A stretch of DNA of 59,274 nt, the filler included, from Sphacelaria rigidula (taxonomy: Eukaryota), in assembly GCA_964200075.2 (NCBI GenBank). It is 10 parts of 10 records of this genome, joined end to end, with 100 filler letters (N's around TTAATTAATTAA, not from the genome) between each part and the next. Parts side by side here need not be neighbours in the genome. Positions count along the whole stretch, not along the records: positions 35,627 to 41,463 come from CAXNAA020024074.1; 9 more parts are not named here. One strand, 5' to 3'. Numbering within the stretch: position 1 is the stretch's first letter; each line of letters begins with the position of its first letter. The notes beneath the pieces are model-generated. The model worked only from the letters and a program-made list of their open reading frames with translations, had not been told where the DNA came from and ran no database searches. The position numbers and the translations under genes are program-made. Shown piece after piece: positions 1 through 59,274 of the stretch.

Positions 1-65
1 CCCCCCCCCCCCACCAGCAAAATAGATCTTACTTAAAAGGAAGAAGAGAAAAAAAAAAAGAGGAA

Positions 66-99
<34 letters not shown>

Positions 100-123
100 G
101 GATACCCGGAAAAGCGAACCCAC

Positions 124-3100
124 CTGATGGGCAACATTAACCATCCATTCCAAACAAGAGCACACGGCAGCCCGGACTTCTCCGTGCCAGTAATCCACCT
201 GCTTTCAACAGAAGCGGGGGAAGCGGGGATTACTTCACTACTTCAGTGCAAACTTGATGTTCAAGGGGAAAATGAGTATTATCGGGACACGAGACTACCA
301 TATCAAAACTTTGAAACGCCGTGTCATATCTTCGACCTCCATAGTCACAATAATAACTGTAGTAACCCTACTAGCCACTGGTCACACCGCAAACCTGAGC
401 CAAGTGTCGCGCCCCACCCCTTCCTCCCCATGGAAAACAAAACAAACGCAAAATTACACCTGCCAACACCATACAGCTGATGGTGGAGGGAAACGCAAAA
501 AATTCAACTCGCCTGTCCTGTGAGGGTTTCCATGGCCAGAGGCAGATGCGGGTAGAACGCTTTGGGGGCATGTTCCGCCAGCGAACCCAAGGCCACCAGA
601 GCAGCCTTTTTTTTATCAAAGACCGACGTACGGATGTTCGCGAATGATCCAGCCAAGTCCTGCAGGGTGACAGGGGATCACCATGTCGGAAATGCGAGTT
701 GCATAACAGAAGTAAGCATAAGTAACACGCATACCTCGTATCCAGAGGCGCAGAGGCGTCAGTTGCTCACGGAAAAAAAAGTTTTAGTCTCCGAGTATAG
801 AAAAGCAGACGATGAACCATTACTCTTTCACTACTCACAAGTCCTCCGTCATCACGATCATGAATCTCCAAAGAGGGGGGTTGGAACAATTGGATAACCA
901 TTTGGGGGTTTTCTGCTTGGGGAGAGGAGCGGGGTTCTTAGAAACCGCACGAGCACAGCTGACTGTCAGCAAGAAGGACGGAAAAACTACCACTTGACCC
1001 ACATCCGAATCTTCGTCCTCGTCGTCGATATCTCCGATATCTCCAAAGCCATTGGCATTGTCGTCCTCCTCCTCATCGGAATCTCCATCCAGAGGGCTGC
1101 CGTCCGATTCCTATTTCGTCGCGTGAAGAACAAACAGCAGTGAGCAACTTCTCCCTCTAGTTCAACATTATACATAGAAGAAATAGAAAATACCAGCACA
1201 ACAACAGGAGCTCCCTTCGCGACGTTGGGTATGAGAGATGAAAGTGGTGAAACAGTCACTCCCTTCCCTCCCCCGTATACTTTCCTAAGCTGCTGGGCGT
1301 CGCTTACTTCGAAACAAAGCTCGGTTCTGTCGAGGACGCGTCGCGCACGATCGAAGAACTAGAGCACGCCAACAACAACGGCAACACCATCAGCCACTCG
1401 CGAGTACACGAGTGGGTGAATAAATGACTGCAAATACAATGCTCAAAAATTATCGACGCCCTCTCGACACGTGTGGAGAAAAGGCCGCGGTTTCAAGAGA
1501 AAAAAAAAAACATTTCTGCCCCAAAGTCTCTTCTCCGTGCAGTTTAGACGTGACCTGCTAGCGGTGTCGTGGTTAGACCGTGAGACACACTCAAGAGATG
1601 GATAAAACGAATTTCATCCGCTGAGGGATGAAGCATGAGAAAAATATCAGGCGGACCGTTTCACCCGGTTGGACCATTCGAATACGAGATAGAGTGAACG
1701 TTTTTGTGCTGCCCTCTTCAAGGAGTTGCGCGTTCAAAAACCAGACGACAAAAGGAGGAAGAGGCACTATCTGCAAACCTCTTCACGACAGGGGGGCAGC
1801 AGCGCTATTTATTTTCCTAGCTCGAGCTTCAGCCAGACTAGAGACACACTCATTTGTGTCACACAGACGACAAGAAATCACATTTGTTATACAGGCCAAG
1901 ATCAAGAAAAGGAGAAGAACCAACTGCTTCGGTCGGACGAATGATGATTCCTCTGCGAATTACTCACTTCTAGTTTGGACTGATTCGTACGGTACGAATG
2001 AACCCTTAGCGCATGCTTTCAGCGCTGCATCCCCATCACGCGCACCCTAGGCACGCGGAATGGCGCATATTTTGCGTTTGAGACCTTTGAGATCCGTCGT
2101 CAATTCCATATATATATATATATATATATATATTTAAAAAAAAAATATATATATATATATATATCCCAGTATCTACCAAGCAGGCAATAGGAATCGTACA
2201 AATAGTGATTCGAACCAGCGATGATCCGTCCAGCGCTTGAACAACTGATAGTGGAGACGCAAGAATCGGAGCCGTTACGACAGAAGTCACATCGGGGGGG
2301 GGACATAAAAGACCGCACGATAATTCAGAGTTGTACCTGTATTTCCTTGAGGAGGTGAGGAGCGAGCCTCTCGACGTGCACGCTCATGTCCTCCTCCAAA
2401 ACCTTGGCCAGGTTGGCGAAAAAAGTGTAGCTGTATTCATGCAGTTCTGTGCAGTCGAACGAGAGCCCCTGCTCTGCTTGTCTGTTCAATAATTTCCGAA
2501 AGGAGGAAAAACGGAAAGGGCGTGGAGGTGGACGGAGTCTCAAACTGCTCAGAACAAGTGGAAACAATATTTCGGGTGCCGCAGCGCTTCTATCGCTGAC
2601 ATCTCGGAGATCTTTACCGAAGGATGGGCACCTGTCTATTAAAATGGAGTTACAAACATTTGCGCACCGATGGTGAATATTGGATTCGAATGGGATGCTC
2701 TGTAGGAGACTACTCCGTAGCCAAAGGGTTGAGGATAGGCCAAGGTGTAGTAGGTACTCACGCTATGCACGGCTCGACGTAAGGCTTGAAGTTCTCTTTT
2801 CCGACGGCTATCGCCACATGACCCATGCACTCCAGCGCTCGTCCTCTCAGCTGTAACGCGACAACGCATAAAATGACAACAACAACACGTCAAATTGATG
2901 CCGACAGACATGGGTTACGAAACCCATACTACCTCTGAGCGAACAAATGGAAAATCCCCATCGGGGGTACGTGCATGATTTTGCGTGTGGAACAAGACAC
3001 GATCATTTGCGTCAACTGCCAACAAATATTTGTGCTCGCTTACCTCCAAAAAAAACTATGGACGGGAGTCGGAAACGGCCGTACACACACACAAGTGTGA

Positions 3101-5157
3101 AATAGATTACGCGAGAAATGAAACCGGATTTGGACCAAGAAAAAATATTTCACGTACAAGGTGGGATTACACAACAAATCGTTTGCCAACACCATCTTCT
3201 GACTCGAGTGATCGATTGTCTCACATCAAGTCGTGCGCTTCGAATCCAGCCGTCATCACAACATAGATATCGGTATCGCCGGTTGAGAGAAGAAAACGGC
3301 ACAAGACATGTTTCAGTGGAGAAAAACTCGAGCAAAAAAGGAAGCGAGAAAGTGAAAGTGAAAGAAAAAATCAGAATTAAAATTGAATGAAACAAACTGA
3401 GACAGACAGACAGACAGACAGACGTTAGGCTGAAAGGTGAATCCGCACATTGAGCATCTTCTCTTCTTGCAGGGTCATTAGCGGGCCGAGCATGTTGCAC
3501 GTGGTGGCCATGTAGGGCAGAAAGCTCTCCCCGGCCGACACCGCAGTAGCCGCGATAGCAGCAACAGACATTTCCTGCACAATCACGTTGCACCGCAACC
3601 AGTGAGAGGGTAAAGGAGAAAAACAAAAACAACAAAAACAACCAACAAGTGATCAACACAAGCACTGAATAAGGAAAAAAGGCGAGCACTGCAGAAAAAT
3701 ATGGCGAAATAGAACACGAAAAAAAAAAAAACTTCTGTGTTGGCCTTTCTCCTGGGTAACCCCGGCTGATGCGCCTACATAGAACGAAAAGTGTAGCCCG
3801 GCGTCCAACATAAATGGAACGACAACAAACAACACAGCAAAACATCATTTCAATCTACAAGTGAGCCAACCGCTCGTCAAATAAACGTTACCAGTCTTCC
3901 ATCATGTAGCGAGAGTGCAACAACAACAAGGCGGAAACCAACACCAACTCCCACCGAAGACACACACACACTCGAGTCACACCACTCTTCACCGTCTCTC
4001 CTCAGAGCTAATAAATCTTGAAACGCATCACCAGCAATGACAACAACGACAACGACAGCGATAACTCTGTCCCACTACACTGCGCCTCTGACTGACCTTC
4101 ACACCCCTCTTCGGTGTCTGGAGCATTTGCACCAAGCGTGTCATGAGGGGCTCCAGGAAAGGAAGCACGGTCTCGGGCTCCAAATTCTCGGTGAACATTT
4201 CCAGCACGTAGCACGACACCCCCTTTTCGCAATCGACACAGGAGACACATACAACCCAAAATACACGCCCACAGCAAAAACGATGTGACGCGACGAAACA
4301 ACAAAACACACGTACAAGTGAGCGGGGTTATGCATGCCGTGAAGCAAAACCAGAAATTGACATAGGGGGGGGGGGGGTCATGGCGTACAGTGTACAGGAC
4401 CGTACGGTACATTATAACTTCTCACACACAACCTCAAGAGCGTACAGTGTTTCATCACCTGATTGATTGGTTGTCACACTTCAACTGAACCCCCAGGGGT
4501 CCAGCCGTGGTCACATCACCTCGGCAAAAACTACTCACAATTTTCAAAACTGGTATTATGAAGCTAGGTCTTTACGTGTCAAGACACCGATGAGTGAAGA
4601 GTCCCTTCCTTCCTGCATCAGCCTCATATCTTTTATTGGAACGATTAAAACGAGTGTCGTACTGATGTAGAGGTCAGTTGGCATAGGCTCGTTTTCGGGC
4701 ATCTTGCTGTCCTCCAAATTTTCGACCAAAATGACGTCAAAGTTCTTTACCATGCGAGGACGAATAGTGGCGGTAATGGAAAGGTTAGCCTTCTTCTGTG
4801 ACCGCGGGTTCGAGAGATCGAGCTCATGTGTGAGATCTTTATAAAAATTAGCTCTTACCATTCGCTGCCCATCACTACTGAGTCATTGGACAGGACTACA
4901 TGTGGAGAGAAGTCATGCGGGATTCGTTTCGTTCACTCGTTTCCTGCCCACAAGCAGAAGGAGAAGCTTTTGGACAGGAGAGCTTTTCTACTGTCCGTCA
5001 TCACCTTGACGTTGTCTGTGGCATCGTCGAGCAGTCGGAATACGATGGGCAGCACCTCCTCGCTGTGGTCCAATATTTCCGGCTGACAGTGCTCCGCGAA
5101 CTGCCCAAGGCAGAAGCACGAGCACTCCCGCACGTGCGGACTGGGGTCGAGCGCCAG
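124..5157 (-). CDS. IPO4: Importin-4-like karyopherin beta (HEAT-repeat nuclear import receptor); internal fragment, 8 exons, about 323 aa, truncated by both contig ends
   Basis: Exons in transcript order: 5157-5005, 4222-4097, 3574-3449, 2850-2762, 2481-2337, 1110-1003, 659-513, 198-124. All have AG acceptors and compatible phases; donors are GT except GC at 512-511. Spliced peptide: LALDPSPHVRECSCFCLGQFAEHCQPEILDH...GVSCYVLEMFTENL...EMSVAAIAATAVSAGESFLPY...LRGRALECMGHVAIAVGKENFKPY...ELHEYSYTFFANLAKVL...acidic loop ESDGSPLDGDSDEEEDD...NIRTSVFDKKKAALVALGSLAEHAPKAFYPHL...VDYWHGEVR. These motifs are typical of importin-4/Kap123. Confidence 0.9.
3735..3840 (-). repeat. Interspersed repeat; other copies at 47501-47570 (-) and 49185-49300 (+)
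   Basis: Shared GTGTAGCCCGGCGTCCA...ATGG.ACGACAAC and CTTCTGTGTTGGCC...CCGGCTG blocks. Confidence 0.6.
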
Positions 5158-5694
5158 CTGTGTCGTTTACAATTGATGTTTTCGCCACATGCGGTTCGCC
5201 AAAGCAGCCGGCCGTGGAAAAAAAAAGAAAGAAAAGAAACAGTTGACACTTCGAGTAAAATACAGTTGAGGCAGCAAATCCAAGAGACACCAGTTAGCTG
5301 TGGCGAACAACGTTGCAACCGATACAAAAAAAAACGATGTAACGTTGAAAATACCGTCACCCCCCCCCCCCACACACACACCCGCCCGAAAATTATCGAG
5401 GCAGACGTACATCGTCAACGGTATTACTCGGACCTAAAAAATATTACAATCGCCTGTTCCTTCAACAGGGAAGAAAGAGGAAGAAAAACGGAAAAAGTGA
5501 GGGGACGAGAAAATCGTATGACCCCTTGAAAATCCGGATCTTTGCATTCTCACTCTCAGTTGTTCATTTCGAGTCCATGGTAAGACAATGTAAAACCTTC
5601 GTGCACCTTCATGACCCATCCATACTCGCCACCACTTACAGCGGCGCCTTACGGTACGGACATTATTGTGGTCACATTATCGAGGCGAGCAAAG

Positions 5695-5838
5695 AGGGGG
5701 GGGTGTACTCATGGCCATGCATGCCATAGTCATCTGACCATTGACATCGCGTCCCTACAATGCCGGGACGGAGCACGCCGGGTTTTCGCCCGACCAGGCG
5801 CGAACTCGATCACCGAGCGCGAAGAGCCGTGGGGTGTC
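5695..5838 (-). mobile_element. 3' end of a related LINE subfamily; other copies at 23753-23815 (+) and 47177-47400 (-)
   Basis: Shared GGGGTGTACTCATG(g/a)...CATAGTCA...TTGAC.TCGC.TCCCTA, similar to the LINE ORF2 end at 32015-32080. All three copies run into contig ends. Confidence 0.65.
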
Positions 5839-5938
5839 NNNNNNNNNNNNNNNNNNNNNNNNNNNNNNNNNNNNNNNNNNNNTTAATTAATTAANNNNNN
5901 NNNNNNNNNNNNNNNNNNNNNNNNNNNNNNNNNNNNNN
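5839..5938. other. Artificial contig linker (44 N + TTAATTAATTAA + 44 N); also at 11777, 17715, 23653, 29590, 35527, 41464, 47401 and 53338, each 100 nt
   Basis: The identical spacer, which has stops in all six frames, occurs nine times and separates segments of 5838 or 5837 bp. Confidence 0.98.
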
Positions 5939-6642
5939 GTTTACTCGAACCTCACGACTCACTACTTTAGAGATCTCTTGAACGGTGCATTCTTCCACAA
6001 ATGCGCGCCTGTGGGCCAGCGCGCAACATTGTCCAACATTATTCTGCCATTCCATTCAAGCAACGGGTGGCAGGAATGTTCCAACATGCTACATATGTAA
6101 ACTTTTCGTCTCATCATCGGAACCGGCGCAGCGGACATGTTACGAATAAACTCTCACTCTCGATCGTACTCTCACCGCTCGATTTCACGGAAACACTGTT
6201 GGGTTTGCCGGTAGGATTTTGCACCAATGTGCGAGGTAAGCGTTTTGTCCATTAATAATGCAGACACTCTCCGCCGCTGAAAGCCATAAGAGCCTACTCT
6301 CAATCGTATCGTAAATTCTCAATCTCACGAAAACATTGTTAGCTGTAGATTGCGTGCTGCCAAGATATCTTGCTGCATGACCATGCCTCTGTATTGTCGA
6401 CATTGGGCCTGAACTATATGAGTACGATTGTGACATGTTTTCTCGATGGCCACACTCGAGGACAGGCGCGTCGGCGCTTGCTCCAGTCGAGCCACCCGTG
6501 CTTGGATATTTTCACCTTACAATTAGGACCATCTTCCGCGCCTGAAACCCTTAATATAATTCATCATCTTCCATTTGCATCATGACGTATAATCATTTTC
6601 TAATACAAGCAGTAGTCTGTACCAGGTCATCAAAACGTTTGG

Positions 6643-8150
6643 AGGCTGGGTCTGCGCGAGCGCAAACCAGAGCCGAGGGCGAGATGTGGCCTTCGAAAAA
6701 TTCTGCCTTTCCTTTCGAAAAACCCTCCAAAATCAGTAAAACATGGTTTTAGTACGTGGCACAGGCTGGTTCATGGAAGCCCCCCCAAAAACACGCATCG
6801 GCAAACATTTACGCCGTTTTAAGAAGTTAGACCCTGAAATTTTGCACAGGTGTTTTATGGATCATAAAGCAACTTCGTATGGACGTCGTTTTTTCCTTCA
6901 CTTTTTGACTTTAGTCCACCGTTTTCCCGGGGTCCCAGTTTTTTCGGGGAAAGTTCGATCCAGTCGGACCCCCGTAAAACGGTAAAAACGAAAAAAAAAA
7001 GACACCTCGTCCATAAAAAGATGCGTGATGACCCAGAGCACACCTGTGCGAAATTTCAGTATCTAACTCATGGAAACGGCGTGAAGATTTTCGCGTTTGT
7101 ACGATATACCTTGCCGTGCCACGGTGAAACGGCAAACTACTAGATTTTTGTATGAACATGGCTTTTTTAGGCCTTTTTCGACGTAAACATGAAAATTCAA
7201 GCACCAGTTAATCGAGTTTGGCCGCGAAACTTTGTGGGGTTCTCTCTTGGGTTTTGCGACGGCAGAGCGTTTGCGAAAAAATATTTAAAAATACTGTATT
7301 GCCGGTTTTCCGGGGTCCCAGAATTGACTTCGAAAAAACGACTTGGTTGGATCCCATCGGACCCCCGACAAAAGGTAAAAAATTCAAGACTTCGAAAAAA
7401 CTCTTTGATTGACACTTGCGCAATAGTTCATAGCACATTTGTGCAAGGTTTCAGGGTCTACTTCCCAATAAATGCAAGATTTGCACATTTGTGCGAGGGT
7501 GTGAGCTTAAAACGTGCAAACTCCCAAGGACTTGGTTTGAGAATGAAAATATCTTTCAGGGTGAATTTTACGTCAAGGCAGGAAGCACTGTATGAGATTT
7601 TTTAGTTTCTTCTTCACCAAAAGTTGTACATGTGTTCCTTGGATCATCCTAGGACGCATCATATTATTATTTTTTCTTTTGAGTCATTCTGTACCGCCTT
7701 TCGGGGGTCTTCGTACTGGGACTCCCGGAAGCCGGTATAGAACGGAGAAACTTCGAACCCTTGCCAAGAGCACATTCTTTCCATTTGGAGCATCAATACC
7801 TGCGGAACTGCCAAGTTTGAGGATCATCTGAGCTTTTCAACAATAGATATAAGGGAAATTGTCACGAGGCTCCCTGAGTCTTTCCTGCGTATTTTCATGA
7901 GTGGAAATTAGATGACGCCGAACTCAATATTACCGAAAAATTACGGAAATATGACAGTTTCGGGTGTAATTCTACCCCGTAGGTTTTCAAATCCGTTTCT
8001 CCCGTTTGGTTCTTGAGGTGATGACGGTCACTACGATTTGAAGCATGCGAAGATTCGGTCGAAATTGGGCTTGTGATGGTAAATGACTGAGTGCCCGAAA
8101 CAAAACTAGTTCTTCGGGATATGCCAATGGTTCCTAGAAATGACCAGCGG
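6643..8150. mobile_element. Relative(s) of the AGGCTGG-ended element with an internal imperfect palindrome; right boundary uncertain
   Basis: 6808-7086 is an imperfect palindrome homologous to 36036-36308. 7501-7600 is colinear with 36333-36362 joined to 37412-37480. CCCGGAAGCCGG at about 7723 recurs at about 37633. Confidence 0.55.
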
Positions 8151-10947
8151 GTATGGAAAGATTCTAGTCAAATGTGTGTTTGTATGAGACAGGATTCGAT
8201 CCTTGTATTGTTCACGCAGCGGGTTGAAGGTAAATGGATTGTACCCGATTAGCCGCGTGTACCTGCTGCTACTGCAGCCTTGATTACCTGAAGGTACGGC
8301 GCGTCACGGTGATTTTGTATTATGACGAGATTGTAAGCGGGGCAGACGGACGTATGGGCAGCTGCTCTACCCCCCTGTCGCACTCGAAAACTCCGACTAC
8401 AGTCATCAGGCCTCATTGGATGAAGAAGAGCTTTTACTCATCCTCGACCCACCGATCTCCTGTCTTCAGTGTCGCGAGTTCACAGCTCTGACGTGAGTCT
8501 TAGCAGTGCTGTATTTTTACCCTCATTCACCATTGTTACTTGTTTGCTGGCTTTGGAACTGTTTCCACTTTGACAGCTGGGCTATTGTACTGAGAGAGTG
8601 AAACAACAGTTAGTTTGGGATAGCAAGTCGGAAACAGGACCGCCTGCCCACACCCCACAAGGGTGTGGCTTGCTTGCGTTCGGTATACGGCACTACTGCG
8701 TGCGGTAGTTGCTTATACTACCACAAATGAGGCTTCAGAGGTAGCTTGTTTCATTCAAGCTGTACGGGTTTTCTCTTTCGATCGGCCGCTGCTTACACAC
8801 AGCCAAACACCAGCTCACGGTTTTCTCTCGAAAACCTTGTATTTTCGGCCCTCGTTTTCACTTGATATTTGTGTACATGATTTAGAGTGTAATGCACCAC
8901 GGTTATTACACAGCGTCTTAGACAGCTGTTCTCTCTTTTACTCGGAGTTGAACAGGCATCCCGACTCGAGTTAGCTGCAGGTGTTCGATGTGTCATACAG
9001 TTCTCACGTTGGTTTCAGGCAGTGTCAACCGAAGCATGAAGCGCTCAAGGTACGAGCGCACACGTCAGCCCTCTCTTGCTGCACAAGCATATTCCCCGCA
9101 CCCTGCAGGTCATATCGACGGTATAAGCCAACCCACTGTGGCGAATGCGCTCTCTCTGGCAACGGTTTACACTGCACAGAGAATGCATAGCGTTTTCATG
9201 CACACTCGATCTGAAGTGCCGTGTCCTTTTTCACCCACGGGCGGTTCTCGGATAATAGAGCCGCTCACACGTTCCTTGTTTAGATACGCCCCTCAAGGGT
9301 TCGTAGCTTTTTCACCACCCTTCCGACCACCTGCCCCCGCAAGCGCCCCTGCTCACAGTCCGTCGATTCTGTATCATCCGAATCGACCGAAATGTGTCCA
9401 AATACACGCCGATTTATGCTTGCAGGTAGAGAGTTCGCGGGCTATTTCAATCGCCGCCCGCTGTGCATACGACTTTTCTTGCCCAAACACGGAACGTTGA
9501 GCCACCATGCGCACCGAAGTATATCGATGCGGCATGATGGACCAGGATACGAATGTTGTCTGTACACGAGCATGATTGAACATGGCGATGCGCGAGGCTC
9601 ATGTTACTTGTACACAAGCGCTCGGCTCTGTACTTTTGTTACTTTTGCACGGCCCCAGTGTACACTACAATTTGATTGCCGCCCCACCAACACGCACTAC
9701 AGTACATACTTGGTCGTCCAGAAGGCCACTCACCTTTCCCGTTGAAATATTGTTCCGAATTGAAGTGCTGACGACAGTACAGCACCGTTTCAATTACAAA
9801 TGGTCCCAGCGGGGAATATCTTGCGAACGGTGAGGTGCCGTACTGCAGCATGCATTGGTACTGCTACACTATCTGAACGAAGTCATCTATATTACATTGT
9901 GTATAAGAACACGGCGCGGGCAAAACGTTGTGTCAGATTTTTTTCATGTGATGCGAACAAATTGATATCGTACTGCAATGTTGACCACGCCCGCTGGACC
10001 ACGTGAAGATCATGTGTACTGTAATGTGCCACACAGCATTTCCTTGTCTGGTGCTTTTTATGCTGCTGTCTGCACTGCACTACACATTTGTATTACGGTT
10101 GTACTTGTACATTTATTAACTGTCTACCTGTACGATGCACGTCACCAAGACTCCAAGTCGGCTATTTTCAGTCAACTAGGCGGTGCTGTTATATGAGTAT
10201 CGCCAGCTGCGCTAATATTGCCTCTGGAAATACGATACGGCATCCGACAGTTGTGTTTTTTTTTCTCAACCTCAACATGTTCTCAAGACAGAACTGAGCG
10301 GTTTGACGTTGCGGTTCGCTGCGTTCCACACGTATATCCCTTCATGGCATGCAGGTTGTCCAATGCGCTGTTGCGCTGATGACAGTCACTGTATATGTTG
10401 ATTGTGACAACTTTCGTTTTCTTGTCTCTTTGCTACTACCCTTTGTCCACGAACGCACACACATACGGGTTGTTGTGTGCCTTCGACATAGTTTTTTTTT
10501 TCCTTTTGTCTGCGCCTGATTGAAAAGGTGGTAGACTTCATACATGTGCGGAGTGCGCAGAACAACATGTCGATCGACTGTCGACAGTACCCTGCCACTC
10601 TATTCCTTTATTCTTGTTCACGCCACCTCAGTCCTCAACAACGATGCTCAATTCCACTTCGAAACATTCACTTTTCAACCTCTGCATCTCTACCTCAACG
10701 GTTTGGTGCAATGGCGCACGTGTACAAACCATGTCTGATATCAACCGCCCTTTGACTTCATCGTAGCACGATGTCACGAAGGACGGTGGGCTCCCTACAG
10801 ACAATGGTAAAAACAAGCGTACAGCCAACCCAAATCATGCGTAGTGAGACGGTTGGCAAAAACAAACCGGAACGTTTTGATGTTGATGATAGCGTCGTTG
10901 CAGGACGTCTTTTTAGGGACGAGTGTGGATGAAGACAATCCTCCTCC

Positions 10948-11198
10948 GACACTTTCTACGATAGCCCCCCCCCCCCAAAAGTGCATGGTTTTGGGAGGCA
11001 AAAATTTTACGTAGATCGAAATGGGAAAAGCCGAGCACAACGAGCAGCTGGGAATTCGCACGACTGGGTTCGTTCTAGCCAGTATTGCCAATATGAGGCG
11101 CTTCATGCAGCCTGAACCCAAGCATCAGGCGCTGTATGCTCATTTTTTTCGTGACACTTTTGGCTGGTTTTGGGGGGGGGGCTATCGTAGAAAGTGTC
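10948..11198. mobile_element. 251-bp MITE with a 4-bp TSD
   Basis: TIR GACACTTTCTACGATAG(C)10-12AAAA. TSD CTCC at 10944-10947 and 11199-11202. Confidence 0.8.
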
Positions 11199-12577
11199 CT
11201 CCACATGCTGACCCTAACCCCGTTGGTGCCCACTCCCCTGTACACCAACCAGCCCCTAAAACCGCTGACGGTGTTCCCACTCTTCATTCTCAGACGGCAT
11301 CTCTCCAAGTGAGCTCTGATGCTACGAAAACCTTTCCTACCCATGACCCCCGCACCCAAACCGGTGCTGAACCCCGTAATAGCCCCACTCTGGCTGTTGA
11401 TGACCAGCCCAAGCCAGAACAATCCCCGCCCACGCGTGACGAAGCATATTTTCAGCTCAAGTAAACTTCCCCAGCGCTCACTCCCCCGCGTTGGTACAAC
11501 GTTTCGGTAAATGAACGAAAAAAGTGCTGGGACCAGGTTGATAACAGCAATCTAGCACAGCTTGAATATGCGTTGAGAGAGTTGGAATTTGCCCGCCTCC
11601 AGGCGGGTCAAGAGTCATCCCACGATAGGGGGGGGGGTATTTGGTTGCACTAAAAACAAGGCTCATAAGTGTGTCAGACATCCTTCCACACTTGGGTTGC
11701 GCTTGTATTTGGTTCCGAACGGTGTCAGGCAGTATGGGCGAGCGTCATTGATCCACAACAAGCTTGTTCGAACAACNNNNNNNNNNNNNNNNNNNNNNNN
11801 NNNNNNNNNNNNNNNNNNNNTTAATTAATTAANNNNNNNNNNNNNNNNNNNNNNNNNNNNNNNNNNNNNNNNNNNNCACCCCCTGCGCTCGGCCATTGTC
11901 ATGCTGCTTATTTGCACCTCCATATCCGCGGTGGCGCCATTGATTCTGATCGCTATCAGACGTCACTACCCGATATTTCCCTTCTCGGCTACTGTAAGCG
12001 ACGTGACCACAGCATGATGTCATGTAGAGAAATCATGCGCTAATAGCTTCGATTCGACTAAGGAAGTTCCCGTCGCCTATATTGTCGTTGTGACTCTCCC
12101 CTATCTCACCTCGTCTTCTCCCTCGTTATCTGTACTGTCTACGCGGTCGTCGCCGCCTTCATCATGACTGCTGGCATTTTGTTCCTGGCCTTCCTCGTCC
12201 TCTTCGCCGTATCTATTTTCCTCTACCGCGCTTGCTGCTACCCTCGTCATGGACGCTGCCGCCTTCCAGTCCCTGACGACGACGATCCTCGGATTCGTAG
12301 CCGGCTAGCGTTCGCCCCGCGCTGCTTTGATCGAAGCTCTCGTCAGCTGTTGTGCGTGCCGGTAGGCTGATGGATCACGAGGCCACTCGTCCATTTGTTG
12401 TTTCTCTCTTCCTGTTGAAACCTGTACCGCTTGGAAGCTCTGTCCGGTCATCCCCCTGTACGACGCTGTTTGCGACGGATAATAGTCTAGGTTTTTCCCT
12501 GCCATTCCCGAAGTGCATTGGCCCGTTTTGCTGCGAACATGGCAGGCCTCGCTGAACGTTTCTCCGCACGAGGAATA

Positions 12578-12896
12578 TGCTCCGTGGAATTCCTGTCATC
12601 GTTCTTGTCCACTCCGTGTGGTGTACCATTCACGTTTGAAGTGACCCTCATATCATGTCCCCGGACTCGTGGTATTATCATCAAACTGTTGGCCGTTACA
12701 TGATCGTGATTCGGTTTAAAAGAGACATTACGTGGACTGTGCTCCGTAGAATTTCTGTCATCGCTCTTGTCCACTCCGTGTGGTGTACCGTTCACGTTTG
12801 AAGTGACCCTCATATCATGTCCCCGGACTCGTGGTATTATCATCAAACTGTTGGCCGTTACATGATCGTGATTCGGTTTAAAAGAGACATTACGTG
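12578..12896. repeat. Direct tandem duplication with a 162-bp period (two copies), inside a decayed ORF-like region
   Basis: Copies start at 12578 and 12740 and differ at only a few substitutions. The period equals 54 codons, and a minus-strand frame is open from about 13043 to 12487. Confidence 0.9.
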
Positions 12897-15493
12897 TTTC
12901 CTCACTGATGTGCCATTTGGATCCGTGCGAGGTACTGGCTGGCTGACGTTTTCTGCTGTTGATCGCATTCGATACGTACGTTGATGCAGGTTCGTATTCG
13001 CCAGCATAATCCCGGTTCCATTTCGGAGGTAGGCCCAGAACCTGCTAGTGCCTCGAGCAGGTGCGGCGATGATTGTGATGGCAACGATGTCGGTGCGATT
13101 GCTGCGGATGGAGACGACGGCCAAGTCGTGTGCACTACCGTCAGTACCTCCGAGCAGGCGACTACAGAGACAGCAGCTCTTTCTTTCACGCAGCAGCGAC
13201 CCGCCACCTCTACTGTTCAGGCTTCGCCATCGCTGTCTGTGGGAGGTCCGGCTGGAATCCGTTCTACGACCGCCGCTGACACAACACCGTCAACGCTGCT
13301 GGCGCCGACGGTCCCGGTGCGGACGGTGGATGTGTTGGCCGAGGCATCACTCACGGCGGCAGCTGAAGGGGACCCAGAAAGTCGTTCACGAGTAGCATGT
13401 GCATCTGCAGAAGTTCCCGCCCATCCGAGACCGCCGTACGGGTATGAGTAGGAGACTTACCGAGATAGAATATAGGACTGCCTATGCTTATGTACGTACC
13501 TCGTTATGATTCGCATTTTATCCTGAGGGAGTGCGGCGGCTGCCGCTATTTGTGCTCAGTCACGTGTGTGTTTGTTCCCGAGTGCTTCGGCGCTGGAGTT
13601 CGATTGCCTTGGATTGGTTTGTGCACCGCTGTATGCGCAGATCGTACTGCATCCGTGCTCCACACGACACGAAGCAGCGCAACGATCACGGCAAACACAC
13701 ATCACACGAAACTTGACTGGTTTGGAGCGATGACCGATCAAAACATTAACCATGATCGAATGCCAGCTGGCATCCAATACTGTACGAGTCGGGCATGACT
13801 TGCTTGTGGTTCATACGCATGCGCACGCAAATCTGTTTCATCGTTGGTGGTCATCTGTGATTGCATTCTTTGCCTTCCTCCTTTCGGTCGTTTCTCCCCG
13901 CCACTGCCTTTCGTTTCGTTCTTTTAGTTCTGATTTCTTGTCTCGGTCTTTGTCTCCTTTATTTTCTCTTCCCTGTGTGGACCGTGTTGATGTTTGCGTC
14001 TCGCTGCTGCAGAGCTGGTAGGATAGAGGTCATGCCCACGTAGTGCGGTTGCCAGACAGCTGAGTCGCAATCTGTGTACATGGCACTATGTTTTACACGG
14101 CATCCTCACGAGAAGCCCTGATAGGGTTCGGTCGCTGTGTGTGTCTGGCACGGCACTACACAAGATCTTCGTCTGGCCATCTTTTTCTCGGTTTACTCTG
14201 TGTGCTTGTTCCTTTTTGGCTTGTTTGTCATTATGGCTGACTTTTTGTCTTGAGTTTCCTTCCGTGAGAATCGCTATATGTATACCCTTAGGCGCATCTA
14301 TCTATCTTGTGACATGACCGCGACTAGACTCGGAGCGGATCAGTCACTGTGCGACGATCGGCAACTCGACCGATCGACCGTATCAAGATCGCGAGCTTTC
14401 GTCGCTTCGTTACCCAAGACTAGACGTCTGCGACGCTTTTTGGTATTCGCTTTCGTATGCACACTGTTGCAGGGGAGAGGCATCGGCGATGCGGGTACGG
14501 CAACCGCTAGGGCCGATCATGATGGAACGACGAGGTAGGAGTGCATCAGTCGGGTCGAGGCGGCAGCAGTGGCGGCTGCGCGAGACAGGGACCACATCGG
14601 TATCGCCGACAAGACGTGTTTGTCAAGCTCGGAGTCGAAGTGCGACCAGACCCTCGTCTACTGTACTCCATAGTGGGCACGAGGACAAGGTGAGAGGGGC
14701 CTGACCATCGGTTGTACTGTAGCAGTGGCTGACGTCGTGGGCCTATACTGTACATGGTATAGCCATCCATGTTCAGGTACAAGCCGCATGCGAGGCACAG
14801 TTTTGCAATTCAATAGTGATGTCACTGAATGAAGAACAGGCTCTAGTTTACAGCACCCATCCTCTCGAGTGAGGTATGCGCTCCGGAATCGGACAGGCTA
14901 TGTCCAGCACACGACTTGAGCTCATGCTGGGCGGCCTCCTGTACTGTGGATCGCTTCCTGTCTCGGCTAAAAGGAGCGCCTGACAGAGTTTCACATGATC
15001 GGCCGCCTCTAACGCCTAGTGCTGATCACCGCCGCTTGTTTTTCTTACCGTCACACAGCCTCTGTCCAATCGTGCAGATTCAGTACGGCAAATGGGTGTT
15101 TTATCCAGTATCCCAGAGAGTGTGTGGGTCGGGCACAAGAGAGCAAAGCGGCTAGCATGTAGCTTGCGCAGCCCGTACCCTTTACCCTCCCTCCACGCGA
15201 CCTGGTCTACCGTGTTGTGCTGTGGGGAGAAGCATGCTTCGTTTTGTTGCAGTTCTCTTCATGTAGCCGTGCTTTTGACAGACAGATGATAAACATCGCG
15301 TGCAAAACATGCCAATAATGTATTTGTGGCAGAAATGTACGTGGAGAATACCTATACCGCCCCCCACCCCAGAAGATTACCCCCTCCATGTGAAATTTCA
15401 CACGGACGTTGGGATCCCGTGGTGAGATATCCATGAAACCTCACCGGTTTCCGGTCGGCGTCGTCAATCTGGTCAGCTATTTCCAAGTATTTC

Positions 15494-17580
15494 CACACCC
15501 TGGACAATACAATATGTCATCAATATATATTGGTCGATCATATTGGAATTTTGCGATATATTGCCGGCGTAAAATGTATTGATAACCTTGGACTGCACAC
15601 GTATTGCGCACCCAATCCATATTGATGTCGTGGGACTGGATACATATTTGCCGCTAAATATATATATATATATATTGGTATTGTGGGGTTGAATACATAT
15701 TGTCCCATCAATATATATATATATATATTGGGCAGCATGGGCGACAGCACATTGCACGACCAATATCTTTTACGGCTGCATTGATGAAAACATATTGACC
15801 GGTCAGTATGTATCGGGTCTGCGTGGGTGCCAATGTATTGGCCGATCAATATATATATATATATATTGGATATTATAAGTATGGTGTACGCTTCAAAACA
15901 AATCCAGACGCGATGGATAACGGACCCCGTGAAGATTGGGAAAAGCTTCAAAGGGAGCCGCAGAAGATTGCGTGCATTACTACGGAGAGATGTCGAATGC
16001 GTCTGACATATATATATATATATATATACTGGTCAGAAATTATAGTGGCAAAAGAGACGACCCGGTACATACGCCTCCTGATACCTACCTGGCCACCGGT
16101 GCGCGGCCGCCCATCCCCTTCCCAGTATGTAATTGATATGATTGGTTTATTGATTGATTGATTGTCGCACTTTAACTGACCCCCCAGGGGTCCAGCCATG
16201 GTCTCATGATAGACGCACTCAAGAAAAACGGAATTCAAACACGCTCTAAGAAAAAAACAAAATGAAGATAAAACAATAGGAACAGGAAAAAATAAAAAAA
16301 AAATAAAGAAAGATGGGTCGAACAGAACGACATAGCAGACTGATATATCTTGACTAACATCACGATGGCAGAAAACGCGGGTCGATATGCGCCTTTTGGT
16401 ACCCCTGTGGTCACCGGAGTTGTGTTGCTTATACCCTGGATAATACAATATGTTCCAACATGATACCAATACTTTGTATTGGAGCCAGCTCAAATATTGT
16501 CCTTTCAATACATATTGTGTTGAGATGTCCTCGGAGACATTGAAGCAACAACATATATTGGTCGTATCATGATCATGAAGTAATGTAGGACAACGTATAT
16601 TGGACATGCCTTTGCTCCGGGAATAAAACATTCAATATATATTGTGCATTCCGGCCGTGTATGTATTGAAGTGTCAATATATATTGAGTCTAAGCGATGC
16701 GTAGCATATTGTTACCATAATATATATTGACATCAAACCATTCAAAAGCATTCTTTTCCCAATATATATTGCGCACGCTCATCGCATAGCTATTGTGCAG
16801 CCAATACATATTGAACACGCTTGCGGAGGAATATATTGAGCGTTTTCGGCATGTGATGATACATCTTTCAATGGCGCCAGCAAACATGGAGTTGCCCACC
16901 ATAATAATTCCAATACACTTTCCAATCTACATGTTGAAAATGTGGTGATACATCTTTCAATGGCGCCAGCAAGCATAGAGTTGCCCACCATACCATACCC
17001 TGGACAATAGAATACACGGCCGAAAATGTACTGCGTACAGTATGGAATCTATTGTCTATTGCAACAGACAATATATGCCATACTGTACGCAGTACATTTT
17101 TCGGCCGTGTATTCTATTGTCCAGGGTATGCACCATACTAATTCCAATACACTTTCTAATCTACATGTTGAAAATACAAATATATTGCTACACCAATATG
17201 TATTGTGACCGTCGGTTCCCTTGTGTATTGTCCGCCCAATATACTTTCGATGCATTGACGCACGACATGTTCGGGCGGCAATCTATATTGGTGCTTCGGG
17301 TGTTGAGCATATTGAATCATCAATATATACTGACCTCGTGTGGCAGCCAATATATCACTCGACAGATGTATATTGATGCCTTCTCGCACCAACATATTAC
17401 TCGGCCAATATATATTGAGGTGGCGCGTGTCGTGATGTATTGTTCGGCCGATATATATTGCATGTCGCGAGCTTTGACATATTGATGGCACAATATATAT
17501 TGACCCTCTCTCGTGTCATCATATTGCTCGCCCAATATATATTGACCATCCAACGCGTCGACATATTGAGCGATATAGAG
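15494..17580. repeat. ATATATTG/CAATATAT-rich repeat complex, probably nested hAT-like subterminal regions; includes an 89-bp tandem duplication starting at 16851 and 16940
   Basis: Dozens of (A)TATATTG motifs in both orientations. Termini resembling the hairpin MITE occur at 15494 (CACACCCTGGACAATA) and 16430 (TATACCCTGGATAATA). Confidence 0.6.
16994..17130. mobile_element. 137-bp hairpin MITE, hAT-like
   Basis: Near-perfect palindrome CATACCCTGGACAATAGAATACACGGCCGAAAA...CCAGGGTATG. Exact 8-bp TSD CACCATAC at 16986-16993 and 17131-17138. Confidence 0.85.
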
Positions 17581-17814
17581 CCCTCCGGGACTCAGAACAA
17601 GGTCACAAGATTGCTCCAAGGGCTTCCTCCCTCACTAGGGCCTGGAGACTTCAAGACAGTTGTTATTCATAAACACACAGCCTTCGTTATCGGAAGTAAC
17701 CACATGCGTGAAGCNNNNNNNNNNNNNNNNNNNNNNNNNNNNNNNNNNNNNNNNNNNNTTAATTAATTAANNNNNNNNNNNNNNNNNNNNNNNNNNNNNN
17801 NNNNNNNNNNNNNN

Positions 17815-18505
17815 CGATCTGACTCGAAATTTCGAGCAACAAATGGCCCAAAATATCCCCCCTCCTATAGTAGGATGACTCGTGACGAAACAACCCCTTC
17901 GCCTCGCCGTGTCCCATATATGTGGTCACCAGATCGCTCGCGATCGAGGAGGTAAGGTTGCTGTCATGTACAAACCTTACTGGCAAGGCCTTCGAAGAGC
18001 GTCCTGGGAACGTGAATCCGACCTTCAGCTGCACCGCCGAGCTATTACCCTGTACTGGACACCACCTCAGCAGCAACACCTTGCTAACAACAAGAAATAT
18101 CGCAACATGTGCCGCGGCGCAGCAGCACGCGAAAGTCACCGTAACAAAGCTTTACATTTTGTCGTCGATGAATATGAATCGGTTGTCACCGAGTATTCGG
18201 AAGAAAAGATCCGCGCGAAACAGGAAGTCCTACCCAGAAGCGCGTCCCTGTGGTACAAAGACAGCGACAACCTCTGATGGCTGGGTCAGACCCAATTCAC
18301 AGATCTGAACGCGCCTGACACATACATCGTGCGCTTCATCGATGATCCCGGACCCGTGCAGATCAAGCTCCGCCCAGAGCTTTATACCACCAGTCCATCC
18401 GCACCACGAGGATCTTGGTGTCTCCAGCGACTCAAGTTCAGAGGCCTCCGCCGCGGAATCCAACATAACATCGATCGCACATATGATGTCAACGCACCGC
18501 TTTGA
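17815..18505 (+). mobile_element. Ty3/Gypsy pol C-terminal tail after the integrase (chromo-like plus Tudor-like modules), degenerate
   Basis: One frame reads ...VSHICGHQIARDRGGKVAVMYKPYWQGLRRASWERESDL...LWYKDSDNL*WLGQ...TYIVRFIDDPGPVQIKLRPELYTT...GSWCLQ. The TGA at 18275 is probably a mutated TGG. It resembles the pol tail I recall from brown-algal Gypsy elements. Confidence 0.7.
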
Positions 18506-19956
18506 GCTTCCACGGATCTCCTGCTTTTTGATCCACAACATTTCTCTTTTTTCTCCGTCTACTATCATTTAGATATTCTCCCCTGCTTCCATCATTCAGA
18601 ACACATCAGTGCCACCCACCGACTTTTTCGACAGCCTACAACCGGAGCTCCTTCAGCGCACAGCAACGGACCATGAATGGAACTTGCCTGGAGCACCTTT
18701 ATCCTCGGCTCCTGGAGCTTTTCGTATTCTCGCTCTTGATTTGTATGAATCTCGTTGGACCCATTGCAGTCTTTGAGTTGCTGATTTCTTTGCTTTCCTC
18801 AGCCACCATGCGCTCGTCGCGTGTGATTGACCTTTCGGCGGTGGGTTTTGGTATCACCCACGTACACGTTGTGCCCTTGGTATGCCTTCTCTTTTGCCTC
18901 TTTACTTTGACTAGCGCGTTGAAGCATTTTTGTTCTTCCGTTAGAGTTCGCTACCCCACAGCAGCATTGTGTGCTCCTGCGTCTTCAAGTGCACTTGCGC
19001 TTTTGTAGCAGATTCTGCTTCCGTTGTTTGAGGTGTGGGAGGATCGGGCAACGGAGTGGATGTTGCCCTCCTGATCTGGGGTGTAGTGTTTCTCAGCCAC
19101 TACGGCCACGGCCGCGTACTTTTATAGCGTTTGAGGTTGCCTTCCTTGCCGCTCTTTTCGTTGCGTTTCGAGACTCCTCATCGCATCTGTAATAAAGGTT
19201 CGTCTGGGTGGGCTAGTGTCATGAGGCTGGGAGGCGTTTATGATCAAATCCGGGATTTTATGGTTGCCGGCTTGATCAAGCTTAACTAGTTCAGATGTGA
19301 GTTCGATATAGGGGAATAGGGAACATTTCTAGCTGCCCTTCCAGTTCACTTGCGACGTGAAGCTGAGCAAGGCAGCTATAGTTCGGTGAGTGACGTGAAA
19401 GAACATTGAACAGAACGGAAACGAATACGAGTGAACAGGAGTGAACAAGAGTTTCTAAGATCAAATAGATATCAACCTGCATTTGCGTGAAGTTGTCTTG
19501 AGGTATCTTGTTTCGGTCACGATTTAAGAGCTCAGCTGTGTTGCTTGCTGGACCGATCGATCCATCCGCCCAGTCTGCGGGGTACAACCCTGAAGCACGC
19601 CTGACAAACCTGACAAGTTCTCCACATTGGCCTCTTCACACTGGGTAATGGGAAACTATCGGAGTCATGTATAGTAGAAGTACAGTAGAAAACGATGAGA
19701 TTGATTGTACAGCCATCGAGAATTTCGAATGTTGTGTTGTGAAGGTTGTTCATGAAACATACCATTGACTAGTGGTGGCAGGTCAGTCAATAACTCGCCA
19801 GACGAAACGATTTGGCTGTTGGATACGTGTTTTACGCGATCAGGGCATGCAACAGTAGAGCTCTCGAGATAGATTCCTAAATATGAGGAAACGGATCGTT
19901 GGTCAAGAAAATGGCGAACGAGTGTAGCGATCTACGTCGTGATCACCCCACATGCA

Positions 19957-22365
19957 CACGTGGACAGATAGCACCCTGTGGACGGGGTCTACAGGGTTTA
20001 CGTACCCTGCGCAGTGTTTCTGGCGGGCATTTTACTGTACAGTGTTTTCCAGCGTAGCACAGGATGCTACACAGGGTTTCCCTACAGTAGTCATGAATAG
20101 TGTGCATCACAGGGTTCCTCTCCACAGGGTTTCTCTACAGTGGTCATGAATAGTGCGCATCACAGGGTTCCGTCGCCCCGTGAATAGTTCATCGCTGCTG
20201 GGAATGCTGTGTAGTGTGTTTACGCACAAACACTACTCTTCACATGTAGCTGCGGGCGCAAGGTACTGGCGGAAAAAAAAACTGATTAGGTTGGACGGGA
20301 GTCGAACCCTCGACTTCACAATTACGTCGCCTGCCGGTTACACACGGAGCTACGCGTGGTAGTCGTTAAGGATTGGTCGAGTTTTTTGTACTTCTGAATT
20401 TTGGGGCGGCCCTCGAAGGTCCGTGTCAATAACACTGGAATCCCCCGAATTGTTTTTAGAGGCACAAGTGTAATGGAAATCTGAAATTTGGACAGCCGCT
20501 GCTGTTCGAAATATATCCTAATTCCAAACTTGGAATATAGAGTTGAGAAAGGATTCATTTCGAAGAGCTTCAGCTGTACAGACAATTCTATATATACACC
20601 GTATATCGCAGATGGAATTTGTACACCAAGAACACCTGAAATTGGGTGGAGAAAGAACTTGCTCGCGAGCAGCTCCAGCTGTTCAAGTCCTATATACTGC
20701 ACGCAAACTTTTGTTGCAGCTGATGCCATGGTGACATCTGGTAATTGACCTCGCTAATACATGCATACACCTGATGAAAACCCCGTAGTCCCGCGTCGAC
20801 GAAACTAATACAATATACAGGGGATAATGAAACATCGATCTTATCGCGCATACTGCGTAATCAGGATGTATATTCACAACAATAAACTATACTGGACTGT
20901 ACAATACCGTTGCATGCGGGACAGTGCGCTATACCGCCGTGCTTATTATACGTGCGGCGCCATGTACTGCAGATGGCTGGCTATGAATACAATGTATAGA
21001 CGCCTGCACCTTATTTTGATATATGGGGCGGGTGTTATATACCGTCGCGAACTCCAGTTTTTCACGCCCGTTCAACGTCAAATATTTGCGCGCACAACTG
21101 CTGCAGCACATATGTCGTCGCCGCGCGATGTCGCGACCATGAAAGAAGTAGGTGCTCAAGTTTCCACCAACGAGAAATACATGATATCCACCCGCGCCGC
21201 ACGGCAGTGCGTGTATGTGTCTATATCCCTGTGCCCAACCCGTGCTCTTTGCTGCGGGGTTGTGGTCGTATAGCTGGGTGGAATAATAGCACCGTTGTGC
21301 GGGCGGGTGCTTTTGGTGATGTTTGGTTTGTGTGCTGTGATAAATACACGGAGTGATGGTCCAGATATATACTATTCATATACGATTTATGAGACGTGAT
21401 ATTTTCTGAACATGGTTCGTGTTGGTAGACAACGGAAAACGGGGTTTTGGAGGGAATGTAAATACCAAGACGAGGTATATCCGAACATCAAGAATATTTC
21501 CACCTTCCCAAAAGCTTCACACGAAGCACAGGGGTGGACATACCCACGTATCCAACGTGTGGGATCTCTGTTCAGCGAAATCGGTAGAGAGCTATTAATC
21601 CTTCAGCCTATGTATACATGGACTCGGGGGTGACAAGATGAATACCTTTCAGCAACTTTTTCTGCGTGTCGGATCCCATGCACCGGTGACGATGCAGTAT
21701 GCGGGATTTGCCCAGCAGCTAACGCTGCTCGCCATGAATTTCGTTTCCCCCAATCTCTGGATGAATTGGAGGGAAAAGTAAATATTAATTTCGAACTTCC
21801 TCTGCTGGTCAAATTCTGAATCTGCCAGTGTGCATGGGATTTGCGCAGCAAAAGGAGCTGTTCGAAATAGATCCTTTTTCGCTCATTTCGAAAATGGGCG
21901 AAAAAAGGATCGATCTTGAACACCTTCTTCTGCTGTTCTAAATAAGTCCTTTCCTTTGCCGTAATTAATCGGGCGAGAAAAGAATCTGTTTTGGATCTAG
22001 CTTGATCTGCTGTCCAAAATAAATTTGTTTTCGCTCGACTCAAATCGGGTGAAGAGGAATTTATCTCGGACAGGAGGACAAGGTATTGAAGATATATAAA
22101 TTTACAGATTTTGTACCAAAATACTTGGAATTTTCAAAAAAAAAACACTTGAGGTTTTTTCACCAAAACACTACCACATGACTGTGCAGGGCTTTGCCGA
22201 CGTGCCTACACAGGGCTGCAAATCCAACCCTGGGGAAAACCCTATCAAAACGCTGCCACGGGTTCAGATTTTGCATTTCACTGTCAGGGTTTTTTCACAA
22301 AGACTATGGAGGACCCTGTACGGACCCTGCACAGTGCGCCCCACAGGGTGCTATCTGTCCACGTG
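19957..22365. mobile_element. Non-autonomous CACTA/CMC-like TIR transposon, 2409 bp
   Basis: Perfect 25-bp TIR CACGTGGACAGATAGCACCCTGTGG at 19957-19981 and 22341-22365. Both ends carry many subterminal CAGGGT/ACCCTG repeats. No transposase inside. Possible 2-bp TSD (CA vs CG). Confidence 0.7.
20275..20362 (-). repeat. tRNA-derived SINE-like head; other divergent heads at 31714-31790 (+) and 45419-45507 (+)
   Basis: A-box-like motif, B box GGTTCGA(C/T)T and a downstream T-run; cloverleaf stems do not pair. Confidence 0.5.
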
Positions 22366-23628
22366 CGCAGGGACCTTTTGATGCATGTAATGCTGCCTAC
22401 TTCTGCGACGTATACGGAGATGACAAGGTGGAGGGAGAACCAAATCTCAGTACCTGGAGTAACAGGAAATTTCATGCGCGTACCGTTTGGAGACGTAACC
22501 GCTCTGGAGTGGCTCAGGAAGCTAGTAGCAGAAGAAGCGAGGATGGGTGTAAGCCATGCACAGACTGCATTGCACAACATGAAATTACTCAAGAATGAGA
22601 GTTATGTAGCAGCCGCTCATCGGTTGATACTGCTGACTATGGTGGCCACGGTTTCTTCAGCCTCTCCACACCTCGCAGAGGAAGAATACTTCTGGAGGAC
22701 AAACTCGGAAGTATTGGTCCTACAGATGTGCAGTACTTTCCATAAGTTGGTAATCCCCGACCAAACTGCACAGATCGTATCACATACGTTACTACAAACA
22801 CCCAACAAAGCCTTAGAAGACGACGTCCGATCCTTACCAGTTCACCATGGAGACCCGTGCAGCCCCGACATGAAGGAGCGAGGGCGCCGCACGTATCATA
22901 TATATAGTGAATTTGTATCGGCCATTCAACGTCACTGTGAATGTTCTAGAACATCTACCGAGGCGATGAACAGCACTGCTGCCACATTAACACGCCCCGT
23001 GCCCAAGCCCATATACGCGGGGCTGGTAGAAGTTAAGAAACGACTCATGCAGGAAGCAGAGGAGAGGAACCAAGGGCAGGACTTCGACTCTGTTGCTGCC
23101 TTCAGCAACCAAAAGGCGTCAACACCAAGAGGCGGCACGCCTTTTGGGACATCTTCATCTACTCGTGGAGCACAGAAGCGCCCGAGGGAAGAATCAGCTA
23201 AGCCCACCAAGCGTGCCAAGTTTGACACGCGAGGAGAGGCACGGGCGACCGGGTTCCTCCCTGCCCGCAATGCGCCCAAGGGGGAGCGCGACGTCGCCAT
23301 CCGTTTGCTAGGGGTGTTTTTCAACCACGCATATGGACGAGACTGCAGCAGCAAGGACTCAGAGGGCGGCTGCAATTACTCCGACGATCAAGATCGAATT
23401 CCCTTCGGTCATTACCAGCAACCGGAGCAGAAACAAGCAAAGCCTAGGACGAAAAGGGACAGGCTAATGAGCCTACAGCTAGGAGAGTTGTTCGGGTTGA
23501 TTGACGGCCAGTACGAAGATCGGGGGTTCAACCACGAGCTGGACAAACCAGAAAACGACGTCGAGGAGGAGGGGGTCGAGACGGTTGATGCATTGAGCAA
23601 CCGTTTCGATGCCATAAGCGAGGAATGA
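22366..23628 (+). CDS. Retroelement gag/ORF1-like reading frame (420 codons downstream of the inserted TIR element), probably pseudogenic
   Basis: Longest ORF in the window and intronless. A helical N-terminal half is followed by a basic linker (KRPREESAKPTKRAK) and a degenerate CCCH-like finger (GVFFNHAYGRDCSSKDSEGGCNYSD). The ORF-track ATG at 22306 lies inside the inserted element, so it is not the native start. Confidence 0.5.
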   Translation, partial: RRDLLMHVMLPTSATYTEMTRWRENQISVPGVTGNFMRVPFGDVTALEWLRKLVAEEARMGVSHAQTALHNMKLLKNESYVAAAHRLILLTMVATVSSASPHLAEEEYFWRTNSEVLVLQMCSTFHKLVIPDQTAQIVSHTLLQTPNKALEDDVRSLPVHHGDPCSPDMKERGRRTYHIYSEFVSAIQRHCECSRTSTEAMNSTAATLTRPVPKPIYAGLVEVKKRLMQEAEERNQGQDFDSVAAFSNQKASTPRGGTPFGTSSSTRGAQKRPREESAKPTKRAKFDTRGEARATGFLPARNAPKGERDVAIRLLGVFFNHAYGRDCSSKDSEGGCNYSDDQDRIPFGHYQQPEQKQAKPRTKRDRLMSLQLGELFGLIDGQYEDRGFNHELDKPENDVEEEGVETVDALSNRFDAISEE

Positions 23629-26600
23629 GGGTGCGCCCTGGGGCCGCAGTCCNNNNNNNNNNNNNNNNNNNNNNNNNNNNNNNNNNNNNNNNNNNNTTAA
23701 TTAATTAANNNNNNNNNNNNNNNNNNNNNNNNNNNNNNNNNNNNNNNNNNNNTAGGGATGCGAGGTCGATGGTCTAATGACTATGGTATGCATGATCATG
23801 AGTACACCCCCCTCCCCCATCGCTAAGAAAGAGGTTTTCAGGAATCGGGGGCAGTGTATAACGTATTCCAATCTGTAAGGTCCCTTGTGTCATGAAGAAT
23901 GAAGGGGAAAGGGGCCGCAAAAAAGCAGTAGGTTTGGCAGATTTGCAACCACGTGCCACGCATAACTTACACCCGCTTTACCCTCTTCCCCCTCTCGTTT
24001 TACCCCAGTGTGGAATCGCGGCTGGCGCTCTCGCTGTGGACTTGCCGTCAGCACAATATCGTCAACGAAAAACTAGGAAAACCGACCTTCGAGTGCACCT
24101 TGCCGAATCTGGACGAGCGATGGAAGACCGGCAAAAAGTCTTGCTGGGAGGGCTTGAATAGTACTGGCAGTGCTGGCGACGATCAAGGTGGCGAGGGGGC
24201 ATCATAGGGAGCATAAAAACGCGTGCTTTGCTGTTGGTTCTGGATTTGTTGTTCGCCGTCCAAGGGATCTCGTATGTAGGGTAAAATATCTGCCCTTTCG
24301 TCCCGCATCCAAAAGGTGTCAAGACACTCGGTGTTTCGATTTCATAATTACTGTGGTGTGTTTTCCCGGTCTCTTTTCGTCAGGATATTCTCAACGATGG
24401 GAAATCAGAGTCATTTTCTCGATTTTTGCAGTTTTCCATCTGTATTTCCTACATGTTTTTGTTGTGATTTTCGGAAAGTGACTGTATTCGATCTCTTCCC
24501 ATTGCGATGTTTGCTTCATCTTCCGTATTCGGAAAGTGGGCACCCCCCCCAAAAATTTTGGTCGCGTTTTTTTCGTGCTGTTTGGGCTACTTCTCATGTT
24601 GTTTTGACGTCTCTCTTCTTATTTTCATTTTGGTAATATTCGAGTTAATTGCGTTTGTCCATGCAATTAGGCTGGAGTCTCTGAAAACATGATGGGGGAA
24701 TCTATGTCTTGTAAGGAATAGCACGGACGGTATTGGAAAGACGAGTCCACGTCTGTGATCATGGGTTCGGCAGATCGGACTAATGTGCGGGAATAATAAT
24801 AGTAAATAATAATAATGGGCACGCTTTTTCTCGAACTGCATGCAGCACGTGTGTACCACCTGTTGATGTGGCGTTGCGGCTTGTGTAGCTGGCTTGACAT
24901 CGTGTGATGATCAGTCAGTGTTATACTTTGAAATATACTGAGCCTAACATCGTTCAGCGTGGAAATTTTGGGCGGGAATGAGAAAATATCCTCGTTGTTG
25001 AGGGCGCTGTTACTGTGCTCCCTCAGCTGTCCGTGGCTTGACACGATGTAGCTCCGTAGCAAGATTCTTCTCTTCCAGTGAGGAATAAATCGGCATGTCT
25101 GCACAGATTGCTAGTCCCTCCTAAAACAAGTGTCGCCGGGGCGAACAGCTCGAGTAACGAACGGGGGATTCCGGGAAATGGGAACCATTTTGTTCATGGG
25201 CACGAATTTCTTCCGATGGTGTTCGGAATTGTTGGAAATGGTCCCGCACGATGGCGCCTTCGAGAGGTACTTTTTTCGTTTGTTTTCGCGGCTTTTCGGC
25301 CCCGGATCTCAAAATTCGTGTGACACCCATGTTATGGGTACAGGCTTTTCGAAATTTTGAGTGAAAAAATCTTTGGCCAAGATTCCGGGTCCGAGCCCCA
25401 CAGATTTCTGGGCAAACTGGCGGTGGTCGGCAAGCGCAGATTTTTGCACACCGTTTTTTGCGTTCTGGCCGGCGGGCCGTCATGATGGGGTCACGCCGCG
25501 TTTCTCTTGGATGTACCGGCGTGCTGGCTGCGCATTTTGTGAGTGATCCTGTCGACAAAAACCAAGAACACACGAAGCAACCACACGCCGCAGCCGATGC
25601 GTCATGGAGCCAGCTTCGCGCGTACGAGACAAAAAACGACACGTCTTGTTTGTCAATCTCCTGTCCAAAGCATTGCAAAGACGTGGAGAGAGTAGACATG
25701 TGATGCACACTGTCGCTGTCTGGCTGGTGGTTCTGCGATTCTTCGATGAAGAGGTTTCAACTTTGGCAGCAACGAGGGGGGCATGCTTGCTTCCTCAATA
25801 TGAACTCGAAATACCCGGCACTGGTGTGGTAGGGTGTTGATTTCTCTGCGGCAGTAACGCTACATCACTACAGCACGCCACAGCACACGGGACACCTGTG
25901 GGACTGTGAGCTGTTGCAACACGGCTAGAGATGAAGCTCGAAACCGTGGTGCAGATTTACAAAGCAGAGCAGTATGGTATGAAAATATGTGTGCTGCCAT
26001 AATATCGTCCCCGAGACCAAAATTGGCTGCGGATTTGTTTCACCGGAGCTCAAATCTGTGGGCCCAAGATCTGTTGCCATAGCATACGGCCTCAGCAGGG
26101 ACTTAATATCGCTCAAGCAAGGCACCCTGGAGGGAACTGTAGTCTGAACCACCTTTCGGGAGGGAATGCAGTAGCGTCAAATTCACATTCCACGCGTGGA
26201 ATGTCTCAATTCACCTCATGTCGGGTTGACCCTTGCTCGTATGAATCGGCACTGACTGTTCTTATCGGCTAGGTTGTATGATTCTTCTCAACGGGGCCCG
26301 TTTCCACTGGGTGGAGTTCCACGGTTCAATTTTGCTGTGCATCTTTCGCTGAAGAAATTATTTCAAGCTCCGGTATGTGGGAGAACAAGCATCTTCTTCA
26401 TCCCAAGAATCATCTCCCATTGATCAGTTAACTCTCATATGCTCAAGTCGGCTTGGTGTGCGATTTTCGCAGCAAAAAATGTTACGTGGCATGAAGTTCA
26501 TCATTCGTTCTCATTCCGACGTGCCAGTCCATGACGCCCGATACACTTGCTGGTGTTACCCTAGGGTCCTTGATATCACCGAGTTGGATAATGACGTAGC

Positions 26601-26631
26601 TGTACCCACAAGCCAGTGATCGGCAAAAAAC

Positions 26632-27198
26632 AGTACACACATGAAAAAACGACCCCAGAGAGACTAAATGACCAAAGCCACTGTTCAAGACGGAGCACCG
26701 TTCCTACTCCCAATAGAGACACCTCCAACATTCCGGCGCTCATTATGTTCCTTCTGCAACTCATCACCTTCCATACACTACACAAACCCCCCTCACATAT
26801 CTCATCCCCGTCCTGTTTCGCCGTCCGTTGCCACCATCTATCCCCTAGTATAGCTATCGTTTTTTCCCTGCTGTCTAGTGCATCAGACGATTTCATGCCA
26901 CCGTTGTTCACGCCCCCAATTTTCTTCTCTAGCACGTCCCGTTCCTCCTTGTGTAGCTCGCATTTTCACTACATGACTTCTGCTCTCCATTGCTTTGCCA
27001 CAGGGGCAATTCTGTCGATCTACTTCCTCCACACGATGATTGCTGTATTTTCTTCTTCCTGGCAGGTCTGCGTCCCCCACCCGAAATCGCAATTCCAGAT
27101 TTTTCGAAGCGTCCTTTGGGCCATGCAGATATACTTCCATCCCCATCCCCTCTCTCAACCACCCGTATATTTCCAGATGTTCTTCCTCGTCTACTTTG
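26632..27198 (-). mobile_element. 3' fragment of the same LINE family
   Basis: Colinear with about 32015-32570, e.g. LRFRVGDADLPGRRK...CPCGKAMESRSHVV and the shared string GACGGAGCACCGTTCCTACTCCCAATAGAGAC. Confidence 0.85.
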
Positions 27199-30100
27199 AG
27201 GCAGCCTCAGCCCACCTTTGTCCTGATATGTTCTCACGAACAGAGGCTCAAGCCGTGTGTGCGAGATTGCGATGCACAGCTGCGTATAGTAATGACTCGA
27301 CCCAGATCCAAATCAAATAAATAATCCGAACCACAGTAGTAGCAGTTCAAATCAGGATGTTCACAGGAATAGATCATCTCCTTGTAGTGTACAATACGAA
27401 CCAGAGCCAGTAGTTTCCTCACGACTACAAAGCCTGCCCTATCGTACTTTTCTCCCACCCTCATCCAGACGAGCATGAAGGTTCCGTTGAGTCGAAAACG
27501 TTCACTTGAAAAGGAAGTGTTGGACTACATTGACCCACGGCCAGTCGACCGGAAGAAGTGAATCGATGGATTTTTGTTGACATTGAGTTAAATTCCTTCC
27601 GGCAAACGACCAAGCGAATGAGAAAATGTGTTGGCTCATGATATTTCAAGAGTGAGAAGACCAATCGTTTGGTACATGGTGCCGTCCATTCCGAGAAGAA
27701 TGATCATCACAAAGAGACACGAGGTTGGCCAGCGGCGACCTACACCATGTTCGACCACAAGTGAGCAACCGCTTGCAGATGGGCTGGCTCATGAGCTGTC
27801 CCACATGTGCAACACTCATACAACGTTCTCGTGGGATTCGAGAGCAGCTTCATTTGATACTGCGTTGATGCAAAATCGATGACGCCCCTCGTCCGTCGAC
27901 AATGCATGTCTCGGCGATACACGGTTGTCCTGGGCCAAGGCTCACGGTGAATAATCGAAGCACGATGGCAATCAAGTGTGCAACAAAACAACGCCGTACA
28001 TGTCCTGTACGCTTCACGGTTTCCCAGTCCTCATCCTCGACCATTATTTTGTACGTCTCCTCCGACAGCAACGAGGCTCCCGGGGTACCGTCAGTACAGA
28101 ACGCTACGCGCAGCAGGACACGGGACTGAACCCCTGGTGAAAGTGCAAGGAAAAAGAGGCACGATGAGTGGCGAGCGGGGTCCATGATCAGTTCGTGTAT
28201 ACCATCAAGGCAGTGCGTCGTGTGGTGACAGTCTACACGCAGCGGACTGTGTGCACGTCTGGACGTATGTGGCCCCAGTAACTCATGACATCATGACGCT
28301 GAACAGGCGGACAAGACAACGGGACAAAACACCGTAGGCCTCATGAAATTCGGTGCACCGGCCTGCTCAAGAAACTCATACGGAGTCAAAGAGAAGTAAT
28401 TCCTCAACCCGAAGATGAGCCCACATCACTGAAATCAGCATGTTACACGGGGAGTACGTACGAAAAACTATTTTCAAATCAAGTCGAGTCCATGAGGGAT
28501 GAGCCACGGAAGTGCCAAGGATATTACGATGAGGCTCGTCGAAAATAGTTCGTTGAAAGTATACAGTGGTGGAAAGAACCCGAAATTTTAGAGTGAAATT
28601 AATCGACCTACAATCTCAGAATCCTTGGGTCAGACATTGCCAAGTTTCAACGAAATTCCATCCGCCCTGTACATTTTGACGGAATTTGGCTAGTTTCAGC
28701 TCGAGGCTGGAGACGTTTTGAACGGGATAAGGAAAGCAGGGAAGTGTTGTGGTGGCAGCGAACTGAAGATGGCGAGATTCGGTACTTTGGAACGAGGGCG
28801 ACAAGAAGGTCCTCCGGCGATGACGAGTCGGGCTGTTTATAATCCAGGGTATCTGTCATATCTCATCGGGGATAACCGAGGAGTCATGAAGGGGAATCCA
28901 TCAAAATCGTCATCCTCGTCGCCGCCGGAATGCACCCACTCCTTGTTGCAATATGGCGGTGTGTGATACCAAAATTGTGAGCGGTGGGGGACATCACGGA
29001 CTCATCAGGAGCTCAGTTTGAAAACTAGCTGTCTACATCGGCCTTTCCAACTTTTTGCAGGAGGCCTAATAGTGAGCTGGGTAGTTATGTCATCATTGCT
29101 CCCGATTGTCGTTCCTCCAATGCTGCGTTCGAGACGGAGTTCATCACGGGTTATCGAACAAGGACAAGGGCGGACTCACTTCAGACTCCAGTGGTACTGA
29201 CGCAGTGCAGCGTCACGCGGGCCCCGTTGACCCGTTTTTTGCTCTTCGGCATCTCTCGGAGCACTGCCTCGATACGCTTGCTCATGGTCGGTCCATCTCC
29301 TGAATCAGCACTGTTTCCCCATCAACCGTTGTCGGGTCGCCTGTGCCCCATCGACTTTCCCCATCGACTTTTGTCGGGTCGCCTGTGAAAAATAGGCGCG
29401 GCGTACATCGCGTTCATTTCAGGCAAGATCAGTTCCGACCATCCCGTTACTATCCGGTCAGAACTGCTCAGTGATTTTGGGATCAGATTCAGGGGGGGGG
29501 GGGGGGGGGGGGGGCGTCTCAGAAGTGAAATTTCCCGCCGAATAATTATGCTCGCCAGTCCGTTGGGAAATCGGGGGCGCGCAAACTCANNNNNNNNNNN
29601 NNNNNNNNNNNNNNNNNNNNNNNNNNNNNNNNNTTAATTAATTAANNNNNNNNNNNNNNNNNNNNNNNNNNNNNNNNNNNNNNNNNNNNTATTGGGGTGT
29701 GGTGCTATGTTTTTGGTGGTGGGGGGGGGGGGTGGGGGGGGGGGAGGGGGGGGGGGGGGGGGGGGGGGGTGATTTCACGAAAAACAGAGGATGACAGATG
29801 TGCCAGAAGACCTAACTGCCCGCGGTGCGTTTGTATTTGGGTAAATGGCGTCAAATGGTATATATGAGTACGCCGTAACGTTCCACGGTACGGACGAATC
29901 ATCGCCGGTTCGAATCACCAAATCCACGACTTTTCAGGCCCGGTTGCTCGAAAAAGAGAAAAACGTTGACCGCGGTTCGAAAAGGTTTCGGCACAATTTT
30001 TGCGCCATTCCACACGCCTGGGCTGCGCGTGCCTAAGGATTGATTCGTACGGCACGAATCAGTTACACTGAAATCAAGTAATTCTAAACGAATCATTGAT

Positions 30101-30560
30101 TCGTTCGACCCTTAAAACAATCGAATTCGAACAAAACGTTGCCGCTTTCAACGACGATCTGAGGTGGAATTTTTTGGCAAGAAATTACCCAAAATACCCC
30201 CTCTCCCCCCCTATCGTAGAAACCCCCTTACCCACAAAAAAAAATACTTGCATGTTCAGACTCGTCTGTAAATATTGCTCGAACGCTCTTTCAGCCCCGG
30301 TGTTATTGGCAACTGCACATGACGCCAACACGTTTTGAGCACCTCTAGTCACTGCCGTCCATTCTCGCATTGCGTTGCACGTTCTTGCCGAAACTTGCGC
30401 AGGATTTCAAGGGGCAGCTGCTGGCGGAAAATCTCTACTTTTACATCGTCATGTTGTTCGGGGTGAGTTTGTTCTCGAGAGTGCGTCGGCGTTACGGCGG
30501 TGTGCTCGTCGACGACCTTTGTCAATTCACCGTTTGACAGCGAAATACATATATATTTTG

Positions 30561-30765
30561 CAAGGGCGGATCGAGTATAGTATACTCAAATGCGGGGTAT
30601 TTTTAAAGACGTACTTGAGGTACTCAAGTTAGGGTAGAGTGTTAGGAGTCGTACCAAAAAAATAGCTGGGGAGCGATTCCCGAAACCCTTCATCCTATCT
30701 GTGTACTCCAAGTACGAATTTCAAAATACCCCGCAATTGAGTATACTCTACTCGACCTACCCTTG
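30561..30765. mobile_element. 205-bp MITE, P-element-like
   Basis: CAAGGG...CCCTTG ends with imperfect inverted arms of about 55 bp (TCGAGTA.AGTATACTCAA.TGCGGGGTATTTT). Exact 7-bp TSD TATTTTG at 30554-30560 and 30766-30772. Confidence 0.8.
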
Positions 30766-32004
30766 TATTTTGTGGATCTTCAGTAGTAGTTGGAATTGTT
30801 GACCAGGTTGCGTTAACTGTACTGCTGCGCTCACTTTTTTCGTCTACAACAGACTCAAATCTTGCAAGGATCGTCGGACGAATAATCGCTTATTCGAATC
30901 GCCAAATCTACGATTTCTGAGGCCTTGTAGCTCAAAAGATGAGAAAATAAAATTGACGGCGGGTCAGCAAAGTCTCGACGCAATTTTTGGGCTGTTCCAC
31001 GTGTCTGAGGTGCGCGTACGTGGGGTGCAACACTGAAGACAAATCCTAGGGGTGGATTGATTCGTTCGGTACGAATCAATTACACTAATGGCAAATGATT
31101 TCTGTCATACGAATCATTATTCGTCAGACCGTAGAAACCTTGGTCTTTCGAAGGTAACTTTCATCAGCATCATCATCTTGAAAAGTGAAAGGTATTCATT
31201 CTCGATTGAGAAAGTAGATTTTGGATTGAAAAAAGTTCCCTGTCACGCATGGTGTTTCTCTCTCCCGACCCTCCCACGGTCACCTACCTCCTAATGACAT
31301 GGATCCCGTCTACCTTACAACCGCTTGTCCGCGAAGCAGATCCGTTGAATTGATCCCAGACCTGCCACCGCACCACGTTGTGTATTCATTATTTTTGCAT
31401 GAGGTTTTTGCTTGTTAGAACAGTGGGGATCCAAACCCCCTCGCGCCCGAAGAGATCTAGTGTTAACGTGTATGTACGGGCAATGGTTTCGTTTTGTGCC
31501 GCCTTTTTTTTTCTCCTTTTTTTCCTGCACAATGACGACAGGCTGTGGGGTGGGTGGTGGGCTTCATCATGGGCGACTTCACGTTCACGCTAATGGGATG
31601 GGCCGTTGGTGTCGTGATTTCGATCATTGTGAGTCCAAATACGTAGGCACGTATTCATGCACGTATGCACGTATGCATGTATGTATGACTATTTTTGTCT
31701 TTCGTAACTATTGCCGCGCCCCGGTGGTTCAATGGTTGGACTGTCACCATTACGATACGTGGGTTCGATTTCCGATCCGTGTTTTTTTTTGTTTGCTTTT
31801 ACTTCGGAGTATATGATTTCCACCGTCGAAAGCGTGACTACGTTAGGAAACAAAAAAGTAGTTGGCCAAGTTTGTGCATTTGATGAGGGTCGGCGTGGTG
31901 CGGGAGTGCTGACCCAATCTGCGAGACCAAAATGCAAGACGTGTACTGGGGAGAGATGAGTCGATCCCGTGAGAGCAGGTGACTCGTCCCGAGGAAGGGT
32001 GGAT

Positions 32005-33905
32005 GGGGGGGGGCGTACTCATTTGTTGCTTGCCTTAGTCGTTCGACCATTGAACACGCACCCCTTTCGAGACGGAGCACCGTTCCTACTCCCAATAGAG
32101 ACGCCTTCAACATTCCGGCGCTCATGACGTTTCTTCCATACATTACACAAAAACTTTTACATATCTTATCCCCGTCCTGTTTCGCCGTCTGTGGCTACTG
32201 TCTATCTCCTAGTATAGCCCTTGTTTTCTCCCTACTGTCTGATACATCAAACGATTTCATGCCATCTTCGTTCACGTCCCGCATTTCCCCCTCTAGCACG
32301 TTCCGTTCCTCCTGTGTAGTTCACATTCTGCCACTATATATATGACTTCGCTCTCTATTGCTTTGCCACAGGGGCAAGTCTGTCCCTCTGCTTCCTCTTT
32401 CTTCCGACGACTGGTATATCTCTTTCTTCTTTCCGGCAGGTCCAGGTCCCCCACCCGAAATCGCAGTTGAAGGTTTTTCGCCGCGTTCATTGGGCCATGC
32501 AAATATGCTTTCATCCCTATCCCCTCTCTCAACCCCTCGTATATCTTCAGATGTTCTTCCTTGTCTATTTTCTGTCTGAGCGCTCGTTTTACCCTTATTT
32601 CTATCACGTCTTTTACTTTTGCCTTGTACCCCGCGCCTTAATCTATAGATGACATTTCGTCTTGATTTCCTCCCATCTCCTTCCATATTTTCTTGACTCT
32701 TCTATCCCACCCTACTCCAGCCTTCCCTTTCGTACTTTTATTTCATATAGCCGTATCAACTACAACTGGCAGTCTCTTTCTCTGCATGTTCTTTACGCTA
32801 TATTGCCATCGCAATATTCTCATGTCTCTCTTTATTTTAAGAGATAACATGTCCAACTCTGCTCTCAATACTGCATTACTCGTCGTTTTCGAGCATCCAA
32901 GTATCTTCTTAGCTGCTGCCATCTGTACTGTTTCCAACTTTGACACCAACTTCACGTTCCCGTCCCATACTTCTCCTGCATATTCCAGCTTTGGTACGAT
33001 CACGTTCACAGGACGCATCTCTCCATCCTAGTGTCTAGATGCGGCTCTCTGAGGATCATGTCCATCCTGCTTATCTGTTCCTTACCCTTTCCTATTACTT
33101 TGTTCATGTGTTCATCCCAAAAACAGTTTTTTGAGATCTTTACGCCAAGATATGTATACTGGTGTACGGTCGGCAGTTCCTCTTCTCTCAACTTCCATTT
33201 TAACTTTACCGGATTTCTCTTATCTTCGTTACAGCCAAATACCGCGCATTTATTGACGTTCGCTGTCACTCTCCATTCCCTAGTGTACTCTAGCGCATAG
33301 TCTATCTGTTTCTGTAATCCATCTGGTGGTTCTGAAATCCCCACAAAATCGTCCGCAAACATCAATCCTGATGACATATCTTCACCCACCTTGACTCCTT
33401 GCTTTGCTGCTTGTATTGCTATCATCAAGTCATCAATAAATACCTTGAATCGAGTGGGTGATAACGTACATCCTTGTGCAACTCCCTGTAATATATTTCG
33501 ATATTTCGATATTTCCCCGTCTAGTATCGTATCACTTTTGGCACATTTTGTCATCTTCGTCACCATTCTCCACATCTTTCCTCTGATCCCAGCTTCCCAC
33601 TACTTTTTCCACAACCCAGTTCTCCATACTGTGTCTTGTGCTCATCCAGAAAGAAACACTATGCGTATTGTTGTTAACCCGGTGTCTTTCCTACCCTGAG
33701 TAATATTACTTACTGTCTACACATGGTCTACGCAACTACGGTTTGATATAAATCCTGCTTGTCCCTCGCTGATGTTATCTTCCTTTTCTAGCAGCGTTCC
33801 TACTCTGTCGTTCAAAATCTTACAGAATGTTCCCCCTACCGTGCTTAGCAGCGTTGCCCCTCTAGAAGTTCCTGGGTCAGCCCTGTCCCTTTTTTGAAAA
33901 TATTG
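32005..33905 (-). mobile_element. 5'-truncated, decayed non-LTR retrotransposon (LINE) ORF2: reverse transcriptase plus C-terminal Cys motif
   Basis: RT motifs in order across frameshifts and stops: DPGTSRGATLLSTVGGTFCKILNDR, EGQAGFISNRSCVDHV, GVAQGCTLSPTRF, MFADDFVG, YTYLGVKIS, PKLEYAGEVW, then LRFRVGDLDLPERR...CPCGKAIES. Stop at 32021-32019. Confidence 0.9.
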
Positions 33906-34394
33906 ACGACTCTTCCTTCTCTCCACCCCTGGGGTGTGTACTCGATTTCCCACTCCCGAGAAAGGGGAGGGGTTCACAGTGCGTCAAAAAAAACAAAACT
34001 AGTTTTTTGAAGTTCAAAGTGTGGCGAAAATAAAACTAGTTTTTTCAAGGTGGTGCGTTTATTTCGGCTGGACCCAGCAAGGAACCCTTTCCTCCCCCCA
34101 GAAAAAAATATTATACGGGACAAATGTCATGACCCACAGCGTAAAGTGTCCCAGGAGTGGGGTTTCCGGTTGCCTTGTATGCATTACGGCGTGCGTCGCA
34201 CGCACTCTTCGGCCATCCATATACTGCTTTTGAACACTGTTGAATGACACGCAATGGCTGTACGGGTGGCGGCTGTCAGGTGGATTCGTTGGGAACATTT
34301 TTGTCAATAAAAACACGTACGTTTTGTAGCGTCGCCGTGATTTTGTTGAGTGAAGCTTGCATCAAAGGCAGCATTGCGTGGACAGATTGCCGTT

Positions 34395-34720
34395 GGGTTT
34401 TTACGGTGGTGCAAATACCAGCAGGGTCGAAGGTGATTGATGTTCTGGCGTTTTTGGCCTGATCACGTTGCCCTCAACAGGCAAAACACACACGTGCCCC
34501 CTCGGAAGTGCTCCCTGAGGCGACTCGAGTTCGTCCTTTTCAGTTTTCAGATCAAGAAGTTATATGCATTACCCGATTCTCAGCGTATAGATTGCGCAAA
34601 TCAGTCGAACCCAATTCAAGTAAGCATACTGCAGCCTTCGAGAATATCGGTGTGATCCCCTCTGTTGTGCATGCGGCAAGCCGGTAATATTTATATGTGG
34701 TGCAGCTTTGCCGCTGCATG
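34395..34720 (-). pseudogene. Possible remnant of a piggyBac-like transposase C-terminus
   Basis: Across frames: YKYYRLAAC..., then SRLREHFRGGTCVFC...RPCWYLHH, resembling a partly deleted Cys-rich domain. It lies near TTAA-targeting elements. Confidence 0.3.
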
Positions 34721-35042
34721 TGTGCAGCGAGGGTATGCCTTCTAAAAAAATCTTGGGTCGACCGAAAAAAAAAATGCGGCGATTCAAAGGAAACCCGATC
34801 TGAAACAGTTGGGTCATCCCTGTTCGCCGTTATTGTACAGTAGCGCATTTTTGTTGTTGGAGAGTATTTGCGCTTGTCACCGGAAGGATCGGAAACAACA
34901 GGGTTAGCTTTTGCTGCAGTGAGGATGCGCCGTGTAGAGATGGCACGCGCCAGTCGGAAAATATCACACGTCGGACAGCTCATAAGCCACCTACTTCCTC
35001 TGTCCCATAAGTGAAGGTACCTAAATTTGTGCGGGCCCTTAA

Positions 35043-35472
35043 CGATGTCGGATCGTTTTTTTTTCCTCAATGAACTCTGTGATGTTTTTTGGGGTGAAAA
35101 CATGTGTTTGAAATTTGCAGCTCGTGCTTGAACCATGCCGCCGAACGGCTGCAAAAAATGTAGTCGGCCTCAAAATGGCCGATTTTTGCCCCTTTCCGAG
35201 GGGGAAAAAAGTGTCGTTTCATTTTCATTTTTATTTTCTTTCAATCGCGTGGGACTTCCTGGTAGCAAGCCCGAGTGAAGGCGGGGGCGATTAAAATATA
35301 TTTCATTTTTTTTTCCGACACTTTTTTTCCCCTCGGAAAGGGGCAAAAAACGGCCATTTTCGGGCCGACTCCTTATTTTATGGTTCAAGCACGAGCCGCA
35401 AATTTTAAACATATTTTCTCAACCCAAAGACACCGTAGAGTTCATTGAAGAAATAAAAACGATCGGACATCG
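35043..35472. mobile_element. 430-bp TTAA-flanked MITE with long inverted arms (piggyBac/Kolobok-type target)
   Basis: TTAA|CGATGTCGGATCGTTTT...AAAACGATCGGACATCG|TTAA. The arms pair for about 175 bp. Confidence 0.75.
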
Positions 35473-35989
35473 TTAACCCTTTTGGGACCGGGCCTCCAGA
35501 ACGACCAATGAGGCTGGTCAGGAATGNNNNNNNNNNNNNNNNNNNNNNNNNNNNNNNNNNNNNNNNNNNNTTAATTAATTAANNNNNNNNNNNNNNNNNN
35601 NNNNNNNNNNNNNNNNNNNNNNNNNNCTGCAAAAGAGAAATGCCACTTCAACCCCATATTTTGTATCAACCCCATGTTTTAGGATTCACTGTTAGATGCC
35701 CTCCAAAGGATTCGTTTCATGCCCGGAACCGAGTATGAAATATCCCTATCGCAATTTTTATCCTCCCGAAGGTCTCTTCACCCTCGAGAGGATGAAAATT
35801 GCAATAGGGGATTTCAAGGGGACAGCCGAATGGCCGCATATGTATCCTTCCCCACTCCTTGCTCGCAATCTATTTTAGCGTGATTCGAGAGTGCTCTCCC
35901 TCCCTTTCTACTTTTCCTATTGCCAAACAGTGTAGTCCTACTCCACCGCACCCCCTCTTGCACTCCATTCTCGTCATATCGTTTCAGAC

Positions 35990-38437
35990 AGGCTGGTTCA
36001 CGCTCATCAACCAATAAAAACAATCATCCGCGAAACTTCACGCCATTTTTAGGAGTTAGAGCCTGAAATTCGCACATATTACTGTGGGTCATTTCGCAAG
36101 TTTCGGACGTGGAAGATGTTGTACGTCTTGACCCTTTTCACCGTTTTTCGGGAGTCCCAGGATTTGAGGGGGAACTTGGATCGCGTCGGACCCCGTAAAA
36201 CGGTAAAATAAGTCGAAACGTACAAAACCTCGTCCATCAAAAGTTGCGTAATAATCCGTAGCAAAATAGTGCAAAGTTTCAGCGTCTAACTCCTGAAAAC
36301 GGCGTGAAGTTGTGCGTGTTTGTGACATGACGTGAGCTTGCAACGTGAAAACTATTAACTATTGTGACGGTTTTTAAGAGATAACCAACTAGACTACTGA
36401 CCAGTCAGCGACTTTTGTGACGGTTTTAAGAGATAACCAACTACACTACCTGACCAGTCAGGTAGTGTAGTTGGTTATCTCTTAAACCGTCACAAAAGTT
36501 AGTCGCTGGTTCGATTCCCGTCGAACGCACTTTCTTAGAAGAAAAAAGAGGAGAGGAAAAACTTCTGTAAAAAATTGGCCCAAAGAGAAAAAGGGCCGGG
36601 TATAGCCTGGTGCGCACAGCTGCTGCAGCACAGGGAGTATGTTAGGAGTTGACTGCTACTGACCGCAGTGCCCATAATCTTGGAATGAGTGGGAGAGACG
36701 AGTAATTCTAGGGTATGGTGAGAGTGATCACATCAGAGGTCCTGATTGCAGTCGATCGAGCGCTGGCAAGGGGAGTCGCCCTCCTCGGAGTGAAAGTGAC
36801 GGGGATTGAACCCTCACGACCAACTCTTGTGACGGTTTTAAGAGACAACCAACGAGACTACTGACCAGTCAGCCGATTCCGTCCATGATCCCTGGCCAAC
36901 CCCTTCTGCTTGGTCAGTAGTCTCGTTGGTTGTCTCTTAAAACCGTCACAAGAGTTAGTCGTGGGGGTTCAATCCCCGTCACTTTCACTCCGAGGAGGGC
37001 GACTCCCCTTACCAGCCTATCGACTGCCATCAGGACCTCTAGTGTTGTCCCTTCTCACCGTACCCTGGAGTAACTCGTCTCCCCCACTCGTTTCTAGAGT
37101 GGGTGCACTGGGGACCGTAGCAGTCAACTTCTAACATACTTCCTGTGCTGCAGCAGCTGTGCGCACCAGGCTATACCCCACCCTTTTTCTCTTTGGGCCA
37201 ATTTTTTACCGAGGTTTCCTCTCCTTGGAGCCAATTTTTTACAGAGGTTTTCTCTCCTCTTTTTTCATCAAAGAAAGTGCGTTCGACGGGAATCGAACCA
37301 GCGACTAACTTTTGTGACGGTTTCAAGAGATAACCAACTAGACTACTGACCAGTCAGCCTCGCTGACTGGTCAGTAGTCTAGTTGGTTATTTCTTAAAAC
37401 CGTCACACTACTTGGTTTTAATATGAGGACGTCCTTTTAGGTGTAGTTAACGTCAAGGCGAGAAAAACTTCGTGAGATTTGCGAGTGTCGACCAAACTTC
37501 TTGCATAATTAAATGGTATACAGTCCACTGACCAGCGGCAATCGTCGTGAATTGAGCATGTTTCCAAGCCATTGATGTTATCTGCTGCTTCACAAGAAGA
37601 ATATGGGAGAGAACGGTCCTAGCATACAGACCCCCGGAAGCCGGCACCGAATGCCTTGAAACAACGAAAAGAAGAGCTCGTCCCGGGGTAGTCCGAGGAC
37701 TTCACACCAGGTTCCGTTCTGAAACTCTGTTTCAAATGATGCAAGGGGGTCGGTTGCATGTCAAACGTACCCGACAAAGGCTTGTCTATACTCAAATAAA
37801 CTAGTTAGGAAGTTGTACCGGGCACGCCAAACTTCAGCGGACTCATCCGCAAAACCTCACATCGGGTTTTAGGGACAGACTCCGAAAATTTGCACACGTG
37901 TACCATACGCCATTATAAAACCTTTTATGGACGGGTTTTTTTCCTCCCCATATAACCCAGGTTATCGAGTAAGGTTCCAGAAAGGCATGTGATCCGCATG
38001 ATCCCCGAATTCCCTGGGACCCCCAATAACCGGCGACCGAAAAATGACAGGACGCCGCTCTCGAAATCTCCGTAATGACGAGCAATGTTACAGTAGGGGT
38101 GCACTTCTTGCGCGAAATCTTGTCTAGTTCAGGGGCTCCTGACGATTCTAGATTGCACAAGAACATGGGTTAGGGCATCCCCGTTTGGAAATGCATTCGG
38201 AATATCTGTAGCACACTGAGATAGCAATCCTGGCGTACTCTTCACATATTTTTTAAGTGGTGTTTCGGATGAGATATAGGGCTCCTAACAACTCTAACCT
38301 CAGAAAATATTTGTGCACCCCTACCGTAGCATACCCCTGACCTAAACTATATGCGAGACAATTTCAGAGTCCAACTCCAAAACCGGCGTGAGCTTTTGCG
38401 TATGAATTCGCTTCGGGTAATGAGCGTGGACCAGCCT
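35990..38437. mobile_element. Non-autonomous PIF/Harbinger-like element, 2448 bp including the nested insertion
   Basis: TIR AGGCTGGT(T/C)CACGCTCAT at both ends, 3-bp TSD GAC (35987-35989 and 38438-38440). The AGGCTGG terminus recurs at 6643, 6763 and 35511. Confidence 0.65.
36363..37407. mobile_element. Palindromic non-autonomous element with TGT...ACA ends, 4-bp TSD and tRNA-derived terminal repeats (possibly Ginger-like or otherwise integrase-mobilised)
   Basis: Ends TGTGACGG...CCGTCACA. Flanks are CTAT (36359-36362) and CTAC (37408-37411). Inverted arms about 36461-36868 and 36911-37352. An empty-site homolog lies at 7501-7600. Confidence 0.75.
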
Positions 38438-40195
38438 GACCGACAATTGAAAACACTTGTGGATGCAGTACAGGTAGATGGCGGCGAGCAAAACTAAAGT
38501 TCAACAAGGGGCATTTGGGGTACACACGGAGAGCTCTCTGTCAACAGGGTCGTTGGATGCACCAAGCGTTCTGGGGGAGTACCGGGGACAGATCCGCGAT
38601 CACGCAGGCCAGTGCCGTGCACCAGGAATTCTCAACCCCTCAGCAAGCGCAGCGTAACCAATTGTGCAGGGTTGTACGGCCGCTTTGGTACACGCAAACA
38701 TATATTGTTCATTGCGCGGAGCGTGAACGAATCATATCCACGCACAAAGCACGAAAAAAGACGCGCCTAACTATATGCTGGTCGATAATACTAGAAGGTG
38801 GTGCGCACATTGCTCATCGCTGCTGCTGACAACGGAGAAGTCCGTGAGTGTACGTGATTTTGTATACCAGATACATTGACGACGGTTTGCGGAAGTCTGC
38901 CAATCTGGACACCTCTCGTCTAAGCCGTGTGCTATTTTGAGAGAGAGGCTCTCGCTTGTCTGGGGCGAATATCTGTCAATATATATACATATATCATACT
39001 TGGCTTTAAGCAATGTCCACGCCACCTAATGCGTGCTCCAAGCATATACCTAAGACGGTACAGCTGTTAGGGGACGGGAGGGACATACGGACTCGTTCCG
39101 AGGAACGGCGGGGGATTATAAATGTGCCAAAACAAAACAAACTGCACGTACTTCGGAACACTCACTTTACAAGCGACCGATACTCTAGGTACTCGCACAT
39201 ACTGATTGATCCGTGGCGTTAATACTGTGGATCCTCTAGAACACCCCGTGATTCGGGGAGTCGGTAATCCGGGTACTCGGTATACTGAATTTTTCTTGAG
39301 AACACCGAGTACGACAACGAGTATTTTGGGAGGGTGGGTATCCGGGTAAACCATAGTATCCAGTTTTTCAGCATTCGGTTCTCCGGGAACTCCGGAGTAC
39401 CCAATATTTCTGCAGGCGATCCTCGGGGTCCTCGTGGTACTGAGTGTTTATCTCAGTGAGTATACCGAGTACGACATCAAATATTTTGAGGGGTACTCCG
39501 GGTACGCTGGAATATTGAGTACTACAGACCTGAATGCAGAACCCTACTCTACCCTACGGACCTTTGGATGATACCAATGATCCTCGGATGATCAAACCAA
39601 CTCACAGCTACCGAAGCTAATGCTTGATGCTCAACGTACACCGACGGCAAACACAACAAATGTCACGATTCTGTACGGGAAAGCAAAGGGGGACACAAAA
39701 ACTGTGTATGGGCATGTAAATAGTTGTTAAAGGCCTACCACATTTCGACAACAGCGGGTGACAGGGGCAGTCCGAGCGAAACAGCAATAGCAGAGCTAAA
39801 AAACGATATACTGTATATATGCACATGAATCCCGTGTACCCACGGTGTTCGCGTTGTGTGCAGCGAACGCTTCGATACTCAAAACTATGCCACAAAACCA
39901 CTCTACACGCATACAGCAGTTTTTAATACAACCCACAGAAATACAACACTACAAAAAACCGAAGCACACGAGGAAGATGCAGACTGAATACACAGCAAAA
40001 AAAAGCTAGTTGAAACGATATCGTACCAACCTCCCAACGCCAACGCCAACAGCAACCCCCGATCCCCAACGCCAAACCTACCACCATCCTCGCATCCCCC
40101 CGCCGCGGCAGAAGGCAACAGCTACCCCCAACGCCGAACAAACGTCGTTCAGAAGAGATGCTTGATACAAGATCAACAATACCAGATCGATCGTA

Positions 40196-41342
40196 TCATA
40201 TGTTCCATGGTTGGGTATCTTCTCCCGGTGCATTTCCGCCCCCCCACATATCTCCTCGCCCACCGGCCCCACCGCGGCTGCCGACGTCGTCGGTGGTCTC
40301 CAGTTGGTCTTCCAGCGAGTCGTTTTGTCGCTGATGCCCTTCCCTGCGCCCCTCGGTTCGGGGATTATTGGCATCGGTAGAATCTTCCTGTTGTGGTGGT
40401 GTTGCTGCTGCTGCTCCTGCTCCTGCTGTTGTAGGCGGTGATCGATGGGAGGCTGAATGCTCTTCATCATTGGATAACCTGCCACCAAAAAAAGCGGGAG
40501 ATAGAAAAACACGACAGAACAAGGTACTCTGAACAACAAAAAAAAAGGACGAACATACGTAGATCATCATCGTTGACTTCAGTTCACGCCATGTTAAATC
40601 AACACGAACCTAGGCACACTGGATTGGGATTGTCCGCTGAAGCATGTCCGGTAGTCCACGGCTGAAAGGAAAAAAAGGTTGCGTTTGTCTCTCGTTTTTT
40701 CCCCCTATGGTACAGCATGTGATGGATAAGTAATACACGTTTCAGTGCGATGTGCTCCGGGGCCCGCAGCCCACGAAGAACAAGTACTGCGCGTACAGTT
40801 CACGTGCGTGGGTTTCTCTTTCTCGTCTGATGCACAGTGAGTACTGTACGATAAGGTTCCAGAGTATGTCAACGGGACAGTGTCATGATACGCCACCAAC
40901 CCCAGGAACGACAAAAGAAACCCTTGAGCCAGTGCAATCACCTTCGCAATTGTAACGGCGGCTCAAGTTCAGCAGCAGACCCCTCATCATCCTCCAACGC
41001 CGAGGCAGGCCTCTTGACCCCGACCCCTTCCTCCGCCTCACTCCTTTCTCGACCACCATCGGCCAAGCCCTCTCTGTCCGCCGCTGTACCGCTTTCCCCT
41101 ACTTCATCCAGGTCACCGGAAGCCGGCGGCGCCGCCTGCGCCCCAGGCCCGGTAACAGATGACTCAGGTCCCGGGGCTGGCGCTTGCGCGCCCCAGCTGC
41201 CGCCGCCGCCGCGGTTGTGTTCTGACGTCGCTGCTAATGAGGATCTCGAACTTCTGCTTCTTGCGGCGGCAGTTGGGATGACGGCGCCTCGGGATCTACG
41301 GTTGGCTCGTATCCCGGCTTTCATGGCGCCCCGCAGTTGGAA
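40196..41342 (-). CDS. Last two coding exons of an unidentified gene; low-complexity, probably disordered C-terminus
   Basis: Exon 41342-40942 (aag|FQLRGAMKAGIRANRR...LEPPLQLR AG|gtgatt) splices in phase 2 to exon 40478-40196 (tttttggtggcag|G LSNDEEHSASH...QPWNI stop). Both are GC-rich and open. Confidence 0.7.
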
Positions 41343-41825
41343 CTTGTGTGCGTGTGTGTATTTGGGAAGAGGGAAGGGGGGGGGGGGGGGGGGTGCGAGA
41401 CGAGCGGGGCGGGGGGAAGGGAAAAGGGGCAGTGCCTGGCGGCGAGACCGAGAAAGAGAAAGANNNNNNNNNNNNNNNNNNNNNNNNNNNNNNNNNNNNN
41501 NNNNNNNTTAATTAATTAANNNNNNNNNNNNNNNNNNNNNNNNNNNNNNNNNNNNNNNNNNNNCACCCTGCTAAGATTGTTCGGCCCAAACACCAAGTTC
41601 AGGATATGCAACACTAGATCACGGCTGGATCCCTCAGGCATAAGTTAATGTGCAACAATAAACCAATGAGAAATAGGCACATGCAACACCGATCACATGA
41701 ACACCCTTGACTTTCCCCCCCTAAACTCCGTGCTCACAAGTCACACGCCGCAGGTTTTGTCATTTTTGTCTACATTTTCTGCTGTTCTTCGGGGTTATTC
41801 ACTGCGCCCTGGTTATCTAAATTCA

Positions 41826-41944
41826 CCCTTCGGGAATCCATTGACGCTAATTTGTCTTTGTGAATCGGAATCATTTTGACTCGAAAATGACTGAAAATGA
41901 TGCCGATTCACAAAAACAACGATCGTCAGTGGGTCCCAAAAGGG
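41826..41944. mobile_element. 119-bp piggyBac-like MITE; the same terminus starts at 35477
   Basis: TTCA|CCCTTCGGGAATCCATTGACG...CGTCAGTGGGTCCCAAAAGGG|TTAA. At 35473 the sequence reads TTAA|CCCTTTTGGGACC. Confidence 0.65.
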
Positions 41945-42929
41945 TTAAAATGACACATCTAAAATCACCCTGGGCGAAATCATTCGGGTTCGATATCATG
42001 GCAGGTGCAGTTTTCATTTCTCCTATGAAAAGCATCTGATTTCTGTCGTTAAAAGCGTGAGAGCGTGAATAAATAATGTTTGTCTGACGCGAATGGATGC
42101 GATGCGGGAGTGTTGGTCATGATCCAGATCCGCGATACCAAGATGTAAAGCGTGCACCGGGTCAGTGATGCGTTGAATACTTGAGGCTACGGGCTCGTCC
42201 CAAGGGAGTGGAGGGGTTAAAAGTGCGACGTAATGGGGAAAAAAGTGTCGTGAGGAAGGGGACGGATTGAAAGCGTGACGAAACGAGAAACAAAACACAC
42301 ACGCATGCATTTTCTGCTTCTTCCATTTCGAACTGCATTTTTTTGTTTCCCTTTCTGCTGTCTTCTTTTCCGTAACTTTTTTGCTCACCTACTCTGATCT
42401 GTTCTACCTCGGGTTTTTTTTCTTCACTTTTTTCAAGCCAGTGTTTCACTTTTCTTCTGTCCCTGATACGTGAATGATGTGACCGTGGCTGGATCCCTCC
42501 ATCAATCAATTTATCAATCAAATCGAGTAAAATCAACCAATCTTCATCTCAACGCTTACGGCGCCGGTCCTCTTTCCGGAACAAAACACCATCGCGTGTC
42601 CGTTAACGCTGACAAACTTGACAGTACAGCCGAGTAGCCCCCGTCCGTTTTGCGAGCACTATACGTCTCCGATGATACGATGCTATGTATACATGTCATG
42701 TATTTCCGTGATATCTCGTATCTTGAACTCATGTACACGTTTTACTGTTCAAGCCAAGCGATGATTTTTTCTCAGATAATTGCAGTAAAGTCGATCTGTA
42801 CTGGGCAAAATTGGTCCGTTATGCCATCTAGTACTCGAAGGGGCTCACACTACGAGTAGAGTCCTTCGCTTTTGACTGTTCATACGAGTAGGTGCTGAGG
42901 CCCCGTCTTATCCAGAGTAAAAATGATAA

Positions 42930-42968
42930 ATGAGATTGTGAGATTGTGAGATTGTGAGATTGTGAGAT
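42930..42968. repeat. (TGAGATTG)n 8-bp microsatellite; other simple repeats are poly-G at 66-97, 29493-29514 and 29721-29769, and (TA)n at 2108-2164
   Basis: Directly visible. Confidence 0.9.
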
Positions 42969-43683
42969 GGTGATAATTCAAAATGAGAGAATGACAGACA
43001 GCCGACGCATGGCACCCATTTTACGTTATCTTTCGCATGCCCGTATTCATTCTAAGACAAAAATAATAATAATGAATAAATAAATGGAGGAACAATCCGA
43101 TGAGAGTGCGAAGGGGAATGTCAACTGGTTGCCACGCATGGGCTGTTCCTCATTCTCATTATCATCACTACAATCTCACTGATATTTTTGTTATTTCGGT
43201 AAGACGTGGCCTGATACCAGCAGGTTGGTTGATCGATTCGTTGATTGATCGACTGATTGGTCGATTGGTTAATTGATTGGTTTATGAATGAATGGATGGA
43301 TTGATTGCCGCACTTCAACTGATCCCCGAGGTAGTCATGATCCAGCCGTGGTCGTTATCCACATGATGGACGTACCCGAGACAAATACAAAAGTAAAACA
43401 CTCGCTTCAAAAAAAGTGAAGAAAACAGAAGAGGTAGAACAGACAGAGTGGGAAAGAAACAAACAACAACTCAAGAATAAGAGAAAAGAAAAAAAACATC
43501 AAGATCCGAAAATCTGTGTACCCAGAAGATGAACGAAATACGCCCAATCCTTCCACCGCTAGGGTGGGGCATCTGAGTTTCGCAGTCATCCTATCAATTC
43601 AGAACTATGCCGATTCAACATATGACCCATTCTGGCGTCAGAGGGTTAAACGTCACCATCAGTCAGTCTCCTTCAGCGCTCAC

Positions 43684-46600
43684 CTTGGCTTCCTCCAACA
43701 CCTCAGGCGGAGCGGTTGCCTCAAACTCTGCTTGCTCCTTCAACCGCAGCTCCTCCATAAACTCGCGAGCCAATTCCCTCTCCTTCTCGATCTGCTCCGC
43801 CACCTTCTCCAAATTGATCCTATTTTTCAGCAAGGGGCATGGCATTCCAAAATTCCAATGGTGTTCGTACGGCGTCCAAAATAAATGACGCCATTTCATT
43901 CCATTCGATCCGACCCGATCCGACCCAATTGGATTGATTTCGATTGATTTTACACGTCGGGCAGATCACGATACGTCTGAAAATTAGGTCTCCTCAGAAC
44001 GCTAATCCGGATCATGATCTAGATCATATGACCCCCCATTTCTCATGTTTGCTCCTTACAGCGCCGGACGCCGAGCACGCCGACTTGCGCAAAGGTTGCG
44101 CTTTGGCTTTTCTGACTCCGTGGTCACATACGTCGTGCTTTTGGACCAACAGATTCGAGCGTCTTGTTTGATGAGTTGTTTCAGACAGACCATGATCTAT
44201 CCGACGTGTGACCAATTTTCTATTCGATTGGTGATTGATTGGTTAGGCTGTCACTACATCAACTGATACGCTTCGAGTCTACTCGTGTTCAGCCACAAGG
44301 AAGATTGATGGATTGATTGATGAATGGATTGATGGATTGATTGATTGACTGATTGATGGAGGGCCTGTATTGGCACATGACTTTTCGATCGAAATTGTGC
44401 GGTGGAAAGCAAAAATCCCGATCTGATAGGTCCTAATTTCAATCATCATCGTAAAAAAAATATATATATATGGTTGAAATCATGACCTATCAGATCGGGA
44501 TTTTTGCTTTCCACCGCACTTTTTTGATCGAAAAATCATGTGCCAAGACACGGCCTGGTTGATCGATCGATTGATTGATTGATTGTCGCACTTCAGCTGA
44601 TGCCCCAGGAATCATGATCCAGCAGCCGTGGTCATTATCCATATGATGGACGAAACCGAGATGAAGACAAAATGGAAACACCCGCTGAAGGAACGTGAAG
44701 GACACCGAATGATACAAACAGACATACACGAGATAGATACCTCGAAGAAACACTCGGAAAAGGGAAGTCGACAAAATGGACAAAGCGGCAAACGAAGAGC
44801 GAACGAAGTGCGCAGTGGGGCTCCGACACAGATGCACGTCGAAATCGCTCGTCACAAGTCCGATCCGCTAAACTTTATATTCAAGGGACCAAAATGAGCT
44901 AACCCAAAGTAACTAATCGAATAGGAGTACGCTCAAATCCCTTGTCCAAAAATACGCAGTACGTGACAGCAGGGTCCGAGAAGCCACAGCAATTATTTCA
45001 CTACTCCGCGTGCTCAGTGTCCAGCGTTGTAGAGAGTATATTTTACAGTTCGGACGAATCATCGCCGGTTGGAATCACCGAATCCACGATTTTTCAGGCC
45101 TGGTTGCTCGAAAGAGGGAGAAAAGTTGATCGCTGGTCAAGGAGGTCTGCACGCAATTTTTGCGCCATTGCACGCGCCTGGACTACGCGTACCTGGGTTG
45201 CAACGCTGAAGACAAAATCTAAGGATTGATTCGTCCGGTACGAATCAATTGCACTAAAATCAAGTTTTTCCGGACGAATCATTAATTCGTCCGACCCTTG
45301 GTAAATTTGGAAGAAAACAAAAAAAGATCATGATCCCGATCAGTACACTAGTATGAAGTAATACTCATTAGTCAGGTGACCGATGAGGCGTGAAATATTG
45401 GTAAATATAGTGGTTGCTGGCGCCGTCCAGTGGTCTAGTCGATATGTACGCCAAAAATCAGTTCGGGTGAAAGGTTGCCGGTTCGACTCCCAGCAGGTAG
45501 TTTTTTTCCCTCGAAAGAATCAGATTTCTGCCGTTAAATACGTGAGGACGCAGGGAGCGCAGAATAAAAAGATAGCGATAAGAGTGGATGGGATGCCGAA
45601 GAGTTCATCCAACTTTCGGTACGAGCTGGGCCAGCTTAAAAGCTGCTGAAACTTGCTCACACCACAGCTTTCCCAGTTTTCCGAATGAACCCAATGTAAG
45701 CATATCACTGTGACGTATAGACCAACCTGGTGACACACGGCACCGCCGCTGAATGAAAAAAATAAATGAAAATAATGTACTGCATAATGTATTACCTTAA
45801 CGACGGACGAAAAAAACAGAGAATATGTCGGGATTCGAACTCATGACCTTCATAATTGGAGTCTCCCATCACTTGATTTATAGGGGTGCCTCAGCGTCAC
45901 GGAAAATGTTAAACGCACGGCCCAATTCGACGAGTCTTGAGCTGAAATTTCAGGAAGACCTTCTGCGTCCAAGGGACTGATACTTCACGAGTCCAGCTGC
46001 AGATTCTCCTTTTTTTCCTGGACTTGAGGCATTATCTTGTTTTTGCTGAAATTTCAAATGCCCATAACTTCTTATTTTTTACTTCCATATTTTTTGGACC
46101 CGTGATCTTCTGCATTTTGATCATGAAAAGCTGCTGTCAAAATTTCAGCGTCCAACTCCGGATATCGCGCCGTGCATCGCCTGACCGAGATTCACACGTA
46201 CTCTTGGCTGGCCCAGCGCGTATCGAAATTCCATGCAGGACCCGGGGCGAGTGATGGAGGGACCCCGTAGACTCTGGACTTATTTTCAGAAAGGGAGCGG
46301 GTTTAGAGCATGGCGAATGTGTACGTACATGCATATATATATATATATTCTTTACATGTACATTTTGTGCGTTACTGCACATACAAGTCATCATTTGTGT
46401 TCCGTTACTTCTCAGTCAACTCCACCGATTGATTCGGGACGGTTTTCCCGTTTTTTCGCCTCAGATGCATTTACCACTTGACCACGGCTGAGATCCTTGG
46501 CGGAACAGTCACGGCTGGCACAATCAACGAGCCGACAACAAAGCAACCAAATCGAATCAAATCGAATTGACCTGTCAGTCCATGACCTCATCGATCACAA

Positions 46601-47126
46601 CATAATCTCACCATGTGAGTGTCCATCGACCAGTCGATAAACCAACCAATCAACAAACCCAACCGTTCATGAGTCATGCCACGGTAGCGGTTACACGTTT
46701 GAGACCAAACGTTTCTCACTGACGGGGCTCCTGACAGTTAAACACTGCACAAAAATATAGTTCCGGACTCCTTCCCGTTATCAAATTCATTCGAGACATC
46801 CCTAGCCCATTGGAAAATGCTAACCATGCCGTGCTCTCGCATACTGCGGGAGTCGTTGTCTTGGGTGAGACGAAAGGCTCCTGACAATTTCACACCCGAG
46901 AAGTACTGTGTTCACCACTACCGCTGTACCACTTCTAACCATCAAGCGATCACAAGATGATGTCACCGAAGTGATCCAATCAACCAACGGAAATCGATCT
47001 ATCAACCAACCAATCATTCCATCATACTGTATAGTGATCTCACCAAGGGATGTCCGCATCCGCGACGTTATGAGATTCATTCCAGTCGTAAACCGCCTTC
47101 ATGGCGAGGTCCCCGAGAGCCTCCGC
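43684..47126 (-). CDS. Two internal exons of an unidentified gene; Glu-rich, coiled-coil-like segment
   Basis: Exon 47126-47044 (tag|AEALGDLAMKAVYDWNESHNVADADIP TG|gtgaga) joins exon 43819-43684 (tag|G INLEKVAEQIEKERELAREFMEELRLKEQAEFEATAPPEVLEEAK|gtgagc). The split codon TG+G restores Trp. The 3.2-kb intron is full of MITEs. Confidence 0.75.
45045..45300. mobile_element. About 250-bp MITE family bounded by CGGACGAAT...ATTCGTCCG; other copies at 1930-2239 (inverted, in an IPO4 intron), 29886-30113 and 30865-31133
   Basis: Four colinear diverged copies on three contigs share GAATCACC.AATCCACGA and GATTCGT.CGGTACGAAT and short inverted ends. Confidence 0.7.
45622..46220. mobile_element. TA-flanked Tc1/mariner-like non-autonomous element; second copy at 56519-57064, isolated ends at about 53701-53716 and 57690
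   Basis: TA|CGAGCTGGGCCAGC...GCTGGCCCAGCGCG|TA. Internal blocks are shared with 56519-57064. Confidence 0.75.
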
Positions 47127-48007
47127 CTAGACCGACGAAATCATCAAATTCACAGAAAAAACATCGCAATGGGCAGGGAGGGGGTGTACTCATGATCATG
47201 AATGCAGTAGTCACATGACCGTTGACCTCGCATCCCTACAAAGCCGGGACGGAGAACGCCGGGTTTTCGCCGGACCATGCTTGCAATCATTTACCAAGCG
47301 CGAAGCGCAGTGGTGTGTTCGGCGAGTCGCATGAAGCGTGAGCTACATCTCGCAAAGATTGTTCGGCCCGAAGCCTACTGATTATCTTGAATATGGATGA
47401 NNNNNNNNNNNNNNNNNNNNNNNNNNNNNNNNNNNNNNNNNNNNTTAATTAATTAANNNNNNNNNNNNNNNNNNNNNNNNNNNNNNNNNNNNNNNNNNNN
47501 CCACATATACCGAAAGGTGTAGCCCGGCGTCCAGAACAGATGGGACGACAACACACACACAACACACAACAGTGACCGAAGCCGCTCACTCTTTTTTGTC
47601 ATTTTCCATACGTACTGAACGCGGGATGTGTCATACTCTTGCCCGTCGAGATCGTTTGTGCGCCGCGTTCTGTTCATGGAATTAGTTTGTACATATTGAA
47701 TTGCATAGCTTCGTGAATGATGTATGGAAATATTTGCTCAGAGCTACGGTGAATACGCTTGCAGAACTTTTACTACAATTATGCTGCAAATCATGTTCTG
47801 ATGGGGGTGATAAAAAAAAATATACATTGCCGGGCGAATACTGCAACAGCACCCGAGGAAACCAACGCTGGTCGCTCGGTAGAGTGTACGCGTATGCTCT
47901 TGTGGGTAGGCAGTAACCTGGCTCTACGTAGCTTCGGTTATATTCGCCTTGTTAGTCTCGTTTCGGTCGCGGCTGTTGTAGCGTTTGTAGAAAGCTAGAA
48001 CGTGAAT

Positions 48008-51000
48008 ATGATGGGAAAGCAAGGGAGAGTTGGGTTCAGCAACACCGGGACGGGGAGAGCTGGAGGCTCATCTGCTGCCAAGAAGAAGATCGTTATCAGG
48101 CCCTTCAAGGTAATACTGGAACCGGGCTCGACGATCGCAATTGCGCTGTAGAGTATTGTCCGAAATAGTCAATGGTTTGATTTAGTGGGTTCATACATTT
48201 CCCGGACATCCTCCCCATAAATCGGAGCAGCAAGTAGCACTTCCCCCCAAAGAGCTGTTTTTCAAATATATCTCCCTGCACTAGAGCCAGGTCGTAATCG
48301 GAACGCAAACTGACCGTACGGTACTGTACTGTTGTCAGCTGAGCTGTTGTCGCGCAGCCGTTCTAACTTCGGTAATGCTCTCCTACCTGTACCTACATGC
48401 ATCGTTGTCAAGCAGGGCTATTACCTCTAGTCTGCATGGAGTTTACTGCAGCGTACTTCAGTGCTTTTGTGCGATTCTACTATAGCACAACTCTGGTAAT
48501 CGCCACGACGCAATGTTACGGTACGACACAAAGACCGTCCCCACTCTACAGGTCGGCGCGTATGCTAACTTGACCCGCTGAGTTCGTGCCACGACTCGTT
48601 CACAGCAGGCACTACAGATAACAAGTAGATGCGAACTTTCAGCCATTTCCACTAATTGGCTGCATGAAAAATGCTGGTTGTGCCTCTCTCAGCGATTAGC
48701 ACAAGCGTGTATCTGTCGCGATCGGGCACATTGTCCCCAAAACTTTGTACAAATTTTCGAGCGTTGGATATCACACAAATGTTCTCGGAAAAAAGGTCGT
48801 GACAGGATTTGTTCGATTATACTGAATAATACTTCAACCGTTTGTCTCAGGGACGCACAAAAGACAACACTTTGTCCACGGACGTGTTGTTTGCCGCGTG
48901 AGTTTCGTATACCTTATTCAAACGTCAGCGCCTCTTTTGTCCCAAGTCATGCAAAAAAGAGCGGTGAGGGCACCTTCCTCAACGAGAAGTTACAGTAGCT
49001 CCGCAATGGTCAACCGTTACACGTACGTGTGCCGCAACACTCCACTTGCTACTTGATACAAGTACAGTACCATGATCCAGCTGTGGTACGCAGCGCATGT
49101 ATATACAGCATATCCTCTGCAGTACGCGCTCTTGATAGCCTGGAGTTTTGAAGTTCAAGACGACGACCCTCGTGGGTACGTAAGTGTGTGTTGCCATCCC
49201 ATCTATTCTGGGCGCCGTTGTACATCTTTCGGTACAAGCGGTCGCACCAGCCGGCGTCACGCAGTAGAACGGCCAACACAGAAGTTTTATTTTCTCCATT
49301 TATTTTAGCTCTCCACCTTCGTTCTGTGGTGCTTGCTTCTTTTTTTTTATCGCGAAAAGGGTTCAGCAGTCCCTTTCCGTCATCGACCGTTAAGTCGATT
49401 TTTGTGTACCCACGACATGGTCGCTCTCCACTGTTGAGCGTTGTGTGAGAAAAAATCCAGATCGCTCCGATATTCGAACCCACGACCCAACCGTCAGAAA
49501 GTTTCGAGGTTAGCGACTGAGCCACCGGGGTGACCGGTCATACTAGAGGTCATATTACAATCGGTTGTCATTTGAACACGTCACACCCATGCATGGTTGG
49601 CTGCTCCTTCCATGTACTGAAAGCACTACACTGCGTGGTGGAAGCCTCGAAGCCTCGTCCAATAAAAACCCCACATGTGTCGCAACCCTATCCACGGCGG
49701 ACTCCCTCTTCATGCCATCACTCAGGTATAGGTGGGAAGTATAGTCCCCACGCAGCCGTAGGGGTAAAACTAACTCAAAATACCGTGCGCAGAGTGCATT
49801 TACCAGGCGTGGAAATGTGTGTGATTGCAGGTCCAACCGAAGCTCCCGGATAATTTCGAGGACGACACATGGGAGAAGCTCAAAAGAGCCGTGGGGGCTG
49901 TGCAGGGAAAGCGACCGATTGCGACGAGCAGAGAGGAGCTGTACCGAGCGGTGGAAGATCTGTGCGTCCACAAGATGGGGGCCAAGCTCTACGACAGGTT
50001 AGATGTACAGTAGATAATCACACAGGTTAGGTCTACTGTTCAACAGTGTTATGACGGAGCCACTCTGGCGCCCGCCTCATGTTGCAGTGAGCAGTGAGCA
50101 CGGAAGTGACTGATTTGGGACCGCCGGGGTGTTGACGATACTACGTAGACGTTGTTTTGGCCAACAGCTTATACTTGTCGGATAAGGGTTTCTGATACGG
50201 TGAAACCGATAGGCTGGAGACTGTCTTTGGCAACCAGCACCGATGTGCACAGAGTGCGTGCCGCACGAGTACACAATGATGAAACGCCGGATTGCGTTGG
50301 AAGTAGCGTTGTGTACTCCAACACGATGCCCCACTCGTCCACCATCATTGAAAGTGCCCACAGCATATTCTCTCGACCCACACCCTTCTGAGTTGCTGCC
50401 GGAACGGAGACGGATGTGAAGTTCCGTGCTTGATCATTGTCTAAGCAGGCGTTAGAAAGCTGGACGGTGCTGTTGCACCAAGCACCCCGAGCAACTAATT
50501 GTACAGAAATCTGACGACTGAACACCAGATAATCGCGAACGTCTGTATCGCATAGTCTGACTCCAATGGCTCGGAGTCTTCACTAATAAAGCCTTTGATG
50601 GGTGTGTGCGCTGCCTCAAACCTTGAAAACAAACTTGACCGTGTACGCATCGTTACTGCGTTACCGCGCAGATTGCGCGTGGAGTGCGCCGTGCACATTC
50701 GCGCGGAGATGGAGTCTCTGGTGGGCCAGACTCCGGACTGCAACGCGTTCCTGCAGCTTGTAGACTCCAAGTGGCAAGACCACTGTTCCTCGATGCTGAC
50801 ACTAAGAAACATATTCCTGTACCTGGATCGCAGTTTCGTGCTGCAGGCGCCTGCACTGCGGAGTATATGGGACATGGGTCTGGAGCTATTCCGCAACAGC
50901 CTGCAGGTATTACAAGCACGGGGGTGTATGGTTGGCGGCTAGGGACGTGGTGTTAGCGACATAAGTCACCCACCATGAAACTATGATACGGTTTCGGTCT

Positions 51001-53075
51001 TTGTTCTTTCGTCTTTGCAGGTGTGAATGCCGAGGGCAGTTGTGTTGCATTTTCTCCCGCGTGGTACCAGTAGTGCTGTCACAGTGCTTTCTTTCGCGAG
51101 ACAAGCGATGTTATGGTCGCCTTCTAGTCGAGCACGAGGCGTCTTTGTGTGCCCGACCATGGGCATGCATCTTTTGATGACGAGCCGATCGGAAACTGTT
51201 CTCATGAAGCTTTTTTATGTATAACCATTCAAGGCTCCGGTATGTATCCACACAACGTTGACAACTGTCAGGCATCTTCCGGCAGTATCTGTGGCGGTAC
51301 CTGCTCGTATCCTTGTCTACTACGCGTGTTGTGGTGGATATGCCATGCTACCGCGCTGTACCAACACTGCTAGGGCACATGGGCTTCGTCGTAGACCGTC
51401 TTCGCCGGCAAGATACATGCGTGGGTGGCGCGGCGTGAGTGAAAAGTATCTACTACGGTGTGGCAGTTTGGTTCGCCGAACAACAGTTGCGAGCGGGGGG
51501 CTACCACTGACTCCTGAGGTAGCGGCGGTACCGCCAGATGGAGAGTGCCTAGAGGGCGCTATTCCTCTCCTGCCCTGCTTGCTTTCGGTGCATATCATTG
51601 GTCGAGAGTACCCTACTCGTGTGTTGCCCCGTCTATATTTGTCCCCGTTCATGTCATAGCCCGCGGTTCGTTGTTGGTTTGCTCGTGACTTTTGCTGTCA
51701 GCCTACGCGAGCTGTAGCGCACCTTTTCTTTCAAAAGTCAGATTTAAATGTCAAATTTCTCGTGCGTTCATCGGCATCTCTGCGCGATGATCTCGGCAAA
51801 TTTAGTGCCACCAGCGTCGAGTATCCACCGATTACCCCGTAGAGGTAGTTAATACCGCAGGTAACGCTTTCCATACAAGTACTTGTGGGATGTGAGTCGT
51901 TGTGGATTTGTACCATCTCGAGAGATGATCATCCTGCTGGCAACGCGCGCGAAGACACGAACAACGACGATTAAAACCGTGGAAGGTGTTGAGATTACGC
52001 CGCATCTCCCGACTACAGGTACCCCGAAACGAGCGAACTCCACAGTTGACTGCGTTTCCAGATACAAGCTTTCGATCGATCCCAGCCATCTTTTATTTGT
52101 AATCACCGTGGCTATTGAGTTGAGAGATTCGACCAGCCTTGTACGGTATGTCAGGCACTGACTGGCTTATGTGTCAGTACAGTAACAGATGGCCCGCCTG
52201 ACTGCAGCTCACGCCGTCACTAATTACTTGAGTTTAGTGTCGACCACCGCCTGAATACAGAGTCGGCCAATTTTGAGTAATCTTGATCCCAACGAAACGC
52301 CCGCACGGGTACTTGATTGGTGACGGTGGGTATATGGATATTCTGAAATATATATATATATATATATTTTTTTTTTCATATGAGGAATGACTGATGAATT
52401 GATTTTGATTGATTGTCGCACTTGAACTGACCCCCCAGGGATCCAGCCGTGGTCACATGATGGACGTACCCGAAACAAAACAAAACAAAAATACTCGCTC
52501 AAGAAAAACAAGGAACAGAAAAGGTCGAACAGAATGACGTCGTAGACTAAGACGTAACAAAACAAAACGAATAAAAAGTCAATTGAAGCAAAGCACAGAA
52601 TGAAATGGCCGGTCAAATGAAGGAACACAAGAGGGGGGAAAAAAATACATGAAAAAGGCCGAAGAGATTCAACCACAAGATCATTGATGTAAGGAACCAT
52701 GTGTGTGAGGCTGACATCTATGCTGTCGCTAAAACCGCAAGTTGGTGCGCGAGTTCATGAGCAAGCAACCGTTTTGCTTGTATCTCCACCGAAGTAAATG
52801 TACACCGCTTCCTTCTCTCTCCGTTTCCGACACTGTATTACGCCCTCCCTAGGACGGCCTGGGCAACGGTCTTTTGGCTTGATAAGTGTATTCGTCGTTG
52901 CGGCCCCACCCCCTTCCCTGCCATGATCGTGTTATTTTTTTGCACGCAGGAGTTTTCAGAAGTAGAGGCTAAGACGATAGCCGGCATTTTGACGCTGGTG
53001 GAGCGAGAGCGAACGGGGGAAGATGTCAACCGCCCCCTCCTCCGAAACCTCTTGAGAATGCTATCGGCGCTTCAG
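48008..53075 (+). CDS. CUL4: Cullin-4, N-terminal 4 exons (210 aa); 3' part lies beyond the contig end
   Basis: Exons 48008-48109, 49831-49997, 50672-50906, 52950-53075 with GT-AG introns and matching phases (0, 2, 0). Peptide: MMGKQG...[31 protein letters not shown]...[29 protein letters not shown]...[25 protein letters not shown]...[11 protein letters not shown]|...[27 protein letters not shown]. This is the cullin repeat 1 region with a CUL4-type N-terminus. Confidence 0.92.
49355..49537 (-). mobile_element. tRNA-derived SINE in CUL4 intron 1
   Basis: Minus strand: CCGGTCACCCCGG TGGCTCAGTCG (A box) ... GGGTTCGAAT (B box), followed by a non-tRNA body. No closing acceptor stem. Confidence 0.65.
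52398..52620 (-). mobile_element. 3' end of a (CAAT)n-tailed retroposon; other copies at 4461-4519, 16140-16340, 43225-43500, 44557-44720 (-) and 41600-41670, 42300-42540, 46480-46570 (+)
   Basis: Conserved GACCACGGCTGGA(T/C)CCC...TCAGTT.AAGTGCGA-(CAAT)n with a T-rich upstream part and variable 5' truncation. Confidence 0.75.
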
Positions 53076-55260
53076 GTGATGACGTGACGGTCATGTTTAC
53101 GGTTTCGAGGCAGCGTGGCATGCCTTGCCCGTCCTCGTTCCAACTTAGCATGATCCTGATGTCGCGGGATCATTCAGGAACGTGATTCCTCAAGGAAAGA
53201 GGCGCTCGCGGGGGGGTTCCGCGATGATGTTTTTCATTTCCAACCCCCCCCCCCCTCGTTTCTCTCTGAAAGTGGCGATACCAGAAAGTGAAGCAACTCA
53301 TTGTAGGTTGTCATCCAAATGCAAGATAATCAGTAGGNNNNNNNNNNNNNNNNNNNNNNNNNNNNNNNNNNNNNNNNNNNNTTAATTAATTAANNNNNNN
53401 NNNNNNNNNNNNNNNNNNNNNNNNNNNNNNNNNNNNNTTTGTGGTCCTCCACACCAAAATTCGTCGCCATCCGCTAAATGCATCGATCAGGAGTTTCATA
53501 GATATTTTAGTATTGGCACTATCTCCCTTAGGTATAGGAACTACCAGACATGGGGTTCCATCAACGAGAAAATATGGGCCCAAACTTCTGAGCAGATGGG
53601 CACCTTCCCCTTGACTAGACGATTAATACGATATGCGGATCACGGCCAAATTCGTCTGTGTCGATGAGATATTGCTTTTAGAGCTTAAATCCGTTTTTAG
53701 GCTGGCCCAGCTCGTACAAATTACAAGTGTATTATTTAGTATCTTGTCACATTTTTGAAAGCAACATGGTAACATGTGTATTAAATATAAACTGGAGTAG
53801 TCTGCTCATCAGACCCGCAACAAAATAGGAACACGGAACATGACCGTGGAAATTTGAAGTATTGAGTGTCGGAGCCCGAAGCCTGACGCTTGTCAGCCTG
53901 TCTGGTGGCGAGCTACGCCACATGGAGCACTTGCGAGCAACAAAATATCGCAACTTTATGCGCGTTTATTCGCGTTTAAAGCAAGTTGAGCATTATAAGC
54001 CGATTATAATCTTTACGCTAAACGGGCTTATTTAAGCTGAAAAAAAACAAATTAAGCTAAACTTTATGCGCGCATACGGAACTAAAGCCTAACTTGACTC
54101 CTATCTTATAGACCACCACGCCAGATAACACCTGTTCACAAGATCATGGAAATTTCATCCAGCTCATTCTCAGCTACCACCACAACCCTGCAGCATAAAG
54201 CACGACCTGAGCCCAGAAATAGATACACTACAGCAGTCGAGGATGCTTTCTTTATTTCTTGTTGGCGAAAACTATCGCATCTTCTGTCGTGGGAGGGATC
54301 AGCGACGGAACTGCGTGGTACCGTGGGGAACCGAGTTGCGTGCACGCTCATGGACAACAGTGCAGGCAGTAAAAAGCTGCTCATTGCTGAAGTCCTCTTC
54401 ACGTCGCATTGTAAGCAGAGAGAGCTGATAGTCCTGGGCTGTCTGCACCGCACGTTGCCCGCTCCTCTTTTATATCCTCCTGTACAAAACACGCACGCAC
54501 GCACTCAAGACACTGCATGCAAGCAGTGCAGACAATACAAACTGTATCCACTGTACACGAGTGACTATGTACCGTTTCATGAATTTCACTGTCTCTTTTC
54601 GATCGAAAGCTTGAAAATTCATCTAGACCCAACTCCAGAAAAATGAGCGGATTTATCTCAAGTCGATTCCAGCGCCCCTCCTTTTCCGATCGAGAAAAAA
54701 TGTGCCAAGTCGCCGCGATACCTTCCTCCCCCCCCCCCCTCCACCGAAAAAGAAGCGGCGGCGCTTCTTTTTGACAGTGGCACTTTGTTGAAACGATTAT
54801 TTTTGAATTTTTCAGGCCATTCGGGAAGACTTGTTTGGGTTGTTCGCCATGAAGGGCAACATGAACCAGCGGCGCAATGACCTTTTGCTGTGGTACGCAC
54901 CTGTGACACAGCTCGGACCTCAGTCGTAAGCTGGCATATTTCTACGTCGGATGTGTGTGCGTGTTTGCCCGGGCTTTGTTGAGACGGTGCAATCTGGTTC
55001 AGTCATGCCCGTTAAGATTTCCAGACCTGCCTCCGACTGCGTCCAGTGCGGAACGAATAACCGCTCTTCCCAGGAAGCCAGTTTTGTGGAGAGTCATTAG
55101 GACCTATCGAGACGAACAAAAAAAAAAGCACGAAGAGGATAAAGTGTCCAAAGCAGGAAGTTGATTGATAGCTTGCGGCGATTAATCAACGTGCTGCTTT
55201 TGGACGCTTGTCCCTCTTCGTGCTTGTTATTCTGGTGTCGATGAGACACGGCCGTGTCTT

Positions 55261-55472
55261 GGGCCCTGTCTTAGCACATGAGTTTTTGATCGAAACTGTG
55301 CGGTGGGAAGCAAAAATCCCGATCTGATAGGTCGTGATTTCAACCATCGTCGTTAATTCTGAAGATGATTGATATCATGACCTATCAGGATTGATATCAT
55401 GACCTATCAGATCAGGATTTGTGTTTTCCACCGCACTTTTTCGATCGAAAACTCATGTGCTAAGACAGGCCC
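55261..55472. mobile_element. Tourist-like (PIF/Harbinger) palindromic MITE; other copies at 44361-44555 and 57149-57388
   Basis: GGGCC.TGTCTTAGCACATG...CATGTGCTAAGACAGGCCC followed by TTA. It has an internal 21-bp tandem duplication. Confidence 0.75.
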
Positions 55473-55477
55473 TTAGG

Positions 55478-55961
55478 CCGCTCCTTACAACAGACGAAAA
55501 TAATAATCTGGAAAAGTTCCTTTTTGGAGCTTTTAGGTCGTTTTACGCCCTAAAAGAGTGCTAGGCAGAGTTTGTCACCTTGGAATGACTTGCTCTACTA
55601 TAATAGTTGAGGTGGTTCAAGGACATCTTCCCGTTTGCCGGTGGCCACAGTTTCATTTTGGCCAAACAAGATTTTTTTGTCAAAAAAACGGTTAAAAACA
55701 GTCAAATCGAAAAAAAAAATCCCCACTATTCTCTGAACTTGGCTGTTTTTCATCGTTCTTTGACAAGAATTCTTGTTTAGCGAAAAGCAAAACTGCGGCC
55801 ACCGGCAAATGGTAAGATGTCCTGGAACCGCCTTAACTGGTAGAGCAAGTCATTACAAGGTGTCGAACTCCGCCTAGCTCTCTTTTGGGGCGTGAACCGA
55901 CCTTGAAGCTCCAAAAAAGCACTTCACCAGATTTTTTATTTTTGCCTGTTATAAAGAGCGG
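55478..55961. mobile_element. About 485-bp palindromic MITE
   Basis: Arms of about 220 bp pair imperfectly, from CCGCTCCTTACAACAG to CTGTTATAAAGAGCGG. Confidence 0.7.
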
Positions 55962-56518
55962 TGGAATCGACTTGAGCGAAATTCGTGAAACGGTACATGA
56001 TCGCTTGTGTACAGTGCATACAGTCTGTACTGTCTGCACTGCTTGCATACAGTCTGTCTCGAGTACGTGTGTGCGTGTTTCGTACAGGAGGATATAAAAG
56101 AGGAGCGGGCAACGTGCAGTGCCGACAGCGCAGGACTATCTGTTGTCTCTGCTCACAATGCCAAGTGGAAAGGACTTCAGCAAAGTGCAGCTGTGTACTG
56201 CCTGCACTGTCCATGTGCGTGTACGCAACTCGGTTCCCCACGGTACCACGCAGTTCCGTCCCTGATCCCACCATGACACAAGGTGCTCAAGTTTTCGCCA
56301 ACAAGAAATAACGAAAGCATACCCAACTACGGCAGTGTATCTATCCCTGCGCTCAACTCGTGCTCTATGCTGCAGGGTTGTGGTAGCAGCTGAGGATGAG
56401 TTGCATGGAGTTTGCATGGTTCTGTGAACGGGTAGTAAATTGGGGTGGTGGTCTGTAAGATGAATGTCAAGTGCACGTTCGTATCTTTCAACCGCATGTT
56501 TTCGATCGAAAAAGCTTA

Positions 56519-57064
56519 CGAGCTGGGCCAGCTCAAAAGCGACTGCTCACACCACAGCCTATCACTGTGAACTGCAGACCCACCTGATGACAAAGGACTG
56601 CGTCGCTGTTCGATTGGCGTCGTATTGCCTATGACGCTATTGTACTGCATTGGGTACGGGGTGCGCCTCATATTGTTGGGCGATAGCGTGTCGGAGTCCT
56701 TTTTTTTTTTTAATGCGGTGGCGATCACCCCGCAGTTGATATCCGTGCGGTGCAGCAGCCTCACGCAAAACGTCGCACGCACGGCCCAATTCGGCGACTC
56801 TTGAGCTGAAATTTCAATAAAATCGTGAGCAGCTGCAGATTCTCATTTTTTTCCTGGACTTGGGAAACACAACTATGTTGTTTTTGCTGAAAATTTAAAT
56901 CCCGATAACTTCCTGTTTTTTTCCCTATTTTTGTTTGCTGCTCACGTCATCTTCTGCATGTCGATCATAAAAAGCTGCTGTCAAAATTTCAGCGTCCAAC
57001 TCCCAATATCGCGCCGTGCGTCGCCTGAGCGAGAAAACCATCCATTGTTGGCTGGCCAAGCTCG
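56519..57064. mobile_element. Second copy of the TA-flanked mariner-like element
   Basis: TA|CGAGCTGGGCCAGC...GCTGGCCAAGCTCG|TA, colinear at both ends with 45622-46220. Confidence 0.75.
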
Positions 57065-57726
57065 TAGCCTTCTTGTTCTGTAGGTCTTTCCCGCGCGCCA
57101 CTAAGTATAATTTTGAGTTTGAAGCCAACTAAAAACAGAAATGCGGTGGACCTATCAGATCGGGAGTTTTAGTTTCCACCGCACATTTTCGATCGAGAAA
57201 CAATGTGCTGTGGGCGTGTTTGAGCAACTATTTTTCGATTAAAGTGCGGTAAAAGAAGAAAAAAATTGATCTGATGAATTGTGATTTCAACCATCGTTTC
57301 ACATGTTGACATCACGACCTATGAAATCGGAATTTTCCTTTTCCATCGCACGTTTTTCATCTAACAATGATTTGTGGAGACACGGCCCAAGATATGCCTG
57401 TAGCACATTTATCGAAGAAGTGCGGTGGAAAAGGAAAATTCCGATATCATATGTTCACGTCATTTATGTTCTTAGCTGGCTTCAACTGTTGTTCCATGAT
57501 AATTCGCGCGCGGCCATAGGAAAAATATCCCAAAGCTTGGGCCGCATTTTCAGAAGACCAAAAATAAAATAAGAAAGCGAGAAAAGGAACAAGTGTCCAA
57601 AAGCAGCATGTTGATTAGTCGCCGCACCCATAGACCTTCCCGGGGATCAATCAACATGCTGCTTTTGGACGCTTGTTCATTTCCGGCTACGAGCTGGGCC
57701 GCCCAAGAAGCCACCAGGAATGTTTA

Positions 57727-58356
57727 CAACGCATATTCTTCGCTCAATGTTGGATCGTTTTCGATGAAATTTTGACACGATGTGCAGGACGTACGTGCAA
57801 ATACGAAACCTTCCATCCCCATTTTTTTCCTTCGTGAGTTATTGACAACTTTGTTCCGAAAAAACTGTTCTGAAATCTTCCGTCGCCAGTAACTCACGAA
57901 GGAAGGAAAAAAGAAAAATGGGGATGGAAGGTTTTGTATTTCGCACATACGTCCTGTACAGCGTGTCAAAATTTCATCGAAAACGATTCAAAATTGAGCG
58001 AAGAAAATGCGTCGTTCCGTCGACAACCGGTTACAATAGTGTATGGAGGTGGACCAGTCACGAATATTTTAAACGCATTCATGCTGTTTAGTTTCAAGCT
58101 GTTTCGATTAAATTTTGTCACGATGTACAGGACGTATGTGCAAACACCGAACCTTTCCTCCCATGTTTTTTCTGTTTTTCTGGGTGAGATATTGACAATT
58201 GTGTTCTGAAAAAAATGTTCTGAACTGTTCCGGCGCCAATAACTCACGGAGAAAGAAAAAAAAGACGAGAGGAACGAAGGGGTGTTTGCACATACGTCCT
58301 GTACATCATGTCAAGGTTTCATCGAAAATAACTCAGTATTGAGCTCGGGAATCGTG
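57727..58356. mobile_element. Two adjacent copies of a palindromic MITE of about 285 bp (57727-58014 and 58072-58356)
   Basis: Each copy has arms TTTCGAT.AAATTTTG.CACGATGT.CAGGACGTA.GTGCAAA with the reverse complement at the other end. Confidence 0.7.
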
Positions 58357-59274
58357 CTACAGTTTGTGCGGCATAACGCGGCACAAAATTGACTGTAACC
58401 GAAAACTCCATCTCAGCCGTTTTCTTTCGGCTAATTCCGCTGCACATAGCACCCTCAACTCTCTACACTTCCGCACCTGACTACTGTTCGGTATTTCGTT
58501 TGATGATACCTTGTCGGATCTCAGTGCTACATGGGTTTGAAGACGCGCGCTGATTTGCCGATTACCACGATGTGTCATAGTAGGCACAACTCGCAATACA
58601 TCATCAGTTAGAACGGGCTGAAGGAAAGTGAGCTTCTTGGGCGGCCCAGTCCGTACTTTTTTTGTTTTTGAAAATATACGGCCTTTGCATTTCCGATCGA
58701 AAACGTGCGGCGGAAAGGCGCGAAGGGGCACTTGATTCCTATCGTGCAGACCACTACGCCAGATACCACCCCTTCACACAAAATGTGCCAAGACATACCC
58801 TCAGACGTCGTCTTATCGAGGTAACAAGGTGAGAAAGAGATTGTGACGATGATGATGAACAGCCCGCGTGTGACGATCATTTCACGTTCCCTTTCGCATT
58901 TTCATCAAAATTATTCCTCCTTTTTCACAAAAGGCTCGATTCTGTGTTGGAGAAGAATCGATGTTTTGTGCAGAAGCGGGAAGAATTTTCCCAGATGTTT
59001 ATAGTGGTTGCAGTATCTAGAAGCCATTTCAGAACACATTGACATGCAAGATTAAGATTACCTGTGTAATGAACCCAGTGAGTCAGTTCAGTGTGGGAGA
59101 AGCAGTGAGGCAGAAGGACAGGTGCATCCACGATGAAGTGACAATAATGGTGTCTGGGTTGAAATCGAGGATTATGAGATCCGGGAGACGGATGTGGTGC
59201 GACCATCAGTTGGTGACAGCATCGCGAATCGATGTTGTCTTGAGAATCGGGTTTTTCCTCACAGAGGTTTTTCC

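Follow-up and report, generated by a model that had tools for sequence, protein, structure and literature searches.

A palindromic insertion with Pol III-type boxes from a very high-copy mobile-element family in the brown alga Sphacelaria rigidula

What kind of mobile DNA arranges a single short arm seven times, in both orientations, around two inverted copies of a longer core, and how might such a structure move? The question is raised by positions 36363-37407 of a 59,274-nucleotide stretch of DNA (the window, filler included) from Sphacelaria rigidula, a brown alga and hence a stramenopile. The window consists of ten separate 5838-nt segments, joined by N44-TTAATTAATTAA-N44. A sequence-only reading had described the block as a palindromic element built from tRNA-Asp-like halves, an interpretation that our analysis partly supports. 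The block is confirmed as real and unusual in its build, and it belongs to a very high-copy, non-coding mobile-element family of this alga.

The element follows the plan arm, H1-K-H2-K'-H3, where H is a hairpin and K a core. Its parts, with the host sequences needed to interpret them, are as follows (strand given where one applies).

36359-36362: left copy of the putative 4-nt target duplication, CTAT; homology of the host to its paralogue stops here
36363-36411, plus strand: outermost arm a, TGTGACGG...CAGTCAGCGA, an extra half-hairpin (repeat finder)
36412-36415: 4-nt linker CTTT between arm a and H1 (reading)
36416-36494: hairpin H1, arms 36416-36454 and 36457-36494, with a shortened centre (repeat finder, folding)
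36495-36827, plus strand: core K, 333 nt (reading, MAFFT)
36828-36950: hairpin H2, with a central spacer of about 33 nt at 36874-36905 (repeat finder, folding)
36951-37312, minus strand: core K', 362 nt, an inverted copy of K (repeat finder, BLASTN, MAFFT)
37313-37407: hairpin H3, arms 37313-37358 and 37362-37407, with a 3-nt loop (repeat finder, folding)
37408-37411: right copy of the putative 4-nt target duplication, CTAC (reading, flank alignment)
7347-7622, plus strand: paralogous 'empty' host repeat of about 70% identity, in another sampled segment

Seven arms of about 46 nt, forward from 36363, 36416, 36828 and 37313 and reversed to 36494, 36950 and 37407, were seen both by reading and by the repeat finder, at the positions first proposed. 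The 46-mer originally quoted for them holds as a consensus but matches no copy letter for letter. A search with a 26-mer from the arm, allowing up to 3 mismatches, returned five matches, all within 36416-37407 (expected 0.00 from 100 shuffles); being gapless, it missed the other two of the seven arms through a 1-nt indel. Arm a pairs best with the outermost right arm, z (2 differences in 49; 98% over 40 nt by the repeat finder), and the two together make a perfect plain H, with a perfectly palindromic centre GCGA/TCGC. The H1 arms are 100% identical over 30 nt and share the private variants TACAC and an added C; both arms of H2 likewise carry the private variants GACAAC and CGAGAC. Folded as DNA, H1, H2 and H3 gave energies of -40, -49.2 and -48 kcal/mol, respectively (z -12.8 to -17.3), and none of 200 shuffles folded equally well.

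The description of three hairpins separated by two inverted cores was borne out. The stretch 36416-37407 aligned to its own reverse complement at 80.4% over 1045 columns (BLASTN), and K and inverted K' had a mean column identity of 90% (MAFFT); a 33-nt unit occurs twice in K' (37191-37256) and once in K. The H units at 36416, 36828 and 37313 all read TGTGACGG...CCGTCACA and, because each is palindromic, are direct and inverted repeats simultaneously. The arms and the T-arm-like ends of K together form inverted repeats (111 nt at 95% and 76 nt at 96%, repeat finder), the K ends are mirror images, and each H-K-H end is symmetric over about 130 nt. The sole long purine run is an all-purine tract in K (36537-36561), separated by 42 nt from H1 on its upstream side and by 266 nt from H2 on its downstream side.

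When the flanks were joined with one 4-nt copy removed, they aligned to the paralogue at 7347-7622 gap-free over 100 columns on each side of the junction, with a score of 185; retaining both copies forced a 4-nt gap at the junction and lowered the score to 181. The right flank alone scored 61 (200 shuffles, 21.9 +/- 3.2, maximum 34). These alignments show the block to be an insertion relative to the host-repeat paralogue, in agreement with the earlier proposal that a single unit with TGT...ACA ends had inserted. The sequence first cited as its empty homologue (7501-7600) does lack the block, but it is a paralogue of about 70% identity from elsewhere in the genome and not an allele, since the window is made of separate joined segments. 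The element ends in TGTGA...TCACA, and at this one checkable site 4 nt are in excess relative to the paralogue. The 4-bp target duplication that had been claimed is thereby upheld in length; its two copies, CTAT and CTAC, the sole duplication readable, nevertheless match at only three of the four positions, and the site would be explained equally well by a CTA duplication of 3 nt without mismatch, the left end then carrying one extra T. On reading, neither border carries an A-rich or LINE-like tail; both are the same inverted arm, starting TGT and ending ACA.

Contigs from four DNA-type public read runs in two studies (X1, X2 and X4 among them) place the insertion within its family. In run X1, summed contig depth inside the element, outside the diverged K centre, was 72,668-807,278, compared with about 56-66 in unique flanks; family abundance is roughly 10^3-10^4 copy equivalents, summed depth not being a copy number. 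At the loose end before 36373, the contig consensus ended in TGTGACGG in all four runs (27-34 contigs each), and the letters upstream of it disagreed between runs (agreement 0.55-0.59). The same TGTGACGG boundary, again with disagreeing upstream letters, was present at 36837 in the two runs with a listed loose end there (X2, X4). TGT is a frequent boundary in other copies, and unrelated sequence often precedes TGTGACGG. The 3-nt loop of H3 is absent from most copies (in X1, 93764.5 of 98739.6 depth units skip it at 37358), and most contigs run from ...CAGTCAGC directly into GCTGACTGG as a loop-less perfect palindrome. Two ends abutting in this way look like extreme deletion derivatives of elements with terminal inverted repeats (TIRs).

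At this locus itself, single-copy-depth contigs of X1 covered 35902-36392, 36606-36784 and 37361-38000, all with 0 differences, and the other three runs gave contigs over 35902-36392 and 37361-38000 with 0-3 differences. No contig spanning any hairpin or the whole stretch was listed in the four runs, so that the order and orientation given here for K and K' are those of the assembly. One variant seldom found in the family is common to K and K': A at 36524 and at its mirror position 37283, where 94-98% of depth is G. Where else the two cores depart from the family consensus, the change is mostly confined to K or to K' alone (contigs, MAFFT).

The tRNA likeness was examined at the level of motifs, models and folding. 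The A- and B-box strings quoted by the sequence-only reading are present, with seven A-box-like and four B-box-like motifs in all; the latter lie at the K and K' ends:

36508-36518, plus strand: B box, K left end (T-arm-like)
36802-36812, minus strand: B box, K right end (T-arm-like)
36966-36976, plus strand: B box, K'
37289-37299, minus strand: B box, K'

An A-box-like motif lies inside H, and the B box lies in K, 13-15 nt beyond the ACA end. Each inner arm with its adjoining K end therefore reads as a tRNA-gene skeleton of A box, anticodon loop and B box, giving the four inward-facing heads previously described, in which tRNA positions 8, 34-36 and 52 are occupied, to within 1 nt, by the A box, GTC and B box, respectively. 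The name 'tRNA-Asp-like' is apt for this spacing but for little else. ARAGORN at default settings found no tRNA genes, Rfam gave no tRNA match at E<=10 in 1.8 kb or in 101 nt, and the four heads formed no cloverleaf and folded no better than shuffles (z -0.4 to -0.9). Relaxed ARAGORN called one of the four heads Asp(gtc), but this was rejected as tRNA evidence, the call rate (37 calls, against 18-35 in 10 shuffles) being that of shuffled sequence. The Rfam matches were to hairpin-shaped miRNA families only; at 57.6 bits, far under the gathering score of 116.6, they were dismissed as matches of shape, and the whole window contained no gathering-level match.

The B boxes have been retained at both K ends while the remainder of those ends drifted, and T-runs sit like terminators in the element: from the L heads, the first TTTT is reached about 385-415 nt on, a length within the Pol III range, at a point only 8 nt into the next arm. 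Transcription by Pol III from these boxes is possible. Elsewhere in the window, two further B-box units followed by T-runs were noted at 45428-45505 and 20290-20365; kinship between these and the heads was rejected, as the likeness is confined to about 18 nt round the B box.

A mobilizing partner was sought in the window. Among its 127 ORFs of at least 100 aa, the Pfam cut-off was reached by RVT_1 (33009-33599) and Cullin (50556-50939), both in other segments, and three further, weaker matches fell under it. None of these ORFs had a Pfam domain inside or adjoining 36363-37407, and none matched an rve-type domain. Mismatch-tolerant 26-mer searching and BLASTN found no second copy of the element elsewhere in the window, and BLASTN, used to look for a LINE partner, found no similarity between the element and the remaining window, RT-bearing segment included. 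Exact-pattern scans returned 0 loci in metagenome contigs for either the arm pattern or the T-arm-like core end, and 0 loci in prokaryote genome contigs.

Our preferred reading, held tentatively, is that the element is non-autonomous and of a fold-back, MITE-like type, that an integrase-type DDE enzyme moves it in trans, and that it is present here as a composite dimer. Its working end would be the 46-nt arm starting TGTGA, two of which back to back would give the smallest form, the perfect palindrome H of about 92 nt; longer forms would hold a core K of about 335-360 nt between two H units. Movement would take place at the DNA level, as in fold-back or MITE-type non-autonomous transposons. 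A DDE enzyme of the retroviral-integrase kind, supplied by an autonomous element outside the window, would recognize the TGTGA arms and join them to a target cut with a 4-nt stagger. Because every H has ends facing outward to left and right, any pair of H units could serve as composite ends, and recombination or template switching inside the palindromic H would flip and join units. The present locus would be a dimer of that kind, H1-K-H2-K'-H3, with one further arm.

Fold-back elements and palindromic MITEs are small, non-coding and high in copy number, with self-folding ends and minimal forms of two inverted ends. The element shares with them its short length, lack of coding capacity, TIRs, short duplication (one site) and copy number, but differs in that each of its ends is itself a complete palindrome and that it carries subterminal Pol III-type boxes. 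Also in favour of a DNA transposon are its mirror symmetry, its lack of polarity, and the absence of an iMet primer-binding-site (PBS) motif and of a repeat-adjacent purine tract. The ends and the length of the 4-nt excess, in addition, match the marks of Ginger1 and integrase products: the available text of Bao, Kapitonov and Jurka 2010 (PMC2836005) gives Ginger1 TGTNR ends, TIRs of 40-270 bp and 4-bp duplications, to which TGTGA, the 46-nt arms and the duplication length conform, and integrase products in general are credited with duplications of 3-6 bp. Against this, the duplication is imperfect (3/4), was read against a 70%-identical paralogue and could equally be 3 nt. The target CTAY, known from one site, fits neither the CCGG or CCGT/ACGG of Ginger1 nor the RTATAY of Ginger2 (PMC2836005). 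Unlike in Ginger1 and Ginger2, no Gypsy-integrase-like transposase was seen with the element among the 127 window ORFs, and no Ginger family appears among the superfamilies in the available part of the curated Ectocarpus transposon census. The retained B boxes and terminator-like T-runs hint that transcription matters, which a pure DNA transposon would not need. The composite reading, moreover, places K between H units, yet leaves unexplained that all four K ends continue the arm into the tRNA-like unit. Two other candidates, Troyka (CG...CG ends, 3-bp duplications) and IS481EU (parabasalids), were weighed but not adopted.

Part of this architecture could have arisen without transposition of a dimer. 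It is possible, if somewhat unlikely, that a single H-K-H or a plain H inserted and that fold-back template switching or hairpin-primed repair then duplicated K in inverted form, with quasi-palindrome correction keeping the arms of each hairpin alike; this concerns only the origin of the dimer and can be combined with any way of moving. The rare A common to K and K' is consistent with such growth, as are the variants private to one copy, expected of sister copies that decayed in place, the private variants common to the arm pairs of H1 and of H2, and the perfect plain H formed by outermost arms a and z. A fold-back at H2, however, should have left H1 and H3 identical, whereas a 16-nt centre and two paired changes set them apart; on the right, nothing mirrors arm a, and a shared subfamily origin accounts equally for the rare common variant. 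That the palindrome is instead a fold-back chimera of assembly or library, a concern raised at the outset, is exceedingly improbable. A chimera would agree with the lack, among the listed contigs, of one that crosses a hairpin or the whole stretch, but the arms are only 80-90% alike, thus differing by 10-20% with indels, one of 31 columns, and the hairpin centres differ. The single-copy-depth contigs, moreover, reproduce both outer junctions in four runs from two studies and, in X1, the diverged K centre at 36606-36784.

Other readings invoke RNA. In the TRIMp3 group, as described in the available text of Kojima 2024 (PMC10886601), Helenus has tRNA-like and Cassandra and Ajax 5S-like LTRs, with Pol III boxes in TG...CA repeats and 4-5-bp duplications. 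H could on this model be a miniature palindromic LTR and H-K-H a TRIM, whose Pol III transcript from the A and B boxes is copied into cDNA and inserted by a Gypsy or Copia integrase; H-K-H-K'-H would be an array with a shared middle repeat, and plain H units solo repeats. We judge this unlikely, though the resemblance is broad. Like TRIMp3 elements, ours is short, non-coding and abundant, with TG...CA terminal repeats, in direct orientation by virtue of the palindromic H, a 4-5-bp duplication, and A and B boxes in a degenerate tRNA-like sequence of a kind mostly passed over by tRNA finders. Cassandra arrays typically comprise about three LTRs with internal domains between them (PMC7215508, available text), the same count as the three terminal repeats and two internal parts seen here; boxes are retained at both ends, the distance to TTTT suits Pol III, and Gypsy and Copia elements are abundant in the related brown alga Ectocarpus, according to the available census data. 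The differences lie in structure. A single tRNA-like 5' half, mirrored into a perfect palindrome, makes up the terminal repeat, and the B box is located in K, outside the TGT...ACA unit, whereas Helenus holds its whole tRNA-like part inside the LTR (PMC10886601). An iMet PBS motif, the one primer site searched for, is absent from the element, and the sequence beside each repeat is tRNA-sense rather than complementary. On reading, no purine tract lies just upstream of the 3' repeat, the sole long one being on the 5' side, some 40 nt away from a repeat. Polarity is lacking in the internal part, whose ends mirror each other, the two internal parts stand in inverted rather than direct orientation, and the host is a stramenopile, a group from which Helenus is not reported in the available text of PMC10886601. 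Less likely still is a tRNA-derived SINE moved by a LINE, with copies landing in or beside each other or inverted by twin priming, and with hairpins and TGT/ACA borders as by-products. The element does recall SINE2 in the tRNA spacing of its landmarks, its degenerate stems and its copies in the thousands, and the further B-box units with T-runs, the RT fragment in another window segment and the rank of LINE-dependent short elements as the most abundant Ectocarpus families (available census data) agree with this reading. The element nonetheless has no A-rich or LINE-like tail, and its borders are identical inverted TGT/ACA ends with a short, fixed-looking duplication. Arms are paired in three of three hairpins, the pairs sharing private variants, which independent SINE insertions would not give; no tRNA model recognizes the heads, and the element resembles nothing else in the window, RT region included.

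Two claims about precedent did not survive comparison with the literature. The statement that Ginger1 families carry tRNA-related TIRs finds no echo in the available text of the Ginger paper (PMC2836005), where 'tRNA' occurs 0 times, and no paper linking Ginger1 TIRs to tRNA was found. The suggestion of an undescribed class joining Pol III promoters to integrase-type ends is weakened, as TRIMp3 (Cassandra, Helenus, Ajax) already fits it, TRIMs with tRNA-like Pol III boxes in TG...CA repeats (Helenus) having been described in 2024 (PMC10886601). A literature search on brown-algal MITEs and SINEs, tRNA-derived or B-box MITEs and Sola termini found no such element, though the supplementary tables of the Ectocarpus census and Helenus papers might list a related family.

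A hybrid of these ideas is very doubtful but would account for the palindromic ends. The element may be a stramenopile counterpart of TRIMp3 whose terminal repeat is a fold-back of a tRNA-like 5' half, ending at the anticodon-loop position, with ends copied by snap-back. A Pol III transcript running from a hairpin centre to the TTTT 8 nt into the next arm would rebuild both palindromic ends, and insertion of the cDNA by a retrotransposon integrase would give the TGT...ACA ends and 4-nt duplication. If true, inverted multimers and convergent transcripts would also be products of this fold-back chemistry.

The mobile DNA of brown algae is only partly described, since the Ectocarpus census, in its available part, leaves 51 DNA/Unknown and 94 Unknown families unclassified; it reports no SINE with a Pol III promoter. 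For annotation, the family poses two hazards: the hairpins register as miRNA precursors, and counts of tRNAs or pseudo-tRNAs could be inflated by the heads, as they are by Helenus in rust fungi (PMC10886601, available text). The family could represent the first stramenopile lineage of Ginger-like or TRIMp3-like elements or, alternatively, could blur the boundaries between MITEs, SINEs and TRIMs.

The window is made up of ten distinct segments of 5,838 nt each, with spacers of the form N44-TTAATTAATTAA-N44 between them, at 5839-5938 and eight more sites every 5938 nt, so features in different segments are not genomic neighbours. The seventh segment (35627-41463) carries the palindromic element at 36363-37407. 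The homologous repeat at 7501-7600, to which its joined flanks had been aligned, belongs to the second, and is therefore a paralogue located elsewhere in the genome. Cullin exons were found at 50556-50939 (+), with 79-86% identity to brown-algal cullins (Pylaiella littoralis, Ectocarpus), and at 52761-53084 (+); the first places the host among the brown algae. Public runs containing the stretch come from one coded organism and from algal, marine and protist metagenomes. An ORF fragment at 33009-33599 (-), in a different segment from the element, carries an RVT_1 reverse-transcriptase domain (E 9.8e-12); no sequence similarity to the element was found in it.

Direct reading and a repeat finder reproduced the seven arms described in the sequence-only reading, each a motif of about 46 nt starting TGTGA: forward copies start at 36363, 36416, 36828 and 37313, and reversed copies end at 36494, 36950 and 37407. 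A search with an arm 26-mer, allowing up to 3 mismatches, recovered five of the seven (0.00 expected in shuffles); the two missed carry a 1-nt indel each. Neither this search nor a similarity search found element-like sequence elsewhere in the window. Downstream of an extra arm, the others stand back to back in three hairpins, H1 (36416-36494), H2 (36828-36950) and H3 (37313-37407), with DNA folding energies of -40 to -49 kcal/mol (z -12.8 to -17.3). Two cores lie between them:

36495-36827, core K, 333 nt, between H1 and H2
36951-37312, core K', 362 nt, inverted copy of K

Alignment of 36416-37407 with its own reverse complement gave 80.4% over 1,045 columns, and 90% per aligned column in a separate alignment. 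A 33-nt unit occurs twice in K' and once in K.

Private variants were common to both arms of a hairpin, TACAC and an added C in H1, and GACAAC and CGAGAC in H2. This indicates that each hairpin is a unit in its own right, or that correction takes place between its arms. Between the outermost arms, 36363-36411 and 37360-37407, there are 2 differences in 49 positions, and where joined they form a perfect centre, GCGA/TCGC. The ends of K are also mirror images, both with a T-arm-like stretch and B box (GGTTCGATTCC, left type; GGTTCAATCCC, right type) and drifted outside these, so that symmetry extends over about 130 nt at each hairpin-core-hairpin end. K and K' have in common a rare family variant, A at 36524, mirrored at 37283, where 94-98% of read depth has G; their other departures from the family consensus are mostly private to one copy. 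Sister copies that later decayed at this site would fit the pattern, as would two members of a single subfamily.

The family was examined in Logan contigs from four public sequencing runs (at most three samples, two studies), with 24 of 1,104 loose ends and 15 of 146 joints listed. Contigs at single-copy depth (about 56-66, run X1) showed zero differences over 35902-36392, 36606-36784 and 37361-38000, and junction contigs were found again, at 0-3 differences, in each of the three remaining runs. The two outer junctions and K's diverged centre were thus seen independently. No contig crossing a hairpin was present among those listed for the four runs. Summed depth inside the element was 72,668-807,278 in X1, except in the diverged centre of K (4,984-20,620); it is not a copy number, and points to thousands of copies. 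The 74-nt bin at 35874-35947 reaches a summed depth of 323,707 in X1 and has a sharp loose end at 35931; it is the boundary of another high-copy repeat, unrelated to the element.

Among the loose ends listed, the consensus before 36373 ends in TGTGACGG in all four runs (27-34 contigs each), while the sequence upstream differs from run to run, with poor agreement (0.55-0.59). The same type of boundary precedes 36837 in X2 and X4, the runs with a loose end listed there. The unit therefore begins at TGT in many copies. Among the joints listed, the commonest continuation after ...CAGTCAGC was GCTGACTGG, and 93764.5 of 98739.6 depth units (X1) lacked the 3-nt loop of H3. Hairpins of the family are typically loop-less perfect palindromes of about 92 nt. 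These data show that the structure is real and that the element belongs to a very abundant family. Reads at 36941 and 37360 also revealed direct tandem arms elsewhere in the genome, an arm ending CCGTCACA being followed at once by the start of the next; these mirror the extra arm at 36363-36415.

Comparison with the paralogue showed that the block was inserted. The left flank (36176-36353) matched 7347-7522 at 70%, and the right flank alone scored 61, against 21.9 +/- 3.2 in 200 shuffles. Joined without the block and one 4-mer, the flanks aligned to 7347-7622 without gaps over 100 columns on each side of the junction (score 185); with both 4-mers retained, a 4-nt gap opened at the junction (score 181). 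The block is therefore absent from the paralogue, with an excess of 4 nt (CTAT left, CTAC right). The insertion proposed earlier is upheld by the missing block and gap-free junction. For the accompanying 4-bp target duplication, the evidence is one imperfect example, and the relative used for comparison is 70% identical; a 3-nt CTA duplication without mismatch, plus one additional T, would explain it equally well. To the left of the insertion, the host sequence at 36029-36316 is itself a repeat of about 290 nt with 40-nt inverted ends (85% complementary), present in two segments (also at 6787-7100); read depth suggests tens to hundreds of copies.

The inward-facing heads combine an inner arm with the adjoining core end. 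With the A-box-like TAGTSTMGTTGG set as tRNA position 8, GTC falls at positions 34-36 within 1 nt, and the B box at position 52, to within 1 nt in the left-type heads but shifted by a further 4 nt in those of the right type; the starts of the A and B boxes are 45-46 and 48 nt apart, respectively (canonical 44). In this numbering the ends were rightly placed at the anticodon loop, as the arm ends three bases past GTC. B boxes are rare in the window (six on both strands, four of them inside the element). The label tRNA-Asp-like could not be sustained: ARAGORN at default settings called no tRNA in the window, Rfam searches of 1.8 kb and of a 101-nt slice returned no tRNA at E<=10, and folding of the four heads did not surpass that of shuffled sequence (z -0.41 to -0.93) and gave a T-arm-like hairpin only. 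An Asp(gtc) call on a single head at a relaxed ARAGORN threshold was discarded as worthless and at shuffle level (37 calls in the window, 18-35 in ten shuffles). The heads may plausibly derive from a tRNA.

Starting from left-type heads, the first run of at least 4 T is reached about 385-415 nt downstream, 8 nt into the next arm (TGTGACGGTTTT); for right-type heads, T5 and T6 runs follow at about 275 nt. Convergent transcripts predicted from the heads could overlap. Two other units with a B box (GGTTCGACTCC) and then 7-9 T, at 45428-45505 (+) and 20290-20365 (-), are candidate tRNA-like or SINE-like units of Pol III type; neither was called by ARAGORN at default, and they resemble the heads over no more than about 18 nt at the B box.

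Several readings of the element were weighed. A SINE-like Pol III promoter with integrase-type ends, put forward as an undescribed class, is already in print as TRIMp3, the name for Helenus, Cassandra and Ajax TRIMs (Kojima 2024, PMC10886601). In that paper, Helenus elements are described as TRIMs whose TG...CA LTRs contain a degenerate tRNA-like sequence with boxes A and B; they have a PBS, a PPT and duplications of 4 or 5 bp, and occur in fungi, animals and one plant. The conserved B boxes and placement of the T-runs would suit a TRIMp3-like retroelement, but mirror symmetry, the lack of a PPT and of polarity, and the failure to find a PBS make this unlikely. Unlike in TRIMp3, the repeat here is a palindrome of a tRNA-like 5' half, with the B box beyond its limits; the only long purine tract (36537-36561) does not adjoin a repeat, the internal part lacks polarity, and the two copies of it are inverted; an iMet motif search and reading found no PBS in the element. 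Cassandra arrays typically hold about three LTRs with internal domains between (PMC7215508), the same repeat count as here, but in direct order.

A LINE-driven SINE is a poor fit and improbable, and an artefact, a worse fit still, is very improbable. We tentatively favour a non-autonomous DNA element of fold-back, MITE-like type, mobilised in trans by a DDE enzyme of the integrase kind and here a composite dimer; this dimer may have moved as a unit, and growth in place is possible, though less likely than not. Duplications measure 4 bp in Ginger1, 4-5 in Ginger2, 6 in Polinton and 3-6 in LTR elements. In the available text of the Ginger paper (PMC2836005), Ginger1 has TGTNR ends, 40-270-bp TIRs, 4-bp duplications and CCGG/CCGT targets, and Ginger2 prefers RTATAY; the word tRNA is absent there, which leaves the tRNA-related TIRs ascribed to Ginger1 without a basis in that text. 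The curated Ectocarpus census, in the part available, contains no Ginger and no Pol III SINE among its entries, and 51 DNA/Unknown and 94 Unknown families.

In Rfam, hairpins 36413-36497 and 37315-37405 score as plant/animal miRNA precursor families, for example MIR1319 (57.6 bits; gathering score, 116.6). Hairpin elements of this kind could be mistaken for miRNA loci.
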